48,703 bases of DNA from Chloroflexota bacterium (GTDB lineage Bacteria; Chloroflexota; Limnocylindria; Limnocylindrales; CSP1-4): contig JAXDLE010000004.1 of NCBI GenBank assembly GCA_034666725.1, positions 1-48,703 on the forward strand, read 5' to 3'. The notes below the pieces were generated by a model. It saw nothing but the letters and a program-made list of their open reading frames with translations. It did not search any database and had not been told where the DNA came from. The stretch's first letter is position 1, and every line of letters begins with the position of its first letter. Below, piece after piece: positions 1 to 48,703 of this stretch. The translations under genes and the position numbers were made by a program.

Positions 1-275
1 AACGTCGCGATCCCGCAGCGCTGCGGCGGGTAAGTTGAGACGAAGGCTGTCGTCGCTATGGAGTCAGTCCTCTCGTGGAGCGGGAGTCCCGAACCGAACA
101 ACAGGCGCACGGCCCGTTCAGGATTGGGTCGACCACGCGGAGGGTCACCACAGACGTGGCGACGCAACCACCGTACCAGACAAGCGTGAGGTGACACCGT
201 GCCGACGTGGGCAACGGCGCCTCATTAAGATCGCGCCGATGGCGTTGGGGGGTTCGAAGCAGAGAGGGTGCGGGC

Positions 276-785
276 GTGACTGATCTACACACCTGGATCG
301 TGTTCATCCACGTCGCCGGAGTGATCATCTTCCTGGTTGCTCACGGCGTGTCAGTCGGTGTCGTCCTGCGCCTGCGCGCCGAGCGCGAGCCGGTCGCGGT
401 GCGGACGCTGGTCGACCTGTCGCGGCGGAGCATGATCGTCATGAGCCTCGGCGCCCTGATGTGGCTCGTCGCCGGGATCGTCGCCGGGTTCACCGGCAAC
501 GGCGGGGCTGGCTGGTGGACGACCGGCACCTACTGGATCTGGGCGTCGCTCGTGCTAGCCATCGTGATCATCGGCCTGATGACGCCGATGGGCCGGATCT
601 ATCTGAACCGCGTCCGCGCGGCCGTGGGCGTTGACCCCAAGACGGGCGCCGTGAACCCGAGCTTCCAGGTCGATGCAGCCGCGCTCGAGACAGCGGTCAA
701 CTCGGGTCAGCCGACAGTGCTGGCGGCGATCGGCGTCGGCGGGCTGCTGATCCTGCTATGGCTGATGGTCTTCAAGCCGTTCTGA
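276..785 (+). CDS. Integral membrane protein (DUF2269-like, about 4 TM helices)
   Basis: ORF track 207..785. It has hydrophobic helices (WIVFIHVAGVIIFLVAHGVSVGVVL, MIVMSLGALMWLVAGIVAGF, YWIWASLVLAIVIIGLM, LAAIGVGGLLILLWLMVF). I prefer the in-frame GTG at 276 because a GAGAGGG Shine-Dalgarno lies about 7 nt upstream and the 207-275 extension is Arg-rich. The family name is from memory only. Confidence 0.55.
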   Translation: MTDLHTWIVFIHVAGVIIFLVAHGVSVGVVLRLRAEREPVAVRTLVDLSRRSMIVMSLGALMWLVAGIVAGFTGNGGAGWWTTGTYWIWASLVLAIVIIGLMTPMGRIYLNRVRAAVGVDPKTGAVNPSFQVDAAALETAVNSGQPTVLAAIGVGGLLILLWLMVFKPF

Positions 786-984
786 AGGTGAATCGGGGCG
801 GATCGGGGGCAAGTCGGTCCGAATCGGCCCGTTCCGTCACAAATTCGGCCTAGCACGGCCTGTAACGAAGGCGAAACGAAAATTGCCTGCGGGGTTGGCA
901 AACCGGTTCAACTGTGTAAAACTTCGCCCGCTCCACTGAGAGAGGCTGGTGGGGTAAAGCAACAGGCCGCCGTCAGGAGAGGCA

Positions 985-1168
985 GCAGGCCGAGGAGCTA
1001 CGTCCCCAGACGTCCTCGGACCCAATAGCTACAGACGGTCTTGAGCGCGCCCCAGCGTGCTCGTTCCATCGTCACTTCGTTGACGCCGACCGTCTGCCGC
1101 GTCCTGGCCACGCGACCGCCAGCGATCGAATCCCGGACTGGAGCCGGGCCCGATCCAAGGAGAAGCAA
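985..1168 (+). promoter_or_regulatory. Structured 5' leader of the NlpC/P60 gene; candidate c-di-AMP (ydaO-type) riboswitch
   Basis: A perfect 9-bp long-range helix (cagacggtc 1032-1040 / gaccgtctg 1088-1096) encloses two hairpins (gagcgcg-ccccag-cgtgctc and cgtca-cttcgt-tgacg). Upstream lies the hairpin gagg..acgtc-ccca-gacgt-cctc, followed by GGACCCAAUAGCUAC (1018-1032). That sequence resembles the conserved GGGGACCCAAUAG / ACCCGA.CAGCUAAC segments of ydaO RNAs as I remember them. The last hairpin (gatcg-aat-cccgg-actggag-ccggg-cc-cgatc) abuts the SD AAGGAG (1157-1162). The class assignment is not verified. Confidence 0.35.
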
Positions 1169-1732
1169 TTGACAATCGCCGTGCAGGGCGCCCCCGTCGC
1201 CCGCCATGCCCCGAACAGGGGCGGACACGCTCGTCGCCTGTTCGTTCTGCTGATGGCACTGGGCTTGGCCCTGACCATGGCGTTTGCCGAGGTCACAACC
1301 GTTGCTGCAAGCGGCAGCAGCGCTCAACCCGCGCGGGGCAGCCAGGCCGCGATGATCATGAACATGGTCCGTGACGCGCTAGGCCACCCATTCCGCCTGG
1401 GCACCGAAGGCCCCAGGTACTTCGACTGCTCAGGCCTGGTGTGGAGCGTCTACAAGCGCGCCGGCGCGGCCGCCCGAATCGGCGGCGTGCGGGGCACAGT
1501 GACCCACTACTTCGTCTGGGCCACGAGGCACCACAAGATCACCCGGAGCAACCCGCAGATTGGCGATGTCATCATCTGGGGCAAGCACGGCAAGATCCAC
1601 CACTCCGGCATCTACATCGGCAATGGGCGCGCGATCAGCGCGCTCAACCCAAGATTGGGTGTGCGGAGTCACGCGGTCAACGGAATCGGCATGCGCGTCT
1701 TTGGCTACATCCACACGGGCATCAGCCACTGA
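1169..1732 (+). CDS. Secreted NlpC/P60 (C40) family cell-wall peptidase
   Basis: It has an N-terminal signal/TM segment (RRLFVLLMALGLALTMAFA). The catalytic Cys motif is FDCSGLVWSVY and the His region is GDVIIWGKHGKIHHSGIYIGNGRAISA. The TTG start at 1169 is preceded by AAGGAG 7 nt upstream. Confidence 0.9.
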   Translation: MTIAVQGAPVARHAPNRGGHARRLFVLLMALGLALTMAFAEVTTVAASGSSAQPARGSQAAMIMNMVRDALGHPFRLGTEGPRYFDCSGLVWSVYKRAGAAARIGGVRGTVTHYFVWATRHHKITRSNPQIGDVIIWGKHGKIHHSGIYIGNGRAISALNPRLGVRSHAVNGIGMRVFGYIHTGISH

Positions 1733-1766
1733 AATCAAGTCTCGACACAAGCCCGTCGAGAGAGCG

Positions 1767-1801
1767 ACGCGGTCGGCGCAAGCCGGCCGCGTTTGTTTTT
1801 G
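1767..1801 (+). terminator. Rho-independent terminator downstream of the NlpC/P60 gene
   Basis: An 11-bp GC-rich stem (acgcggtcggc / gccggccgcgt, one G-U pair) carries a GCAA tetraloop and is followed directly by TTGTTTTTG. It lies 35 nt after the stop codon. Confidence 0.75.
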
Positions 1802-1852
1802 CCCTGGGCGCTCCGGGAAGGCCGCGATTGCCCGTGTAGCATCCCGCGTGAG

Positions 1853-4234
1853 ATGGTGCTGACGGATAAGCCCACGGACATGCCGACCGACATCGACGCC
1901 CTATTCCGCGCTTCCGAGGCCGATTTCGCGCGCTGGGAAGTGGTCAAGGACCTGATCGACTCGTGCATCGACCTGATGCTCAACTACCGCCAGAGCGGCC
2001 ATCCCGGTGGATCGCGCTCCAAGGTCCACCAGATGGTCGCGCTGCTGCTTTCAGGGGCGATGCGCTGGGACGTGCGGCGGCCGTGGCTGCCGTTCGGCGA
2101 CCGCTTCGTGCTCAGCGCTGGGCACACCGTGCCGCTCGTCTACGCCACGCTGGCGGTGATGAACGAGGCGCTGCGCGCGCGCCATGAGCGTGATGGTGAC
2201 GCACAGTTTGCATTCCCAGATAACGGCCGCTGGGCGCTCACCTGGGAGCAGCTCCTGAAGTTGCGCCGTCGCGGCGGGCTGCCGGGCCACGCCGAGATGG
2301 AAGGCAAGACGCTGTTCCTGAAGTTCAACACCGGCCCGTCGGGTCACGGCATGCCGCCCGCCGCGGGCGAGGCGCTCGCGCTCAAGCACGCCGGGGCGGA
2401 CGAGGTCAAGGTCTTCGTCCTGGAGGGCGAGGGTGGGCTGACCCCTGGCGCCGCCCACGAAACACGCCACACCGCCTGGGGCCTCGGGCTGAACAACCTT
2501 GTGTTCCTGCTCGACTGGAACGACTACGGCATCGACGAGCGGCCACTTTCGTCCGTCGTTTATGGCACGCCCGAAGACTGGTTCGTGCCCTACGGCTGGC
2601 GCGTCAACGGCACCGAAGAGGGCTCCGAGTGGGGGCCGGTCACGCAGGCGGTCCTCGAAGTGGCGCGCGGCGCGAACCCTTCCAAGGTTCCGTCCGTTGC
2701 GTGGTTCAAGACGCGCAAGGGCCGCGGCTACGGCAAGTACGACTTCAAGAGCCATGGCACGCCCTGGCCGATGAACGCGCCCGAATTCTGGGCCGTGCGT
2801 AAGGAGTTCGCCGCGAAGTACGGCATCACATATGAAGGCATGGACGAGGCCGCGCCCGCCGACAACGATGCGCGCGACGCCCAGGCGCGCGCCAACTTCC
2901 AAGCCACCTTCAGCGTCCTGCGCAACGATCCGGCACTTGTCACCTGGCTGAGCGATCGGCTGCTCGAAGTGGCGGCCACCGTGCCGCAGGAGGTCGACGG
3001 CCTCAACATCGGTGGCAAGGGCGCGTCGATCTACAGCGACCAGAAGATCCTGGATGCCAAGCAGTACCCGGCCGACCTGTGGAAGCAGCCCGGCGACAAG
3101 CAGCCTAACCGCGCCGCGCTCGGCAATTGGGGGGCGTGGGTGAATGCCTATGCCAAGGCGGAGTACGGCCGACCGCTGTTCATCGGTGCCTCAGCCGACC
3201 TCGCCGAGTCGACCAATCTGGCCGGCTTTGGCAAGGACTTCGGCGATCTCCCGGGCTGGGGCTGGTACGAGCGCGACACCAATCCGCGCGGCACGGTCCT
3301 ACCCACGCAGATCACCGAGTTCACCAACGCCGGTCTCGCCGTGGGCATGGCGACGGTCAACATGGCCGCCAACCCATTCGATGACTTCAACGGCTTCTGG
3401 GGCACGTGCTCGACGTACGGCTCTTTCTCGTACCTCAAATACGGCCCCATGCGCCTGTTCAGCCAGCTGGCGCAGGACTGCGAGCTGAAGCTCGGCAAGG
3501 TGCTCTGGATCGCCGGTCACGCCGGCCCGGAAACGGCCGAGGACTCGCGCACCCACTTCGGCATATTCGAGACGGCGGTCACCCAGCTCTTCCCCGAAGG
3601 CCACGTGATCGATCTTCATCCGTGGGAATACAACGAGGTGCCGGTGCTGCTCGCGGCCGCGCTCGCGACCGACGTGCCGATCGTCGCGCTGCACCTCACG
3701 CGGCCCGCGGTGGAGATCCCGGACAGGGCTGCGCTGGGCATGCCGTCGCACTTCGAGGCGGCCCGCGGGGCCTACGTCATGCGCGAATTCAAGGCCGGCC
3801 AGCCGCACGGCGGTACGGTCTTCGTCCAGGGCACCACCACGACCGCCAACGTGATCAAGCTCCTGCCCAAGCTCGATGAGCTGGGCCTCAACGTCAAGAT
3901 CGTCGTCTGCGCTTCGCCGCAGCTGTTCGCCATGCAGGATGAGGCGTATCGCGAGTCCGTCGCGTCGCTCGGCGACCGCTGGGACGGCATGGCCGTGACG
4001 AACCGCGCGTGGCAGACGATGCGCCACTGGATCGGTGGCCCCATCGCGCGCGATTACTCGCTGACGTCTGACTGGGACGATCGCTGGCGCACCGGCGGAA
4101 CCGTCGACGAGGTAATCGACGAGGCGCACCTCGGTCAAACGCACATCCTCGAGGCCATCCAGCGGTTCGTGAGCGACCGCCAGGTCCGGCTCGCGCGCGT
4201 TCGCGAGCTCGCCGAGGCCGCCGCCGCCCACTAA
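1853..4234 (+). CDS. Transketolase-family thiamine-diphosphate enzyme (unusually long, about 793 aa)
   Basis: Motifs seen: NYRQSGHPGGSRS (TK His/GHPG region); the ThDP/Mg-binding region VLEGEGGLTPGAAHE...NNLVFLLDWNDYGID; the Pyr-domain region FIGASADLAESTNL...TEFTNAGLAVGMA; and WIAGHAGPETAEDSRTHFGI. The ATG at 1853 (MVLTDKP) is preferred over the track start at 1793, which lies inside the upstream terminator T-tract. Confidence 0.85.
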   Translation: MVLTDKPTDMPTDIDALFRASEADFARWEVVKDLIDSCIDLMLNYRQSGHPGGSRSKVHQMVALLLSGAMRWDVRRPWLPFGDRFVLSAGHTVPLVYATLAVMNEALRARHERDGDAQFAFPDNGRWALTWEQLLKLRRRGGLPGHAEMEGKTLFLKFNTGPSGHGMPPAAGEALALKHAGADEVKVFVLEGEGGLTPGAAHETRHTAWGLGLNNLVFLLDWNDYGIDERPLSSVVYGTPEDWFVPYGWRVNGTEEGSEWGPVTQAVLEVARGANPSKVPSVAWFKTRKGRGYGKYDFKSHGTPWPMNAPEFWAVRKEFAAKYGITYEGMDEAAPADNDARDAQARANFQATFSVLRNDPALVTWLSDRLLEVAATVPQEVDGLNIGGKGASIYSDQKILDAKQYPADLWKQPGDKQPNRAALGNWGAWVNAYAKAEYGRPLFIGASADLAESTNLAGFGKDFGDLPGWGWYERDTNPRGTVLPTQITEFTNAGLAVGMATVNMAANPFDDFNGFWGTCSTYGSFSYLKYGPMRLFSQLAQDCELKLGKVLWIAGHAGPETAEDSRTHFGIFETAVTQLFPEGHVIDLHPWEYNEVPVLLAAALATDVPIVALHLTRPAVEIPDRAALGMPSHFEAARGAYVMREFKAGQPHGGTVFVQGTTTTANVIKLLPKLDELGLNVKIVVCASPQLFAMQDEAYRESVASLGDRWDGMAVTNRAWQTMRHWIGGPIARDYSLTSDWDDRWRTGGTVDEVIDEAHLGQTHILEAIQRFVSDRQVRLARVRELAEAAAAH

Positions 4235-4245
4235 GAGGAGGGCTC

Positions 4246-4701
4246 ATGTCACCTCGAACTCGCGGGGTTGGCGCGGTTCTTGTCGCCGCACTCGTCTTTG
4301 CGATCTTGACCTGGCTGGATGCGGCCGTGCTGGCTCGCGGACGGGCCGAGGCATTGGCGACATTCAACATCGGCAGCTTCGTGTGGCTGGGAACATTTGG
4401 AACCGTGGCGATCGCGGCTGCTGCGATCCTGTTTGGCGGCCTGGCGTGGTGGTCGCGCTCATTGCTGGCCAGCGCGGCCTTCCTGATCGGAGGAGCCGCC
4501 GAAACGCTGGTGCTGCCGGTCGTGTACAGCTTCACAGGTGATTGGCCGCTTGGACTCAATCAAGCTCTCATCTGGTGGCTCACGACGACAACAGGTCCGC
4601 TCAACGCGGCGAACGTCCTTGGCGCGGCACTCGTTGTTGCCGGGGTGATCGGCCTCTACCGCTGGGCCTTCACCCGGCGCCTCGCGGTCGTCGATCGCTG
4701 A
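4246..4701 (+). CDS. Hypothetical membrane protein (4 TM helices)
   Basis: A strong SD (GAGGAGGG) lies 5-6 nt upstream of the ATG. The sequence is hydrophobic throughout and has GC-rich third codon positions. I recognised no family. Confidence 0.6.
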   Translation: MSPRTRGVGAVLVAALVFAILTWLDAAVLARGRAEALATFNIGSFVWLGTFGTVAIAAAAILFGGLAWWSRSLLASAAFLIGGAAETLVLPVVYSFTGDWPLGLNQALIWWLTTTTGPLNAANVLGAALVVAGVIGLYRWAFTRRLAVVDR

Positions 4702-4770
4702 AACCGCCCTGCAACGTGACGCGCCCGGCGGCTGAGTCGGCCTGACCCGGCGCGCGGCTAGGGTCGGCGC

Positions 4771-5241
4771 ATGGCAAAGATCGAACGCTCTATCGAAGTC
4801 AACGTGCCGCTGAGCACGGCCTATAACCAGTGGACGCAGTTCGAGGCATTCCCGCAGTTCATGGAGGCCGTCAAGCGCGTCGACCAGGTCGACGACAAAA
4901 CGCTCGAGTGGACGGCCGATATCGCCGGACATGAGCGACGCTGGACCGCCGAGATATACGAGCAGGAGCCCGACCAATCGGTCGCGTGGCGCTCAATTAC
5001 GGGCGCACGCAACTCCGGTCGGATCACGTTTCAGGAAGTGGCGCGGGGAACCACGCGGGTGATGGTGACGATGGAATGGGAGCCTGAAGGTGCGATCGAG
5101 AAGGCCGGCGACTCGCTCGGCTTCGACGACCGCCAGGTCGAGGGCGATCTGAAACGTTTCAAGGACTTCATCGAGGGCCGCGGCGCCGAGACGGGCGCGT
5201 GGCGCGGCGAGATTGCCGGCGGAGTCGAGCACCGTAGCTAA
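4771..5241 (+). CDS. SRPBCC superfamily protein (polyketide cyclase/dehydrase, CoxG/COQ10-like)
   Basis: The N-terminus IERSIEVNVPLSTAYNQWTQFEAFPQFMEAVKRV and the segment WRSITGARNSGRITFQEV...TRVMVTMEWEP are typical of this fold family. Confidence 0.8.
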   Translation: MAKIERSIEVNVPLSTAYNQWTQFEAFPQFMEAVKRVDQVDDKTLEWTADIAGHERRWTAEIYEQEPDQSVAWRSITGARNSGRITFQEVARGTTRVMVTMEWEPEGAIEKAGDSLGFDDRQVEGDLKRFKDFIEGRGAETGAWRGEIAGGVEHRS

Positions 5242-5243
5242 CC

Positions 5244-6065
5244 TCAGCCGAGGACGACCAGGCCGACTCCCGCAGCGACGACGAGGGCACCGGTCCACCG
5301 GCTCGGACCGACCGGTTCCTTGAGGATCACGGCGCCCAGGAAAACAGCGAACACAACCCCGACCTCGCGCACCGCGGCGACGCTGGCCGCGGGAGCCAGG
5401 CTCAGCGCCACGAGTACGAGGCCATACGAAGCCGTGGTGCCGATGCCCGCGGCGACCGGTTGCCAGTTGATTGCCCTTCGGATGCGCCCCCAGCCGCCGC
5501 GGGCCGCCACGAACAGCACACCGCCGACCGCCGGCGCGACCAGGATCAGGAAGAGGTACGTGATCGGATCGGCGTAGCGCACGCCTTGCTTGTCCATGAG
5601 CGTGTAGCCGGCGATCGCGGTGGCCACCGACAGGGCCAGGGCCACGTCCGACCAGCGTGCCGTGCCGCGCAACCCCCGTACAAGGACCACGCCGAACCCG
5701 ACCAGGGCCACGCCGGCCGCCTGGGTGGGCGTGGAGGCAACGCCGAACGCGATCGAGACGATCAACACGATGACCGGCGCCATGCCGCGCGCGATCGGAT
5801 AGATGAGGCTCATCTCCGCGCGCCGGTAGGCGGTGGTCAGCAGATAGAAATAGATCAGCTCCAGGACGGATGACGCGACGATCCACGGCCACGCCTCGGG
5901 CTGGACGTTCCAGCGCAGTACTGCGAATGGCAGCGCCACCAGCACTCCGCAAGCGATGGCGACCGCGGTGGTGGCCTGGTTGTCGGGGCTGCGGGCGATG
6001 ACCATGTTCCACAGGGCGTGGATGACGGCCGCGCCCAGCGCGACGGCAAGTGCTGCGACTGGCAT
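5244..6065 (-). CDS. EamA/DMT-family transporter
   Basis: About 10 TM helices in a two-repeat layout, with the pattern ALWNMVIARS...YRRAEMSLIYPIARG...AVREVGVVFAVFLGAVILKE. Confidence 0.8.
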   Translation of the reverse strand: MPVAALAVALGAAVIHALWNMVIARSPDNQATTAVAIACGVLVALPFAVLRWNVQPEAWPWIVASSVLELIYFYLLTTAYRRAEMSLIYPIARGMAPVIVLIVSIAFGVASTPTQAAGVALVGFGVVLVRGLRGTARWSDVALALSVATAIAGYTLMDKQGVRYADPITYLFLILVAPAVGGVLFVAARGGWGRIRRAINWQPVAAGIGTTASYGLVLVALSLAPAASVAAVREVGVVFAVFLGAVILKEPVGPSRWTGALVVAAGVGLVVLG

Positions 6066-6122
6066 TCCGAAGGCCGACTAGGAGGCTGGCGTCAAATCGG
6101 TGCCAGCCAGCCGAGTCGGAGG

Positions 6123-7304
6123 CTAGGCGGTCGCGCCGGCCGGCGTCTTTGCGACGAGCTCCTCGAACCGCTCGAGCGCGCGGCGCAGGTTGGGCTGCGA
6201 GTTCGCGTAGCTGATGCGGATGTGGTCGGGGCAGACCTTGCCGAACGCGGTACCGCTCAGGACGCACACGCCGGCCTCGTAGAGGAGCTTCTCGGCGAGA
6301 ACCGAGCCGGTCATCCCCGTGCCGCCGATGTTGGGGAACGCGTAGAACGCGCCACTGGGCATCCGGCAACGCACGCCGGGGATCTTGTTGAGGCCCTCGA
6401 CGACGAGGTCGCGCCGGGCGCGGAACTCGGCGGCCATCGCGTCGACCGAATCCTGCGGACCATTGAGTGCTTCCGCCGCCGCGACCTGCTGGAAGGCGCT
6501 CGTGCCGCTGACGCTGTTGATGATCAGCTTGCTGTACGCGTCGACGAGCGTGGGCGGCACGATCGCGTAGCCCATGCGCCAGCCGGTCATGGCGTACGAC
6601 TTGGAGAAGCCGTCGAGGATGATCGTGCGCTCGGCCATCCCCGGCAGCTTGGCGATCGAGTGGTGCTCGCCCTGGTAGACCAGGCGGCCGTAGATCTCGT
6701 CGGCCATGACGACGATGTCGTGCTCGCGCGCGACCTCGGCAATCGCCTCGAGATCGGACATCGTCAGCACGCCGCCGGTGGGGTTGTGGGGCGAGTTGAA
6801 GATGATCAGCTTCGTCTTGGGCGTTACGAGAGAGCGCAGCTCATCGGGGTCGAAGCGGAAGTCCTTGTCCTCGGAGAGGCGCAGCGGGACGGGCGTGCCC
6901 CCGGCGTAGCGCGTCATCGACTCGTAGATGGGGAAACCGGGGTCGGGGTAGATGACCTCGTCACCCGCGTCGATCAGCGCCAGCAGGGCGTAGAACATGA
7001 CCGGCTTGGCGCCCGGTGTGACCACGACATTGCCCGGCTCGACCTGGAAGCCGCGTCGTGACGTGGAGTCCTTCGCGATCGCCTCGCGCAGCACTGGCAG
7101 GCCGAGCGGCGGCGGGTAGTGCGTGAAGCCGTCGTCGAGCGCTTTCTTGGCGGCGTTGCGGATGTTGACCGGAGTGTCGAAGTCGGGCTCACCGACCTCG
7201 AGGTGGATCACGTCGTGACCCTGGGCTTCCCAGGCGCGGGCCTTGCCGGCGGCCTCGAAAGCGGTCTCCGTCCCGATCCCGACCATGCGCTGTGCGAGCT
7301 TCAT
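6123..7304 (-). CDS. Pyridoxal-phosphate-dependent aminotransferase, class I (aspartate aminotransferase-like)
   Basis: The PLP-lysine motif is GFSKSYAMTGWRMGY. Other matches are NSPHNPTGGV, ADEIYGRLVY and PGFPIYES. Confidence 0.9.
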   Translation of the reverse strand: MKLAQRMVGIGTETAFEAAGKARAWEAQGHDVIHLEVGEPDFDTPVNIRNAAKKALDDGFTHYPPPLGLPVLREAIAKDSTSRRGFQVEPGNVVVTPGAKPVMFYALLALIDAGDEVIYPDPGFPIYESMTRYAGGTPVPLRLSEDKDFRFDPDELRSLVTPKTKLIIFNSPHNPTGGVLTMSDLEAIAEVAREHDIVVMADEIYGRLVYQGEHHSIAKLPGMAERTIILDGFSKSYAMTGWRMGYAIVPPTLVDAYSKLIINSVSGTSAFQQVAAAEALNGPQDSVDAMAAEFRARRDLVVEGLNKIPGVRCRMPSGAFYAFPNIGGTGMTGSVLAEKLLYEAGVCVLSGTAFGKVCPDHIRISYANSQPNLRRALERFEELVAKTPAGATA

Positions 7305-7314
7305 GGCCGAAATC

Positions 7315-8217
7315 CTAGCAGCCGTTCTGTGAACTCCTGAACGGGCAATCGTGCCTAAAGAAGCCCCAACTCTCGATGATGCGGGCGCCGTCCTGGAGGT
7401 GACGCCGGCCGAGTGGCTCGCTCAAGTGCACCGAGTAGGGCACGCCCGGCCCCGGCTCGCACGTCTGCACCCCTGCCAGCGACCAAATGGCGAAGGCGAT
7501 CGAGACGCCGGTTTCGCTGTAGGCAAGAAATGGTTCGAGGATCCGACCTTCCGGGCTCTGCCCGCTGGCACACGCCTGCTCGAAGACGACCACATCGATC
7601 TCGGTCGTGTTGCGGGTCAGATTCTCGCCGTGGGCCAGCTCCCAGCGGCCGAACTGGATCGACGAGGGAGTCGAGGGATACGTGGCTCGTTGCGTCGGTG
7701 GCGTTGGCGTGCGCACCGGCCACATTGAGATTACGGGCAAGCCGTTGTGCAGCTGGATCACCTCGCGCAGGTGGACCATTGGCCGGAAGCTGAGGGTGAC
7801 GGCTCTGTCGACGGATTCGCTGGGGCAGCTCAGGTGCTCGCCGTCCTCGATGTCGATGACGACCGCATTCGCGCCATCGTGGATGTCGATCCACCATGTG
7901 CTGACGCATGACTGCGCCGCCCACCAGATGCGCATCCGTGATGGGTCGGACGGCTCGTTCATCACGTGCGGCGAGGCTCGGTCGATCTCGATCGGTCCGA
8001 TGTCCTCGCAGCTCTGAAGCCGACCGGTGCTATCGCCAACCTGGACCTGCGTGCCGCAGGCCACCCACGGGCCCGGGCTGGAACTCGGACTGGGCTCGGT
8101 GGTCGGCGCCGGCGAAGGCACCGTCGACGGTGTGGGCTGAGTCGCCGTGGGCAACGGCCCCGTCGCACAGCCCGCAAGCAGGATCACTATCGCCAGTAGG
8201 GGCGCGACCTGGTTCAT
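7315..8217 (-). CDS. Lipoprotein of unknown function (Cys-rich extracytoplasmic domains)
   Basis: The lipobox is LLAIVILLAGC, followed by a Pro/Ser/Thr linker. The start overlaps the stop of the upstream gene (ATGA at 8214-8217). Confidence 0.7.
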   Translation of the reverse strand: MNQVAPLLAIVILLAGCATGPLPTATQPTPSTVPSPAPTTEPSPSSSPGPWVACGTQVQVGDSTGRLQSCEDIGPIEIDRASPHVMNEPSDPSRMRIWWAAQSCVSTWWIDIHDGANAVVIDIEDGEHLSCPSESVDRAVTLSFRPMVHLREVIQLHNGLPVISMWPVRTPTPPTQRATYPSTPSSIQFGRWELAHGENLTRNTTEIDVVVFEQACASGQSPEGRILEPFLAYSETGVSIAFAIWSLAGVQTCEPGPGVPYSVHLSEPLGRRHLQDGARIIESWGFFRHDCPFRSSQNGC

Positions 8218-10019
8218 TGCCAGTGGAAAGTCACCGCCGAGGCGTCAATCGGAGCGCCGAGCTCCAGACGGATCATATGTAGGACCAGCGGCAAGATGCA
8301 GTAGTCGCCCTCATATGTGCTGCGGCCTTCAACGGCGATTCCGTTGCCTGATTCCCGCAACGTGATTTCGATAGCCGCGCCACAGGGATCGCTCCCCCAC
8401 TCGATCTGCAGTTCGGTCATCCGATTTCCAGGATTGCCGAACCTGAACACGTCTGAGTCGTGACTAGCGAACGTGCTCTTCTGCGGGACTTCGCACCCCA
8501 CCACAAGGCCCGTGTAGTCAACGATCGTGGGATGCAACGACGCATTGTCGGCACGCCCAGTCGGTGGGCATTCGAAGGTAACCCCGGAAGAGGTCGGGGC
8601 AGGCGATGGCGACGTGGCATGTATCTCGCGCTCGTGGCGCACGACTACCTGATCCGCGTGGATCGAATGGGCCACCTGCAGGAAGATGTGCGTCTCGAAG
8701 ACAACGCCATCGCACAGCCTGATGGCCCGCGTGTACCGGGCGACCAAGTCATATCCAGTTGCGCTCCCCGTCAACGTGAGGATGTCAGGGCCATCGCAGG
8801 CCGGCACACTCGAATAACTGATCTCGAGCAACGCCACATCGCCCTCCGGATTGGAGATAGCGAACGGAATCGAGTCTCCGGGATTCTGAGAGGCCCCGCA
8901 GTCGGTGACTAACCCCGTTTCGTCGATGACCTTGGGAGCCAACAGTTGGCAATCGAGTTCACGGCTGATGGGTGCGCTCGTCGGTGAGGGTGCTGGTGGT
9001 GGGGATGGAAACGGAGGGGAATCGATGCGGGCGACGGTGTCCCAGAGCCAGCAAGGTGGTGGCGAGCCATCGTCGCAGCCGCCGTAGAGGCGCGGCGAGA
9101 TCGCGTAAAGCGCCTCGCGACCCTGGAAATTGGAAGCAAAGCGGTCTGCGGCCCCAACCTGCACCCTAAGGCGGTCGGGGTTCGGGCCAAAGTCTGTGTT
9201 TGGAGACAGGCTGCTGAGGAAGTCGGTGTTCTTGCAGTAGCGATTCGGCAAGCCGGGGATGACTGGGTGCGGGTTGAAGGTGCAGTCGATATCGACAAAT
9301 TGACCTGGCCGTGAGGTGTCGACGAGATATCCGCGGACGAGGACGGCTGCGTCAGGGCCGAGGGTAGTTGGATCCAGGTCCGAGGCGTCCGCCACCGTCC
9401 AGTCGTCGCCAGTCGCGGTCTCGTGGACAAGGCCGACGAATTCCACCTCTGCTTCACCCAGCACCCTCAGGGCGAGCACGCCATCAATCGGTGGCGTCGG
9501 GAAGTGGTAGTCGCGGCCGCCGTCCAGGGCCTCCCAAGAACCAGAGCCAGGCGCCTCAGTCGTGGGCGTGTAACGAGCCTCCACGCCCAGCGGCGGCTGT
9601 GCGCCCTCAAGCACACCGAGGGAACATGTACCGGTTGGCGGTGTGCACGTGTTCGCGCGGCTGAAAACGTCGCCAACCGTGATACGTCCTTGGACGAGAA
9701 CGGTCTGGCCGCGCAGTTGGCCGTGCGCGACCAATCCAGCGAACTCGGACGTGCTTAACACTCCGTCGTCGGCTGGCGTCGGACTTGCGGCGGGCGGCTG
9801 TGGGCCGAGACGCGGGAGGGCAACCACAAGGACGAGCAGCGCGGTAACGAGCGCGGCGACACCTAGCCGCGGCACCCAGGAAGAGCTTGGGACGCGTTGA
9901 GGACGCGTTTCGATCTCTTCGCGGACGGCGGGCAACATGACACGGCGCGGCCAGTCAGGTGCGACATGCGCGGCGTCGGCCCGGCGGCGCAGCTCGGCAG
10001 CCAACATGTCGTCGTTCAT
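8214..10019 (-). CDS. Single-pass membrane protein, putative anti-sigma factor with a large extracytoplasmic domain
   Basis: The ATG at 10019 (MNDDMLAAEL) overlaps the sigma-factor stop as ATGA. It has a short cytoplasmic N-terminus, one TM helix (LGVAALVTALLVLVVAL) and about 510 extracytoplasmic residues, including two tandem copies of a ~110-aa four-Cys module. The anti-sigma role is inferred from position only; no zf-HC2 motif is seen. Confidence 0.6.
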   Translation of the reverse strand: MNDDMLAAELRRRADAAHVAPDWPRRVMLPAVREEIETRPQRVPSSSWVPRLGVAALVTALLVLVVALPRLGPQPPAASPTPADDGVLSTSEFAGLVAHGQLRGQTVLVQGRITVGDVFSRANTCTPPTGTCSLGVLEGAQPPLGVEARYTPTTEAPGSGSWEALDGGRDYHFPTPPIDGVLALRVLGEAEVEFVGLVHETATGDDWTVADASDLDPTTLGPDAAVLVRGYLVDTSRPGQFVDIDCTFNPHPVIPGLPNRYCKNTDFLSSLSPNTDFGPNPDRLRVQVGAADRFASNFQGREALYAISPRLYGGCDDGSPPPCWLWDTVARIDSPPFPSPPPAPSPTSAPISRELDCQLLAPKVIDETGLVTDCGASQNPGDSIPFAISNPEGDVALLEISYSSVPACDGPDILTLTGSATGYDLVARYTRAIRLCDGVVFETHIFLQVAHSIHADQVVVRHEREIHATSPSPAPTSSGVTFECPPTGRADNASLHPTIVDYTGLVVGCEVPQKSTFASHDSDVFRFGNPGNRMTELQIEWGSDPCGAAIEITLRESGNGIAVEGRSTYEGDYCILPLVLHMIRLELGAPIDASAVTFHWQ

Positions 10020-10531
10020 CGCTCGAGCTCCGCGGCGAGCGCCTTGCGCGCCCGGGAGAGGCGCCACTTCACTGTTCCAGAAGGGATGCCCAGCCACCCT
10101 CCGATCTCACGCACGTCGTAGCCATGCAGATGGTGCAGCACCAGCAGCGAGCGCTGGTCGGCCGAGAGTCGGTTGAAGGCAACGTCGAAGTCTGATGTTG
10201 CAGCGGGTGAATCGGTGGCCGGCTGGGCGTAGATCGAATCGGCTGAATCGGGCATCTGGATCTCGCGCACCCGTCCGCGGTGGCGGAGCGCCATGCGGCA
10301 CTGGTTGATGAGGATGCGGCCCAGCCAGGCGTCGAAGCGCTCCGGATCGCGGAGCCCGCTGAAGCCGCGCCAGGCGTGAACGAACGACTCCTGGACCGCG
10401 TCACGCGCATCCGCCTCGTTGCCCAAGATCGCGAGCGCGGTCCGGAACAACGGTTCAGCTTTGGCGACAACGACCAATTCGAAGGCCTCCCGATCGCCCG
10501 AGCGCGCTCTGAGCAGGAGCTCGCGATCCAT
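10016..10531 (-). CDS. ECF-type RNA polymerase sigma-70 factor
   Basis: Region 2 is ADARDAVQESFVHAWRGFSGLRDPERFDAWLGRILINQC. Region 4 is LSADQRSLLVLHHLHGYDVREIGGWLGIPSGTVKWRLSRARKAL. Confidence 0.9.
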   Translation of the reverse strand: MDRELLLRARSGDREAFELVVVAKAEPLFRTALAILGNEADARDAVQESFVHAWRGFSGLRDPERFDAWLGRILINQCRMALRHRGRVREIQMPDSADSIYAQPATDSPAATSDFDVAFNRLSADQRSLLVLHHLHGYDVREIGGWLGIPSGTVKWRLSRARKALAAELER

Positions 10532-10626
10532 CGCCTCCCCTACGTGCCACCCGGGTTACACCTGAATTGATGCCGGCCGGGGCGCTTTGGTTGGTCCTCG
10601 CTGCAGGCTAGTGCGAGAATCGGCTC

Positions 10627-11052
10627 ATGGCGCGCTACTTTGCGATCGATGAGGCCAACGCGCGGCTGGCCGACGTTGAGCCGCTGCTCGAGCAGCTCAA
10701 GGCCGACCGCGACCACGTGGCCGAGCTGCAACCGCAGATCGAGCGCGGCCAGAAGTCGAACGGCTCGGCCGAGCACGCCGAGCAGCTGGCCGAGATGGAG
10801 CGCGAGCAACGCCACGCCGTGCGGCGCATGCAGGACGCGGTCAATCAGATCGACGACCTGGGCATCACCTTGCGCGACATCAACACCGGGCTGATCGACT
10901 TCCCGGCCCTCGCCAGCGGCCGGCCCATCTGGCTGTGCTGGCGACTCGGCGAGGGAGACGCTATCAATTGGTGGCACGAGGTGGACAAGGGCTTCGACTC
11001 ACGCCAGCCGTTGAGTGAGCTGGGCCAGGGCGGCGAGGGTGGCCGCGCCTAA
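10627..11052 (+). CDS. DUF2203-like protein
   Basis: The N-terminus is RYFAIDEANARLADVEPLL. The C-terminal segment is GITLRDINTGLIDFPALASGRPIWLCWRLGEGDAINWWHEVDKGF. The family name is recalled from memory. Confidence 0.7.
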   Translation: MARYFAIDEANARLADVEPLLEQLKADRDHVAELQPQIERGQKSNGSAEHAEQLAEMEREQRHAVRRMQDAVNQIDDLGITLRDINTGLIDFPALASGRPIWLCWRLGEGDAINWWHEVDKGFDSRQPLSELGQGGEGGRA

Positions 11053-11061
11053 GCGAACGGA

Positions 11062-12561
11062 TTAGGGCGCGTAGTCGTCCTGTGGCGGCGGCCGGAAGCG
11101 GCCGCGCGTCATGAAGCGGACGACGCGGAACGTCTCGGGCTTGTGCGAGTACATCCCGCCCACCGCGCTCAGCAGGAAAAGATCCCCGATCGCAGCCGAC
11201 CCCGCGACGATGTAGCCCAGCTGCTGGCCGATCTCACCCTTGATCGACAGTGCGGGGACGGTGATCCCGAACAGCCCCAGGCGGAAGAACGGCGTCTGCG
11301 GTGCCAGGTCGGCGCGCAACGAGGTCGCGAGGAGCCCGCTGTCGTTCGAGCCGCCGGTCAGGAACACGTGCTGGCCGATGGGTGCGGCGGTGGATCCGGT
11401 CCGCGGCTCGAGCAGGTTCGTGGCATCGAGCTGCGACCACTTCGAGATTGTCCCGTCACTCGAGTTGGGCACGGCCCAGTAAGCGGTGTTGGTCGCTTTC
11501 TGGTCGGGGCCGCGGCCGCCGATGACCCAGATGGCGCCCGAGTTGACGAACGTCGTCGCACCGGCACGCGGCACGGGCAGGGCCGCTGAAGCTGACTGGC
11601 CGACCGACATGCCCCAGCCGTTGGGACGGTTGGTCTTGGTGCTGAGCGCGGGGTGGCCCTTTGTGTCGAGGCCCAGGTAATAGACCAAGTTGGTCGTGCC
11701 GCCCGGCCCAACACCGCCCAGGACGTAGACCGCTCCACCGGTGTTCGCGGCGGTTGCCTCGGCGCGCGGCTCGGGCAAGACGAGCTCCGTCAGCTCGGTC
11801 CACTTCGTGAGCTTGGATGTCGCGGCGTCAAGGGCGCTGTACCAGACCTTGTCCGACAGACCGTCCGGGGTGCGACCACCGAACAGGTATAGCCCGCTGG
11901 CGGTAGAGGTGCCGACGGCATCACTCACTGCCACCGGCAAGCCGAGAACGGTCGACTCGGTCCAGCCGGTGAGTACACCCTTCTCGATCGTGCCCTGATA
12001 AACCGTTTGCGTGGGTTGCCCACCCGCGTCCAGGCCACCTATCACGTATGGCACGCCAGCGAGGTTGAGGATCACGGCGTGGCTGCGGGGTGCCGGTAGC
12101 TCTGGCGCGGCCCCCCATATCGCGAGGTTGCCGTCTTCGCGGACCTCGGTCGAGACGACGCTGCCCGTGGGTCCGGCAGCGGTCTCGCCGCCGATCAGGT
12201 ACATGGTCGTGCCGCTCGTGTAGACGACCGCCCCCGTGCGGCCTTCGGGCAGTGCCAGCTCAGGCGGGCTGGCATCCCACGGGATGATCGCGCCGGCCGG
12301 CGCCGGACAGGGCAGCTTGCGCGCGCCACGGTCGTTCTCGCCGGGGCACAGATTGACCGGGCTGATCGCGTTGAAGCCAAGATCGAGCGTGGGTTGGACC
12401 GTCAGGTAATACGCCCGGTCGGGCACATAGCCCAGCAGGAAGATGGCCAGCAGGAACCAGAAGGTGGCCTTGATCGTGGCCCACGACCAGCCATCGGCGT
12501 CGAGCAGACCAAAGGCCGTCCGCCGACGGACCGCTCCCGGCGGCAGCGCGTACTGGGCCAT
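11062..12561 (-). CDS. Membrane-anchored six-bladed Kelch-repeat beta-propeller protein
   Basis: The ATG at 12561 (MAQYALPP) shares one base with the upstream TAA (TAATG). The N-terminal TM helix is WATIKATFWFLLAIFLLGYV. Six repeats end in xxxGG (MYLIGGETAAG, PYVIGGLDAGG, LYLFGGRTPDG, VYVLGGVGPGG, IWVIGGRGPDQ, VFLTGGSNDSG). A C-terminal hydrophobic segment is present. The 125-codon upstream extension in the track is Arg-rich and rejected. Confidence 0.8.
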   Translation of the reverse strand: MAQYALPPGAVRRRTAFGLLDADGWSWATIKATFWFLLAIFLLGYVPDRAYYLTVQPTLDLGFNAISPVNLCPGENDRGARKLPCPAPAGAIIPWDASPPELALPEGRTGAVVYTSGTTMYLIGGETAAGPTGSVVSTEVREDGNLAIWGAAPELPAPRSHAVILNLAGVPYVIGGLDAGGQPTQTVYQGTIEKGVLTGWTESTVLGLPVAVSDAVGTSTASGLYLFGGRTPDGLSDKVWYSALDAATSKLTKWTELTELVLPEPRAEATAANTGGAVYVLGGVGPGGTTNLVYYLGLDTKGHPALSTKTNRPNGWGMSVGQSASAALPVPRAGATTFVNSGAIWVIGGRGPDQKATNTAYWAVPNSSDGTISKWSQLDATNLLEPRTGSTAAPIGQHVFLTGGSNDSGLLATSLRADLAPQTPFFRLGLFGITVPALSIKGEIGQQLGYIVAGSAAIGDLFLLSAVGGMYSHKPETFRVVRFMTRGRFRPPPQDDYAP

Positions 12562-13796
12562 TACGGTGTCGCGCTCGGCGAGGCGGCAGGCGAGGCGGCC
12601 GGGGACGCGGCCGGAGAGGCCCCCGGTGATGCTCCACTGCCGCCTGGCTGCTGCACGACGATGTCGCCGTGCATGTCCTGGTAGTGACCCTGCATGGTGC
12701 AGGCGAATTGCGGCTGGTCGGGCACGTTCGCGACCGTCCAGGTGAACTTCTGCGTGCCGCTCTCGAAGGGAGGCACGCCCGGCAGCTCGGTGTTCTCGGG
12801 CGCCGTGGGCAGCTCCGCCGCGGGGCCGATGTGGAAGTTGTGGTTGCTGCCGGCGTCGTTTGTGATGTCGAACTCGATCGTCTCGCCCTGGACGACGGCG
12901 ATCTGCGTGATGGGCGCGCCACTCGCGTCGACCCATTGCAGCTGGGCGTTGGCGTGGATCTCGATGGCCCGTGGGTTCTCAGCGGTGCCCGGGCTCGTCA
13001 CCGGGGCGGGCGTGCCCGGCGCGGCCGTGCCGGATGGTGTGGCGCGCCAGCAGGCAGGAACAGGCGTCGCGTCGGGCGGCGGCGAATAGCTCGGGTCGCG
13101 CCAGCCTTCCACGTCGAGCGGCGGCGGGATCGTCTCCGGGGGCAGTACGTGCTGCGGCTGGTAGACGAACTTCGTGTCCTTGCTCGCGGTGATGAACTTG
13201 ATGATGTCTTCGACTTCGCGGTAGTTGAGCGGGCCCTTGGGCTGGAGCCAGGCGGGCATGACGCTGTTGGGATCGCCACAGACGATGCGCCCGCCTTCAG
13301 TGAGGACCGAGCGGATGTAGTCGGGGTTGAGATGGCCGTTGCCTGACGCGCCCGTGGTGGTCAAGACGTTGTAGAGCTTGGCCTGGTCGTTGAGCGGCGG
13401 GCCGACGCCGCCCTGGCCCAGCGGGCCATGGCAGCGCGCGCAGTTGGCCAGGAACAGCGCGTAGCCGCGCGAGACGTCGGTGACGTACTGGTCCTCTGTC
13501 TCGGAGTCGAGCCGCCCGCCGAAACCAACGACCGGCAGGCCGATGTCATAGAGCCAATAGAGCGGGATGAAGAGCACGATCAGCAGCGCCGCGAGGAAGG
13601 CAATCATCCGCGCGTTGCCGCTCTGCTTGACGATCTGGGTCGCGCGCCCCTCGGTCAGGCCAACCGTGTGTGCCTGCTCGCCGGCGGAAAAGCGCACGGC
13701 GGCCGAAGCGGATGCGGTGGGGACGTCGGGCTCGCGTGGCGTTACCGCGCCCGCCGGTTCGTCCGGCCGTGGCACGAGGTTGCGGTCGTCCACCAT
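12561..13796 (-). CDS. Membrane-anchored monoheme cytochrome c fused to a type-1 copper (cupredoxin) domain
   Basis: The TM anchor is MIAFLAALLIVLFIPLYWLY. The heme motif is CARCH (13428-13442), with a possible Met ligand in SVMPAW. The C-terminal copper loop is CTMQGHYQDM (12672-12701), which has the azurin-type C-x4-H-x3-M spacing, with an upstream His in SNHNFHIG. A PAS-rich tail follows. The start overlaps the Rieske stop (TAATG). Confidence 0.8.
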   Translation of the reverse strand: MVDDRNLVPRPDEPAGAVTPREPDVPTASASAAVRFSAGEQAHTVGLTEGRATQIVKQSGNARMIAFLAALLIVLFIPLYWLYDIGLPVVGFGGRLDSETEDQYVTDVSRGYALFLANCARCHGPLGQGGVGPPLNDQAKLYNVLTTTGASGNGHLNPDYIRSVLTEGGRIVCGDPNSVMPAWLQPKGPLNYREVEDIIKFITASKDTKFVYQPQHVLPPETIPPPLDVEGWRDPSYSPPPDATPVPACWRATPSGTAAPGTPAPVTSPGTAENPRAIEIHANAQLQWVDASGAPITQIAVVQGETIEFDITNDAGSNHNFHIGPAAELPTAPENTELPGVPPFESGTQKFTWTVANVPDQPQFACTMQGHYQDMHGDIVVQQPGGSGASPGASPAASPAASPAASPSATP

Positions 13797-14464
13797 TAGA
13801 TACAGCCCTGCGGCGAGCGCGGCGGGATGAGTCCGGGCTGGCCGAGCGGTACAGGCAGCGGGCCCAGGGTGATCTTGGATGTGTCGACCGTCAGCACGCC
13901 GCCTTCGATGGTGTGAGCGAAACGGTCGAGCGAGCGCGGCGCCGGGCCGAGCTCGCGGATCTTGATGCCGAGCCGGTCATAGCGCGAGCCGTGGCACGGG
14001 CACTCGAACCAGTAGTTGGTCGTGCAGAAGTTGGGCTTGCAGCCGAGGTGCGGACAGCGCTGATATAGCGTGCGCACGTTGGTGTTGAGACCCTCGCCGT
14101 CCGTCGACGTGCCGTCGGCGAAGCCGCGCGATGGATCGATCAGCTGGACGTAGCAGCGCGCCTGCGAGATGTAAGACGGGGCACCGTCCTGGAGGGTCGC
14201 GCCGCGCACCGCCTGGTTGTCGCCGACAACGACCATGTCACCGAGCTCGATCAGCCCCCCGAAACCCTTCGACAGGTTGGGCCACAGGAAGCCGAGCAGG
14301 CCGCCGGTGACTTCGAGCAGCCACAGACCGACACCGGCACCGATCGACCGCCGAATCAGCGTTCGCCGCGACAGCCCGGCAGGCCGGCCCTGGCGCATCT
14401 CGCGCAGCACGTCGCGCGTGAGCGTGCGCGGCTCCTGCCAGCGGGCGAGCTTCCAATTACCCAT
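13796..14464 (-). CDS. Rieske [2Fe-2S] subunit of a cytochrome bc/b6-type complex
   Basis: The Rieske boxes are CPHLGC and CPCHGSRYD. A Tat-like signal/anchor is present (RRTLIRRSIGAGVGLWLL). The ATG at 14464 (MGNWKLARW) overlaps the upstream TAA as TAATG. The upstream 96 codons of the track ORF are rejected. Confidence 0.9.
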   Translation of the reverse strand: MGNWKLARWQEPRTLTRDVLREMRQGRPAGLSRRTLIRRSIGAGVGLWLLEVTGGLLGFLWPNLSKGFGGLIELGDMVVVGDNQAVRGATLQDGAPSYISQARCYVQLIDPSRGFADGTSTDGEGLNTNVRTLYQRCPHLGCKPNFCTTNYWFECPCHGSRYDRLGIKIRELGPAPRSLDRFAHTIEGGVLTVDTSKITLGPLPVPLGQPGLIPPRSPQGCI

Positions 14465-15117
14465 TACAGGGCGAACCACAGGCCGTTTTCCCACGGCACC
14501 GTGTAGCCGTAGCCCGGGCCGCGGAAGAACGCGCCCAAGAACGTAATGAACAACCCGGCGGCGCAGAACAACGTGAAGATCACGATGCCCAGCTTGCGAT
14601 CGGCGGGACGGGACGAGCCGCCGTCGCCGCGCGGTCCGCGATCCATGTACGGAATCGCGCCGATCGCGATGAAGATCGACAGGATGGGGATCGCGCCCGC
14701 GACCGTGGGGTGGAAGTAGGCGAGCAGCTCCTGGATGCCGACCAGGTACCACGGCGCCTTGGCAACGGCAGGCGTGGCGATGGGGTTGGCGAGCTCCTCG
14801 AGCGGCGCATTCACGAACAGACCCATCATCAGCAGGAAGACGCTCATGACCGCCGCGGCGAAGAACTCGATCGACAGCAGGTGCGGCCAGGTCATGACCG
14901 TGTCGTCGGGTTCCTTCTGTACGCGAACGACCGCATCCTGCTTGACCAGCGCCAGCAGGCGGTACGGCTTCGCGGCCATTGGCACGCGCTGCTTGTCGAT
15001 CTCCGTAGTGCGCCGCTCGGGCGGCGCCGCGGGCAGCGTCGAGCGCGTCTTCTCAGCCGGCGCGGCCGAGGCCGGCGTGGCCGGTGCGGGCAGGTTGGAT
15101 TTCTTCTCGTCCGTCAT
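14464..15117 (-). CDS. Cytochrome b C-terminal domain protein (subunit IV-like) with a Pro/Ala-rich N-terminal extension
   Basis: Three TM helices follow TWPHLLSIEFF. The segment APWYLVGIQELL occupies the position of the PEWY quinol-site motif. The gene lies 15 nt downstream of the b6 gene. Confidence 0.8.
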   Translation of the reverse strand: MTDEKKSNLPAPATPASAAPAEKTRSTLPAAPPERRTTEIDKQRVPMAAKPYRLLALVKQDAVVRVQKEPDDTVMTWPHLLSIEFFAAAVMSVFLLMMGLFVNAPLEELANPIATPAVAKAPWYLVGIQELLAYFHPTVAGAIPILSIFIAIGAIPYMDRGPRGDGGSSRPADRKLGIVIFTLFCAAGLFITFLGAFFRGPGYGYTVPWENGLWFAL

Positions 15118-15132
15118 CGGTCGGTCATATCT

Positions 15133-15864
15133 CTAGAGCGGCCCGCTGATGCCGCCGTCTTTCCTGATCCGCCAGAAGTGGACGGCCAGGAACACCGCGG
15201 CAGTGAGCGGCAACAGGATCACGTGGAGAACATAGAAGCGCAGCAAGGTGTTCTGCGACACCTCGATGCCGCCGAAGATGAGCAGCTGCGAGGGCCGAGC
15301 GACAAGCGGCACGTACGAGGCGATGTTGTCGCCGATCGTCACGGCCCAGAAGGCGATCTGGTCCCACGGCAGCAGATAGCCAGTGAACGAAAGCGCGATC
15401 GTGAAGAACAGCAGCAGCGTTCCGATCACCCAGTTGAACTCACGCGGCGGCTTGTAGGCCCCGTGGTAGAAGACCCGCATCATGTGCAGGAAGACGAAGA
15501 ACACCATGAGGTGCGCCGCCCAGCGGTGGATGTTGCGCGTCAGCAGACCGAATGGAACCTCAGCCTGGATGCGCAGGATGTCGTCGTAGGCGCTCGTCGA
15601 TGACGGCACGTAGAAGAACATCAGGAACACGCCGGTCACGGTGAGCACCAGGAAGAAGAAGAACGACAGGCCACCCAGGCAGAACGTGTAGGCGAACTTG
15701 ACCGCGTGCTGGCGGACGCGCACCGGGTGCAGGTGGAGAAAGACGTTGTTCATGACCGCGTACGCACGCGATCGCTCGTCCGTGGGATACGGCTGACGGA
15801 AGAGGGAGCGCCACAGCGCGCTGCGCCGCAGCGCCACGTCCACGCGCTCGAAGAACCCTCTCAA
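15133..15864 (-). CDS. Cytochrome b6-type subunit (N-terminal four-helix cytochrome b)
   Basis: The heme ligands are spaced H-x13-H ([16 protein letters not shown]) and H-x14-H ([16 protein letters not shown]). The FCLGG motif carries the conserved Cys (15679-15681). [12 protein letters not shown] is also present. The TTG start overlaps the upstream stop (TTGA). Confidence 0.92.
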
Positions 15865-17843
15865 CGAACGTAACCTCCCGCCTCGGCGCCGTTGCCGATG
15901 CCTGCCAGACCAAGCTGGGTGTCACGGTAGCTCTCTTTGTACAGCCGACCGTCGGAGCTGATCTCCTGGAGCTCGAACCGCTCCATCGTAATGGCGTCAT
16001 ACGGACATCGCTTGACGCACAATGCGCAGCGAATGCACCGCTCCTCGTCGAGCACCATCGCCGCGCCCTCCGACCAGCCGTACGCGTCGACGAGCTCAGG
16101 CAGCGCACCCTCGGATTTCATCTGGTTGATGTCGATCATGTGGATGACGCCTTCGGGGCAGACATCGGCGCAAGCGCCGCAGAGCACGCAGCGGAAGCCG
16201 TCGAACCAGATGTTGTAGTTGCACATGAGGCAGCGCGTGCTTTCGGTGATCGCCTGCGGCGCGGTGTAGCCGCGCTCGACCGGCGTCGTGAAGTTGACGT
16301 GCGGATCTGCGCTGGGCATGCGCGCCGCGACCTGGGTCATGGGCACGTGGACGCGCGGCAGCACGTCGTAGAACTCAGGCATCTCGTGGCGCCAGCTGGA
16401 CACGATGCGGACGTTGGCGTCGACATCGACCTCGCGCCTGCCCGAAAGGTAGCGATCGATTGCGTAGGCGCACTTCTTGCCGTGGCCGGCGGCCTCGATA
16501 AGCGTTGTCGGGCCGGTCACGAAGTCGCCGCAGGCAAAGACGCCGCGCACGTTCGTGGCGTACGTGCCGGGGTCGACGCGGACGCGGCCGCGATTGATCT
16601 CGAAGCTCGACTCGACCGGCAGGAAGGTGTTGTCGGCGGCCTGGCTGACAGCCGGGATGACGGTGTCGGCCTTGATCTCGAACTCGCTGCCCTCGATCGG
16701 CACCGGCGCGCGGCGGCCGGTTGCATCGGGCTCGCCCAGGCGGTTGCGGATGAACTTCACCGCGCGGACCTTGCCGTTCTCGTCGCCGAGGACCTCGACC
16801 GGGCTCACGAGGAACTCCATGCGCACGCCTTCGCGCTCGGTCTCGCCCAGCTCTTCTTCGTCCACGACCAGCTCTGAGCGGGTGCGCCGGTAGGCGATGG
16901 TCACGTTCTTGGCACCGTAGCGAAGGCTCGTGCGCGAGCAGTCCATCGCGGTGTAGCCGCCGCCGATGATGACCACGTCCTGGCCGACCGTCAGGGGCTC
17001 TCCCAGGTTGGCCTTCTTCATGTAATCGACGCCGTACTGGATGCCGTCGAGGTCACCGCCGGGCACATCAAGCGCGACGGCATTCATTGCGCCCGCGCAG
17101 ATTGCGATCGCGTCGTGCTGCTCCAGAAGCTGCTCGAAGGTGACGTCGCGGCCGACCCGGACGCCGTAGCGGAACTTGACCCCCAGCCGCTCCACGAGCT
17201 TGAGATCCATCTCGATGGCTTCTCGTGGGAGTCGGAAGGCGGGGACGCCGATGAGCATCGTGCCGCCGCCATAGGGCAGCTCGTCGAAGACCGTGACCTG
17301 GTGTCCGGCGACGGCCAGCTCGCGCGCAACGGCCACGCCCGCCGGGCCGGCACCGATGACCGCGACCGTCGTGTCGCGCGGCGTGATGTTGGGCATGTCA
17401 TCGGGGATGCCGCTTGCCTGGTGCCACTCGACGAGGAAGCGCTTCATCGCGCGGATGGCGAGCGGCCGGTCAATGTCGCCGCGGCGGCAGGCCCGCTCGC
17501 ACGGCGCGGAGCAGACGTAGGCGCACATCGCCGCGACCGGGTTCGGCTCACGCGAGAGGATGTAGCCCTCTTCGAAGCGACCTTCAGCGGCGAGGTTCAG
17601 GTAGCCGCGACAGTTCGTGCCGACGGGGCACGCTTCCTGGCACTCGATGTTGCACTGAAGCCAGGAGGCGTCGACGGGCTGAACCAGGAATTCCTGGTTG
17701 GGATCGATGGCCAAGTAGGTCAGACCTCTCGGGGCAGGCTGGGCTCGATTGCCACCGTGAGTGATCGTAGCAGCGGCCGCGGTTGGCGGCATGTGCGGCG
17801 CCCGGCTCCACCGCCCGTACCCCTGAACTGCTCCACAGGTCAC
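15861..17843 (-). CDS. GltD/NfnB-like NAD(P)H-dependent Fe-S flavoprotein with a C-terminal 2x[4Fe-4S] ferredoxin domain
   Basis: The N-terminal Cys cluster domain is [11 protein letters not shown]...[13 protein letters not shown]. The FAD Rossmann motif is [29 protein letters not shown]. The second dinucleotide fold is [16 protein letters not shown], and CGDFVTGP is also present. The ferredoxin motifs are [12 protein letters not shown] and [12 protein letters not shown]. The start is uncertain: GTG at 17843 or ATG at 17792. Confidence 0.85.
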
Positions 17844-17879
17844 ATTGTCGCCCTATCTGGCGCCACCTAGGCTCAGCCC

Positions 17880-19130
17880 ATGGTCGACGTCCCGGCGCGC
17901 CTGCCGCCAGCCCCTGCCTACCCGCCGGCGCCGGCATTGGGCAGCGGCCCGTGTGGCCCGGCGCGGGCCGACGTCGAGTACCGCTGCGCGGAGGCGGAGC
18001 GCCTCGCCCAGGCCGCCCAGATCCAGGTCCAGCGGCTGCGCGATGCCAAGCGGATGCTGGCGCGCGTCCAGGCGCAGCGCGACACTGATGCGCGCGTGCG
18101 CGACCGGCGCCTCTTGAGCGACGCCAAGGAGAACGCGCGCCGCGCTTACCACGAGACCTACACGCGCGCCAGGAACGGCGTAGTCAATGCTGACGTCCAG
18201 GGCGCGGCCGGCGAGTGGCTGCGCGAGATCAATCGCCTCAACCGCCAACTCGAGCTGGCCGACCGCCGCGCGGCCGATGTGGCGCGCCAGATCAGTGAGC
18301 TCACCGCCACGCTTCCCGGGATCGAGCTCGCGGCCGACGCGGCGCGTATCTCGGCCGAGGCAGCCCAGGTGACGTGCGTTGAGGCACGCCGCGCTCTTGC
18401 GGCCTGCGAAGAGGATGCCGCGCGCCAAGTTGGCGCGACAGCCCGGAATACAGCCATGCCCGGGACGCGCGCCACGGGCTCCCCGGTATCGGCGCCACCT
18501 GGCTACGGGCCCCCTTCCGGACCGGCCACCGGACCAACCGGCCCCGCGCCACGAGCGGGCGCGACCGTCGTGAGCGCGACCGGACCGGCACCCATCTCGA
18601 TGCTGTTGCGCGGCGACCGCCAGGCGCTGCTCGGTCTGACCCTGCGCTTGGCCGAGGAAACCGGCGTCGAGGCCGGCCGGCTGCAGCTCCTGCTGCTCGA
18701 GCTGCGCCAGGCGATTGCGGCCCGTGCGCTCGAGGACAACGCCCTCGCCTTCCCACAGGGGCATCCCTTCTGGAGCCAGTTCTCAGCCGACGGCGGCCGA
18801 CAGTTCACGATCAGCCTTGCCCGACTGGGCTACACCTTCGACGGGCGCGAGGGCTGGCGCGACGGCCGCGCCCCCGGGCCACGCGAGCTGGCCATGGCAC
18901 TGGAACACGCCGGCAACGACCCGCGCTCCCTGCGCCGGCCGGCCGGTCAGGCGGCGATCGACGCTTTGTGGCAGGGCACGACGGTGCTCGTCGAGCCCTG
19001 GCTCGCCGCGGCTGCGCCCGATCTGTCGTTGGGTCGATTGATCGACGTGCTCGGTCCGCGCGCGTCCCGCCTGGGCGAGCTGTGGGACATGTGGGGCCGG
19101 CTACGACCCCAGCTACTCGGCGGTAATTAG
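17880..19130 (+). CDS. Hypothetical protein (N-terminal coiled coil, Pro/Gly-rich linker, C-terminal globular domain)
   Basis: This long ORF has GC-rich third positions and heptad-like Arg/Ala/Glu-rich segments, then the linker GSPVSAPPGYGPPSGPATGPTGPAP. I recognised no family, and the start is uncertain. Confidence 0.5.
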   Translation: MVDVPARLPPAPAYPPAPALGSGPCGPARADVEYRCAEAERLAQAAQIQVQRLRDAKRMLARVQAQRDTDARVRDRRLLSDAKENARRAYHETYTRARNGVVNADVQGAAGEWLREINRLNRQLELADRRAADVARQISELTATLPGIELAADAARISAEAAQVTCVEARRALAACEEDAARQVGATARNTAMPGTRATGSPVSAPPGYGPPSGPATGPTGPAPRAGATVVSATGPAPISMLLRGDRQALLGLTLRLAEETGVEAGRLQLLLLELRQAIAARALEDNALAFPQGHPFWSQFSADGGRQFTISLARLGYTFDGREGWRDGRAPGPRELAMALEHAGNDPRSLRRPAGQAAIDALWQGTTVLVEPWLAAAAPDLSLGRLIDVLGPRASRLGELWDMWGRLRPQLLGGN

Positions 19131-19885
19131 CCGAGCTTCAGCCAGCGGAACCGCTCGGCCGCCGCGCTGCCGATGCGCTCGCCGTTCTCCTTCGCCCAAC
19201 CGCGCAGCATCCCCTCAAGCTCCTGCGGCTTGCGCAGCTGGCTGGCGTGCTCGCGCAGGGCAGCGACCTTGGTGTCGATCGTGTCGCTGATGTCGACCCA
19301 GGCATTCGGGTTGTCGGTGAAGAAGAGGTACATCTGGTTTACCTCCCACGGCGCGAGGTCCTCGGTCGTCGCCAGGTGGGGAAACGCCATAGCGTTACGC
19401 GCCGCGGGATAAACCGCGTCGATCGCGGCCATGCCGGCGTTGCGGTGGTCGACGTGCTGGACGAAGCCGTCCTCGTGGATGATCACCGTCGGGTCCATGG
19501 CCATGACCGCGTCGGGCTTGAACCCGCGAATGATGCGTACGAGCTGCTCGCGCAACGCCAGGTCGTTCTCGAGCGCACCGTCTGGCCGGTGCAGGAAGTC
19601 GACACCTTCATAGCCCACGACCTTCGCGGCCGCGCGCTGTTCGGCCTCACGCGTCTGCGCCAGGGCGAGCGGGTCGGTCGTGGCGTCGTCGGCGCCGGCA
19701 TCGCCGCTGGTGCAGCACACCATCCGGGCGACGGTGCCGGCCCGGATCCAGCGCGCGAGGGTCCCGGCGACGCCAAAATCGGCGTCATCGGGATGGGCGA
19801 CGATCACCAGGACGCGGCCGGGCCGCTCTTCATGGGCGCCCGTTAGCCCTTCCGCAGGAACACCCTTCGAGTCAGTCACTTTCAA
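19127..19885 (-). CDS. PIG-L/LmbE-family N-acetylglucosaminyl deacetylase
   Basis: The motif VLVIVAHPDDADFGVAGT (AHPDD) and the HVDHRNAG zinc-ligand region are both present. Confidence 0.85.
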   Translation of the reverse strand: MKVTDSKGVPAEGLTGAHEERPGRVLVIVAHPDDADFGVAGTLARWIRAGTVARMVCCTSGDAGADDATTDPLALAQTREAEQRAAAKVVGYEGVDFLHRPDGALENDLALREQLVRIIRGFKPDAVMAMDPTVIIHEDGFVQHVDHRNAGMAAIDAVYPAARNAMAFPHLATTEDLAPWEVNQMYLFFTDNPNAWVDISDTIDTKVAALREHASQLRKPQELEGMLRGWAKENGERIGSAAAERFRWLKLG

Positions 19886-19947
19886 CGTGTAACTTGTATT
19901 TCAGTTTCAACTTTCCGAGCGCTTTAAGCCGATATATGATCCGGATC

Positions 19948-19983
19948 GAGGCATCGTTCGTCTCCCCCCACGGACGATGCCTC
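19948..19983 (-). terminator. Stem-loop immediately downstream of bcp (putative terminator, no clear U-tract)
   Basis: A 13-bp stem (gaggcatcgttcg / cggacgatgcctc, one G-U pair) with a 10-nt loop starts 2 nt after the bcp stop codon. An AT-rich stretch follows (19886-19947). Confidence 0.45.
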
Positions 19984-19984
19984 A

Positions 19985-20500
19985 TTACGCGACTTGCACC
20001 CCCGCGCGCGCGGCCTGTGCGGCATCCAGCTCTGCGAGAACCTCGGCCGCGTGGCCCTGCGCCTTCACTTTGGGCCAGACGTAAGCGATTCGCCCGTCGG
20101 GATCGACGAGGAACGTGGCGCGCTGAACGCCCATGAACTTGCGCCCGTAGTTGACTTTTTCGACCCACGTCCCGTAGCGCTCGGCGACGGCGTGGTCGGC
20201 GTCGGCCAGGAGCACGAAGTTGAGGCCGAACTTGCGCTTGAACGCGGCCTTGCTGCCGCTGCCCAGGACACTCACGCCCCACACCTCGGCGTCATGCGCG
20301 TTTATCGAGGAGTTGATGTCACGGAACTCGCACGCCTCCGTGGTGCAGCCCGGCGTGTCGTCCTTGGGATAGAAGTAGAGCACCGTCCAATGGCCGCGTC
20401 GCTCGGCGAGGTCGCGTTGGGCGCCGGTGTCGTCGGGCAATGTGAGGTCGGGCGCGGCGTCCCCGACGCCGGGCATGTTCGTTGGGGCTGACGGATCCAT
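19985..20500 (-). CDS. bcp: Thiol peroxidase / peroxiredoxin Bcp
   Basis: The peroxidatic Cys motif is YFYPKDDTPGCTTEACEFRD, within a typical AhpC/TSA fold sequence. Confidence 0.9.
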   Translation of the reverse strand: MDPSAPTNMPGVGDAAPDLTLPDDTGAQRDLAERRGHWTVLYFYPKDDTPGCTTEACEFRDINSSINAHDAEVWGVSVLGSGSKAAFKRKFGLNFVLLADADHAVAERYGTWVEKVNYGRKFMGVQRATFLVDPDGRIAYVWPKVKAQGHAAEVLAELDAAQAARAGVQVA

Positions 20501-20515
20501 CGCCCGATTATGCGC

Positions 20516-21541
20516 TCAGGGCAGGAAGAGGACGCCGGAGGGGTCGACCCGGAGGGACACCGACTCACCGATTGATGGTGGCGCGCCTGCCGCGGTCCGG
20601 ACGTGGGCCTCCAGCTGCGGACCGTCGCCATCCGCTGGCGCGACAAGGATCGTCGTCGTGTCGCCCCGGAAAACAACGGCGCGGACTACGCCACTCAGCG
20701 GCCCCTCCGGATCGAGCGCCACTGCCTCCGGCCGGATCAGGAACCGGGTTGCGCCTCCGGGCCGTGAGTCGGGCGTTGGGAGGTCGCCCCAGGGCGTCCT
20801 GAGCGAGCCATCGTCCGGCTCGATCGGAATCACGTTCGTCAGGCCCAGGAAGCGCGCCACGAACTCGTTCGGCGGCGCTCGCCATAGGTCGCGCGCTGGC
20901 ATGACGGTCTCGAGCCGCCCCTGGTTGAGCACAGCCACGCGGTCACCCATGGCAAGCGCCTCTTCCTGGTCGTGCGTCACGTAGATGAGCGGCAGACCCA
21001 GGCGCGCGAAGAGCCCCGTCAGCTCGTCGAGGAGGTGCGTCCGGAGGGCGCGATCCAGAGCGCCGAGCGGCTCGTCGAGCATGAGCAGGCGCGGCATCGG
21101 CGCGAGCGCCCGGGCCAGCGCGACGCGCTGCTGCTCACCGCCCGACAGCTGATCGATGCGCCGCGCGCCGTAGCCGGGCAGCCCCACGAGAGCGAGCACC
21201 TCGTCGACGCGCCTGCGCCGCTCGGCGGCAGGCATGTCGCGTGTCTCGAGCCCGAAAGCGACGTTGCGGGCGACGTCGCGGTGCGGAAAAAGCGCGTAAT
21301 CCTGGAACATCAGCCCGAAGTTGCGTCGGTGGACCGGCACGCCGGCGACATCGGCGCCGGCCCATTCGATTCGACCAGCGGTCAGCGGCTCGAGGCCGGC
21401 GATCGCCCGCAGCAGCGTCGACTTGCCGGAGCCGCTCGGTCCGAGTACGGCGAGACGTTCAGCAGCACCGATCTCGAGGCTCACCCCATCGAGCGCCATC
21501 GTCGTCCCATAGGCGACCCGAACGTCGTGGATGCTCAGCAT
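20516..21541 (-). CDS. thiQ: ABC transporter ATP-binding protein (thiamine/Fe3+-type importer ATPase)
   Basis: Walker A is GPSGSGKST, the signature motif is LSGGEQQRVALARAL and Walker B is LLMLDEP. The ATG at 21541 (MLSIHDV) overlaps the permease stop (TGATG). The symbol rests on operon context with the TPP riboswitch. The C-terminal extension looks more FbpC/PotA-like. Confidence 0.85.
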   Translation of the reverse strand: MLSIHDVRVAYGTTMALDGVSLEIGAAERLAVLGPSGSGKSTLLRAIAGLEPLTAGRIEWAGADVAGVPVHRRNFGLMFQDYALFPHRDVARNVAFGLETRDMPAAERRRRVDEVLALVGLPGYGARRIDQLSGGEQQRVALARALAPMPRLLMLDEPLGALDRALRTHLLDELTGLFARLGLPLIYVTHDQEEALAMGDRVAVLNQGRLETVMPARDLWRAPPNEFVARFLGLTNVIPIEPDDGSLRTPWGDLPTPDSRPGGATRFLIRPEAVALDPEGPLSGVVRAVVFRGDTTTILVAPADGDGPQLEAHVRTAAGAPPSIGESVSLRVDPSGVLFLP

Positions 21542-23172
21542 CACGTGCCGCCGACAGCGGTGGTGCGCAACCGGTCGAAGGCAAGCGCCGCGATCGCGGT
21601 CACGATCATCAGTACGGTCGCCATGGCCATCGCCTGACCAAACGCGAGTGTGCCCGGCTGGCTGAGCAGCCGGAAGATCGCGATCGGCATTGTCGGAGCG
21701 TCCGGTCGGACGATGAACAGCGTGGCCCCGAATTCGCCCAGCGAGACCGCGAAGGCGAACGAAGCACCGACCAGCAGCGCCCGGCCGATCATCGGCAGGT
21801 CGACCATCCGCCATGTCCTGGCCGGCGACGCACCCAGCACCGCGGCAGATTCCCGGAGACGACCATCGATCGAGCGCAGCAACGGGACCGTGGCTCGGAC
21901 CACGAACGGCAGTGCGACCAGCGCGTGGGCGATGGGAATGAGGATTGGCGAAGCGCGCAGGTCGATCGGCAGCTGGCCCAGCGACACGAGGAATCCGAAG
22001 CCGACGATCACCGCCGACGTGCCGAGCGGCAGCATCAGCAGCGCGTCGAACCCGGTCGCCAGGGCGCCGCGTCTGTAGGCGATCAGCGCCGCCGCGAGCA
22101 GGCCGAGCGGCACACAGATGGCCGTCGCCGCGGCGGCGAAGACGAGCGAGTTGCGGATCGCATCGATGGGCGGCACGAACAGGGCGCCGCGCGCGCTTTC
22201 ACCGAAGAGTGCGCTGAAATTGCTGAGCCCGTAACCGGCAGTGCCGGCAAGGGCTCGCTCAACCAGGGCCGCGAGCGGCAGGCCAAGGAAGAGGATCAGG
22301 ACTCCGACCGTGGCGCCCACGAACGTCCACTCGTCGCGGCCCCTTGGGCGTCGCGCGGCGATCCGCGCCGTGGACAGGCGCTGGCTCACCGCGGCGGTAG
22401 CCTGGAGCCGCGAATACACGACCAGCAGGACGCCAAGGAAGCCGAGCTGCAGGAGCGCGAGGGTGGCCGCGGCCGGCAGGTCGAGCAGGACCGCCGCCGC
22501 GCGATAGACCGCGACCTCGATCGTGGCGTAGCCATAGCCGCCCAGGATCAGGATCACGCCGAACGACGTGAAGGTGAAAAGGAAGACGATCGAAGACGCG
22601 GACAGAATGGCGGGCTTCAGCAGCGGCCAGGTGACCTCGCGGAACGCGCCCCAGCGGCTCGCGCCAAGGACTCGTGCCACCTCCTCTGTCCGCGGATCGA
22701 GCTGCGCCCAAACGCCGCCGACGACGCGCAGCACGACAGCACAGTTGTAGAACACGTGCGCAGCCAGGATCGCCCAGATCGTGTGGTCGAGCCGCAGGCC
22801 TATTACGCCGTTCGGCCCGATCAACGCGAGGAACGCCGACCCGACAACCACGGTTGGCAGTACGAACGGCACGAGCACCAATGCGTTGAGCAGGCGCCGG
22901 CCGCGAAAGTCGAACCTTGCCAGGACGAACGCGCCGGGCAGGCCAATGGCAAGGGTCAGCAGAGTAGAAATGGCCGCCTGCCAGAACGTGAACCACGCCA
23001 AGTCGCGCGTCTCGGGGCGCGTCAGCACCGCGACCGGTCCGGACAGGTCGAGCACGCTATGCGGGGCCAGGCCGCGGACCAGGATGGACGCGACCGGAAA
23101 GACGAAGAACAGCCCGATGAACCCCAGCGGCAATGCCGCCAGGGCGATCGTCAGCGCGCGGCGGCTTGCCAC
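21541..23172 (-). CDS. thiP: ABC transporter permease with duplicated permease domains (thiamine/iron type)
   Basis: It has about 12 TM helices in two BPD-transporter repeats (EVARVLGASRWGAFREVTWPL and ESAAVLGASPARTWRMVDLPM EAA loops). Confidence 0.85.
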   Translation of the reverse strand: MASRRALTIALAALPLGFIGLFFVFPVASILVRGLAPHSVLDLSGPVAVLTRPETRDLAWFTFWQAAISTLLTLAIGLPGAFVLARFDFRGRRLLNALVLVPFVLPTVVVGSAFLALIGPNGVIGLRLDHTIWAILAAHVFYNCAVVLRVVGGVWAQLDPRTEEVARVLGASRWGAFREVTWPLLKPAILSASSIVFLFTFTSFGVILILGGYGYATIEVAVYRAAAVLLDLPAAATLALLQLGFLGVLLVVYSRLQATAAVSQRLSTARIAARRPRGRDEWTFVGATVGVLILFLGLPLAALVERALAGTAGYGLSNFSALFGESARGALFVPPIDAIRNSLVFAAAATAICVPLGLLAAALIAYRRGALATGFDALLMLPLGTSAVIVGFGFLVSLGQLPIDLRASPILIPIAHALVALPFVVRATVPLLRSIDGRLRESAAVLGASPARTWRMVDLPMIGRALLVGASFAFAVSLGEFGATLFIVRPDAPTMPIAIFRLLSQPGTLAFGQAMAMATVLMIVTAIAALAFDRLRTTAVGGT

Positions 23173-24269
23173 TCGTTCAACCAGCGCTCGCGATTCGCAC
23201 CTATCTGGGCGGGTGCCATGGTGAGCGGCTCCGGGACCGCGACCGCGAAGTCAGTGAAGACCTGCGGTACATCGGCATTCGGGACGACCGGGAACACGAA
23301 CATGTTGAGCGGGATGTCGGCCTGGAAGACGGCGGTGAGCATGTAGTCCACGAACTTCTTCGCCAACTCGGGCTGCCTGGCACCGGCGAGCACGCCCGCG
23401 AACTCGACCTGGCGGAAGCAGCCATCGGTGATCACCGCAGTCGGCGCGACCGCGGGTTGTGGGTCGGAGTAGAAGACCTCGGCCACCGGACTCGTCGCGT
23501 ACGAAACGACGAGCGGCCGATCGCCCGTGCCCGAGCCACCCGAGAACGTGCTCTGGTAGGCCTCCTCCCAGCCCGACACGATCGCGACGTCGTTGGCGCG
23601 GAGGTCGCGCCAGTAGTCGAGCCATGTGTGCTCACCGCTCTCGCCGAAACGCGCGATCGTCGCGAGCATGAACGCCAGCCCGGGCGAAGAAGTGCCCGGA
23701 TCCTCGACCACGAGCTGGCCGCGGAATTCGGGCTTGGTCAGATCATCGAGCGTCCCCGGCGCGGGGTCGGCGTCGCCAAATGCCTCCTTGTCGTAGTTGA
23801 GACACACATCGCCGTAGTCGATCGGCGTGACCCGCTCGCGCGCGTCGAGTCGCAGGGCGGCAGGCACAGAGTCGACACCGGTCGCGTGATACGGCTCGAA
23901 GATGCCTGCATCCAGGGCGCGCGAGAGGAACGTGTTGTCGACGCCGTAGAGAACATCGGCGAGCGGATTGTCTTTCGTCAGGATGGCCTGATTGACCATC
24001 GCGCCCGCGTCGCCTGCGCGGAGCACTTTGACAGTCGCGTTGTTTTCCGACTCGAATACCGCCAGCAACTCGGGCGTGACGGCAAACGAGTCATGGGTGA
24101 TGAGAGTCAGCTCCGTCGGCGGCGGCGGCGTGGTCGGTGTCGGGCTGGGCGTGCCGATCGCATCCGGGTTGGGCGTCGTGAACACGCCGGATAGCGCGGC
24201 TACCGCGATGACGACCACCGCCGCAACGACTGCGATGGTCACAACTGTCGGTCGATTCGTGGGAGTCAT
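23151..24269 (-). CDS. thiB: Thiamine-type ABC transporter substrate-binding protein
   Basis: An N-terminal anchor and Pro/Thr linker are followed by LTLITHDSF...VLYGVDNTFLSRA...WLDYW, typical of TbpA/ThiB-like binding proteins. The gene lies in the riboswitch-controlled operon. Confidence 0.8.
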   Translation of the reverse strand: MTPTNRPTVVTIAVVAAVVVIAVAALSGVFTTPNPDAIGTPSPTPTTPPPPTELTLITHDSFAVTPELLAVFESENNATVKVLRAGDAGAMVNQAILTKDNPLADVLYGVDNTFLSRALDAGIFEPYHATGVDSVPAALRLDARERVTPIDYGDVCLNYDKEAFGDADPAPGTLDDLTKPEFRGQLVVEDPGTSSPGLAFMLATIARFGESGEHTWLDYWRDLRANDVAIVSGWEEAYQSTFSGGSGTGDRPLVVSYATSPVAEVFYSDPQPAVAPTAVITDGCFRQVEFAGVLAGARQPELAKKFVDYMLTAVFQADIPLNMFVFPVVPNADVPQVFTDFAVAVPEPLTMAPAQIGANRERWLNEWQAAAR

Positions 24270-24934
24270 CTGTCGTCGACCTCGGTGCGTCGGGTGTGGA
24301 TCACGGCAAGTCGGCCCTGGCCGATCTGGATCGTTGCGCTGCTCGCGGTCAGCTCGTTCGAAAGGCCGCGCGCAGGCCCCTGCTCAAGCATTCCCCCCGT
24401 GAGGGCATAGCGCAGCCCCGCCGTTGTCACGCCAGAGACATGCCGGGTCAGCGGCAGCAACGAGACGTAGTCGGTGGGCGCGCCCAGGATTTGCAGGAGC
24501 TCGTCGTCGTGCATGACACGCAAGGTGCTCGCGCCGTCGGCCAGGCAGATGTCGCGGCCCTTCAGGTGCTCCGAGGCCACCAACAGGATGTTGGCGAGGG
24601 TGTGGTCGAGCCGTCCCCCGCCGAACGCGCCGACAATCACGACACGCGTCGCGCCACGGGTGAGCGCCTCGTTCAGCGCGAGCTCGGTGTCACTCTCGTC
24701 CTTCGCCGCGGGGTGAATGACGACTTCGGCGCCGGCCGTGCGCAGGCGCTCCACCTGCGCCGCATCGAGCGAGTCGGCGTCGCCAACCACGACACCCGCC
24801 GGGTAGCCGATGGCCTCGGCCTTGAGCGCGCCGCCGTCGGCGGCAATCACCAACTGTGGCGCGCCGCCGAGCAGGCGATCTACGTCTGCTCGATCAGGCA
24901 CGTCACCGTCGGCAACTATCAGGGCGACGACCAC
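24266..24934 (-). CDS. thiN: Thiamine pyrophosphokinase
   Basis: Recognisable segments are VVALIVADGDVP, IAADGGA, VVGDADS and the C-terminal thiamine-binding region SGVTTAGLRYALTGGML. The GTG start is preceded by GGAGG (24942-24946). The stop overlaps the thiB start (ATGA). Confidence 0.8.
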   Translation of the reverse strand: MVVALIVADGDVPDRADVDRLLGGAPQLVIAADGGALKAEAIGYPAGVVVGDADSLDAAQVERLRTAGAEVVIHPAAKDESDTELALNEALTRGATRVVIVGAFGGGRLDHTLANILLVASEHLKGRDICLADGASTLRVMHDDELLQILGAPTDYVSLLPLTRHVSGVTTAGLRYALTGGMLEQGPARGLSNELTASSATIQIGQGRLAVIHTRRTEVDDR

Positions 24935-24967
24935 GCGCGGACCTCCAGAGATGAGGGACCGGGGTCG

Positions 24968-25068
24968 GTCGCGGACTCCCTTCGCTGGTACGAACCAGAT
25001 CAGGTTCCTAGGGTCTGCGGCTCAGGCCGCACTCTCAGCGCCTCGGTGGCGCTCCCCTGTCCCGTATT
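24968..25068 (-). promoter_or_regulatory. TPP (THI-box) riboswitch
   Basis: The minus-strand RNA reads GGGGAGCGCCACCGAGGCGCUGAGAGUGCGGCCUGAGCCGCAGACCCUAGGAACCUGAUCUGGUUCGUACCAGCGAAGGGAGUCC. This matches the conserved GGGG.GC, CUGAGA and ACCC..GAACCUGAUCUGG.U..UACCAGCG.AGGGA elements. It lies about 35 nt upstream of the thiN start. Confidence 0.88.
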
Positions 25069-25120
25069 GAGATTGGACAGCAATTCTACGCCCCGGGCGG
25101 CGCCCGCTAGACTCGGCCAC

Positions 25121-25657
25121 ATGTCCCCTGTCCATCCTGCGGTCCAGCGTGTGCTCGACGCTGCCGCACGCAAGGGCGTGCAGCTCGAGGTGCGCGAGTT
25201 CGACCGCTCGACCCACACGGCCGCAGACGCTGCGGCTGCGGTCGGCGCCGAGGTGGGCCAGATCGTAAAGAGCCTCGTCTTCGTGGCCGATGGCGCGAAC
25301 GGCATCCAAGCGTGCCTGGTGCTGGCGAGTGGTGCCAATACCGTTGATGTCGGCCTATTGGCGTCGGCATTGACCGAGCCCACCATGCGCCGCGCCACAG
25401 CTGCTGAAGCGCGTGAGCTGACAGGCTTCGCGATTGGCGGCATCCCGCCCTTCGGCCACACCACGGCAATCCGGACCCTCATGGATCCCGACCTGGCACG
25501 TTTCGAGACTGTCTGGGCCGCGGCCGGCACCCCGAACGCAGTCTTTGCAGTCACGCCTACAGCGCTGCGCATCCTGACCAACGCCGTCGTCACCCCGATC
25601 AGCGCCGCGCGCGAGCCGGTCACGGGGCCGCTGTCGGCGAACGCCGGCAGCGCCTGA
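25121..25657 (+). CDS. YbaK/EbsC-family aminoacyl-tRNA editing (deacylase) domain protein
   Basis: Matches are VQRVLDAAARKGV...EVREFD.STHTAADAA, IVKSLVF, TGFAIGGIPPFGH and VWAAAGTPNAVF. The ATG at 25121 is in frame with the track ORF 24296..25657. The upstream part of that ORF is antisense to thiN and is rejected. Confidence 0.85.
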   Translation: MSPVHPAVQRVLDAAARKGVQLEVREFDRSTHTAADAAAAVGAEVGQIVKSLVFVADGANGIQACLVLASGANTVDVGLLASALTEPTMRRATAAEARELTGFAIGGIPPFGHTTAIRTLMDPDLARFETVWAAAGTPNAVFAVTPTALRILTNAVVTPISAAREPVTGPLSANAGSA

Positions 25658-25670
25658 CCGCCGCCCGCGC

Positions 25671-26249
25671 GTGACCGCGCCGCGCGCAGACGCACAGCGG
25701 CTTTCCGTCCAATACCCGGGCGGCATCGCCGCCCGCTACCGCTGGGTGGGCACCGGCGGCGGGCCGGATTTGTTCGCGATCTCGGAGGCGATCGGGGCCC
25801 TGACCGATCACGGGCCGCTGGCCGATCCCGACCCGGACCACCTGTGCCGGATGGAACTTCATGTCGAGTCGCCGGTAGGCGGTTGGACAGCCCGCTTCGC
25901 GTCGCCCATCTACGACGAGCCGCGCGGCGCCCTATGGGACGAGGCGGGCCTGATGCTCGTCGCCTACGGATTCATGATGTATGCGCTTGAGCCGCGCTCG
26001 GGCACGCTCGCCTGGGCGCATAAGAGCGGCTCGCCCGTCGTGGCCGTCATTGCCTCGTCGCGGCTCGATCACGTCCTGCTCCAGACCGAGATCGAGACGA
26101 TCGCGCTGCGCCGCGACGGCGCGGTCGCCTGGCGGGCGGCGCACAGCGACGTGATCGTCGACGCGGCATTGATCGCCGGCCGGCTCGACCTGACCACTTA
26201 CGGCGGTGCCCACGTCTACCTCGACGCGGCAAGCGGCCGCGCGGCGTGA
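25671..26249 (+). CDS. Hypothetical protein (possible PQQ-like beta-propeller repeats)
   Basis: GC-rich third positions support coding. Repeat-like segments are MYALEPRSGTLAWAHK and IALRRDGAVAWRAAH. I made no secure family assignment. Confidence 0.5.
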   Translation: MTAPRADAQRLSVQYPGGIAARYRWVGTGGGPDLFAISEAIGALTDHGPLADPDPDHLCRMELHVESPVGGWTARFASPIYDEPRGALWDEAGLMLVAYGFMMYALEPRSGTLAWAHKSGSPVVAVIASSRLDHVLLQTEIETIALRRDGAVAWRAAHSDVIVDAALIAGRLDLTTYGGAHVYLDAASGRAA

Positions 26250-26429
26250 TGCAAAGTGGTGCGGATAGGCGACGAAACTGTGGATAGTCGGTGGATACGT
26301 GCGGGCGACGCCGACCGAATCGGTGGAAAACTGCATTGACCGCATATAGATTTCATGCCTACGGTGGGCTCAGCCCGGAGGGGTCAGCAGCGACGCTAGC
26401 GACCGCGATCACATCAAGGTCCACGCCTC

Positions 26430-27455
26430 GTGAAGGTTTCTCCGGGTGTTTCCATGCCCGGCGCGGCCGGCCCTGACACGATGCCCTGGTCGATCGTGTT
26501 GGCCGCCGCGGGCGCGGCCGCCCTGGTCGTGGCGCTCCTGCTCCTGCGCTCGCTTGGCACGCGATTCCGGATCGGCCGGCTGCTCTCCGCGGCGCGCGAG
26601 GTGACGCTCGAGGAGTGTCGGGAACTGGCCGCCGGTGCGGCCGTCTACGTCCGCGTGAGCGGCCGGATCAGCAGCACCGAGGAATTCCCCGACGATAACG
26701 ACCGGCCGCTCGTGTTCCGGCGCACCCGGCTCGAGGTGCAGGTCGCGCCGGACCGCTGGCGGACCGTGCGCGACGAGCGCGAAGCGGTGCCGTTCGGAGT
26801 CGAGTCGCGCTCGGAGTTCGTCGCGATCGACCAGGACGCGCTTCGCGACGGCCTCGTGGCGATCCCGCGCATCGCCACCGGCCGCGTCGCCGAGCTGCAG
26901 GCAGATATGGCTGCGGCGGCGAGCGGCGCTGATCCCGACTCACCCGTGCGACTCACCATCGAACAGCTCTCCGCCGTCGAGCAGGTCAGCGTGTGCGGCA
27001 AACCCGAGATGCGCGACGGCCAGCCAACGCTGACCGCGGGCCTCGGCCGGCCGTTGATCGTGACCGCGCTCGATCGGCCGGCCGCAATGCGTCTGCTGGC
27101 GAGCGGCGCGCGCCGGCGGGTAGCGGCCGCGGCGCTGCTCATTGCCGGCGGCCTCGCGTTGGTGGCGCTGGCGGTGGGCGTGGCCGTTCTGGCCACCGCG
27201 CTTGCCGCGCCCGTCCTTGCTGCCAGCCCAACGGCCCTGCCAACGCCCGAGCCGAGCACGGTCATCGGCGTGCCAACCGACCCACGTGCCGGCGGTGGCG
27301 CGCCGCTGGTCGGTGCGCCGGGACTAGCCCTGCTGGCGGTCGCGGGGGCCGGCCTTGGCGCCGCTTTGGCCACACTCGCCTACGTGCGCCTGACGGCTCG
27401 GCCCACGTCCCGGCCAGCATCCCGGCCTATTGGCAGGTCCAGTCCCCGGCGCTAA
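26430..27455 (+). CDS. Membrane protein, possibly GIDE-domain-like (N-terminal TM, soluble domain, C-terminal TM pair)
   Basis: The first TM helix is WSIVLAAAGAAALVVALLLL. The soluble region is AVYVRVSGRISSTEEFPDDNDRPLVFRRTRLEV. The C-terminal helices are AAAALLIAGGLALVALAVGVAVLA and LVGAPGLALLAVAGAGLGAALA. The start is uncertain. Confidence 0.5.
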   Translation: MKVSPGVSMPGAAGPDTMPWSIVLAAAGAAALVVALLLLRSLGTRFRIGRLLSAAREVTLEECRELAAGAAVYVRVSGRISSTEEFPDDNDRPLVFRRTRLEVQVAPDRWRTVRDEREAVPFGVESRSEFVAIDQDALRDGLVAIPRIATGRVAELQADMAAAASGADPDSPVRLTIEQLSAVEQVSVCGKPEMRDGQPTLTAGLGRPLIVTALDRPAAMRLLASGARRRVAAAALLIAGGLALVALAVGVAVLATALAAPVLAASPTALPTPEPSTVIGVPTDPRAGGGAPLVGAPGLALLAVAGAGLGAALATLAYVRLTARPTSRPASRPIGRSSPRR

Positions 27456-27485
27456 GGGCACTTTTCCACACCAGCTGGACCTGTC

Positions 27486-27522
27486 GGCACGAGGGTCCGG
27501 GGGCGTCAGGGACCTTTGTGCC
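27486..27522 (+). terminator. Stable hairpin downstream of the 26430..27455 gene (possible terminator or regulatory structure)
   Basis: The sequence ggcacgagggtcc-gggggcgtca-gggacctttgtgcc forms about 13 bp including G-U pairs. It starts 31 nt after the stop codon and has no U-tract. Confidence 0.3.
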
Positions 27523-27599
27523 AATGGCGGGTCAGGTGCGGCTGGGTAGGCTCGGGCGGTCCTATTCATCATCGTACTTCTTGACATTTCCTCCATCGA

Positions 27600-30404
27600 T
27601 TGGAGCCCGCCACGACCGCCACGAACAACGCACAGCTTCTGACCGTCGGCGATGCCGCACGGATGCTGGGCGTTCACCCCAACACCGTGCGCAGCTGGAC
27701 AGAGCAGGGCGTCCTGACCTGCCTGCGCATCAACCGCCGTGGCGATCGGCGTTATGCACGCCAGGAGATCGCGCGATTTCTGGCCCAGACTGACCTCGCC
27801 AACGCCGTGTTGCCTGACTCGTCGGCGGGTGTTGCCAGCATGGCCAATGGCCACCCCAACGGACACTCCGGGGCAGCCACGAACGGTCGCTCCGGCAACC
27901 CGACCAACGGTCTGCTCACCCGCGCGGCCGCGCTCGCCGTGGGTACGGCAGACCCACGCTCCGGTGTGGAATCAATGATCGGTCTGCTGTGCATCGAGAA
28001 GGGCTACAGCGGCGCGGTTCTGGTCGCGCGGGATGGAATGACACACAACGTCTTCGGGTCGATGCAGGCCGACGAGCGGCTGGCCACACGCGCAACCAGC
28101 CGCCACGCCGTCCTGACGACCACGCCGCGCCGGCGCGACGGCACCTACCAGGCGGCGCTGCCCTTCGGCGATGGCCAGAGCGCGGGCGGCGTTGTGCTTC
28201 TCGCGGGCACCGCCTTGACGCGCGGCCACGACGAGCCCCAGCTGCTGGCCGCGGTGGCCGCGCAGCTGGACGTTGCCGTTGCCCTTTCGTCCCAGCTTGA
28301 ACGACTCAGTAGGCGTGAGCAGCGGGCCGATCTGCTGCTGTCGATCGACAGCGACATGAGCAGCCGACTCGATCCTGACCTCGTGCTCGAGCAGCTTGTC
28401 GACCGCGCGGTCCAGGCGTTCGGCGCCCAACGCGCCGGAGTGTTCCTAACCGGTGCCGACGGTTCGTTCAAAGCGAAGGTTAGGCGAAACCTATCGGCCG
28501 AGTACTGCCAGGTGCTCGAACACGCAACGGGCCGGCCGTTGACCAACTTGGCGCTGGCCAGTCGGCGGGCCGTGACGGCGACCGACGCCAGCGACGACCC
28601 GCGCTATCTCGAGCTGCGCACCGCCATCCGGCGCGAAGGCTTCAACACCATCGCCGTGGCGCCGCTCATGTTGGAGGGCGACGCGTTCGGAGTCCTGTGC
28701 CTGTACCACGATGAAGAGCATCAGTGGCCTGAGAGCGATCTCGCCCTGCTCGAGCGCATCGCCCGCCACGGCGCGGTGGTGATGCGCAGTGCGCAGGACT
28801 ACACCCAGATGGCCAAGTGGACGGCGCAGCTGCAGTCGATTCAACAGCTCGGCGCGCGACTCACCCGGCTGCGCAGCGTCGCCGAGATCGGCCAGGCCAT
28901 CTGTGCCGAGCTGGTGCAGCTGATCGACACCCACAACACGCGGGTCTACCGCGTCGTCGACGAGAGCTGCGAACCGGTCGCATGGCGTGGCCAGATCGGC
29001 GAGTACGAGGCCGAAGACAGCGAACAGCTGCGCCTCCAGGTGGGCCAAGGCATCACCGGCTGGGTGGCGCGCTTCGGGGTGGCCCAGAACGTCGGCGACG
29101 CGGCGCACGACAAGCGGGCGCGGACCATCCCCGGGACCGAAGACGACCTCGATGAGTCGCTCCTGATCGCGCCCATGCTCTACGACGACATCGTCATCGG
29201 CGTCATCGTTCTCGCCAAGCTGGGCCTGGACCAGTTCACCGCCGACGACCTGCGACTGCTCGAGATCTACGCGTCGATAGCCGCCCAAGCGATGGCCAAT
29301 GCCGATGTCACTGAGCGGCTGCGCGCCCAGTCCGAGACACTCGCCCGCCAGGTTTCCAGCCAGCGCGAGCTTTTGCGCGTGACGGAGTCGATCCTGGGCA
29401 CGCTCGATACGCAGACCTTGCTCAGGGAAATCGCCGATCGGCTCACGACGCTCGTCGAAGTCGACAACATCTGCGTGGACCTGCACGATCCAGAGGCGGG
29501 CGTCCTGCGCCCGATCTTCGCCCACGGCACTGACGCCGCCGGCTATCTCTCCGCCGTGATGCCCGACCACCTGGGTGTCGGTGGCGATGTCCTGCGCACC
29601 GGTGAGGCGCAGCTGGTCCAGGACCAACTCTCCGACGAGCGCGTCTGGCATTTCTCGGGCAACCCAGAGGCGGGCGCGATGATCGTGGCCCCATTGCGCG
29701 ACGCCGACCGTCCGCGCGGCACTCTGACCATCGAACGCCTCGGCGCAGAGGCGCGCTTCAGTGAGGACGAGTTCGAGCTCGTGAAGCTTTTCGCGGCGCA
29801 CCTGTCAATCGCGCTGCGCAACGCCGAGACCCACCGGGCGGTCGAGATTCGCGCCGAGACAGATCGGCTGACGGGACTGCTCAACCACGGTGCATTGACT
29901 GAACAGCTGTCGCGCCTGGTCGGCCGCCGGGCCCGTTTCGGCATTTTGATGGTCGACCTCGACCACTTCAAGGAATACAACGACCACAACGGTCACCAGG
30001 CCGGCAATGTGATGCTCCAGCGGGTCGCCGACAGGCTCCGCGCGTCGTGCCGCGACAGTGACCTGGTCTTCCGGTTCGGCGGCGACGAGTTCGCGCTGCT
30101 GCTGCCCGGCACGGGTCTCGCCGGCGCGCGCGTCGTTGCCGAAAAGGTGAACGAGGCGATCGCCGAGATCGAGGGCGGCAAGAACGGCGACCGTGTCACC
30201 TGCTCGGTCGGCGTGGCCGCGTTCCCGCGTGACGCGCGCGATGCCGCAAACGTCATCCTTGCCGCCGACCGCGCCTGCTATGCCGCGAAGCGCTCTGGCC
30301 GCAACCGCATAGCCACTGCCGCTGAAGGGCTCGCGCTGGCCTCCGAATTCCAGCCCACCGAGCCCACCCCGATCGACCGCCAGCAGGCATTCTCCGCGGC
30401 CTGA
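27600..30404 (+). CDS. Diguanylate cyclase with an N-terminal excisionase/MerR-type HTH and four GAF domains
   Basis: The HTH is LLTVGDAARMLGVHPNTVRSWTEQGVLTCLRINRRGDRRYARQEIARFL. There are four GAF-like modules (for example GVLCLYHDEEHQWPESDLALLERIA, GVIVLAKLGLDQFTADDLRLLEIYA, GTLTIERLGAEARFSEDEFELVKLFA). The GGDEF active site is intact (30078-30092) and the RxxD I-site RDSD (30051-30062) lies 5 residues upstream. The start is TTG at 27600. Confidence 0.9.
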   Translation: MEPATTATNNAQLLTVGDAARMLGVHPNTVRSWTEQGVLTCLRINRRGDRRYARQEIARFLAQTDLANAVLPDSSAGVASMANGHPNGHSGAATNGRSGNPTNGLLTRAAALAVGTADPRSGVESMIGLLCIEKGYSGAVLVARDGMTHNVFGSMQADERLATRATSRHAVLTTTPRRRDGTYQAALPFGDGQSAGGVVLLAGTALTRGHDEPQLLAAVAAQLDVAVALSSQLERLSRREQRADLLLSIDSDMSSRLDPDLVLEQLVDRAVQAFGAQRAGVFLTGADGSFKAKVRRNLSAEYCQVLEHATGRPLTNLALASRRAVTATDASDDPRYLELRTAIRREGFNTIAVAPLMLEGDAFGVLCLYHDEEHQWPESDLALLERIARHGAVVMRSAQDYTQMAKWTAQLQSIQQLGARLTRLRSVAEIGQAICAELVQLIDTHNTRVYRVVDESCEPVAWRGQIGEYEAEDSEQLRLQVGQGITGWVARFGVAQNVGDAAHDKRARTIPGTEDDLDESLLIAPMLYDDIVIGVIVLAKLGLDQFTADDLRLLEIYASIAAQAMANADVTERLRAQSETLARQVSSQRELLRVTESILGTLDTQTLLREIADRLTTLVEVDNICVDLHDPEAGVLRPIFAHGTDAAGYLSAVMPDHLGVGGDVLRTGEAQLVQDQLSDERVWHFSGNPEAGAMIVAPLRDADRPRGTLTIERLGAEARFSEDEFELVKLFAAHLSIALRNAETHRAVEIRAETDRLTGLLNHGALTEQLSRLVGRRARFGILMVDLDHFKEYNDHNGHQAGNVMLQRVADRLRASCRDSDLVFRFGGDEFALLLPGTGLAGARVVAEKVNEAIAEIEGGKNGDRVTCSVGVAAFPRDARDAANVILAADRACYAAKRSGRNRIATAAEGLALASEFQPTEPTPIDRQQAFSAA

Positions 30405-30448
30405 TCTATGTCCAGGCGGTCCGGAGCCGGACGGGCTACCGTGGGCGA

Positions 30449-31441
30449 ATGAGCGTCGCCAACGAGCACTTCGGCAAATGGGATCGGGCCGCGCGCTACC
30501 TCAAGATCGCGATGATCCTGAAGGACTATCCCGATGGCATCTCCGCCCAGGCACTGGCCGATCGAATCGGGGTATCGAAGCGAACCGTCTATCGCGATGT
30601 GCTCGCGATGGACGAACAGGCCGGACTGCCGATCTGGAACGATGAGGGCAAGTTCGGGCTGGACAAGGGCGCGTTCCTCCAGCCTCTCGCGCTGACGCTG
30701 CATGAAGCCACCACCCTGTTTCTCGCCGCGCGCATGCTGGCCAAGGCAAGTGACGAGCACGACACCGAGCTGATCGGCGCGTTTGTGAAGCTGGCGTCGA
30801 TCCTCCCGCCCGTGCTGGCCGAGCACATCCAGGCAACCGTCGACGCCTTCGCGACAACGCCACCCAACGACCAGTTCACGCGCGTCTTCCGTGTGCTCGC
30901 CGAGGCCTGGGCGAAGCAGCGCGTAGTCCAGATCGAGTACGACTCGGGCGTGTACGACCCCAAGAAGGGCCCGCGCAAGACACGCGTGCGGCCGCTCGCG
31001 ATCGAGCCGTCCGCGCTGACTCACGCGCTGTACCTGATCGGCTACGACGAGAGCCGCAAGGCACGCCGCACCTACAAAGTCGAACGCATCCTGTCGGCGT
31101 CGCTCACGCCCGAGACCTTCACCCCGCCCGAGGGCGAGTCATCGGCGCGCGAGCTGCTGCGGGCGTGGGACGTCATAGCCGACGAGGACCCGATCAAGGT
31201 TGTGATTCGCTTCTCATCCGCCGTGGCCAAGCGCGCCGCCGAGACGCGCTGGCATCCCTCGCAGACACTCGAGCCGCAGAAGGATGGCTCACTCCTGTGG
31301 CACGGCCAGGTGGCGGGGATGCGCGAGATCAAAATCTGGATACTGGGCTGGGGGGCGGACGCCGAGGTCCTCGAGCCCGCCGCGCTGCGCGACGAGGTCG
31401 CGGCCGAGCTGCGCAAGGCGGCGGCGCTCTACAAGGCCTGA
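30449..31441 (+). CDS. HTH-WYL domain transcriptional regulator
   Basis: The N-terminal wHTH is ISAQALADRIGVSKRTVYRDVLAMDEQAGLPIW. The central WYL-like region is VVQIEYDSGVYDP...RVRPLAIEPSALTHALYLIGYDESRKARRTYKVERI. The C-terminal WCX-like segment is KIWILGWGADAEVLEPAALRDEV. Confidence 0.85.
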   Translation: MSVANEHFGKWDRAARYLKIAMILKDYPDGISAQALADRIGVSKRTVYRDVLAMDEQAGLPIWNDEGKFGLDKGAFLQPLALTLHEATTLFLAARMLAKASDEHDTELIGAFVKLASILPPVLAEHIQATVDAFATTPPNDQFTRVFRVLAEAWAKQRVVQIEYDSGVYDPKKGPRKTRVRPLAIEPSALTHALYLIGYDESRKARRTYKVERILSASLTPETFTPPEGESSARELLRAWDVIADEDPIKVVIRFSSAVAKRAAETRWHPSQTLEPQKDGSLLWHGQVAGMREIKIWILGWGADAEVLEPAALRDEVAAELRKAAALYKA

Positions 31442-31451
31442 TCGGGCCGGA

Positions 31452-31868
31452 CTAGCCGGGAACGACCTCGCGCGGCAGGTCGCGCACTGCTTCCGCAAAG
31501 CGCTCGAGCCAGTGGCGCCATAGCTCCTCGTGCAGGTCGAGCTCGGCGCGCGTGCGCAGGCCGACATGACGCAGCGTCAGGTGGGTCCGGGCGCCGTGGT
31601 CGATCGCGTCGAACGCGACGACGGTCGATTGGGCGTCGCGCCGACCGGACCACTCCCAGGTGTACGAAGCGTGCTGAGGCGGGTCGAGCGCCAGCACCTT
31701 GCCCGTGGCAGTGGCGCCACGCAGCTGGACGCGCAGCGCGCCGCCGACGCGCGGCTCGAGCTCGGCCGCGTCGAGCCAGCGGCGCAGCCCGGCCTCCGTG
31801 GCGAACAGCTCGAACACAGCTTCGCGCGACGCGTCGACCTCGAGTTGCAGCTCCACGCGGTCGGTCAT
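31452..31868 (-). CDS. SRPBCC-superfamily protein (AHSA1/START-like)
   Basis: The segment VELQLEVDASREAVFELFATEAGLRRWL...SYTWEW...TVVAFD is typical of Aha1-domain small proteins. Confidence 0.75.
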   Translation of the reverse strand: MTDRVELQLEVDASREAVFELFATEAGLRRWLDAAELEPRVGGALRVQLRGATATGKVLALDPPQHASYTWEWSGRRDAQSTVVAFDAIDHGARTHLTLRHVGLRTRAELDLHEELWRHWLERFAEAVRDLPREVVPG

Positions 31869-31872
31869 GCCA

Positions 31873-33876
31873 TCAATCGGCCGGCGAGGCTGCGCGCGCC
31901 GGTCTGAATCGGAAGTACGCCCAGAAGAGCACGGACGAGATCCCGAAGAGCGCCAGCAGCAGGATGAGCGTGAAGAAAGAGGTCCGCGTCGTATCGGCCA
32001 GGTAGCCCGATCCTTCGGCGGGGTTGAGCAGAACGTGCGCGAAGCCGAACAGGCCCAGACCCATCAGCGCCGCCCACACGCGGCGATCCCAGGTGTAGAC
32101 GGCTTGCCCCGGCATGAAGCGCAGCGGCAGCATCGCGAATACGGCGTTCTCGAGGCCCGCCACCACGATGGTCACCGCCGCCGCCTCAAGGAGGCCGGCG
32201 CCAAGGTCGCCGGGCGGGCTGCCCGCACTCCGCATGAAGGCCAACACGATCCACGCGACGAGTGCCACGAGCAACGACGCGCCGGCGGCGATGGCCTCCG
32301 CCCGGCCTTCGAGGCGGCGCTCGACGCCGTGTGCGAACAGGAAGCCAATGATCAGCCCGTACAGGTAGCCCGGCTGGAAGTTCGCGAACCGGCTGACGAG
32401 GACGCATACGACACCGATCACCAGGGTTGCCGGCAGCGCCCGCACCGTCAGCGGGAGGCCGTCTTTGCGCGCCAGGATGATGAGCGGCAGGCCGTACGCG
32501 AGCAACACGACGAAGAGCCCGATCGCGAGGCCGGCGAACGTCGCCAGCGAATCGAGGCTCAAGCCGAAGGTCGGGTCGAGGAACGCGTAGAGCAGCGCGG
32601 TCAGGACCACGAAACCCGCGATCCTCAGTGGCGACCGCCATGGGTCCTTTTGAGCCTCCGACTGGCCCGCTGGAGCAGCCTGCTCAACGGGTCGGTCGCG
32701 AGCTTCAGGGGGAGCCTGCAACTGCGGGGGAGAGGCGACCAGGAACGGCGGCATCTCACCGGACGCCGCCATTGACGGCGGCGGCAACGACGACGCATCG
32801 GCCAACGGCCGCCGGTTTGCAACCTGGCTTCGGAACGCGTCGCGCAATCTGCGCCACAGCCTGCCTAACGCTGCGCTCAGGCGCGAGAGCCAGCCCATGA
32901 CCTCGGCGTAGTTCTCCTCGAGCGTGTTGTTGAACAGCGCCGACGGAAACGGCACAAGCACGATCACGCCGGCGGTGATGGCAACGCTCTGCGCAACGAC
33001 GATCGGATCGAGCGTGATCTGGGTCGGCACGGAGTCGCGAAACGAGCCCGCCGCGCCGCTGGTCGGGGATCCGCCGACCGGCGAGAAAAACGTTTCGTGT
33101 GAGAAGACGGCCGACACGCCCGGCCCGATGTTGAACGGCCACGAGATACCGGCGCCGTTATCAAATACGAATTGCTCGGTGCAGGCGCACGTATCGGGAA
33201 AGAGCACCTGGCTATCGATGCGCGTCCAGACCTCGCCATAGGCACCGGCGAAATAGTGGCTACCGACGGTGATCGGCAGCCACTGCTCGACGCGCCGGCC
33301 AAGCGCCGGGTCGACGATGCACGACGGCGATCCGCCATCGACGCGCACGAAGCCCGCGTCGCTGCCCTGCAGGTAGCAGTCGCCGGCGCGGTAGGTAACG
33401 CCGGTCTGGACGGCATTCCCGACGTTCGCTATCTCGACGTCGGTCCTATAGGCGCGGCTGCCGACGGCATAGCTATCCGTCTCGGTGATGCGCAGCCCGG
33501 CTTCCGGGATGGTGACGACGGTCACGATGCGGAATGGATCTGCCAGCGTGCCCGCGCCGGTCACGGGTGTCTGGCTCACAGTGGTGAATCCGGTCAGCGC
33601 CGCAGATGTCGAGGCGGGTCCCCAGACGCTGGCGCCAAGAGCGACGAACGTCCCGCAGTCGCCTTCGGTCGATGTGCTCGGGAAGAACTCGAACCCTGGG
33701 TCGCCCGCATATGCGACCTGGCAGCCCAGCGTGTCGCTGATGAAGATCTGGCTCAATGGGCCGGGTGAGGTGATCACGCCGGTCACCGCGACAGCCCGCG
33801 CGGGCATGAGCAGGAGCGCGCCACTGAACAGCAGGATCGCGCTCAGGATCCGGGCAACGGCCGCTCGGCTCGCCAT
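31873..33876 (-). CDS. Large secreted-domain plus polytopic membrane protein of unknown function
   Basis: The signal peptide is ILSAILLFSGALLLMPARAVA. About 330 extracytoplasmic residues and a Pro-rich linker follow, then about 8 TM helices containing the motif ENAVFAMLPLRFMPG. The gene lies 4 nt upstream of the SRPBCC gene. Confidence 0.7.
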   Translation of the reverse strand: MASRAAVARILSAILLFSGALLLMPARAVAVTGVITSPGPLSQIFISDTLGCQVAYAGDPGFEFFPSTSTEGDCGTFVALGASVWGPASTSAALTGFTTVSQTPVTGAGTLADPFRIVTVVTIPEAGLRITETDSYAVGSRAYRTDVEIANVGNAVQTGVTYRAGDCYLQGSDAGFVRVDGGSPSCIVDPALGRRVEQWLPITVGSHYFAGAYGEVWTRIDSQVLFPDTCACTEQFVFDNGAGISWPFNIGPGVSAVFSHETFFSPVGGSPTSGAAGSFRDSVPTQITLDPIVVAQSVAITAGVIVLVPFPSALFNNTLEENYAEVMGWLSRLSAALGRLWRRLRDAFRSQVANRRPLADASSLPPPSMAASGEMPPFLVASPPQLQAPPEARDRPVEQAAPAGQSEAQKDPWRSPLRIAGFVVLTALLYAFLDPTFGLSLDSLATFAGLAIGLFVVLLAYGLPLIILARKDGLPLTVRALPATLVIGVVCVLVSRFANFQPGYLYGLIIGFLFAHGVERRLEGRAEAIAAGASLLVALVAWIVLAFMRSAGSPPGDLGAGLLEAAAVTIVVAGLENAVFAMLPLRFMPGQAVYTWDRRVWAALMGLGLFGFAHVLLNPAEGSGYLADTTRTSFFTLILLLALFGISSVLFWAYFRFRPARAASPAD

Positions 33877-33946
33877 CGCGACAAAGGATATTCGCCCGCA
33901 AGCGACGGGACGGCACCGACGACCAGTCGGGGCCCGGAGGAGACCC

Positions 33947-35410
33947 TTAGAGCGCCTTTACCGCCGCGGTCAGCGCGGTCAGGCCCTCGCGCGCATCGGC
34001 GAAAAGCATGCCCGTCTTGGGGTCGGCATAGAGCTCGTTGTCAATGCCCGCGTAGCCGGGGCGCATTGAGCGCTTGATGACGACGATGCTGCGCGCCTTG
34101 TCGACGTCGAGAATTGGCATCCCATAGATAGGCGAGGACTTATTGGTCCGAGCGGCGGGATTGGTGACGTCGTTGGCGCCGACGACGAGCGCAACATCGG
34201 CTCTCTCAAACTCGGGGTTGACCTCGTCCATCTCCTTGAGCTGCGGGTAGGGCACATTGGCCTCGGCGAGCAGCACGTTCATGTGGCCGGGCATGCGCCC
34301 CGCGACGGGATGGATGGCGTACGAGACCTCGATGCCGCGATCCTCGAGCAGATCGGCGAGTTCGCGACACGCGTGCTGCGCCTGGGCGACGGCGAGGCCG
34401 TAGCCGGGCACGATGATCACCTTCTGGGCGTAGGCGAGCTGGATCGCCGCGTCGTCGACACCGATCTCGCGCACGCTGCCGGTCGCACCGGCGGGACCCT
34501 CTCCCCCGCCAGTATCGCCCGTGCCGAAGCCGCCGACCATGATGTTGGCGATCGACCGGTTCATGGCATCGGCCATGAGCTTGGTCAGGATGGCGCCCGA
34601 GGCACCGACCAGCGCGCCCGAGATGATCAACACGGGGTTGCCGATGACGAAGCCGGCCATCGCGGCGGCCGTGCCGGTGAACGAGTTGAGCAGCGAGATG
34701 ACGACGGGCATGTCGGCGCCGCCGATCGGCAGGACCAGCGTGATGCCGAAGATCAGCGCCGCTACAACGATCAGGCCGAGGGCGATGAGCTGCGTTTCGG
34801 CGGTGAGTGTCAGAAGGCCGGCCGCGCCCATGACGAGTACCACCAACCCAGCGACAGCCACGAGAGCCGTCAGCGCGGTGACGAGCCGCGAGCCGGGGAA
34901 GGTGATGGGCTTGCCCGGGACGATGCCCTGCAGCTTGCCCGACGCGATGACCGAACCCGAGAAGGTGACCGAACCGATGACCGCGCCCAGCACGACGAAA
35001 ATCGCCGTGGAGATCGACAGCTCGGGCGTGCCCACGATGTGGATGTAGTCATCGATGGCGACGAGCGCGGCCGCGCCACCACCGACAGCGTTGAAGAGCG
35101 AAACGAGTTGCGGCATCGCCGTCATAGCGACCTTGCGCGCCATCCACAGGCCGATGCCGCCACCCACGACGAAGCCGACGAGGATGATCGCGATCGCCTC
35201 GAAACCCATGCCGCCCGGCCGGATTGGGTTGCCCGGCGTCAGCAGCCACACGAAGGTGACGACGACGGCGAGCGCCATTCCGGCCGCGCTGAGCTGATTG
35301 CCGCGCCGCGCCGTGGCGGGCGAGTTCATCTGATGCAGGCCCAGGACGAAGCCGGCGGCACCGACCAGCCAGGCGAGGAAGACCAGGGCGTCGATCGTGG
35401 GCTGGCTCAC
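33947..35410 (-). CDS. pntB: NAD(P) transhydrogenase subunit beta
   Basis: The N-terminus is polytopic. The C-terminal NADP(H) domain reads VIIVPGYGLAVAQAQH...VSYAIHPVAGRMPGHMNVLLAEA...VGANDVTNPAA. Confidence 0.95.
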   Translation of the reverse strand: MSQPTIDALVFLAWLVGAAGFVLGLHQMNSPATARRGNQLSAAGMALAVVVTFVWLLTPGNPIRPGGMGFEAIAIILVGFVVGGGIGLWMARKVAMTAMPQLVSLFNAVGGGAAALVAIDDYIHIVGTPELSISTAIFVVLGAVIGSVTFSGSVIASGKLQGIVPGKPITFPGSRLVTALTALVAVAGLVVLVMGAAGLLTLTAETQLIALGLIVVAALIFGITLVLPIGGADMPVVISLLNSFTGTAAAMAGFVIGNPVLIISGALVGASGAILTKLMADAMNRSIANIMVGGFGTGDTGGGEGPAGATGSVREIGVDDAAIQLAYAQKVIIVPGYGLAVAQAQHACRELADLLEDRGIEVSYAIHPVAGRMPGHMNVLLAEANVPYPQLKEMDEVNPEFERADVALVVGANDVTNPAARTNKSSPIYGMPILDVDKARSIVVIKRSMRPGYAGIDNELYADPKTGMLFADAREGLTALTAAVKAL

Positions 35411-35694
35411 TTCGGGCGCTTCCTGAACATCTGGAGCATCCGATCGGTCACGACGTAGCCACCCACGACGTTGGCTGCGCCGAAGACCATGGCCACGAAC
35501 GCCAGTGCATACGAGACCCAGTTGTCGGCCGAGGCGGCGATCAGCATGGCGCCCACCATGACGATGCCGTGGATCGAGTTGGCGCCACTCATGAGCGGCG
35601 TATGCAGCGTCGCCGGCACCTTGCTGATGACCTCGAAGCCGACCAGGATCGCGAGCACGAAGATGGCGATCGCGTTGAGCAGCTCGGGGCTCAT
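35407..35694 (-). CDS. pntAB: NAD(P) transhydrogenase subunit alpha part 2 (membrane)
   Basis: This 95-aa protein has three TM helices and includes TPLMSGANSIHGIV. Its overlaps with the flanking pnt genes are 4 nt each. Confidence 0.9.
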   Translation of the reverse strand: MSPELLNAIAIFVLAILVGFEVISKVPATLHTPLMSGANSIHGIVMVGAMLIAASADNWVSYALAFVAMVFGAANVVGGYVVTDRMLQMFRKRPK

Positions 35695-36836
35695 GACTTG
35701 GCCTCCGAGAGAAGCTTCTTGGTCGCTTCCTGGACGACGGCGCCCTCGTGGGTGATCACGGTCGCGCCGCTGATCTCATCGGTCAGGTCGATGTTCAACT
35801 CGCCGTCCTTCATGAAGCTGAGCAGGAACGTAGCCAAGTTGCGCGCGTAGAACTGGCTGGCGCCGGCGGGCATCGTGGCCGGCAGGTTGGTCGGTGCCAG
35901 GATCGTCACGCCGTTGTTGGTGACCACCGTCTCATCGGGCTTGGAGAGCTCGACGTTGCCGCCGAGCGCGCTTGCTGCCATATCGACGATGACCGAGCCG
36001 GGCTTCATGCCCTTAACCGCATCGGCCGTTACAAGCAGTGGCGGACGGCGGCCGGGCACCTGGGCGGTCGTGATGATCACGTCCATGCCGGCGATGTGTG
36101 TGTTGAGCTCCCCCTGCTGGGCGGCCTGTTCCTCGGGCGTCAGCTGGCGGGCATAGCCGCCAGTGCCAGACGCGTCAGCGACTGACTTCAGCACGATGAA
36201 CCCGGCGCCGAGCGACTCGGCCTGTTCGCGCGTCTCGCTACGCACGTCGTACGCCTTGACGATCGCGCCCAACCGGCGCGCGGTGGCGATGGCCTGGAGC
36301 CCGGCGACGCCGACACCCAGGATCAGCACGTTCGCCGGGCGAGCCGTGCCCGCGGCAGTGGTGAGCAGCGGGAAGTAGCGGCCGTAGGCCTCGGCCGCGA
36401 TCAGTACCGCGCGGTAGCCGCCGACGTTCGCCTGCGACGAGAGCACGTCCATGGATTGAGCGCGCGACAGTGTCCGTGGGATCGAGTCAAGGCTGATAGC
36501 CGTGACGCCGGCGTCCGCGAGAGACTGCATCAGCTTGGGGTCGAACAGCGGCTGGAGCAGCCCGACTACAGCCTGGCCCTTGCGCAGCGACTTGGCATCG
36601 TCGGCGTCCGGCTTCTGAACGCGAGCTACAACGTCGGCGTCGCTGTACAGGGTTGCGCGGTCGACCAGCTTCGCGCCGGCGGCCTCGTAGAGGCTGTCCG
36701 GGAGGGCCGCACCGTCACCGGCGCCGCGCTCAACCAGGATCTCGGCGCCGGCCGCGATCAGCGGCTTGAGTGCGTCGGGAACGAGCGCCACACGCCGCTC
36801 ATTGGGCGCGCGCTCTTTCACCACACCAATCTTCAT
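35691..36836 (-). CDS. pntAA: NAD(P) transhydrogenase subunit alpha part 1 (NAD(H)-binding dI domain)
   Basis: Matches are MKIGVVKERAPNERRVALVPD, SIPRTLSRAQSMDVLSSQANVGGY and the Rossmann motif ILGVGVAGLQAIATARRLGA. The ATG at 36836 is chosen and the 58-codon upstream extension rejected. Confidence 0.92.
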   Translation of the reverse strand: MKIGVVKERAPNERRVALVPDALKPLIAAGAEILVERGAGDGAALPDSLYEAAGAKLVDRATLYSDADVVARVQKPDADDAKSLRKGQAVVGLLQPLFDPKLMQSLADAGVTAISLDSIPRTLSRAQSMDVLSSQANVGGYRAVLIAAEAYGRYFPLLTTAAGTARPANVLILGVGVAGLQAIATARRLGAIVKAYDVRSETREQAESLGAGFIVLKSVADASGTGGYARQLTPEEQAAQQGELNTHIAGMDVIITTAQVPGRRPPLLVTADAVKGMKPGSVIVDMAASALGGNVELSKPDETVVTNNGVTILAPTNLPATMPAGASQFYARNLATFLLSFMKDGELNIDLTDEISGATVITHEGAVVQEATKKLLSEAKS

Positions 36837-36858
36837 CGGGACGGAAGAATAGCCGACC

Positions 36859-38058
36859 TCACGGGCTGACCGCGTTCGCCTCCCCGGCCAGCTCGACCGC
36901 CTCGACCGAGTCGTCCGCAAGGTTGGCCGGCCGGCGCAGGTCGGGATCGAACAGCGCGACGACCGCGGAAAGCGCCAGCGCCCCGAGGGCGACCGCCAGC
37001 AGCGTCGCATAGCCCACGCTCCCGATCAGCGGCGCGGTGCCCAGGCTGCCCAGCGCGATCGAGGCGGAGAAGCTCGCGTTGAAGATCGCAAAGGCGCTGC
37101 CGCGATCGGCGTCAGCGCTGCGCGCGGTGATTGCGAGCAGCAGCGGCTGGACGATGAGCGCCGCGCCGACGCCGGTCAGCAGACCGGAGACGATGAGCAC
37201 CGGCGTCGTCGGCGGATCGAACAGCAGCAGCACGGCGAGGAAGGTCATGACGATGCCGCCGACCACCGGCCCGATCGGCGCTATGCGGTCGGCCAGCCAT
37301 CCGGCCGGAAGGCGCATCGCCAGGACGCCGACGCCGTCAGCGGCAAAAAAGAGGGCGATGTCGGCGTGCGCGGCTTCCGCGCGCTGCGGCAGGTATGCGG
37401 TCACGACGCCCCAATGAAGAACGAACAGAACGACGATCGCGAGCGGACCGAGCCACGAGCGGCGGTAGGCGAAGCCGAAGCGGCGCGACGCTGCCGCGAG
37501 ATTCGAGACAGTCGTATCGCCGCGCCTGATCGGCCGCGCGACGACGATGGCGAGTGCGGTGATGACGAACAGGCCGACGGCGAGGCACACGCCGCTCATG
37601 CCGTACAGGTCGAGCAGGAATATCGACAACGGTGGCAGCAGCACCAGCGTCAGATTGTGCGCCGAGCCCACGGCGGCGATGGCCGTGCCGCGTCGTGCGG
37701 CGGGCACCAGCGACGGGACGAGGGCCATCGACGCGGGAACCGCCAGCCCGCCGGCCGCGCCCTGCAGGATGCGTGCCGCAACCACTGCGGGTGTCGTGTC
37801 CAGGCCGAAGACAAACAGGATGGCTGCCGCGGCGAGGTAAAGCAGGCCGCCGGCCATGAAGAGGCGCATCTGGCCGAAGCGGTCGATCAGCGCCCCGCCA
37901 ACGAGCGCCCCACCGATCTGCACCAGCGCGGCGATGCCGACCAGCGCGCCGATCTCCGCGTCGGGCCGCCCGGCGCGCGCCAGGGCGACCGGGATGGACG
38001 CGGTGAAGCCGTGGAAGCCGGCCTGCACCAGGAACAGGGCGATCGACAGGCGGATCAC
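36859..38058 (-). CDS. MFS transporter
   Basis: It has 12 predicted TM helices. The MFS loop motif is GGALIDRFGQMR, with a second-half repeat WLADRIAP. Confidence 0.85.
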   Translation of the reverse strand: MIRLSIALFLVQAGFHGFTASIPVALARAGRPDAEIGALVGIAALVQIGGALVGGALIDRFGQMRLFMAGGLLYLAAAAILFVFGLDTTPAVVAARILQGAAGGLAVPASMALVPSLVPAARRGTAIAAVGSAHNLTLVLLPPLSIFLLDLYGMSGVCLAVGLFVITALAIVVARPIRRGDTTVSNLAAASRRFGFAYRRSWLGPLAIVVLFVLHWGVVTAYLPQRAEAAHADIALFFAADGVGVLAMRLPAGWLADRIAPIGPVVGGIVMTFLAVLLLFDPPTTPVLIVSGLLTGVGAALIVQPLLLAITARSADADRGSAFAIFNASFSASIALGSLGTAPLIGSVGYATLLAVALGALALSAVVALFDPDLRRPANLADDSVEAVELAGEANAVSP

Positions 38059-38091
38059 GCCGCCGATGATCGCCCATTAGCCTCTACCGCG

Positions 38092-39462
38092 ATGGCCTCC
38101 CTGCTCGACCAGCTGCGCTCCGAGCTGCCCGACCTTCGGGTCCTCTCCGATGCGACGGATACGGAGCCATTTCGCTTCGACGAGACGGCCTTCCTGAAAG
38201 CCGGCCAGCCGCTGGGAGTCGTCTTCCCGACATCGACTGCTGACACGCAGGCGATCGTCCGCGCCGCTGCTGCGGCCGGGATCCCGATCGTTGCCCGGGG
38301 CGCCGGCACGGGTCTATCCGGGGGAGCGGTGGCGGTCGATGGCGCACTGACCGTCGTGTTCACGAAGATGGACGCCATCCTCGAGCTCGACACCGCCAAC
38401 CTGACCGCGACCGTCCAGCCGGGCGTCATCAACGCCGACCTGAATCGCGCCGCGAACGAGAAGGGCCTCTTCTACCCGCCCGATCCGGCGAGCTATGAGC
38501 AGTGCACGATCGGCGGCAACGTGGCCGAGAACTCGGGCGGCCTGCGCTGCGTCAAGTACGGCGTCACGCGTGATTGGGTGTGCGGCCTCGAGGTCGTGCT
38601 CGCCGATGGGTCGGTCATTCGCACCGGCGGCAAGAACAAGAAGGATGTCGCGGGCTACGACCTGACAGGGCTCTTCGTCGGCTCCGAGGGAACGTTGGGG
38701 CTCGTGACCGAAGTGACGGTTCGGCTGTTGCCCACGCCGCCCGCCAAGCTGACGCTCATCGCCTTCTTTGCCACGGTCCACGACGCGGGCGAGGCGGTCG
38801 CCGGCATCACCGCCGCGGGCGTCGTCCCGGTAACGCTCGAATTGATGGACGCGTACACGATCGCGGCGGTCGACGATGCCTTTCAGCTAGGCCTCGACCG
38901 CGACGCCGGAGCGATGCTGATGGTCGAGTCGGACCTGGGTGGCGCGGCCGCGGAGGCGCAGCTGGCCGCGGTGGAGGCGGCGTGCAATGCGGCGCACGCG
39001 TCCTCGGTGTTGCGCGCCGCGGACGCCCAGGAAGCGGACTGGCTGCGCCAGGCACGGCGCGAGGCGCACGGCGCGCTCGAACGCCGCGGCGCGGCGCGCA
39101 TGGACGACGTCAGCGTGCCGCGCGACCGCGTCCCGGACATGATCGACGCAATCACGCGCATCGCCGCCGCCAACTCGCTGCCCGTCGGCATCTTCGGCCA
39201 CGCCGGCGACGGCAACCTCCACCCCACGTACATCCTCGATCGCGACGACCCGACCGCCGAGGCGCGCATCGACACGACGCGCGACCAGATCTACCGCGCG
39301 GCGCTCGAGATGGGCGGCGCGATCACCGGTGAGCACGGCACCGGGCTCGCCAAGAAGAAGTGGCTCGAGCTCCAGCGCGGCGCCAGATCGGTCGAGGTGA
39401 TGCGGTCGGTCAAGGCGGCGCTCGATCCGCACGCCCTGTTCAACCCGGGCAAGGTGTTTTAG
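38092..39462 (+). CDS. FAD-linked oxidase (GlcD / D-lactate dehydrogenase family)
   Basis: The FAD-binding PCMH domain is PIVARGAGTGLSGGAV...GVINADL...GLFYPPDPAS...TIGGNVAENSGG. The C-terminal region is GHAGDGNLHP...GGAITGEHGTGLAK. The ATG at 38092 (MASLLDQL) is in frame with the track ORF 37366..39462. The upstream part of that ORF is antisense to the MFS gene. Confidence 0.9.
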   Translation: MASLLDQLRSELPDLRVLSDATDTEPFRFDETAFLKAGQPLGVVFPTSTADTQAIVRAAAAAGIPIVARGAGTGLSGGAVAVDGALTVVFTKMDAILELDTANLTATVQPGVINADLNRAANEKGLFYPPDPASYEQCTIGGNVAENSGGLRCVKYGVTRDWVCGLEVVLADGSVIRTGGKNKKDVAGYDLTGLFVGSEGTLGLVTEVTVRLLPTPPAKLTLIAFFATVHDAGEAVAGITAAGVVPVTLELMDAYTIAAVDDAFQLGLDRDAGAMLMVESDLGGAAAEAQLAAVEAACNAAHASSVLRAADAQEADWLRQARREAHGALERRGAARMDDVSVPRDRVPDMIDAITRIAAANSLPVGIFGHAGDGNLHPTYILDRDDPTAEARIDTTRDQIYRAALEMGGAITGEHGTGLAKKKWLELQRGARSVEVMRSVKAALDPHALFNPGKVF

Positions 39463-39477
39463 ACCGACAATTGCGCC

Positions 39478-40488
39478 TTGGCCAGGATCGATCCGCACGA
39501 TCCCGGACCCGAGGTCGCGGGCAAGCGTGCGAAGGAAGTTCTCGACGCCGCGGTAGAGCCGATCAACCTGTCCGACGGCGCCACGGTGCGCGTCGGTACG
39601 GCATCCTGGACGGACCCGACCATGACCGCGGGCACGGTCTTCTACCCCAAGGGCGCGGACTCGGCCGAGTCGCGGCTGCAGTACTACGCCAGCCAATTCC
39701 CGCTGGTCGAGATCGACGCCACCTACTACGCCCTGCCCAACGCACGCACCGCCGAGCTGTGGCGCGAGCGGACGCCGCCAGATTTCATCTTCGACGTCAA
39801 GGCGCATGCCCTCATGACCGGCCAGCCGACAGAGACCAAGCGGCTGCCGAAATTGATCCGAGAGGCGCTCCCGGCCGAGCTTGCCGACAAGCCCCGGCTC
39901 TATGCCAAGGATCTGCCCGCAGAGCTGCGCCAGCAGGTATTCGCGATGTTCATGGAGGGCCTCGAACCGCTGCGCGGCGCGGGCCAGCTCGGCTCGATCC
40001 TGCTCCAGTACCCGCGCTGGTTCTTCCCCATCAGTGAGAGTCGGGACCTCATCCTCGAGGCCCGCGAGATGCTCGGCCACACGGTCGCGATCGAGTTGCG
40101 CAACGCGTCGTGGTTCAACGAGAAGAACCTCGAGCGGACGCTGCGTTTCCTGACCGACAACAAGCTGCCCTTCGTCATGGTCGACGAGCCGCAGGGCTTC
40201 AAGAGCAGCGTCCCGCCGGTGGTCGCGGTGACCTCACCCGACCTGGCGGTGATGCGCTTTCACGGCCGGAACTCCGAGAACTGGGAGAAGAAGGGCATCA
40301 CCCCGGCCGAGCGGTTCCAGTATCTGTATGACCGCGAGCAGCTGTCGGAGTGGGCGCCCCGGCTGCGCGACGCAGCCAAGGAGACGCGCGACATTCATGT
40401 ACTGATGAACAACTGCTACGCCAACTACGGCGCGACTAACGCACGCGAGCTCGCGCGGATCCTGTCCGACCTGAAACCGGCCGACTGA
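39478..40488 (+). CDS. DUF72-family protein
   Basis: Matches are VRVGTASWTD...FYP, FPLVEIDATYYALP, FDVKAH, LQYPRWF, AIELRNASWF, MRFHGRN and HVLMNNCYANYGATNAREL. The start (TTG at 39478) is uncertain. Confidence 0.82.
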   Translation: MARIDPHDPGPEVAGKRAKEVLDAAVEPINLSDGATVRVGTASWTDPTMTAGTVFYPKGADSAESRLQYYASQFPLVEIDATYYALPNARTAELWRERTPPDFIFDVKAHALMTGQPTETKRLPKLIREALPAELADKPRLYAKDLPAELRQQVFAMFMEGLEPLRGAGQLGSILLQYPRWFFPISESRDLILEAREMLGHTVAIELRNASWFNEKNLERTLRFLTDNKLPFVMVDEPQGFKSSVPPVVAVTSPDLAVMRFHGRNSENWEKKGITPAERFQYLYDREQLSEWAPRLRDAAKETRDIHVLMNNCYANYGATNARELARILSDLKPAD

Positions 40489-40509
40489 CGGCGTGGACGG
40501 CCCGCCTCG

Positions 40510-41199
40510 TCAGGTGCTCCTGACGCGCGCGATCGCCATCCCGTCGTAACTGGTCTCGCCGGCCAGCGGCACAACAGTCGCATCCACGCGCGACTCACGC
40601 GCCAGCGCTTCGAGGAACCTCCGAGCGCCGATGGCACGCAGATTGGTCGTGGCGGCATTGGTCACCTCGCCCTCGCGGATGACGTTGTCGGCGACTATGA
40701 CCGTGCCCGGCCGCGAGAGGAGCAGGACCGCCTCGAGGTAGTCCACGTAACTCGGCTCGTCGGCGTCGATGAACGCGAGGTCAAACGGCGCCTCGCCTGA
40801 AGCGAGCATCGCGCGCAGGCTCTCGATCGCCGGTCCCACGCGCACCTTGACCACGTCTCCGAGCCCGGCATTCGCGAGGGACGTCCGGGCGACCTCGGCG
40901 CGCGCCGGGTCGATCTCGAGACTGACCAAGCTGCCATCGGAAGGCAATGCGCGCGCGAGCCAGATGGTGCTGTACCCGCCCAACGTGCCGATCTCGAGTA
41001 TTCGTCGAGCGCCGATGACGAGCGCGAGGATCTGCAGGAAGCGGCCCTGCGTAGCCGAAATCTCGATGGACGGAAGGCCGGCAGCAGCGGCCCTGTCGGT
41101 GGCCGTCTGGAGCGCGGGGTCCTCGAGGCCGAACAGGTCGGTGGTGTAGCGCTCAACGGCACCGAACAGGTTCCGTCGAGTCAGCGCCGGGTCTGACAC
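40510..41199 (-). CDS. Class I SAM-dependent O-methyltransferase (caffeoyl-CoA OMT-like)
   Basis: Matches are GRFLQILALVIGARRILEIGTLGGYSTIWLA (SAM motif I), FDLAFIDADEPSYVDYL and RPGTVIVADNV. I propose GTG at 41199, in frame and just after the EamA stop at 41205-41207. The 579-aa track ORF is a read-through over the EamA gene in another frame. Confidence 0.78.
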   Translation of the reverse strand: MSDPALTRRNLFGAVERYTTDLFGLEDPALQTATDRAAAAGLPSIEISATQGRFLQILALVIGARRILEIGTLGGYSTIWLARALPSDGSLVSLEIDPARAEVARTSLANAGLGDVVKVRVGPAIESLRAMLASGEAPFDLAFIDADEPSYVDYLEAVLLLSRPGTVIVADNVIREGEVTNAATTNLRAIGARRFLEALARESRVDATVVPLAGETSYDGMAIARVRST

Positions 41200-41204
41200 A
41201 GGCC

Positions 41205-42212
41205 TCAGGCCGACGGACTGATCGGCTGGCTTTCCTCCGTGGAATCGGGCGACGCCTCGGGCTCTCCGACCGGAACTTGCCGTCGCGACTCGGTGCGGAT
41301 CACCAGCCACACGGCGACGATGATCACCGCCGCGCCGATGACCATCGTCAGGTCGATCGTCTCGTGCAGCAGCACCGCGCCGAGGAACACCGCGACCACC
41401 GGATTGACATACGCATAGGTCGAGACACGCGACACGCTGGCGTGGATCAGTGCCCAGGTGTAGGCGGTGTAGGCGAGGACGCTGCCGAAGGTGATCAGGT
41501 AGGCAAGTGACAGCAGGGACTCCAGGCTGAACTTGTCGGGCTGCACGGTCTCGCCGGTCAGGGCGCCGGTCACGAGCAGGCCCACGCCGCCAACCAGCAT
41601 CTGCACGCCGGTCGACGCAAGCGGGTCGTAGGGCATGTCGAGTCGCTTGGAGAAATAGCTGCCGATCGACCACGAGATCGCCGCGCCGACGATCATCAGC
41701 ATGCTCAGCACATCGACGCGGCCATTGACGCCTTCGGGCACGATCAGGATCGCCACGCCGGCAAACCCGGCGACCACGCCGAAGATCGTGCCGGTTGCGA
41801 TCCGCTCGCGGAACAGCCAGCGCAGGACGACGACACACAGCGGCACGACGGCAACGATCAGCGCCGTCAGGCCGCTCGGCACCTCGCGCTCGCCGAGCAC
41901 GACCAGGCCGTTGCCGCCGAGCAACAGCAGGAGCCCCACAATCCCGCCGCCGATTACCTCGCTTCGGCGCAGCCGGAACGCACGGCGGCCGCGCCACACG
42001 AGGAGCAGTCCGAAAATGATGACTCCCGCGACCACGTGACGTGTGCCACCGCTGAGCAGCGGCGGCATGGTCTGGACCATGACGCGGATCGCGAGGTAGG
42101 TCGAGCCCCAGACGATGTAGACGATCCCCAGGGCGAGCCAAATCTTCCATTCCGGTGCCTGGACGTTGGCTCGTTGGGCGCGCACCCGTGGAGTTTGCTG
42201 GAAACGGAGCAA
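41205..42212 (-). CDS. EamA/DMT-family transporter (RhaT-like)
   Basis: It has ten TM helices. The two EamA repeats are IVYIVWGSTYLAIRV and AYTAYTWALIHASVSRVSTYAYVNPVVAVFLGAVLLHE. Confidence 0.85.
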   Translation of the reverse strand: MLRFQQTPRVRAQRANVQAPEWKIWLALGIVYIVWGSTYLAIRVMVQTMPPLLSGGTRHVVAGVIIFGLLLVWRGRRAFRLRRSEVIGGGIVGLLLLLGGNGLVVLGEREVPSGLTALIVAVVPLCVVVLRWLFRERIATGTIFGVVAGFAGVAILIVPEGVNGRVDVLSMLMIVGAAISWSIGSYFSKRLDMPYDPLASTGVQMLVGGVGLLVTGALTGETVQPDKFSLESLLSLAYLITFGSVLAYTAYTWALIHASVSRVSTYAYVNPVVAVFLGAVLLHETIDLTMVIGAAVIIVAVWLVIRTESRRQVPVGEPEASPDSTEESQPISPSA

Positions 42213-42525
42213 TCGCGAGCGGAAGGGTGCTGATGGGTCGGGGAACCATCGACCGGTGCCTCTAGTACGTACATCCGGCTACGTATTCAATTCCGTGGCA
42301 GTCCGGATGGTGCGCAACGAGCGTGAACCCGATGATTTGTCTCGGTCGGCCAATACGGCTGGCGAAATTGAACATTGAAGCTTGGCTCCACCCTTACACG
42401 GCGGGGTGTGAAGACAAGCGATGACGGGAGCCGGACGGGCGCTGGGGCGCAGTCCGGCTCTAGTCTTTCCCGGCGCCTTTTCAGACTGCGATTCAGGGCG
42501 TCGCTTGCGACCTATCATCGGTTGC

Positions 42526-44097
42526 ATGGATAGGCTGCGCGAACGGCGCGACCGGCTGGCTTTTCAGCAGCTCGACCTTGTGCTGCTCGTTACCGGCCTG
42601 GCCCTCACCCTGCTGACATTCGCATTCCTGAACGACCCGTCGCTGTCGTTCGCACTGCTTGATCGCTCGACCGATGTCGCGGTCAACTCGCTAACACTGC
42701 TGGCCGCGGCGAGCCTGGCGGCGCTAGCGCTGGCGCGCTACCGCGAGTCCGGCCGACTCGCCGGCCTGTTCCAGAGCAGCGCCTTCCTGCTGCTCGGCTG
42801 GGTGGCGTTCGTCAACGTCGCGGTCAACGTCCTCAAGGTCGAGACGCAGTTCGGCCTGTCGCTGGGCGGCGAGCCCGAACAGCTGCCGATCTACATCGCG
42901 ACCATCTCGCGTCTCGCTGCCGGCGCGATCCTCGTCGTCGCCGGCGCCGCCGCGGTCAACATGGTCCGTCGCACACCACGCGTCCGGCGAACGTTGCTGC
43001 TGCCGGCGGTGACGCTCAGCGTAATCACGGCCGTGCTGTACCTGATCCGTACGCAATTTCCGAACCTTGACGGCCTGCTCCCGCCGTTCATCGGCCCGGC
43101 CGGCATCCACGACATGATCGACCTGCCCAACTTCGCAGGGCCGCTGCCCGACGTGACCGGTCTGGCGACGCTCATCCAGGCCGCCAGCGTGGCGATCTAT
43201 CTCGTCGGCGCATGGCTGTACCGACGCTCATACCTGCGCGACGGCCCGGTCGCTGACGGCTACCTCGCCGTAGCGATGCTCGTCGGCGCTTTCGCCGAGG
43301 TCCACTTCCTGTTCTACCCGGGTGTCTACGGCGGACTGGTAACGACCAGCGAGGCGCTGCGGCTGATTTTCTTCGTGGTCCTGCTGCTGGGCATCAACGC
43401 CGAGTCGCGCTCCGACCTGCGCGCGCTGCGCACGGCCTACGCAGCGCTCGACCGGTTGCGCCTGTCCGAGGCCGAGCGGGCCACGCTCGAAGAACGGACG
43501 CGCCTGGCCCGCGAGCTGCACGACGGTCTCGCGCAGGACCTGTGGTTCGCGAAGCTGAAGCACGAGCGGCTGGTGCCGTTCGTGCCCGAAGAGCAGCGGC
43601 CACTCGCGACCGAGGTGACCGAGGCGCTCGACTCGGCCATCGCCGAGGCCCGCCAGGCGGTCGTGACGATGCGCGCAGAGGACGACCGCGACATCTCGCT
43701 CGAGGAGCTGCTCGGGCGGGCCGTCAACGACTTCGCCGGTCGATCCGGCTTGCGCGCCGACTTTTCGGCCGCCGACCTGCCCCAATCGCTCGCGCCGCGC
43801 ACCCAGGTCGAGCTGCTGCGCGTCCTACAAGAGGCGCTGACCAATGTGCGCAAGCACGCCGACGCGACCGTGGTGCGCGTCAACGCCGAGGTGGGCGACG
43901 GCCAATTGCAGCTGAGCGTCATTGACAATGGTCGGGGCTTCCGGCCGGGCGAGACGAGCGGCGATGGAGTTGGCATGCAGGGGATGAAGGAGAGGGCACG
44001 ACTGATGGGCGGCGAATTGCGCGTTGTGTCCGAGCCATCGGCCGGCACCGCGCTGCACCTGACCGTGCCACTAGGCCAAAGCGCGGTCGCATCGTGA
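42526..44097 (+). CDS. Sensor histidine kinase, NarL-partner type (HisKA_3 + HATPase_c) with a polytopic N-terminal sensor
   Basis: The H-box is RLARELHDGLAQDLW. The N-box is LQEALTNVRKHADAT. The G-boxes are DNGRGF and GVGMQGMKERARLMGGEL. About 6-7 N-terminal TM helices are predicted. The ATG at 42526 (MDRLRERR) is preferred to the track start at 42421. Confidence 0.88.
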   Translation: MDRLRERRDRLAFQQLDLVLLVTGLALTLLTFAFLNDPSLSFALLDRSTDVAVNSLTLLAAASLAALALARYRESGRLAGLFQSSAFLLLGWVAFVNVAVNVLKVETQFGLSLGGEPEQLPIYIATISRLAAGAILVVAGAAAVNMVRRTPRVRRTLLLPAVTLSVITAVLYLIRTQFPNLDGLLPPFIGPAGIHDMIDLPNFAGPLPDVTGLATLIQAASVAIYLVGAWLYRRSYLRDGPVADGYLAVAMLVGAFAEVHFLFYPGVYGGLVTTSEALRLIFFVVLLLGINAESRSDLRALRTAYAALDRLRLSEAERATLEERTRLARELHDGLAQDLWFAKLKHERLVPFVPEEQRPLATEVTEALDSAIAEARQAVVTMRAEDDRDISLEELLGRAVNDFAGRSGLRADFSAADLPQSLAPRTQVELLRVLQEALTNVRKHADATVVRVNAEVGDGQLQLSVIDNGRGFRPGETSGDGVGMQGMKERARLMGGELRVVSEPSAGTALHLTVPLGQSAVAS

Positions 44098-44107
44098 GGA
44101 GGGAGCG

Positions 44108-44770
44108 ATGAGCCCGCTCGACGGCAAGCTCCGGGTGATGCTGGTGGACGACCATGCGCTGGTCCGGTCGGCCGTGCGCCAGGCAATCGCGGCCGATGAC
44201 GTGGAGCTTGTCGGTGAAGCCGCCAATGCCCAGGAGGCGCTGGCGCTCGCACCCGTGCTGCGCCCGGACATCCTGCTGCTCGACATCGACCTGCCGGGGA
44301 TGAACGGCATTCAGCTCGTGCAGGAGCTCGCGCCGCGGCTGCCGCAAACCAAGATCGTGATGCTCACCGTGTCCGCGTCCGAGCGCGATCTGCTCGAGGC
44401 GGTGGCACGCGGCGCCGCCGGCTATCTCACGAAGGATCTTTCGCCCGAGGCGCTGTTGCGCTCGCTGCGCGGGACCCAACGCGGCGAGCTCGCGATGTCG
44501 CGCCGCTTTGCCGCCCGCGCGCTTCAGTACTTTGCCGACGCTGCGCGGCGCGGGCGGCAGGTGAGCGGCCAGGAAGGCGAGCTCATGGCGCTATCGCCGC
44601 GCGAGAACGATGTCCTCGCGATGCTCGCCGACGGACTGACCGACCGCGAGATCGCGGAGGCGCTGACGATCTCGCCGCGCACGGTCGAGACGCACGTCAG
44701 CAACATCCTGCACAAGCTGAACGTGCGCAATCGTGCGGAAGCCGCGCAGCGTTACCGGCAGGGCGACTAA
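44108..44770 (+). CDS. Response regulator, NarL/LuxR family
   Basis: The receiver domain is VMLVDDHALVR...DILLLDIDLPGMNG...VMLT. The LuxR HTH is LSPRENDVLAMLADGLTDREIAEALTISPRTVETHVSNILHKLNV. Confidence 0.92.
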   Translation: MSPLDGKLRVMLVDDHALVRSAVRQAIAADDVELVGEAANAQEALALAPVLRPDILLLDIDLPGMNGIQLVQELAPRLPQTKIVMLTVSASERDLLEAVARGAAGYLTKDLSPEALLRSLRGTQRGELAMSRRFAARALQYFADAARRGRQVSGQEGELMALSPRENDVLAMLADGLTDREIAEALTISPRTVETHVSNILHKLNVRNRAEAAQRYRQGD

Positions 44771-44810
44771 AGGGCGCCAAGCCCACTTGACTGACCAGCG
44801 ATGATGCCCG

Positions 44811-44903
44811 AGGTGGACGGCGGGCGCAGGCAGCGCCCCAGCCAGAGCCCTCTTGGCTCAGAAGACCCGTCGGGGCCCGTCGTCCACCCTTCTTATGTTT
44901 TGC
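44811..44903 (+). terminator. Putative terminator-like structure downstream of the response-regulator gene
   Basis: A 13-bp long-range helix (gtggacggcgggc 44811-44823 / gcccgtcgtccac 44875-44887, one G-U pair) encloses smaller GC hairpins. A U-rich stretch follows (CCUUCUUAUGUUUUG). The large enclosed region makes this atypical. Confidence 0.35.
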
Positions 44904-45052
44904 TCCGCAGCAAGCTGCTGCGCGCAAAGCGGCCAGTCCCTACCGGTCCGGTAGGTGCGGGCCGTTGCTTGCTCCCGGCCTGAGTCACCCTGCGTGGCTC
45001 AGGAGTCAGCCTGATTAACTCAGGCTCGCTAGGTAAGGACGACCGCAGTTGG

Positions 45053-45721
45053 TCAGGCCGCGACGGGTGAGGGCAGATCCACTGCGCTAAGGAAGTTCCA
45101 CCAGGCCTCGAGGGCACGCGTGGTGGCGGCCTCGATCGGCGCCGGATCGGCATCCGCAGCGAGCTCACCGAGCATCTCGCGCTCAGCGCCCGAGTGCTCG
45201 ATGTCCATCACACCGTGGACTGCGAAGAACTTGGTCGAGCGCTTGTCGTCGATGCCGTAGTGCTTGGCCAGGCCGTCGATCTTGGAACCGGCAACCTGCG
45301 GTACCTGGCGCTCATAGGCATACAGAGCAGCGACGCCCTCGGCGACTGACGCGTCGCTCGTCACGTCGAAGTACATGTCGACGAGCGCCTTGGTCGCCTC
45401 GTTCGGAGTCGCGCTCGCGACATCCTCGCGCGAGACACCGACGCCTTCGGCGAAACGCAGCCACAGCTCGGCGTGGTTCTCCTTGCCGTGCTCCTCGTCC
45501 CAGAGGTTGTCGAGGATCTGCTGGCGCGCGGCCTTGTCGGCCGTCCGCGTGTGCAGGGCCGACAAGAAGCGCGGCATAGCCGATTCGAACGCGTAGTACT
45601 GGCGGGCGTATTCCTGGAGCGCTTCCTTGGGCAAGGTGCCCTCGTTCCAGCGCGTGTAGAAGGGGTGCTTAAGAAGGTGTCGCTCGTCGATCATCGCGTC
45701 GAGCCGGTCAAGCAGATTCAT
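45053..45721 (-). CDS. CADD/PqqC/TenA-like heme-oxygenase-fold di-iron protein
   Basis: Matches are LLKHPFYTRWNEGTLPKEALQEYARQYYAFESAMPRFL...NLWDEEHGKENHAELWLRF and DIEHSGA. The protein resembles the CADD (Chlamydia CT610-like) family by eye. Confidence 0.75.
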   Translation of the reverse strand: MNLLDRLDAMIDERHLLKHPFYTRWNEGTLPKEALQEYARQYYAFESAMPRFLSALHTRTADKAARQQILDNLWDEEHGKENHAELWLRFAEGVGVSREDVASATPNEATKALVDMYFDVTSDASVAEGVAALYAYERQVPQVAGSKIDGLAKHYGIDDKRSTKFFAVHGVMDIEHSGAEREMLGELAADADPAPIEAATTRALEAWWNFLSAVDLPSPVAA

Positions 45722-45763
45722 CGTGTCTTTCTCCTGTGCGCAGCTTCAACTGAGTTTAGCGGG

Positions 45764-46168
45764 CTAGCGCTTGTCCCAGCGCGGTTCTTGCCCGGGCTGA
45801 CCGGTCGCGCCGGTCGACCACGGGTCATGCACCGGTGCCTGCGCTCCAGCCTGCGGCGGTGCGGGCGCCTGCGCGGGCCGCACTGCCGATTGCCACGGGT
45901 CCGACGCAGGCCACGGGTCCTGCGGCGGCCATGCCTCGGCTGCGACGGGCTGCGGTTCCGGGGTGGCCTGTGGCTCGCGGCCAAAGACGTCGCCGCCGGG
46001 CATCCACAGTTCACCGCTCGGGGAGCTGTTGGGGACGTCGGAAGGCTTGATCGCTCCCAGACCCCGCCGCGGCCGCACGAACAGCAGCGCCAGCACGACC
46101 GCGCCCACGAAGAGCGCGACCAGGCCGTAGACGAGCATCGGGTCGGTCGCGACGTTGACCTCGGGCAT
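45764..46168 (-). CDS. Small single-pass membrane protein with a Pro-rich tail carrying DPW repeats
   Basis: The ATG at 46168 (MPEVNVATDPMLVYGLVALFVGAVVLALLFV) begins the hydrophobic helix. The tail contains PQDPWPASDPWQ...HDPWS. The upstream 107 codons of the track ORF are antisense to the deaminase gene and are rejected. Confidence 0.45.
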   Translation of the reverse strand: MPEVNVATDPMLVYGLVALFVGAVVLALLFVRPRRGLGAIKPSDVPNSSPSGELWMPGGDVFGREPQATPEPQPVAAEAWPPQDPWPASDPWQSAVRPAQAPAPPQAGAQAPVHDPWSTGATGQPGQEPRWDKR

Positions 46169-46193
46169 CTCGCGGATGAGTGTCGGACCTAAC

Positions 46194-47528
46194 ATGGCGC
46201 GCGTGCAAGGCCTCGAGCGACCGCCGTTCACCATTCGCGCGCAGCTCATCAGCCCACTCGACGCCGGTGGCAGCACCCATCTGGCCGACGGGCTGATCGA
46301 GGTCGACGCCGACGGGCGCATCGTGCGCGCCGAGGCGTGGCCGGCTGACCCGGCTGAATCGGCTGCTTCGTCCCAGTCGGGCGTGGTTGATCTCCGACCC
46401 ATGGTGGTGATGCCCGGCCTCATCGACCTCCATGCCCACCTGCCGCAGCTGCCCAACGCGGGGGTCGGCGCCGGGCTCGATCTGCTCACGTGGCTCGAGC
46501 GCTACATCTTCCCGCTTGAGCGTGATTTCGATGCCGCGGCGGCCGAGCGCCTGGCGCCACTCGCCTTCCGTGCACTGGCGGCGGCAGGCACTACGACCGC
46601 GCTGCTCTACGGCGCTGTCTACGAGGCCAGTCTCGATGCCTGCTTCGCCGCGGCCGAGACGCACGGCATCCGCCTGGTGCTGGGCAAGGTGATGATGGAT
46701 CGGCTGCGCTACGACGCCACCGTCACGGACAGTGAGGTGCTCGACGCCAGCCTGGCTCAATCGCAGCGACTGATCGAACGCTGGCACGGGCGCGACCGCG
46801 GCCGGTTGCGCTACGCCGTCACGCCGCGCTTCGCGGTGAGCTGCTCGCCCGAGATGCTGCGTCAGTCGGCGGCACTCGCCAAGGCGACCGGCGCGTATTG
46901 GCAGACGCATATCTCCGAGGATCGCCACGAGGTCGACGAGGTCCATCGCCTCTTCCCCGACGCGATCGACTACACCGACGTGTACGACCAGGCCGGTGGC
47001 CTGGGGCCGCAGACAATCCTGGCCCACGCGGTCTATCTCTCGGAGCGCGAGGTCGCGCGTCTCGCCGAGACCGGGACGCGCATCGCCCATTGCCCGGCGT
47101 CGAACCTGTTCCTGGCGAGCGGCGCGATGCCGCTGTCGCGCTACCTCGAGGCCGGCCTCGTCGTCGGCTTGGGGAGCGACGTGGCCGCGGGGCCGGAGCT
47201 GTCGATCTTCGCCGCCATGCGCGCCGGCGCGTACACGCAGAGCGGCGTGCGCACCATGCTCGGCGAAGAGCGGCCCATGTTGAAGCCGCTCGATTGGCTG
47301 CGGCTGGGGACGCTCGAGGGCGCGCGCGTGCTGGGCATGGAGACGGAGACGGGCTCGCTTGAGCCGGGCAAGGACGCGGACTTCATCGTCGTCGACCCAG
47401 ATGCCACGGCGCCGATCGCGGGCGCGCAGGTCGAGGAGGCATCCGACATCGTGAGCCGGCTCATGTACCGGACGCGGCCCGACATGATCGCCGGCACATG
47501 GGTGCGTGGCCGCAGGCTGGCCGCGTGA
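46194..47528 (+). CDS. guaD: Guanine deaminase (amidohydrolase superfamily)
   Basis: Matches are MPGLIDLHAHLPQLPN...LLTWLERYIFPLE, the HISE motif (WQTHISEDRHEV), ILAHAVYL, IAHCPASN and GLGSDVAAG. The ATG at 46194 (MARVQG) is preferred to the track start at 46155. Confidence 0.85.
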   Translation: MARVQGLERPPFTIRAQLISPLDAGGSTHLADGLIEVDADGRIVRAEAWPADPAESAASSQSGVVDLRPMVVMPGLIDLHAHLPQLPNAGVGAGLDLLTWLERYIFPLERDFDAAAAERLAPLAFRALAAAGTTTALLYGAVYEASLDACFAAAETHGIRLVLGKVMMDRLRYDATVTDSEVLDASLAQSQRLIERWHGRDRGRLRYAVTPRFAVSCSPEMLRQSAALAKATGAYWQTHISEDRHEVDEVHRLFPDAIDYTDVYDQAGGLGPQTILAHAVYLSEREVARLAETGTRIAHCPASNLFLASGAMPLSRYLEAGLVVGLGSDVAAGPELSIFAAMRAGAYTQSGVRTMLGEERPMLKPLDWLRLGTLEGARVLGMETETGSLEPGKDADFIVVDPDATAPIAGAQVEEASDIVSRLMYRTRPDMIAGTWVRGRRLAA

Positions 47529-48703
47529 CGGAGCGCGTCGACCTCCTGATCACTGGTGGAACGATCGTCGACGGCACGGGGGTTGCCGGCTACGCGGGCA
47601 GTGTCGCGATCACGGGCGACCGGCTTACGGTATTTCCTGGCGGTGCCGAGACACCTGCAGCAGACAGGGTGATCGACGCGACCGCCAAAGTGGTCGCGCC
47701 CGGATTCATCGACCTCCACTCACACGCCGGCTTGATGATCCTGGCCGACCCGCGCCACGAGCCCAAGGTGCGCCAGGGCGTGACGACCGAGATCATCGGC
47801 GTCGACGGACTGTCGTATGCGCCACTCCCCTCGCGCCAGGACCTGGCCGATCTGATCGAGATGAACGCAGGCCTTGACGGTGCACCAGACATCCCGGCCG
47901 ACTGGGATTCGGTCGCCGCCTACCTCGACCGCTTTGAATCGGCCGTCAGCGTCAATGTCGGTCTCTTGATCGGCAACTCGGCGCTGCGCATCTCGCGCCT
48001 GGGTTGGAACGACGTGGAGGTGACCGCGGCCGCGCTCGCCGACATGAAGGCGCTGCTCGCAGACGCGATGGCCGCCGGTGCCCTGGGTCTGTCGAGCGGT
48101 CTCGACTATCCGCCCGGCGCCTTTGCGGACACCGACGAGCTCGCCGCGCTCACCGGTGAGGCGGCGCGCCACGGCGGCTTCTACCACACGCACGTGCGCT
48201 ACCCGCTCGGTGATCGCTACCTCGATCCGTTCCGCGAGGCGATCGAGATCGGCCGCCGTGGCGGCGGCCCGAGCCACATCACCCACTTCTATCACCGCGA
48301 GACACACCCCGGCGGTCCCGAGCCGCTGCTGGCACTTATCGACGACGCGCGCGCCGAGGGTCTCGACGTGACCTTCGACTGCTATCCCTACGAGTGGGCG
48401 TCGACGCGGCTGCTCATCCAGATGCCGCTGTGGATCCAGGAGGGCGGGCCGCGGCCGCTGAAGGAGCGACTCGCAGACGCGGCTGCGCGCGAGCGGCTGC
48501 GCGCGGAGCTGCGCGCCCGTGGTGCCGCGTATACGAGCCCCGCGGGCTGGGCCGATGTCCGACTCGGCTACTTCGCCAACCCGGACAACCTGCGCTGGGA
48601 GGGCATGACGCTGGCCGACGTCATGGCCGAGCGCGGCGTCGACGCGGTCGATGCGATGTGCGACCTGCTACTGACGGAGAACCTGCGCGTCAACCAGGTC
48701 ACG
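47525..48703 (+). CDS. D-aminoacylase / N-acyl-D-amino-acid deacylase family amidohydrolase (3' end truncated by the window)
   Basis: This gene is not in the ORF track because no stop is reached. I translated 393 codons by hand with no stop. The GTG at 47525 overlaps the guaD stop (GTGA). Matches are DLLITGGTIVDGTG, APGFIDLHSHAG, VRQGVTTEIIGVDGLSYAP, GALGLSSGLDYPPG and FYHTHVRY. Confidence 0.85.
   Translation, partial: MTERVDLLITGGTIVDGTGVAGYAGSVAITGDRLTVFPGGAETPAADRVIDATAKVVAPGFIDLHSHAGLMILADPRHEPKVRQGVTTEIIGVDGLSYAPLPSRQDLADLIEMNAGLDGAPDIPADWDSVAAYLDRFESAVSVNVGLLIGNSALRISRLGWNDVEVTAAALADMKALLADAMAAGALGLSSGLDYPPGAFADTDELAALTGEAARHGGFYHTHVRYPLGDRYLDPFREAIEIGRRGGGPSHITHFYHRETHPGGPEPLLALIDDARAEGLDVTFDCYPYEWASTRLLIQMPLWIQEGGPRPLKERLADAAARERLRAELRARGAAYTSPAGWADVRLGYFANPDNLRWEGMTLADVMAERGVDAVDAMCDLLLTENLRVNQVT

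Follow-up and report, generated by a model that had tools for sequence, protein, structure and literature searches.

What is an NAD(P)-binding iron-sulfur flavoprotein doing at the head of a Rieske/cytochrome b operon in a Chloroflexota genome? The locus lies in a 48.7-kb stretch of DNA that was analyzed whole (here, the window), and it raises the questions of whether the flavoprotein belongs to the membrane complex encoded with it and in which direction electrons would pass between quinone and NAD(P).

Organization of the operon

The minus-strand operon (positions 11062-17714) has six genes, coding for a Rieske/cytochrome b complex together with the flavoprotein (Table 1), and all six open reading frames have coding-type composition (GC3 of 0.86-0.91). 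The flavoprotein stop codon TGA and the cytochrome b start codon TTG overlap as TTGA, a junction read directly from the sequence, with a Shine-Dalgarno-like GGGAGG 9 nt upstream of the cytochrome b start. Cytochrome b is separated by 15 nt from subunit IV, and three TAATG overlaps join subunit IV to the Rieske gene, the Rieske gene to the cytochrome c gene, and the cytochrome c gene to the Kelch gene. A preliminary description had given this six-gene chain with coordinates, and its reading frames, junctions, and strand stand, but its flavoprotein start does not. The first start codon of that frame is GTG at 17843; because ~120 homologues (616-617 aa) align only from residue 44 of the frame, the start is most likely TTG at 17714, preceded by GAGAGG and yielding 617 aa. 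The divergent region that results is presumed to hold the operon promoter and 5' UTR, although it contains no match to the sigma-70 consensus.

The same six-gene order recurs in independent assemblies of relatives (loci L001/L002 and L003-L018), and the arrangement is thus more than chance. Cytochrome b (85% identity) and the flavoprotein (83% identity) are the most constrained products among these relatives. The preliminary description had made its reading depend on synteny of flavoprotein homologues with cytochrome b, and this synteny is conserved in the relatives' loci.

Table 1. Features of the operon and its upstream region (window positions)
Feature	Position	Strand	Evidence or remark
NAD(P)-binding Fe-S flavoprotein, 617 aa	15861..17714	-	Pfam, NCBIfam
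Flavoprotein Fer4_20 N-terminal domain, 8 Cys	17412-17660	-	Pfam Fer4_20 6e-16
Flavoprotein FAD fold	17325-17366	-	Pyr_redox_2 5e-29 (Pfam, whole flavoprotein)
Flavoprotein NAD(P) fold	16941-16976	-	
Flavoprotein C-terminal 2x[4Fe-4S] ferredoxin domain	15990-16235	-	Pfam Fer4_7 1e-10
Split cytochrome b6-type subunit, 243 aa	15133..15864	-	Pfam Cytochrome_B 2e-47
Cytochrome b NNVFLH44LHP with extra His44	15724-15750 (His codon 15733-15735)	-	Conservation count
Cytochrome b putative heme-cN motif C62LGG, helix A	15670-15681	-	CxGG motif
Subunit IV, 217 aa, 3 TM helices	14464..15117	-	Pfam Cytochrom_B_C 7.5e-5
Subunit IV Glu84	14866-14868	-	Kept in 39/46 sequences
Subunit IV Qo motif A121PWY (residues 121-124)	14746-14757	-	Kept in 44-46/46 sequences
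Rieske [2Fe-2S] protein, 222 aa, one TM helix	13796..14464	-	Pfam Rieske 3e-7
Rieske Tat motif SRRTL	14357-14371	-	
Rieske box CPHLGC	14039-14056	-	CxHxGC type
Rieske box CPCHGSRY	13979-14002	-	CxCH type, Ser/Tyr "high-potential" signature
Membrane-anchored monoheme cytochrome c + azurin-like cupredoxin	12561..13796	-	Pfam Cytochrome_CBB3 3e-8
Cytochrome c heme motif C119ARCH; Met180	13428-13442 (C119ARCH)	-	Cytochrome c subunit
Cupredoxin domain	12642-12989	-	Cytochrome c fusion
Kelch beta-propeller protein, 499 aa	11062..12561	-	Pfam PF24681 84.2 bits, cut-off 50; 1e-23
Divergent intergenic region, 165 bp	17715..17879	.	Faces plus-strand gene at 17880; from corrected start

The flavoprotein

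The Pfam and NCBIfam domains bear out the GltD/NfnB-like architecture with an extra 2x[4Fe-4S] domain that had been described, and the dinucleotide-fold motifs quoted earlier and two CxxCxxCxxxCP motifs are all found in the protein. Hydropathy predicts no transmembrane helix. The top NCBIfam match is PRK12771 at 429 bits, under the cut-off of that model, and the cut-off of the GltA model is likewise not reached. Two specific identities were considered and rejected. A bona fide GltD is contradicted by the scores for TIGR01317 (217.6 bits, cut-off 447.7) and TIGR01318 (281.8, cut-off 482.95) and by the absence of gltB from the window, which agrees with the earlier reading of the leading gene. 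The NfnB subunit of an NfnAB transhydrogenase is contradicted by the lack of an adjoining NfnA; there is no nfnA in the window, and the flavoprotein gene is followed by cytochrome b and preceded by an unrelated, divergently oriented open reading frame.

The nearest solved relatives are NfnA (9n5u), a formate dehydrogenase (FDH) subunit (9bov), NfnB (4ylf/5jca, E of 1e-83 to 1e-84), and GltD (2vdc, 1e-64). The protein shares with the NfnB/GltD/SudA family the two-cluster Fer4_20 domain and two dinucleotide folds, but differs in having no NfnA, GltB, or SudB partner gene, in its added C-terminal 2x[4Fe-4S] domain, and in its apparent partner, a membrane cytochrome.

The cytochrome b, subunit IV, and Rieske proteins

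The operon codes for the hallmarks of a bc1/b6f-type complex, including four heme histidines, both Rieske boxes, and a PxWY-type Qo motif in the variant form APWY. The heme bL and bH ligands (H113, H127, H214, and H229, on helices B and D) are kept in 46-47 of the 47 flavoprotein-linked cytochromes. C62LGG is a putative heme-cN attachment site of the b6-type subfamily; the cysteine is present in 21/47 of these cytochromes and absent from 26/47, and the n-side wiring is thus not uniform across the family. His44 is invariant (47/47), with conservation equal to that of the bis-His heme ligands.

Similarities with cytochrome b6f and Firmicute b6c complexes include a four-helix cytochrome b6 (matching solved b6 at E 2e-49), a three-helix subunit IV, the heme-cN motif, a Rieske protein, and Q-cycle architecture, and the downstream copper carrier recalls plastocyanin in b6f. 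There are also several differences. The window cytochrome has ~40 additional N-terminal residues that include His44; in solved b6 proteins the residue aligned to His44 is Lys24, and they align from cytochrome b residue 60 on. The Qo motif is APWY rather than PEWY or PDWY, there is a stoichiometric flavoprotein gene, cytochrome c and the copper domain form a single polypeptide, and no PetG/L/M/N genes are seen.

By its sequence, the cytochrome belongs to the APWY clade of Kao and Hunte (2014), which overlaps Dibrova subfamily G and is uncharacterized, having been described phylogenetically alone (PMC4122944). The common features are the APWY Qo motif, a split cytochrome b with subunit IV, a predicted mid-to-high Rieske potential, a patchy spread over Chloroflexi, Nitrospirae, Planctomycetes, and others, and the co-occurring large NAD(P)-binding Fe-S protein (Dibrova et al.). 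For the window Rieske protein, the Ser and Tyr of CPCHGSRY predict a potential above +260 mV under the rule used in PMC4122944, and anammox Rieske proteins have been measured at +303 and +335 mV (PMC12954380).

The exit module and the Kelch protein

The cytochrome c subunit continues into a cupredoxin domain and ends in a Pro/Ala/Ser-rich tail. Pfam Copper-bind alone scores below threshold (14.9 bits against 21.2), but the AF2 model has pLDDT > 90 over residues ~270-385, and a Foldseek search pairs the domain with azurin and auracyanin A (probability 1.00, TM-score ~0.66). Neither the type-1 copper ligands (His319, Cys366, His371, and Met375) nor the heme ligands vary among 22 homologues, and the copper-containing exit module of the preliminary description is thereby upheld. 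The Kelch gene is translationally coupled through its TAATG overlap and is lineage-specific: it is present in all loci of the Limnocylindrales group at the 80%-or-more level that extend far enough, and absent elsewhere. Its product has transmembrane helices at residues 28-46 (N-terminal) and 451-469 (C-terminal) that flank the propeller.

Distribution of flavoprotein-linked cytochromes

We scanned one genome per species and took the best 80 flavoprotein loci, 45 of which have cytochrome b, subunit IV, and Rieske genes adjoining the flavoprotein. The linked loci come from at least eight phylum-level groups, with Acidobacteriota the commonest, followed in no particular order by Planctomycetota, Verrucomicrobiota/Lentisphaerota, Nitrospirota, Zixibacteria, Eisenbacteria, Abyssobacteria, and other Chloroflexota, and anammox Brocadia is among them. 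The preliminary description had a comparable association discussed only for anammox Planctomycetes, and such rarity is not supported by this distribution. Two differing gene orders are seen among the loci, and relatives that lack the C-terminal ferredoxin domain are never beside cytochrome b in the scanned loci. The cytochrome b-linked flavoproteins are not resolved as a single clade in a neighbor-joining tree. Dibrova et al. noted in 2017, and reportedly as early as 2013, that such cytochromes co-occur with a large NAD(P)-binding Fe-S protein, and the literature reports this "in many other cases" (PMC5600118).

Relationship to the anammox complexes

We compared the operon with Kuenenia Kuste4569-4574 and Kustd1480-1485 and with the Brocadia locus L076. 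In all of them the operon codes for a GltD/NfnB-like FAD subunit that carries a ferredoxin domain at its C-terminus (Kuste4570/Kustd1483 in Kuenenia), and the window flavoprotein is colinear end to end with the Brocadia subunit (40% identity over 578 aa). Also shared are the split cytochrome b with a CxGG heme-cN motif, the high-potential Ser signature of the Rieske protein, and an n-side histidine proposed as an interfacial heme ligand, window His44 aligning with His62 of the Brocadia orthologue. In AlphaFold3 models of the anammox complexes, Kuste4571 His43 and Kustd1481 His62 ligate an interfacial heme b toward the flavoprotein (PMC12954380). The Brocadia orthologue also has Arg266-Lys267, the residue numbers of the interfacial heme b site predicted for Kustd1481 (PMC12954380). 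By alignment, His44 corresponds to the residue that in these models binds an extra heme bridging to the flavoprotein. A glutamate ligates heme cN in the anammox models and is associated with a low heme-cN potential (PMC12954380); the conserved Glu84 of window subunit IV may be its counterpart.

The complexes differ in subunit IV, with 3 predicted transmembrane helices here and 5 in the anammox models, and in the exit subunit, a monoheme cytochrome c with cupredoxin here and a hexa- or octaheme cytochrome in anammox bacteria; in other linked lineages the downstream cytochromes have 2-10 hemes. There is no HAO-like partner here, the gene order is different, and the operon has gained a Kelch gene at its end. 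As judged from hit names, which point to Candidatus Limnocylindria, and from the general physiology of that lineage, the host is probably a heterotrophic, aerobic member of the Chloroflexota, whereas the anammox bacteria are anaerobic chemolithoautotrophs.

These sequence comparisons make it very probable that the flavoprotein is a subunit of a homologue of the anammox Rieske/cytochrome b complexes. With no transmembrane helix, and with close relatives that serve many differing soluble enzymes, it could instead be a soluble GltD/NfnB/SudA-like enzyme sharing the transcript, or an accessory protein for redox sensing or regulation. Such a role is highly improbable in view of the stop-start overlap with cytochrome b, the GltD scores and missing gltB and nfnA, and a synteny that persists in 45/80 of the best loci and in distant phyla despite two gene orders. 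Furthermore, the homologous Kuenenia subunits are reported to co-migrate as one complex (PMC12954380; complexome study cited in PMC5600118), and Kuenenia is the only organism for which the flavoprotein and the membrane subunits have been reported to associate physically (PMC12954380; PMC5600118). We infer that the window subunits would associate likewise.

Direction of electron flow

We lean slightly toward the operon coding for one menaquinol-oxidizing membrane complex of the APWY type (Dibrova clade G) in which bifurcation at the Qo site would reduce NAD(P)+. From predicted topology and homology, the cytoplasmic side would carry the NfnB/GltD-like subunit with FAD, about four [4Fe-4S] clusters, and the NAD(P) site. 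The exit on the outer side would lead from the Tat-exported Rieske protein to the membrane-anchored monoheme cytochrome c and the fused blue-copper domain, and from there probably to an aerobic terminal oxidase. Menaquinol oxidation at Qo would split two electrons, the first passing downhill to Rieske, heme c, and copper and paying for the second, which would move through hemes bL and bH to heme cN, perhaps next to a further heme bound between the paired His44 residues of a cytochrome b dimer, and then along the Fe-S chain to FAD and NAD(P)+. By a published symmetry argument, a high-potential Rieske protein would imply a heme bL low enough for NAD(P) at -320 mV. That quinone is linked to NAD(P) by bifurcation or reverse flow has been put forward before, as a hypothesis on the complexes of anammox bacteria (PMC12954380).

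The same wiring could also run backwards, and we propose NAD(P)+ reduction by bifurcation as the physiological direction only tentatively. The bifurcating reaction is estimated to be near equilibrium at standard potentials and a normal membrane potential, which counts against it. Candidatus Limnocylindria, which we take to be aerobic heterotrophs, would be expected to have enough NAD(P)H, and a PntAB transhydrogenase is encoded 16 kb from the operon, so there is no obvious call for an enzyme dedicated to making NAD(P)H. We note also that ordinary quinone reduction at the Qi site has no visible block, a problem that the anammox modelers raised as well (PMC12954380).

Electrons could instead enter at the flavoprotein, which would oxidize NAD(P)H and reduce quinone at Qi by way of the Fe-S chain and the n-side hemes. 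The complex would then be a membrane-anchored NAD(P)H:quinone oxidoreductase or, taken as a whole, an NAD(P)H:cytochrome c/copper oxidoreductase. A similar input, from FNR/ferredoxin, has been proposed for cyclic flow in b6f. Several characterized GltD-family members (GltD and DPD) take electrons from NAD(P)H and hand them to Fe-S clusters, a heterotroph can afford to spend NAD(P)H, and subunit IV has two conserved residues on the Qi side, Glu84 and His79. Di-heme four-helix cytochromes often anchor dehydrogenases, and the "membrane-anchored dehydrogenase" is the picture of Dibrova et al. (PMC5600118); a His beside heme cN would make sense for quinone reduction, according to the anammox modelers (PMC12954380). 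However, ~250 mV per electron would be wasted without pumping, and the anammox authors hence judged this direction unlikely (PMC12954380). It also leaves unexplained why the high-potential Rieske signature and APWY Qo motif co-vary with the flavoprotein and why it needs a complete Qo/Rieske/cytochrome c module within its operon in every lineage, and we regard it as rather unlikely here.

Kao and Hunte proposed reverse running for APWY complexes, which speaks against bifurcation, and tied APWY to reverse electron input, citing Geobacter p-cresol methylhydroxylase (PMC4122944). Electrons from copper, heme c, and Rieske would then join NAD(P)H-derived ones to reduce menaquinone at Qo, by confurcation or a reversed Q cycle. 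In keeping with this, cytochrome b passes the Geobacter-built NCBIfam ExtP model (NF040969; 294.8 bits, equivalog cut-off 290). An automatic ExtP label would be misleading here, however, because subunit IV is far below the ExtQ cut-off (NF040970; 48.5 bits against 150), the other five operon proteins have no reportable match to Ext-named NCBIfam models, and the annotated window has no evident gene of the porin type. Reverse operation is improbable, as the operon and its neighbors include no gene for a periplasmic substrate dehydrogenase, there is no evident reason for an aerobic heterotroph to feed high-potential electrons into the quinone pool, and the exit module resembles an ordinary terminal-oxidase donor.

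Implications

In Kao and Hunte (2014) and Dibrova et al. (2017) we found no mention of Limnocylindria or of an invariant His44, nor of the Kelch gene or the fused cupredoxin. A type of complex known from anammox bacteria is widespread, and it is encoded here in uncultured Limnocylindria with an unusual copper-containing outlet.

Organization and conservation of the operon

All six minus-strand open reading frames (ORFs) proposed for the operon in the preliminary description are present, coding for a flavoprotein, cytochrome b, subunit IV, a Rieske protein, a cytochrome c-cupredoxin, and a Kelch protein, with GC3 values (0.86 to 0.91) typical of real genes in a window of 65-70% GC. The flavoprotein start, placed there at 17843 and reading GTG, is revised; a TTG at 17714, preceded by GAGAGG, is likelier because the ∼120 closest homologues have lengths of 616 to 617 aa and their alignment begins at ORF residue 44. 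The tight gene packing described earlier is evident on direct reading: the flavoprotein TGA stop overlaps the cytochrome b TTG start (TTGA), which has a GGGAGG site 9 nt upstream, cytochrome b and subunit IV are 15 bases apart, and the following three junctions are TAATG overlaps. With the corrected start, a 165-bp divergent intergenic region precedes the plus-strand gene at 17880, and the flavoprotein gene is thus the first in the operon; on the downstream side, the end of a convergent DUF2203 gene is 10 bases away from the Kelch stop. A sigma-70 promoter scan of the sequence gave no match, and terminator-like matches lie within genes and are not meaningful. A tRNA search found none, and the only Rfam match is a TPP riboswitch unrelated to the operon.

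In relatives whose flavoprotein is 83% identical, all six genes are retained in the same order, and the flavoprotein is as constrained as the catalytic cytochrome (83% versus 85%), whereas the Kelch protein, translationally coupled at the operon end, is fast-evolving and lineage-specific. In a second Limnocylindria group (53% flavoprotein identity) the first four genes are kept, with a dihaem cytochrome c in place of the fusion and no Kelch gene. The divergent ORF at 17880 stays beside the operon in Limnocylindrales, at ∼36% identity where the flavoprotein is at 83%.

Features of the window and identity of the operon proteins to those of close relatives
Feature	Coordinates	Strand	Description	Identity (%)
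ECF sigma factor region	7315-10531	-		
300-aa ORF	7315-8217	-	no Pfam match	
627-aa ORF	8214-10097	-	no Pfam match	
ECF sigma factor	10016-10531	-		
Respiratory operon	11062-17714	-	six genes	
Kelch protein		-	sixth gene	44
Cytochrome c-cupredoxin		-	fifth gene	52
Rieske protein		-	fourth gene	70
Subunit IV		-	third gene	73
Cytochrome b	15133-15864	-	second gene	85
Flavoprotein		-	first gene	83
416-aa ORF	17880-19130	+	Ala/Arg-rich, no Pfam match	
Thiamine region	20516-25068	-		
ABC ATPase	20516-21814	-		
Permease	21541-23172	-		
Solute-binding protein	23151-24269	-		
Thiamine pyrophosphokinase	24266-24934	-		
TPP riboswitch	24960-25068	-	RF00059, 72.6 bits	
192-aa ORF	25671-26249	+	coding-like GC3, no Pfam match	
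341-aa ORF	26430-27455	+	coding-like GC3, no Pfam match	
934-aa regulator	27600-30404	+	MerR-type HTH, three GAF, GGDEF	
667-aa ORF	31873-33876	-	coding-like GC3, no Pfam match	
PntAB	33947-37010	-	complete	
PntB	33947-35410	-		
PntA, 4-TM piece	35407-35694	-		
PntA	35691-37010	-		

Elsewhere in the window, the riboswitch and the four genes that follow it look like a riboswitch-controlled operon for thiamine uptake or salvage, and these genes flank the respiratory operon in two relatives (loci L001 and L002) as well. The two ORFs behind the ECF sigma factor may code for an anti-sigma factor and its partner. The 934-aa product has an unusual regulator architecture, with its HTH at the N terminus and a GGDEF diguanylate cyclase.

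The flavoprotein

In the flavoprotein (617 aa), a Fer4_20 domain containing eight cysteines is followed by FAD and NAD(P) folds and by a 2x[4Fe-4S] ferredoxin domain at the C terminus, and these domain and motif calls bear out the GltD/NfnB-like architecture with an extra ferredoxin domain recognized earlier. No transmembrane (TM) helix is predicted in it. Among solved structures it is closest to NfnA/NfnB, formate-dehydrogenase-associated subunits, and GltD; none of the curated GltD cut-offs is reached, and neither gltB nor nfnA was found in the window. Membership of GltD/GltB, NfnAB, and SudAB systems was rejected, with the partner gene absent from the window and scores below the cut-offs. 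An AYRRTR motif follows the second dinucleotide fold, but it is not known to discriminate between NADH and NADPH preference. We note that homologues carry the source names "glutamate synthase" (beta) or "formate dehydrogenase beta subunit."

Cytochrome b and an additional n-side histidine

The cytochrome b (243 aa) is of the split b6 type, with four heme histidines and the CLGG heme-cN motif, and solved b6 proteins match it from residue 60 onward only. Ahead of this region is His44 (motif NNVFLH44LHP), which precedes the CLGG cysteine by 18 residues and is invariant, as are the bis-His ligands, in all 47 flavoprotein-linked cytochromes examined. The aligned histidine in the Brocadia orthologue of Kustd1481 is at position 62, with Arg-Lys at 266-267, and the extra-heme site predicted for Kustd1481 itself is described with exactly these numbers, His62 and 266-267 (PMC12954380). 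His44 is therefore the equivalent of that histidine. The Brocadia flavoprotein numbering is off by a few residues relative to Arg550 of Kustd1483, an arginine said to face the extra heme. Five solved b6 sequences have Lys24 at the His44-aligned position, in one alignment; the APWY-type cytochromes compared are all flavoprotein-linked.

The heme-cN cysteine is less widely conserved, being present in only 21 of the 47 linked cytochromes (Limnocylindria, one other Chloroflexota, Nitrospirae, and Brocadia), and His44 is therefore the more universal n-side feature. In the other 26 (loci L019-L050 and L079 of the genome scan) the CxGG cysteine is replaced by Tyr or Gly with His44 unchanged, so the n-side cofactor set varies within the family; several of these proteins are long cytochromes b that include a fused subunit IV.

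The window cytochrome b also scores 294.8 bits (cut-off, 290) against the NCBIfam equivalog model for Geobacter ExtP ("selenite/tellurite reduction operon b-type cytochrome"), and automatic annotation would thus label it ExtP. A Geobacter Ext system is considered unlikely, as no other operon protein matched an Ext-named model. There is a corresponding annotation risk, with NCBI rules giving "ExtP" for the cytochrome and other sources giving glutamate synthase or formate dehydrogenase names for the flavoprotein.

Subunit IV, the Rieske protein, and the copper outlet

Subunit IV has three predicted helices, in contrast to five in anammox, and the Qo motif APWY, which is conserved in 44-46 of 46 subunit IV sequences; Glu84 is present in 39 of the 46. 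A Tat motif (SRRTL) and a single anchor helix are present in the Rieske protein, whose boxes read CPHLGC and CPCHGSRY. Its signature Ser and Tyr are found in every Limnocylindria locus but one, compared with Ser and Phe in most other lineages, and by a published rule this predicts the highest-potential class for the Limnocylindria proteins (PMC4122944).

The fifth product has one TM helix, one CxxCH, and Met180, and a C-terminal domain in which His319, Cys366, His371, and Met375 are invariant among 22 homologues. Pfam alone does not confirm a cupredoxin (E 0.037); the domain is modeled at pLDDT > 90, and Foldseek matches it to azurin and to Chloroflexus auracyanin A (probability 1.00, TM-score ∼0.66). 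The ligand conservation, the predicted fold, and these matches identify the protein as a cytochrome c carrying a fused blue-copper domain, as anticipated by the earlier suggestion of a copper-containing exit module. This outlet is minimal, with a single heme c and a single azurin-like copper domain reminiscent of the Chloroflexus auracyanin carriers, and the window has a stripped-down version of the system; in other lineages the operon ends in membrane-anchored multihaem cytochromes with 2-10 hemes. The sixth product, a further lineage-specific difference, is a Kelch propeller (Pfam, 84 bits versus a cut-off of 50) bracketed by two TM helices, and basic residues flanking both helices suggest that the propeller is extracytoplasmic. 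It may be a passenger, an assembly factor, or a subunit of the complex.

Distribution of flavoprotein-linked gene clusters

Operons of this kind are already known. Dibrova et al. reported co-occurrence with an NAD(P)-binding Fe-S protein, in planctomycete operons as well as "in many other cases," and derived an evolutionary scenario from it (PMC5600118, 2017), and Kao and Hunte defined an "APWY clade" in delta-proteobacteria, Chloroflexi, Nitrospirales, Planctomycetes, and Actinobacteria, with no member characterized (PMC4122944). The window holds a variant whose core is biochemically uncharacterized outside anammox, and the operon type would come as no surprise to a specialist. A PDB search with the cytochrome b and the flavoprotein found no structure of such a complex, and nothing relevant was found in the literature on Limnocylindria respiration or in the Nitrospina genome paper.

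We scanned one genome per bacterial or archaeal species with a 6-sequence flavoprotein alignment, an 18-sequence alignment being too divergent, and surveyed the best 80 of 335 confirmed relatives, these drawn from the first 600 pattern matches. Genes for cytochrome b, subunit IV, and a Rieske protein directly adjoin the flavoprotein gene in 45 of these 80 loci, and two more loci stop at a contig edge. The synteny with cytochrome b is thus real, but the association is not confined to anammox bacteria, the only ones named in the preliminary description; the same cluster is present in many phyla, and the core is common outside anammox. The window gene order also occurs in Limnocylindria, one Ardenticatenales metagenome-assembled genome (MAG), and one other Chloroflexota MAG, and the order flavoprotein-Rieske-cytochrome b-subunit IV in many Acidobacteriota as well as in Victivallales, Verrucomicrobia, Planctomycetales, Abyssobacteria, Zixibacteria, Eisenbacteria, and Nitrospirae; Brocadia (anammox) has a third order. 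The taxa are metagenome-bin labels, one of which ("Bifidobacteriaceae") is probably mis-binned.

Among the best 80 loci, flavoprotein relatives without the C-terminal ferredoxin domain, or fused to another enzyme, are never beside cytochrome b. A neighbor-joining tree of 81 flavoproteins, with no support values, separates most linked members from unlinked ones, with the linked members not monophyletic and Brocadia at the base of the unlinked group. A non-subunit role for the flavoprotein is, we think, very improbable. The nearest unlinked relatives (L041, 4912-7614; L048; Lentisphaerae and Kiritimatiellales MAGs) have neighboring ORFs whose N termini are CysD/CysN-like by eye, which may point to another, soluble partner system in that branch.

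Proposed electron transfer and its direction

Rieske potentials of +303 and +335 mV are reported for anammox, and in AlphaFold3 models the flavoprotein docks at the n-side, four Fe-S clusters form a path to FAD, and each cytochrome b monomer contributes one histidine to an unexpected heme b; the Kartal hypothesis, that NAD(P)H is made by Qo-site bifurcation, is favored for these complexes (PMC12954380). The six parts here, their cofactor motifs, their coupling, and their co-inheritance are established, and we infer that, like the Kuenenia homologues as reported, they form one complex, with the quinone pool wired to NAD(P) through the b hemes. Our functional proposals draw on sequence, one single-chain model, and published work on homologues.

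The most likely direction is the forward, bifurcating one, from menaquinol to NAD(P)+. Menaquinol oxidation at Qo would split two electrons, the first dropping ∼375 mV to the high-potential Rieske protein and passing to heme c, copper, and a terminal oxidase, and the second passing through hemes bL and bH, heme cN, and possibly a His44 heme to the Fe-S chain, FAD, and NAD(P)+. Standard potentials are about -75 mV for menaquinone and -320 mV for NAD(P), and by a hand estimate the four-electron reaction would be exergonic by ∼250 meV before the membrane potential and near equilibrium after it. Three points count against this forward reading: the host lineage, presumably an aerobic heterotroph, has little obvious need for bifurcation; a complete PntAB, a proton-translocating NAD(P) transhydrogenase encoded 16 kb away, already provides a proton-motive-force-driven route to NADPH; and the Qi site has no visible impairment. 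The main rival, in which the complex acts as a dehydrogenase passing electrons from NAD(P)H to quinone, is rather unlikely. Reverse operation was suggested for the APWY clade, with a Rieske protein predicted to be of mid-to-high potential (PMC4122944), but reverse or confurcating operation seems to us quite improbable here.

More broadly, we suggest, as a doubtful and rather unlikely proposal, that in Limnocylindria, and in many Acidobacteriota with this core, complex III itself may be a quinol-based electron-bifurcating NAD(P)+ reductase with O2 as the sink via cytochrome c and blue copper, the second menaquinol electron being lifted through the b hemes and a family-specific His44-bound bridging heme to the Fe-S/FAD wire. 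Bifurcation from the Qo site to NAD(P)+ by a Rieske/cytochrome b complex is a question raised for anammox bacteria, which grow slowly and resist genetic manipulation; the core (flavoprotein, extra-His cytochrome b, APWY subunit IV, and high-potential-type Rieske protein) is common in lineages generally regarded as aerobic. A search for cultured carriers with an acidobacterial orthologue gave named matches that are MAG or Candidatus only (Terracidiphilus and "Ca. Sulfotelmatomonas"); the wide occurrence in such lineages and the family-wide histidine therefore sharpen the question but do not yet make it testable. Given a cultivable carrier, perhaps from the Acidobacteriota, standard genetics and membrane biochemistry could put it to the test. 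Should forward bifurcation hold in these lineages, ordinary aerobic respiration would directly yield NAD(P)H plus proton-motive force, and an anammox curiosity would become a general and abundant respiratory energy conversion in soil and freshwater bacteria.
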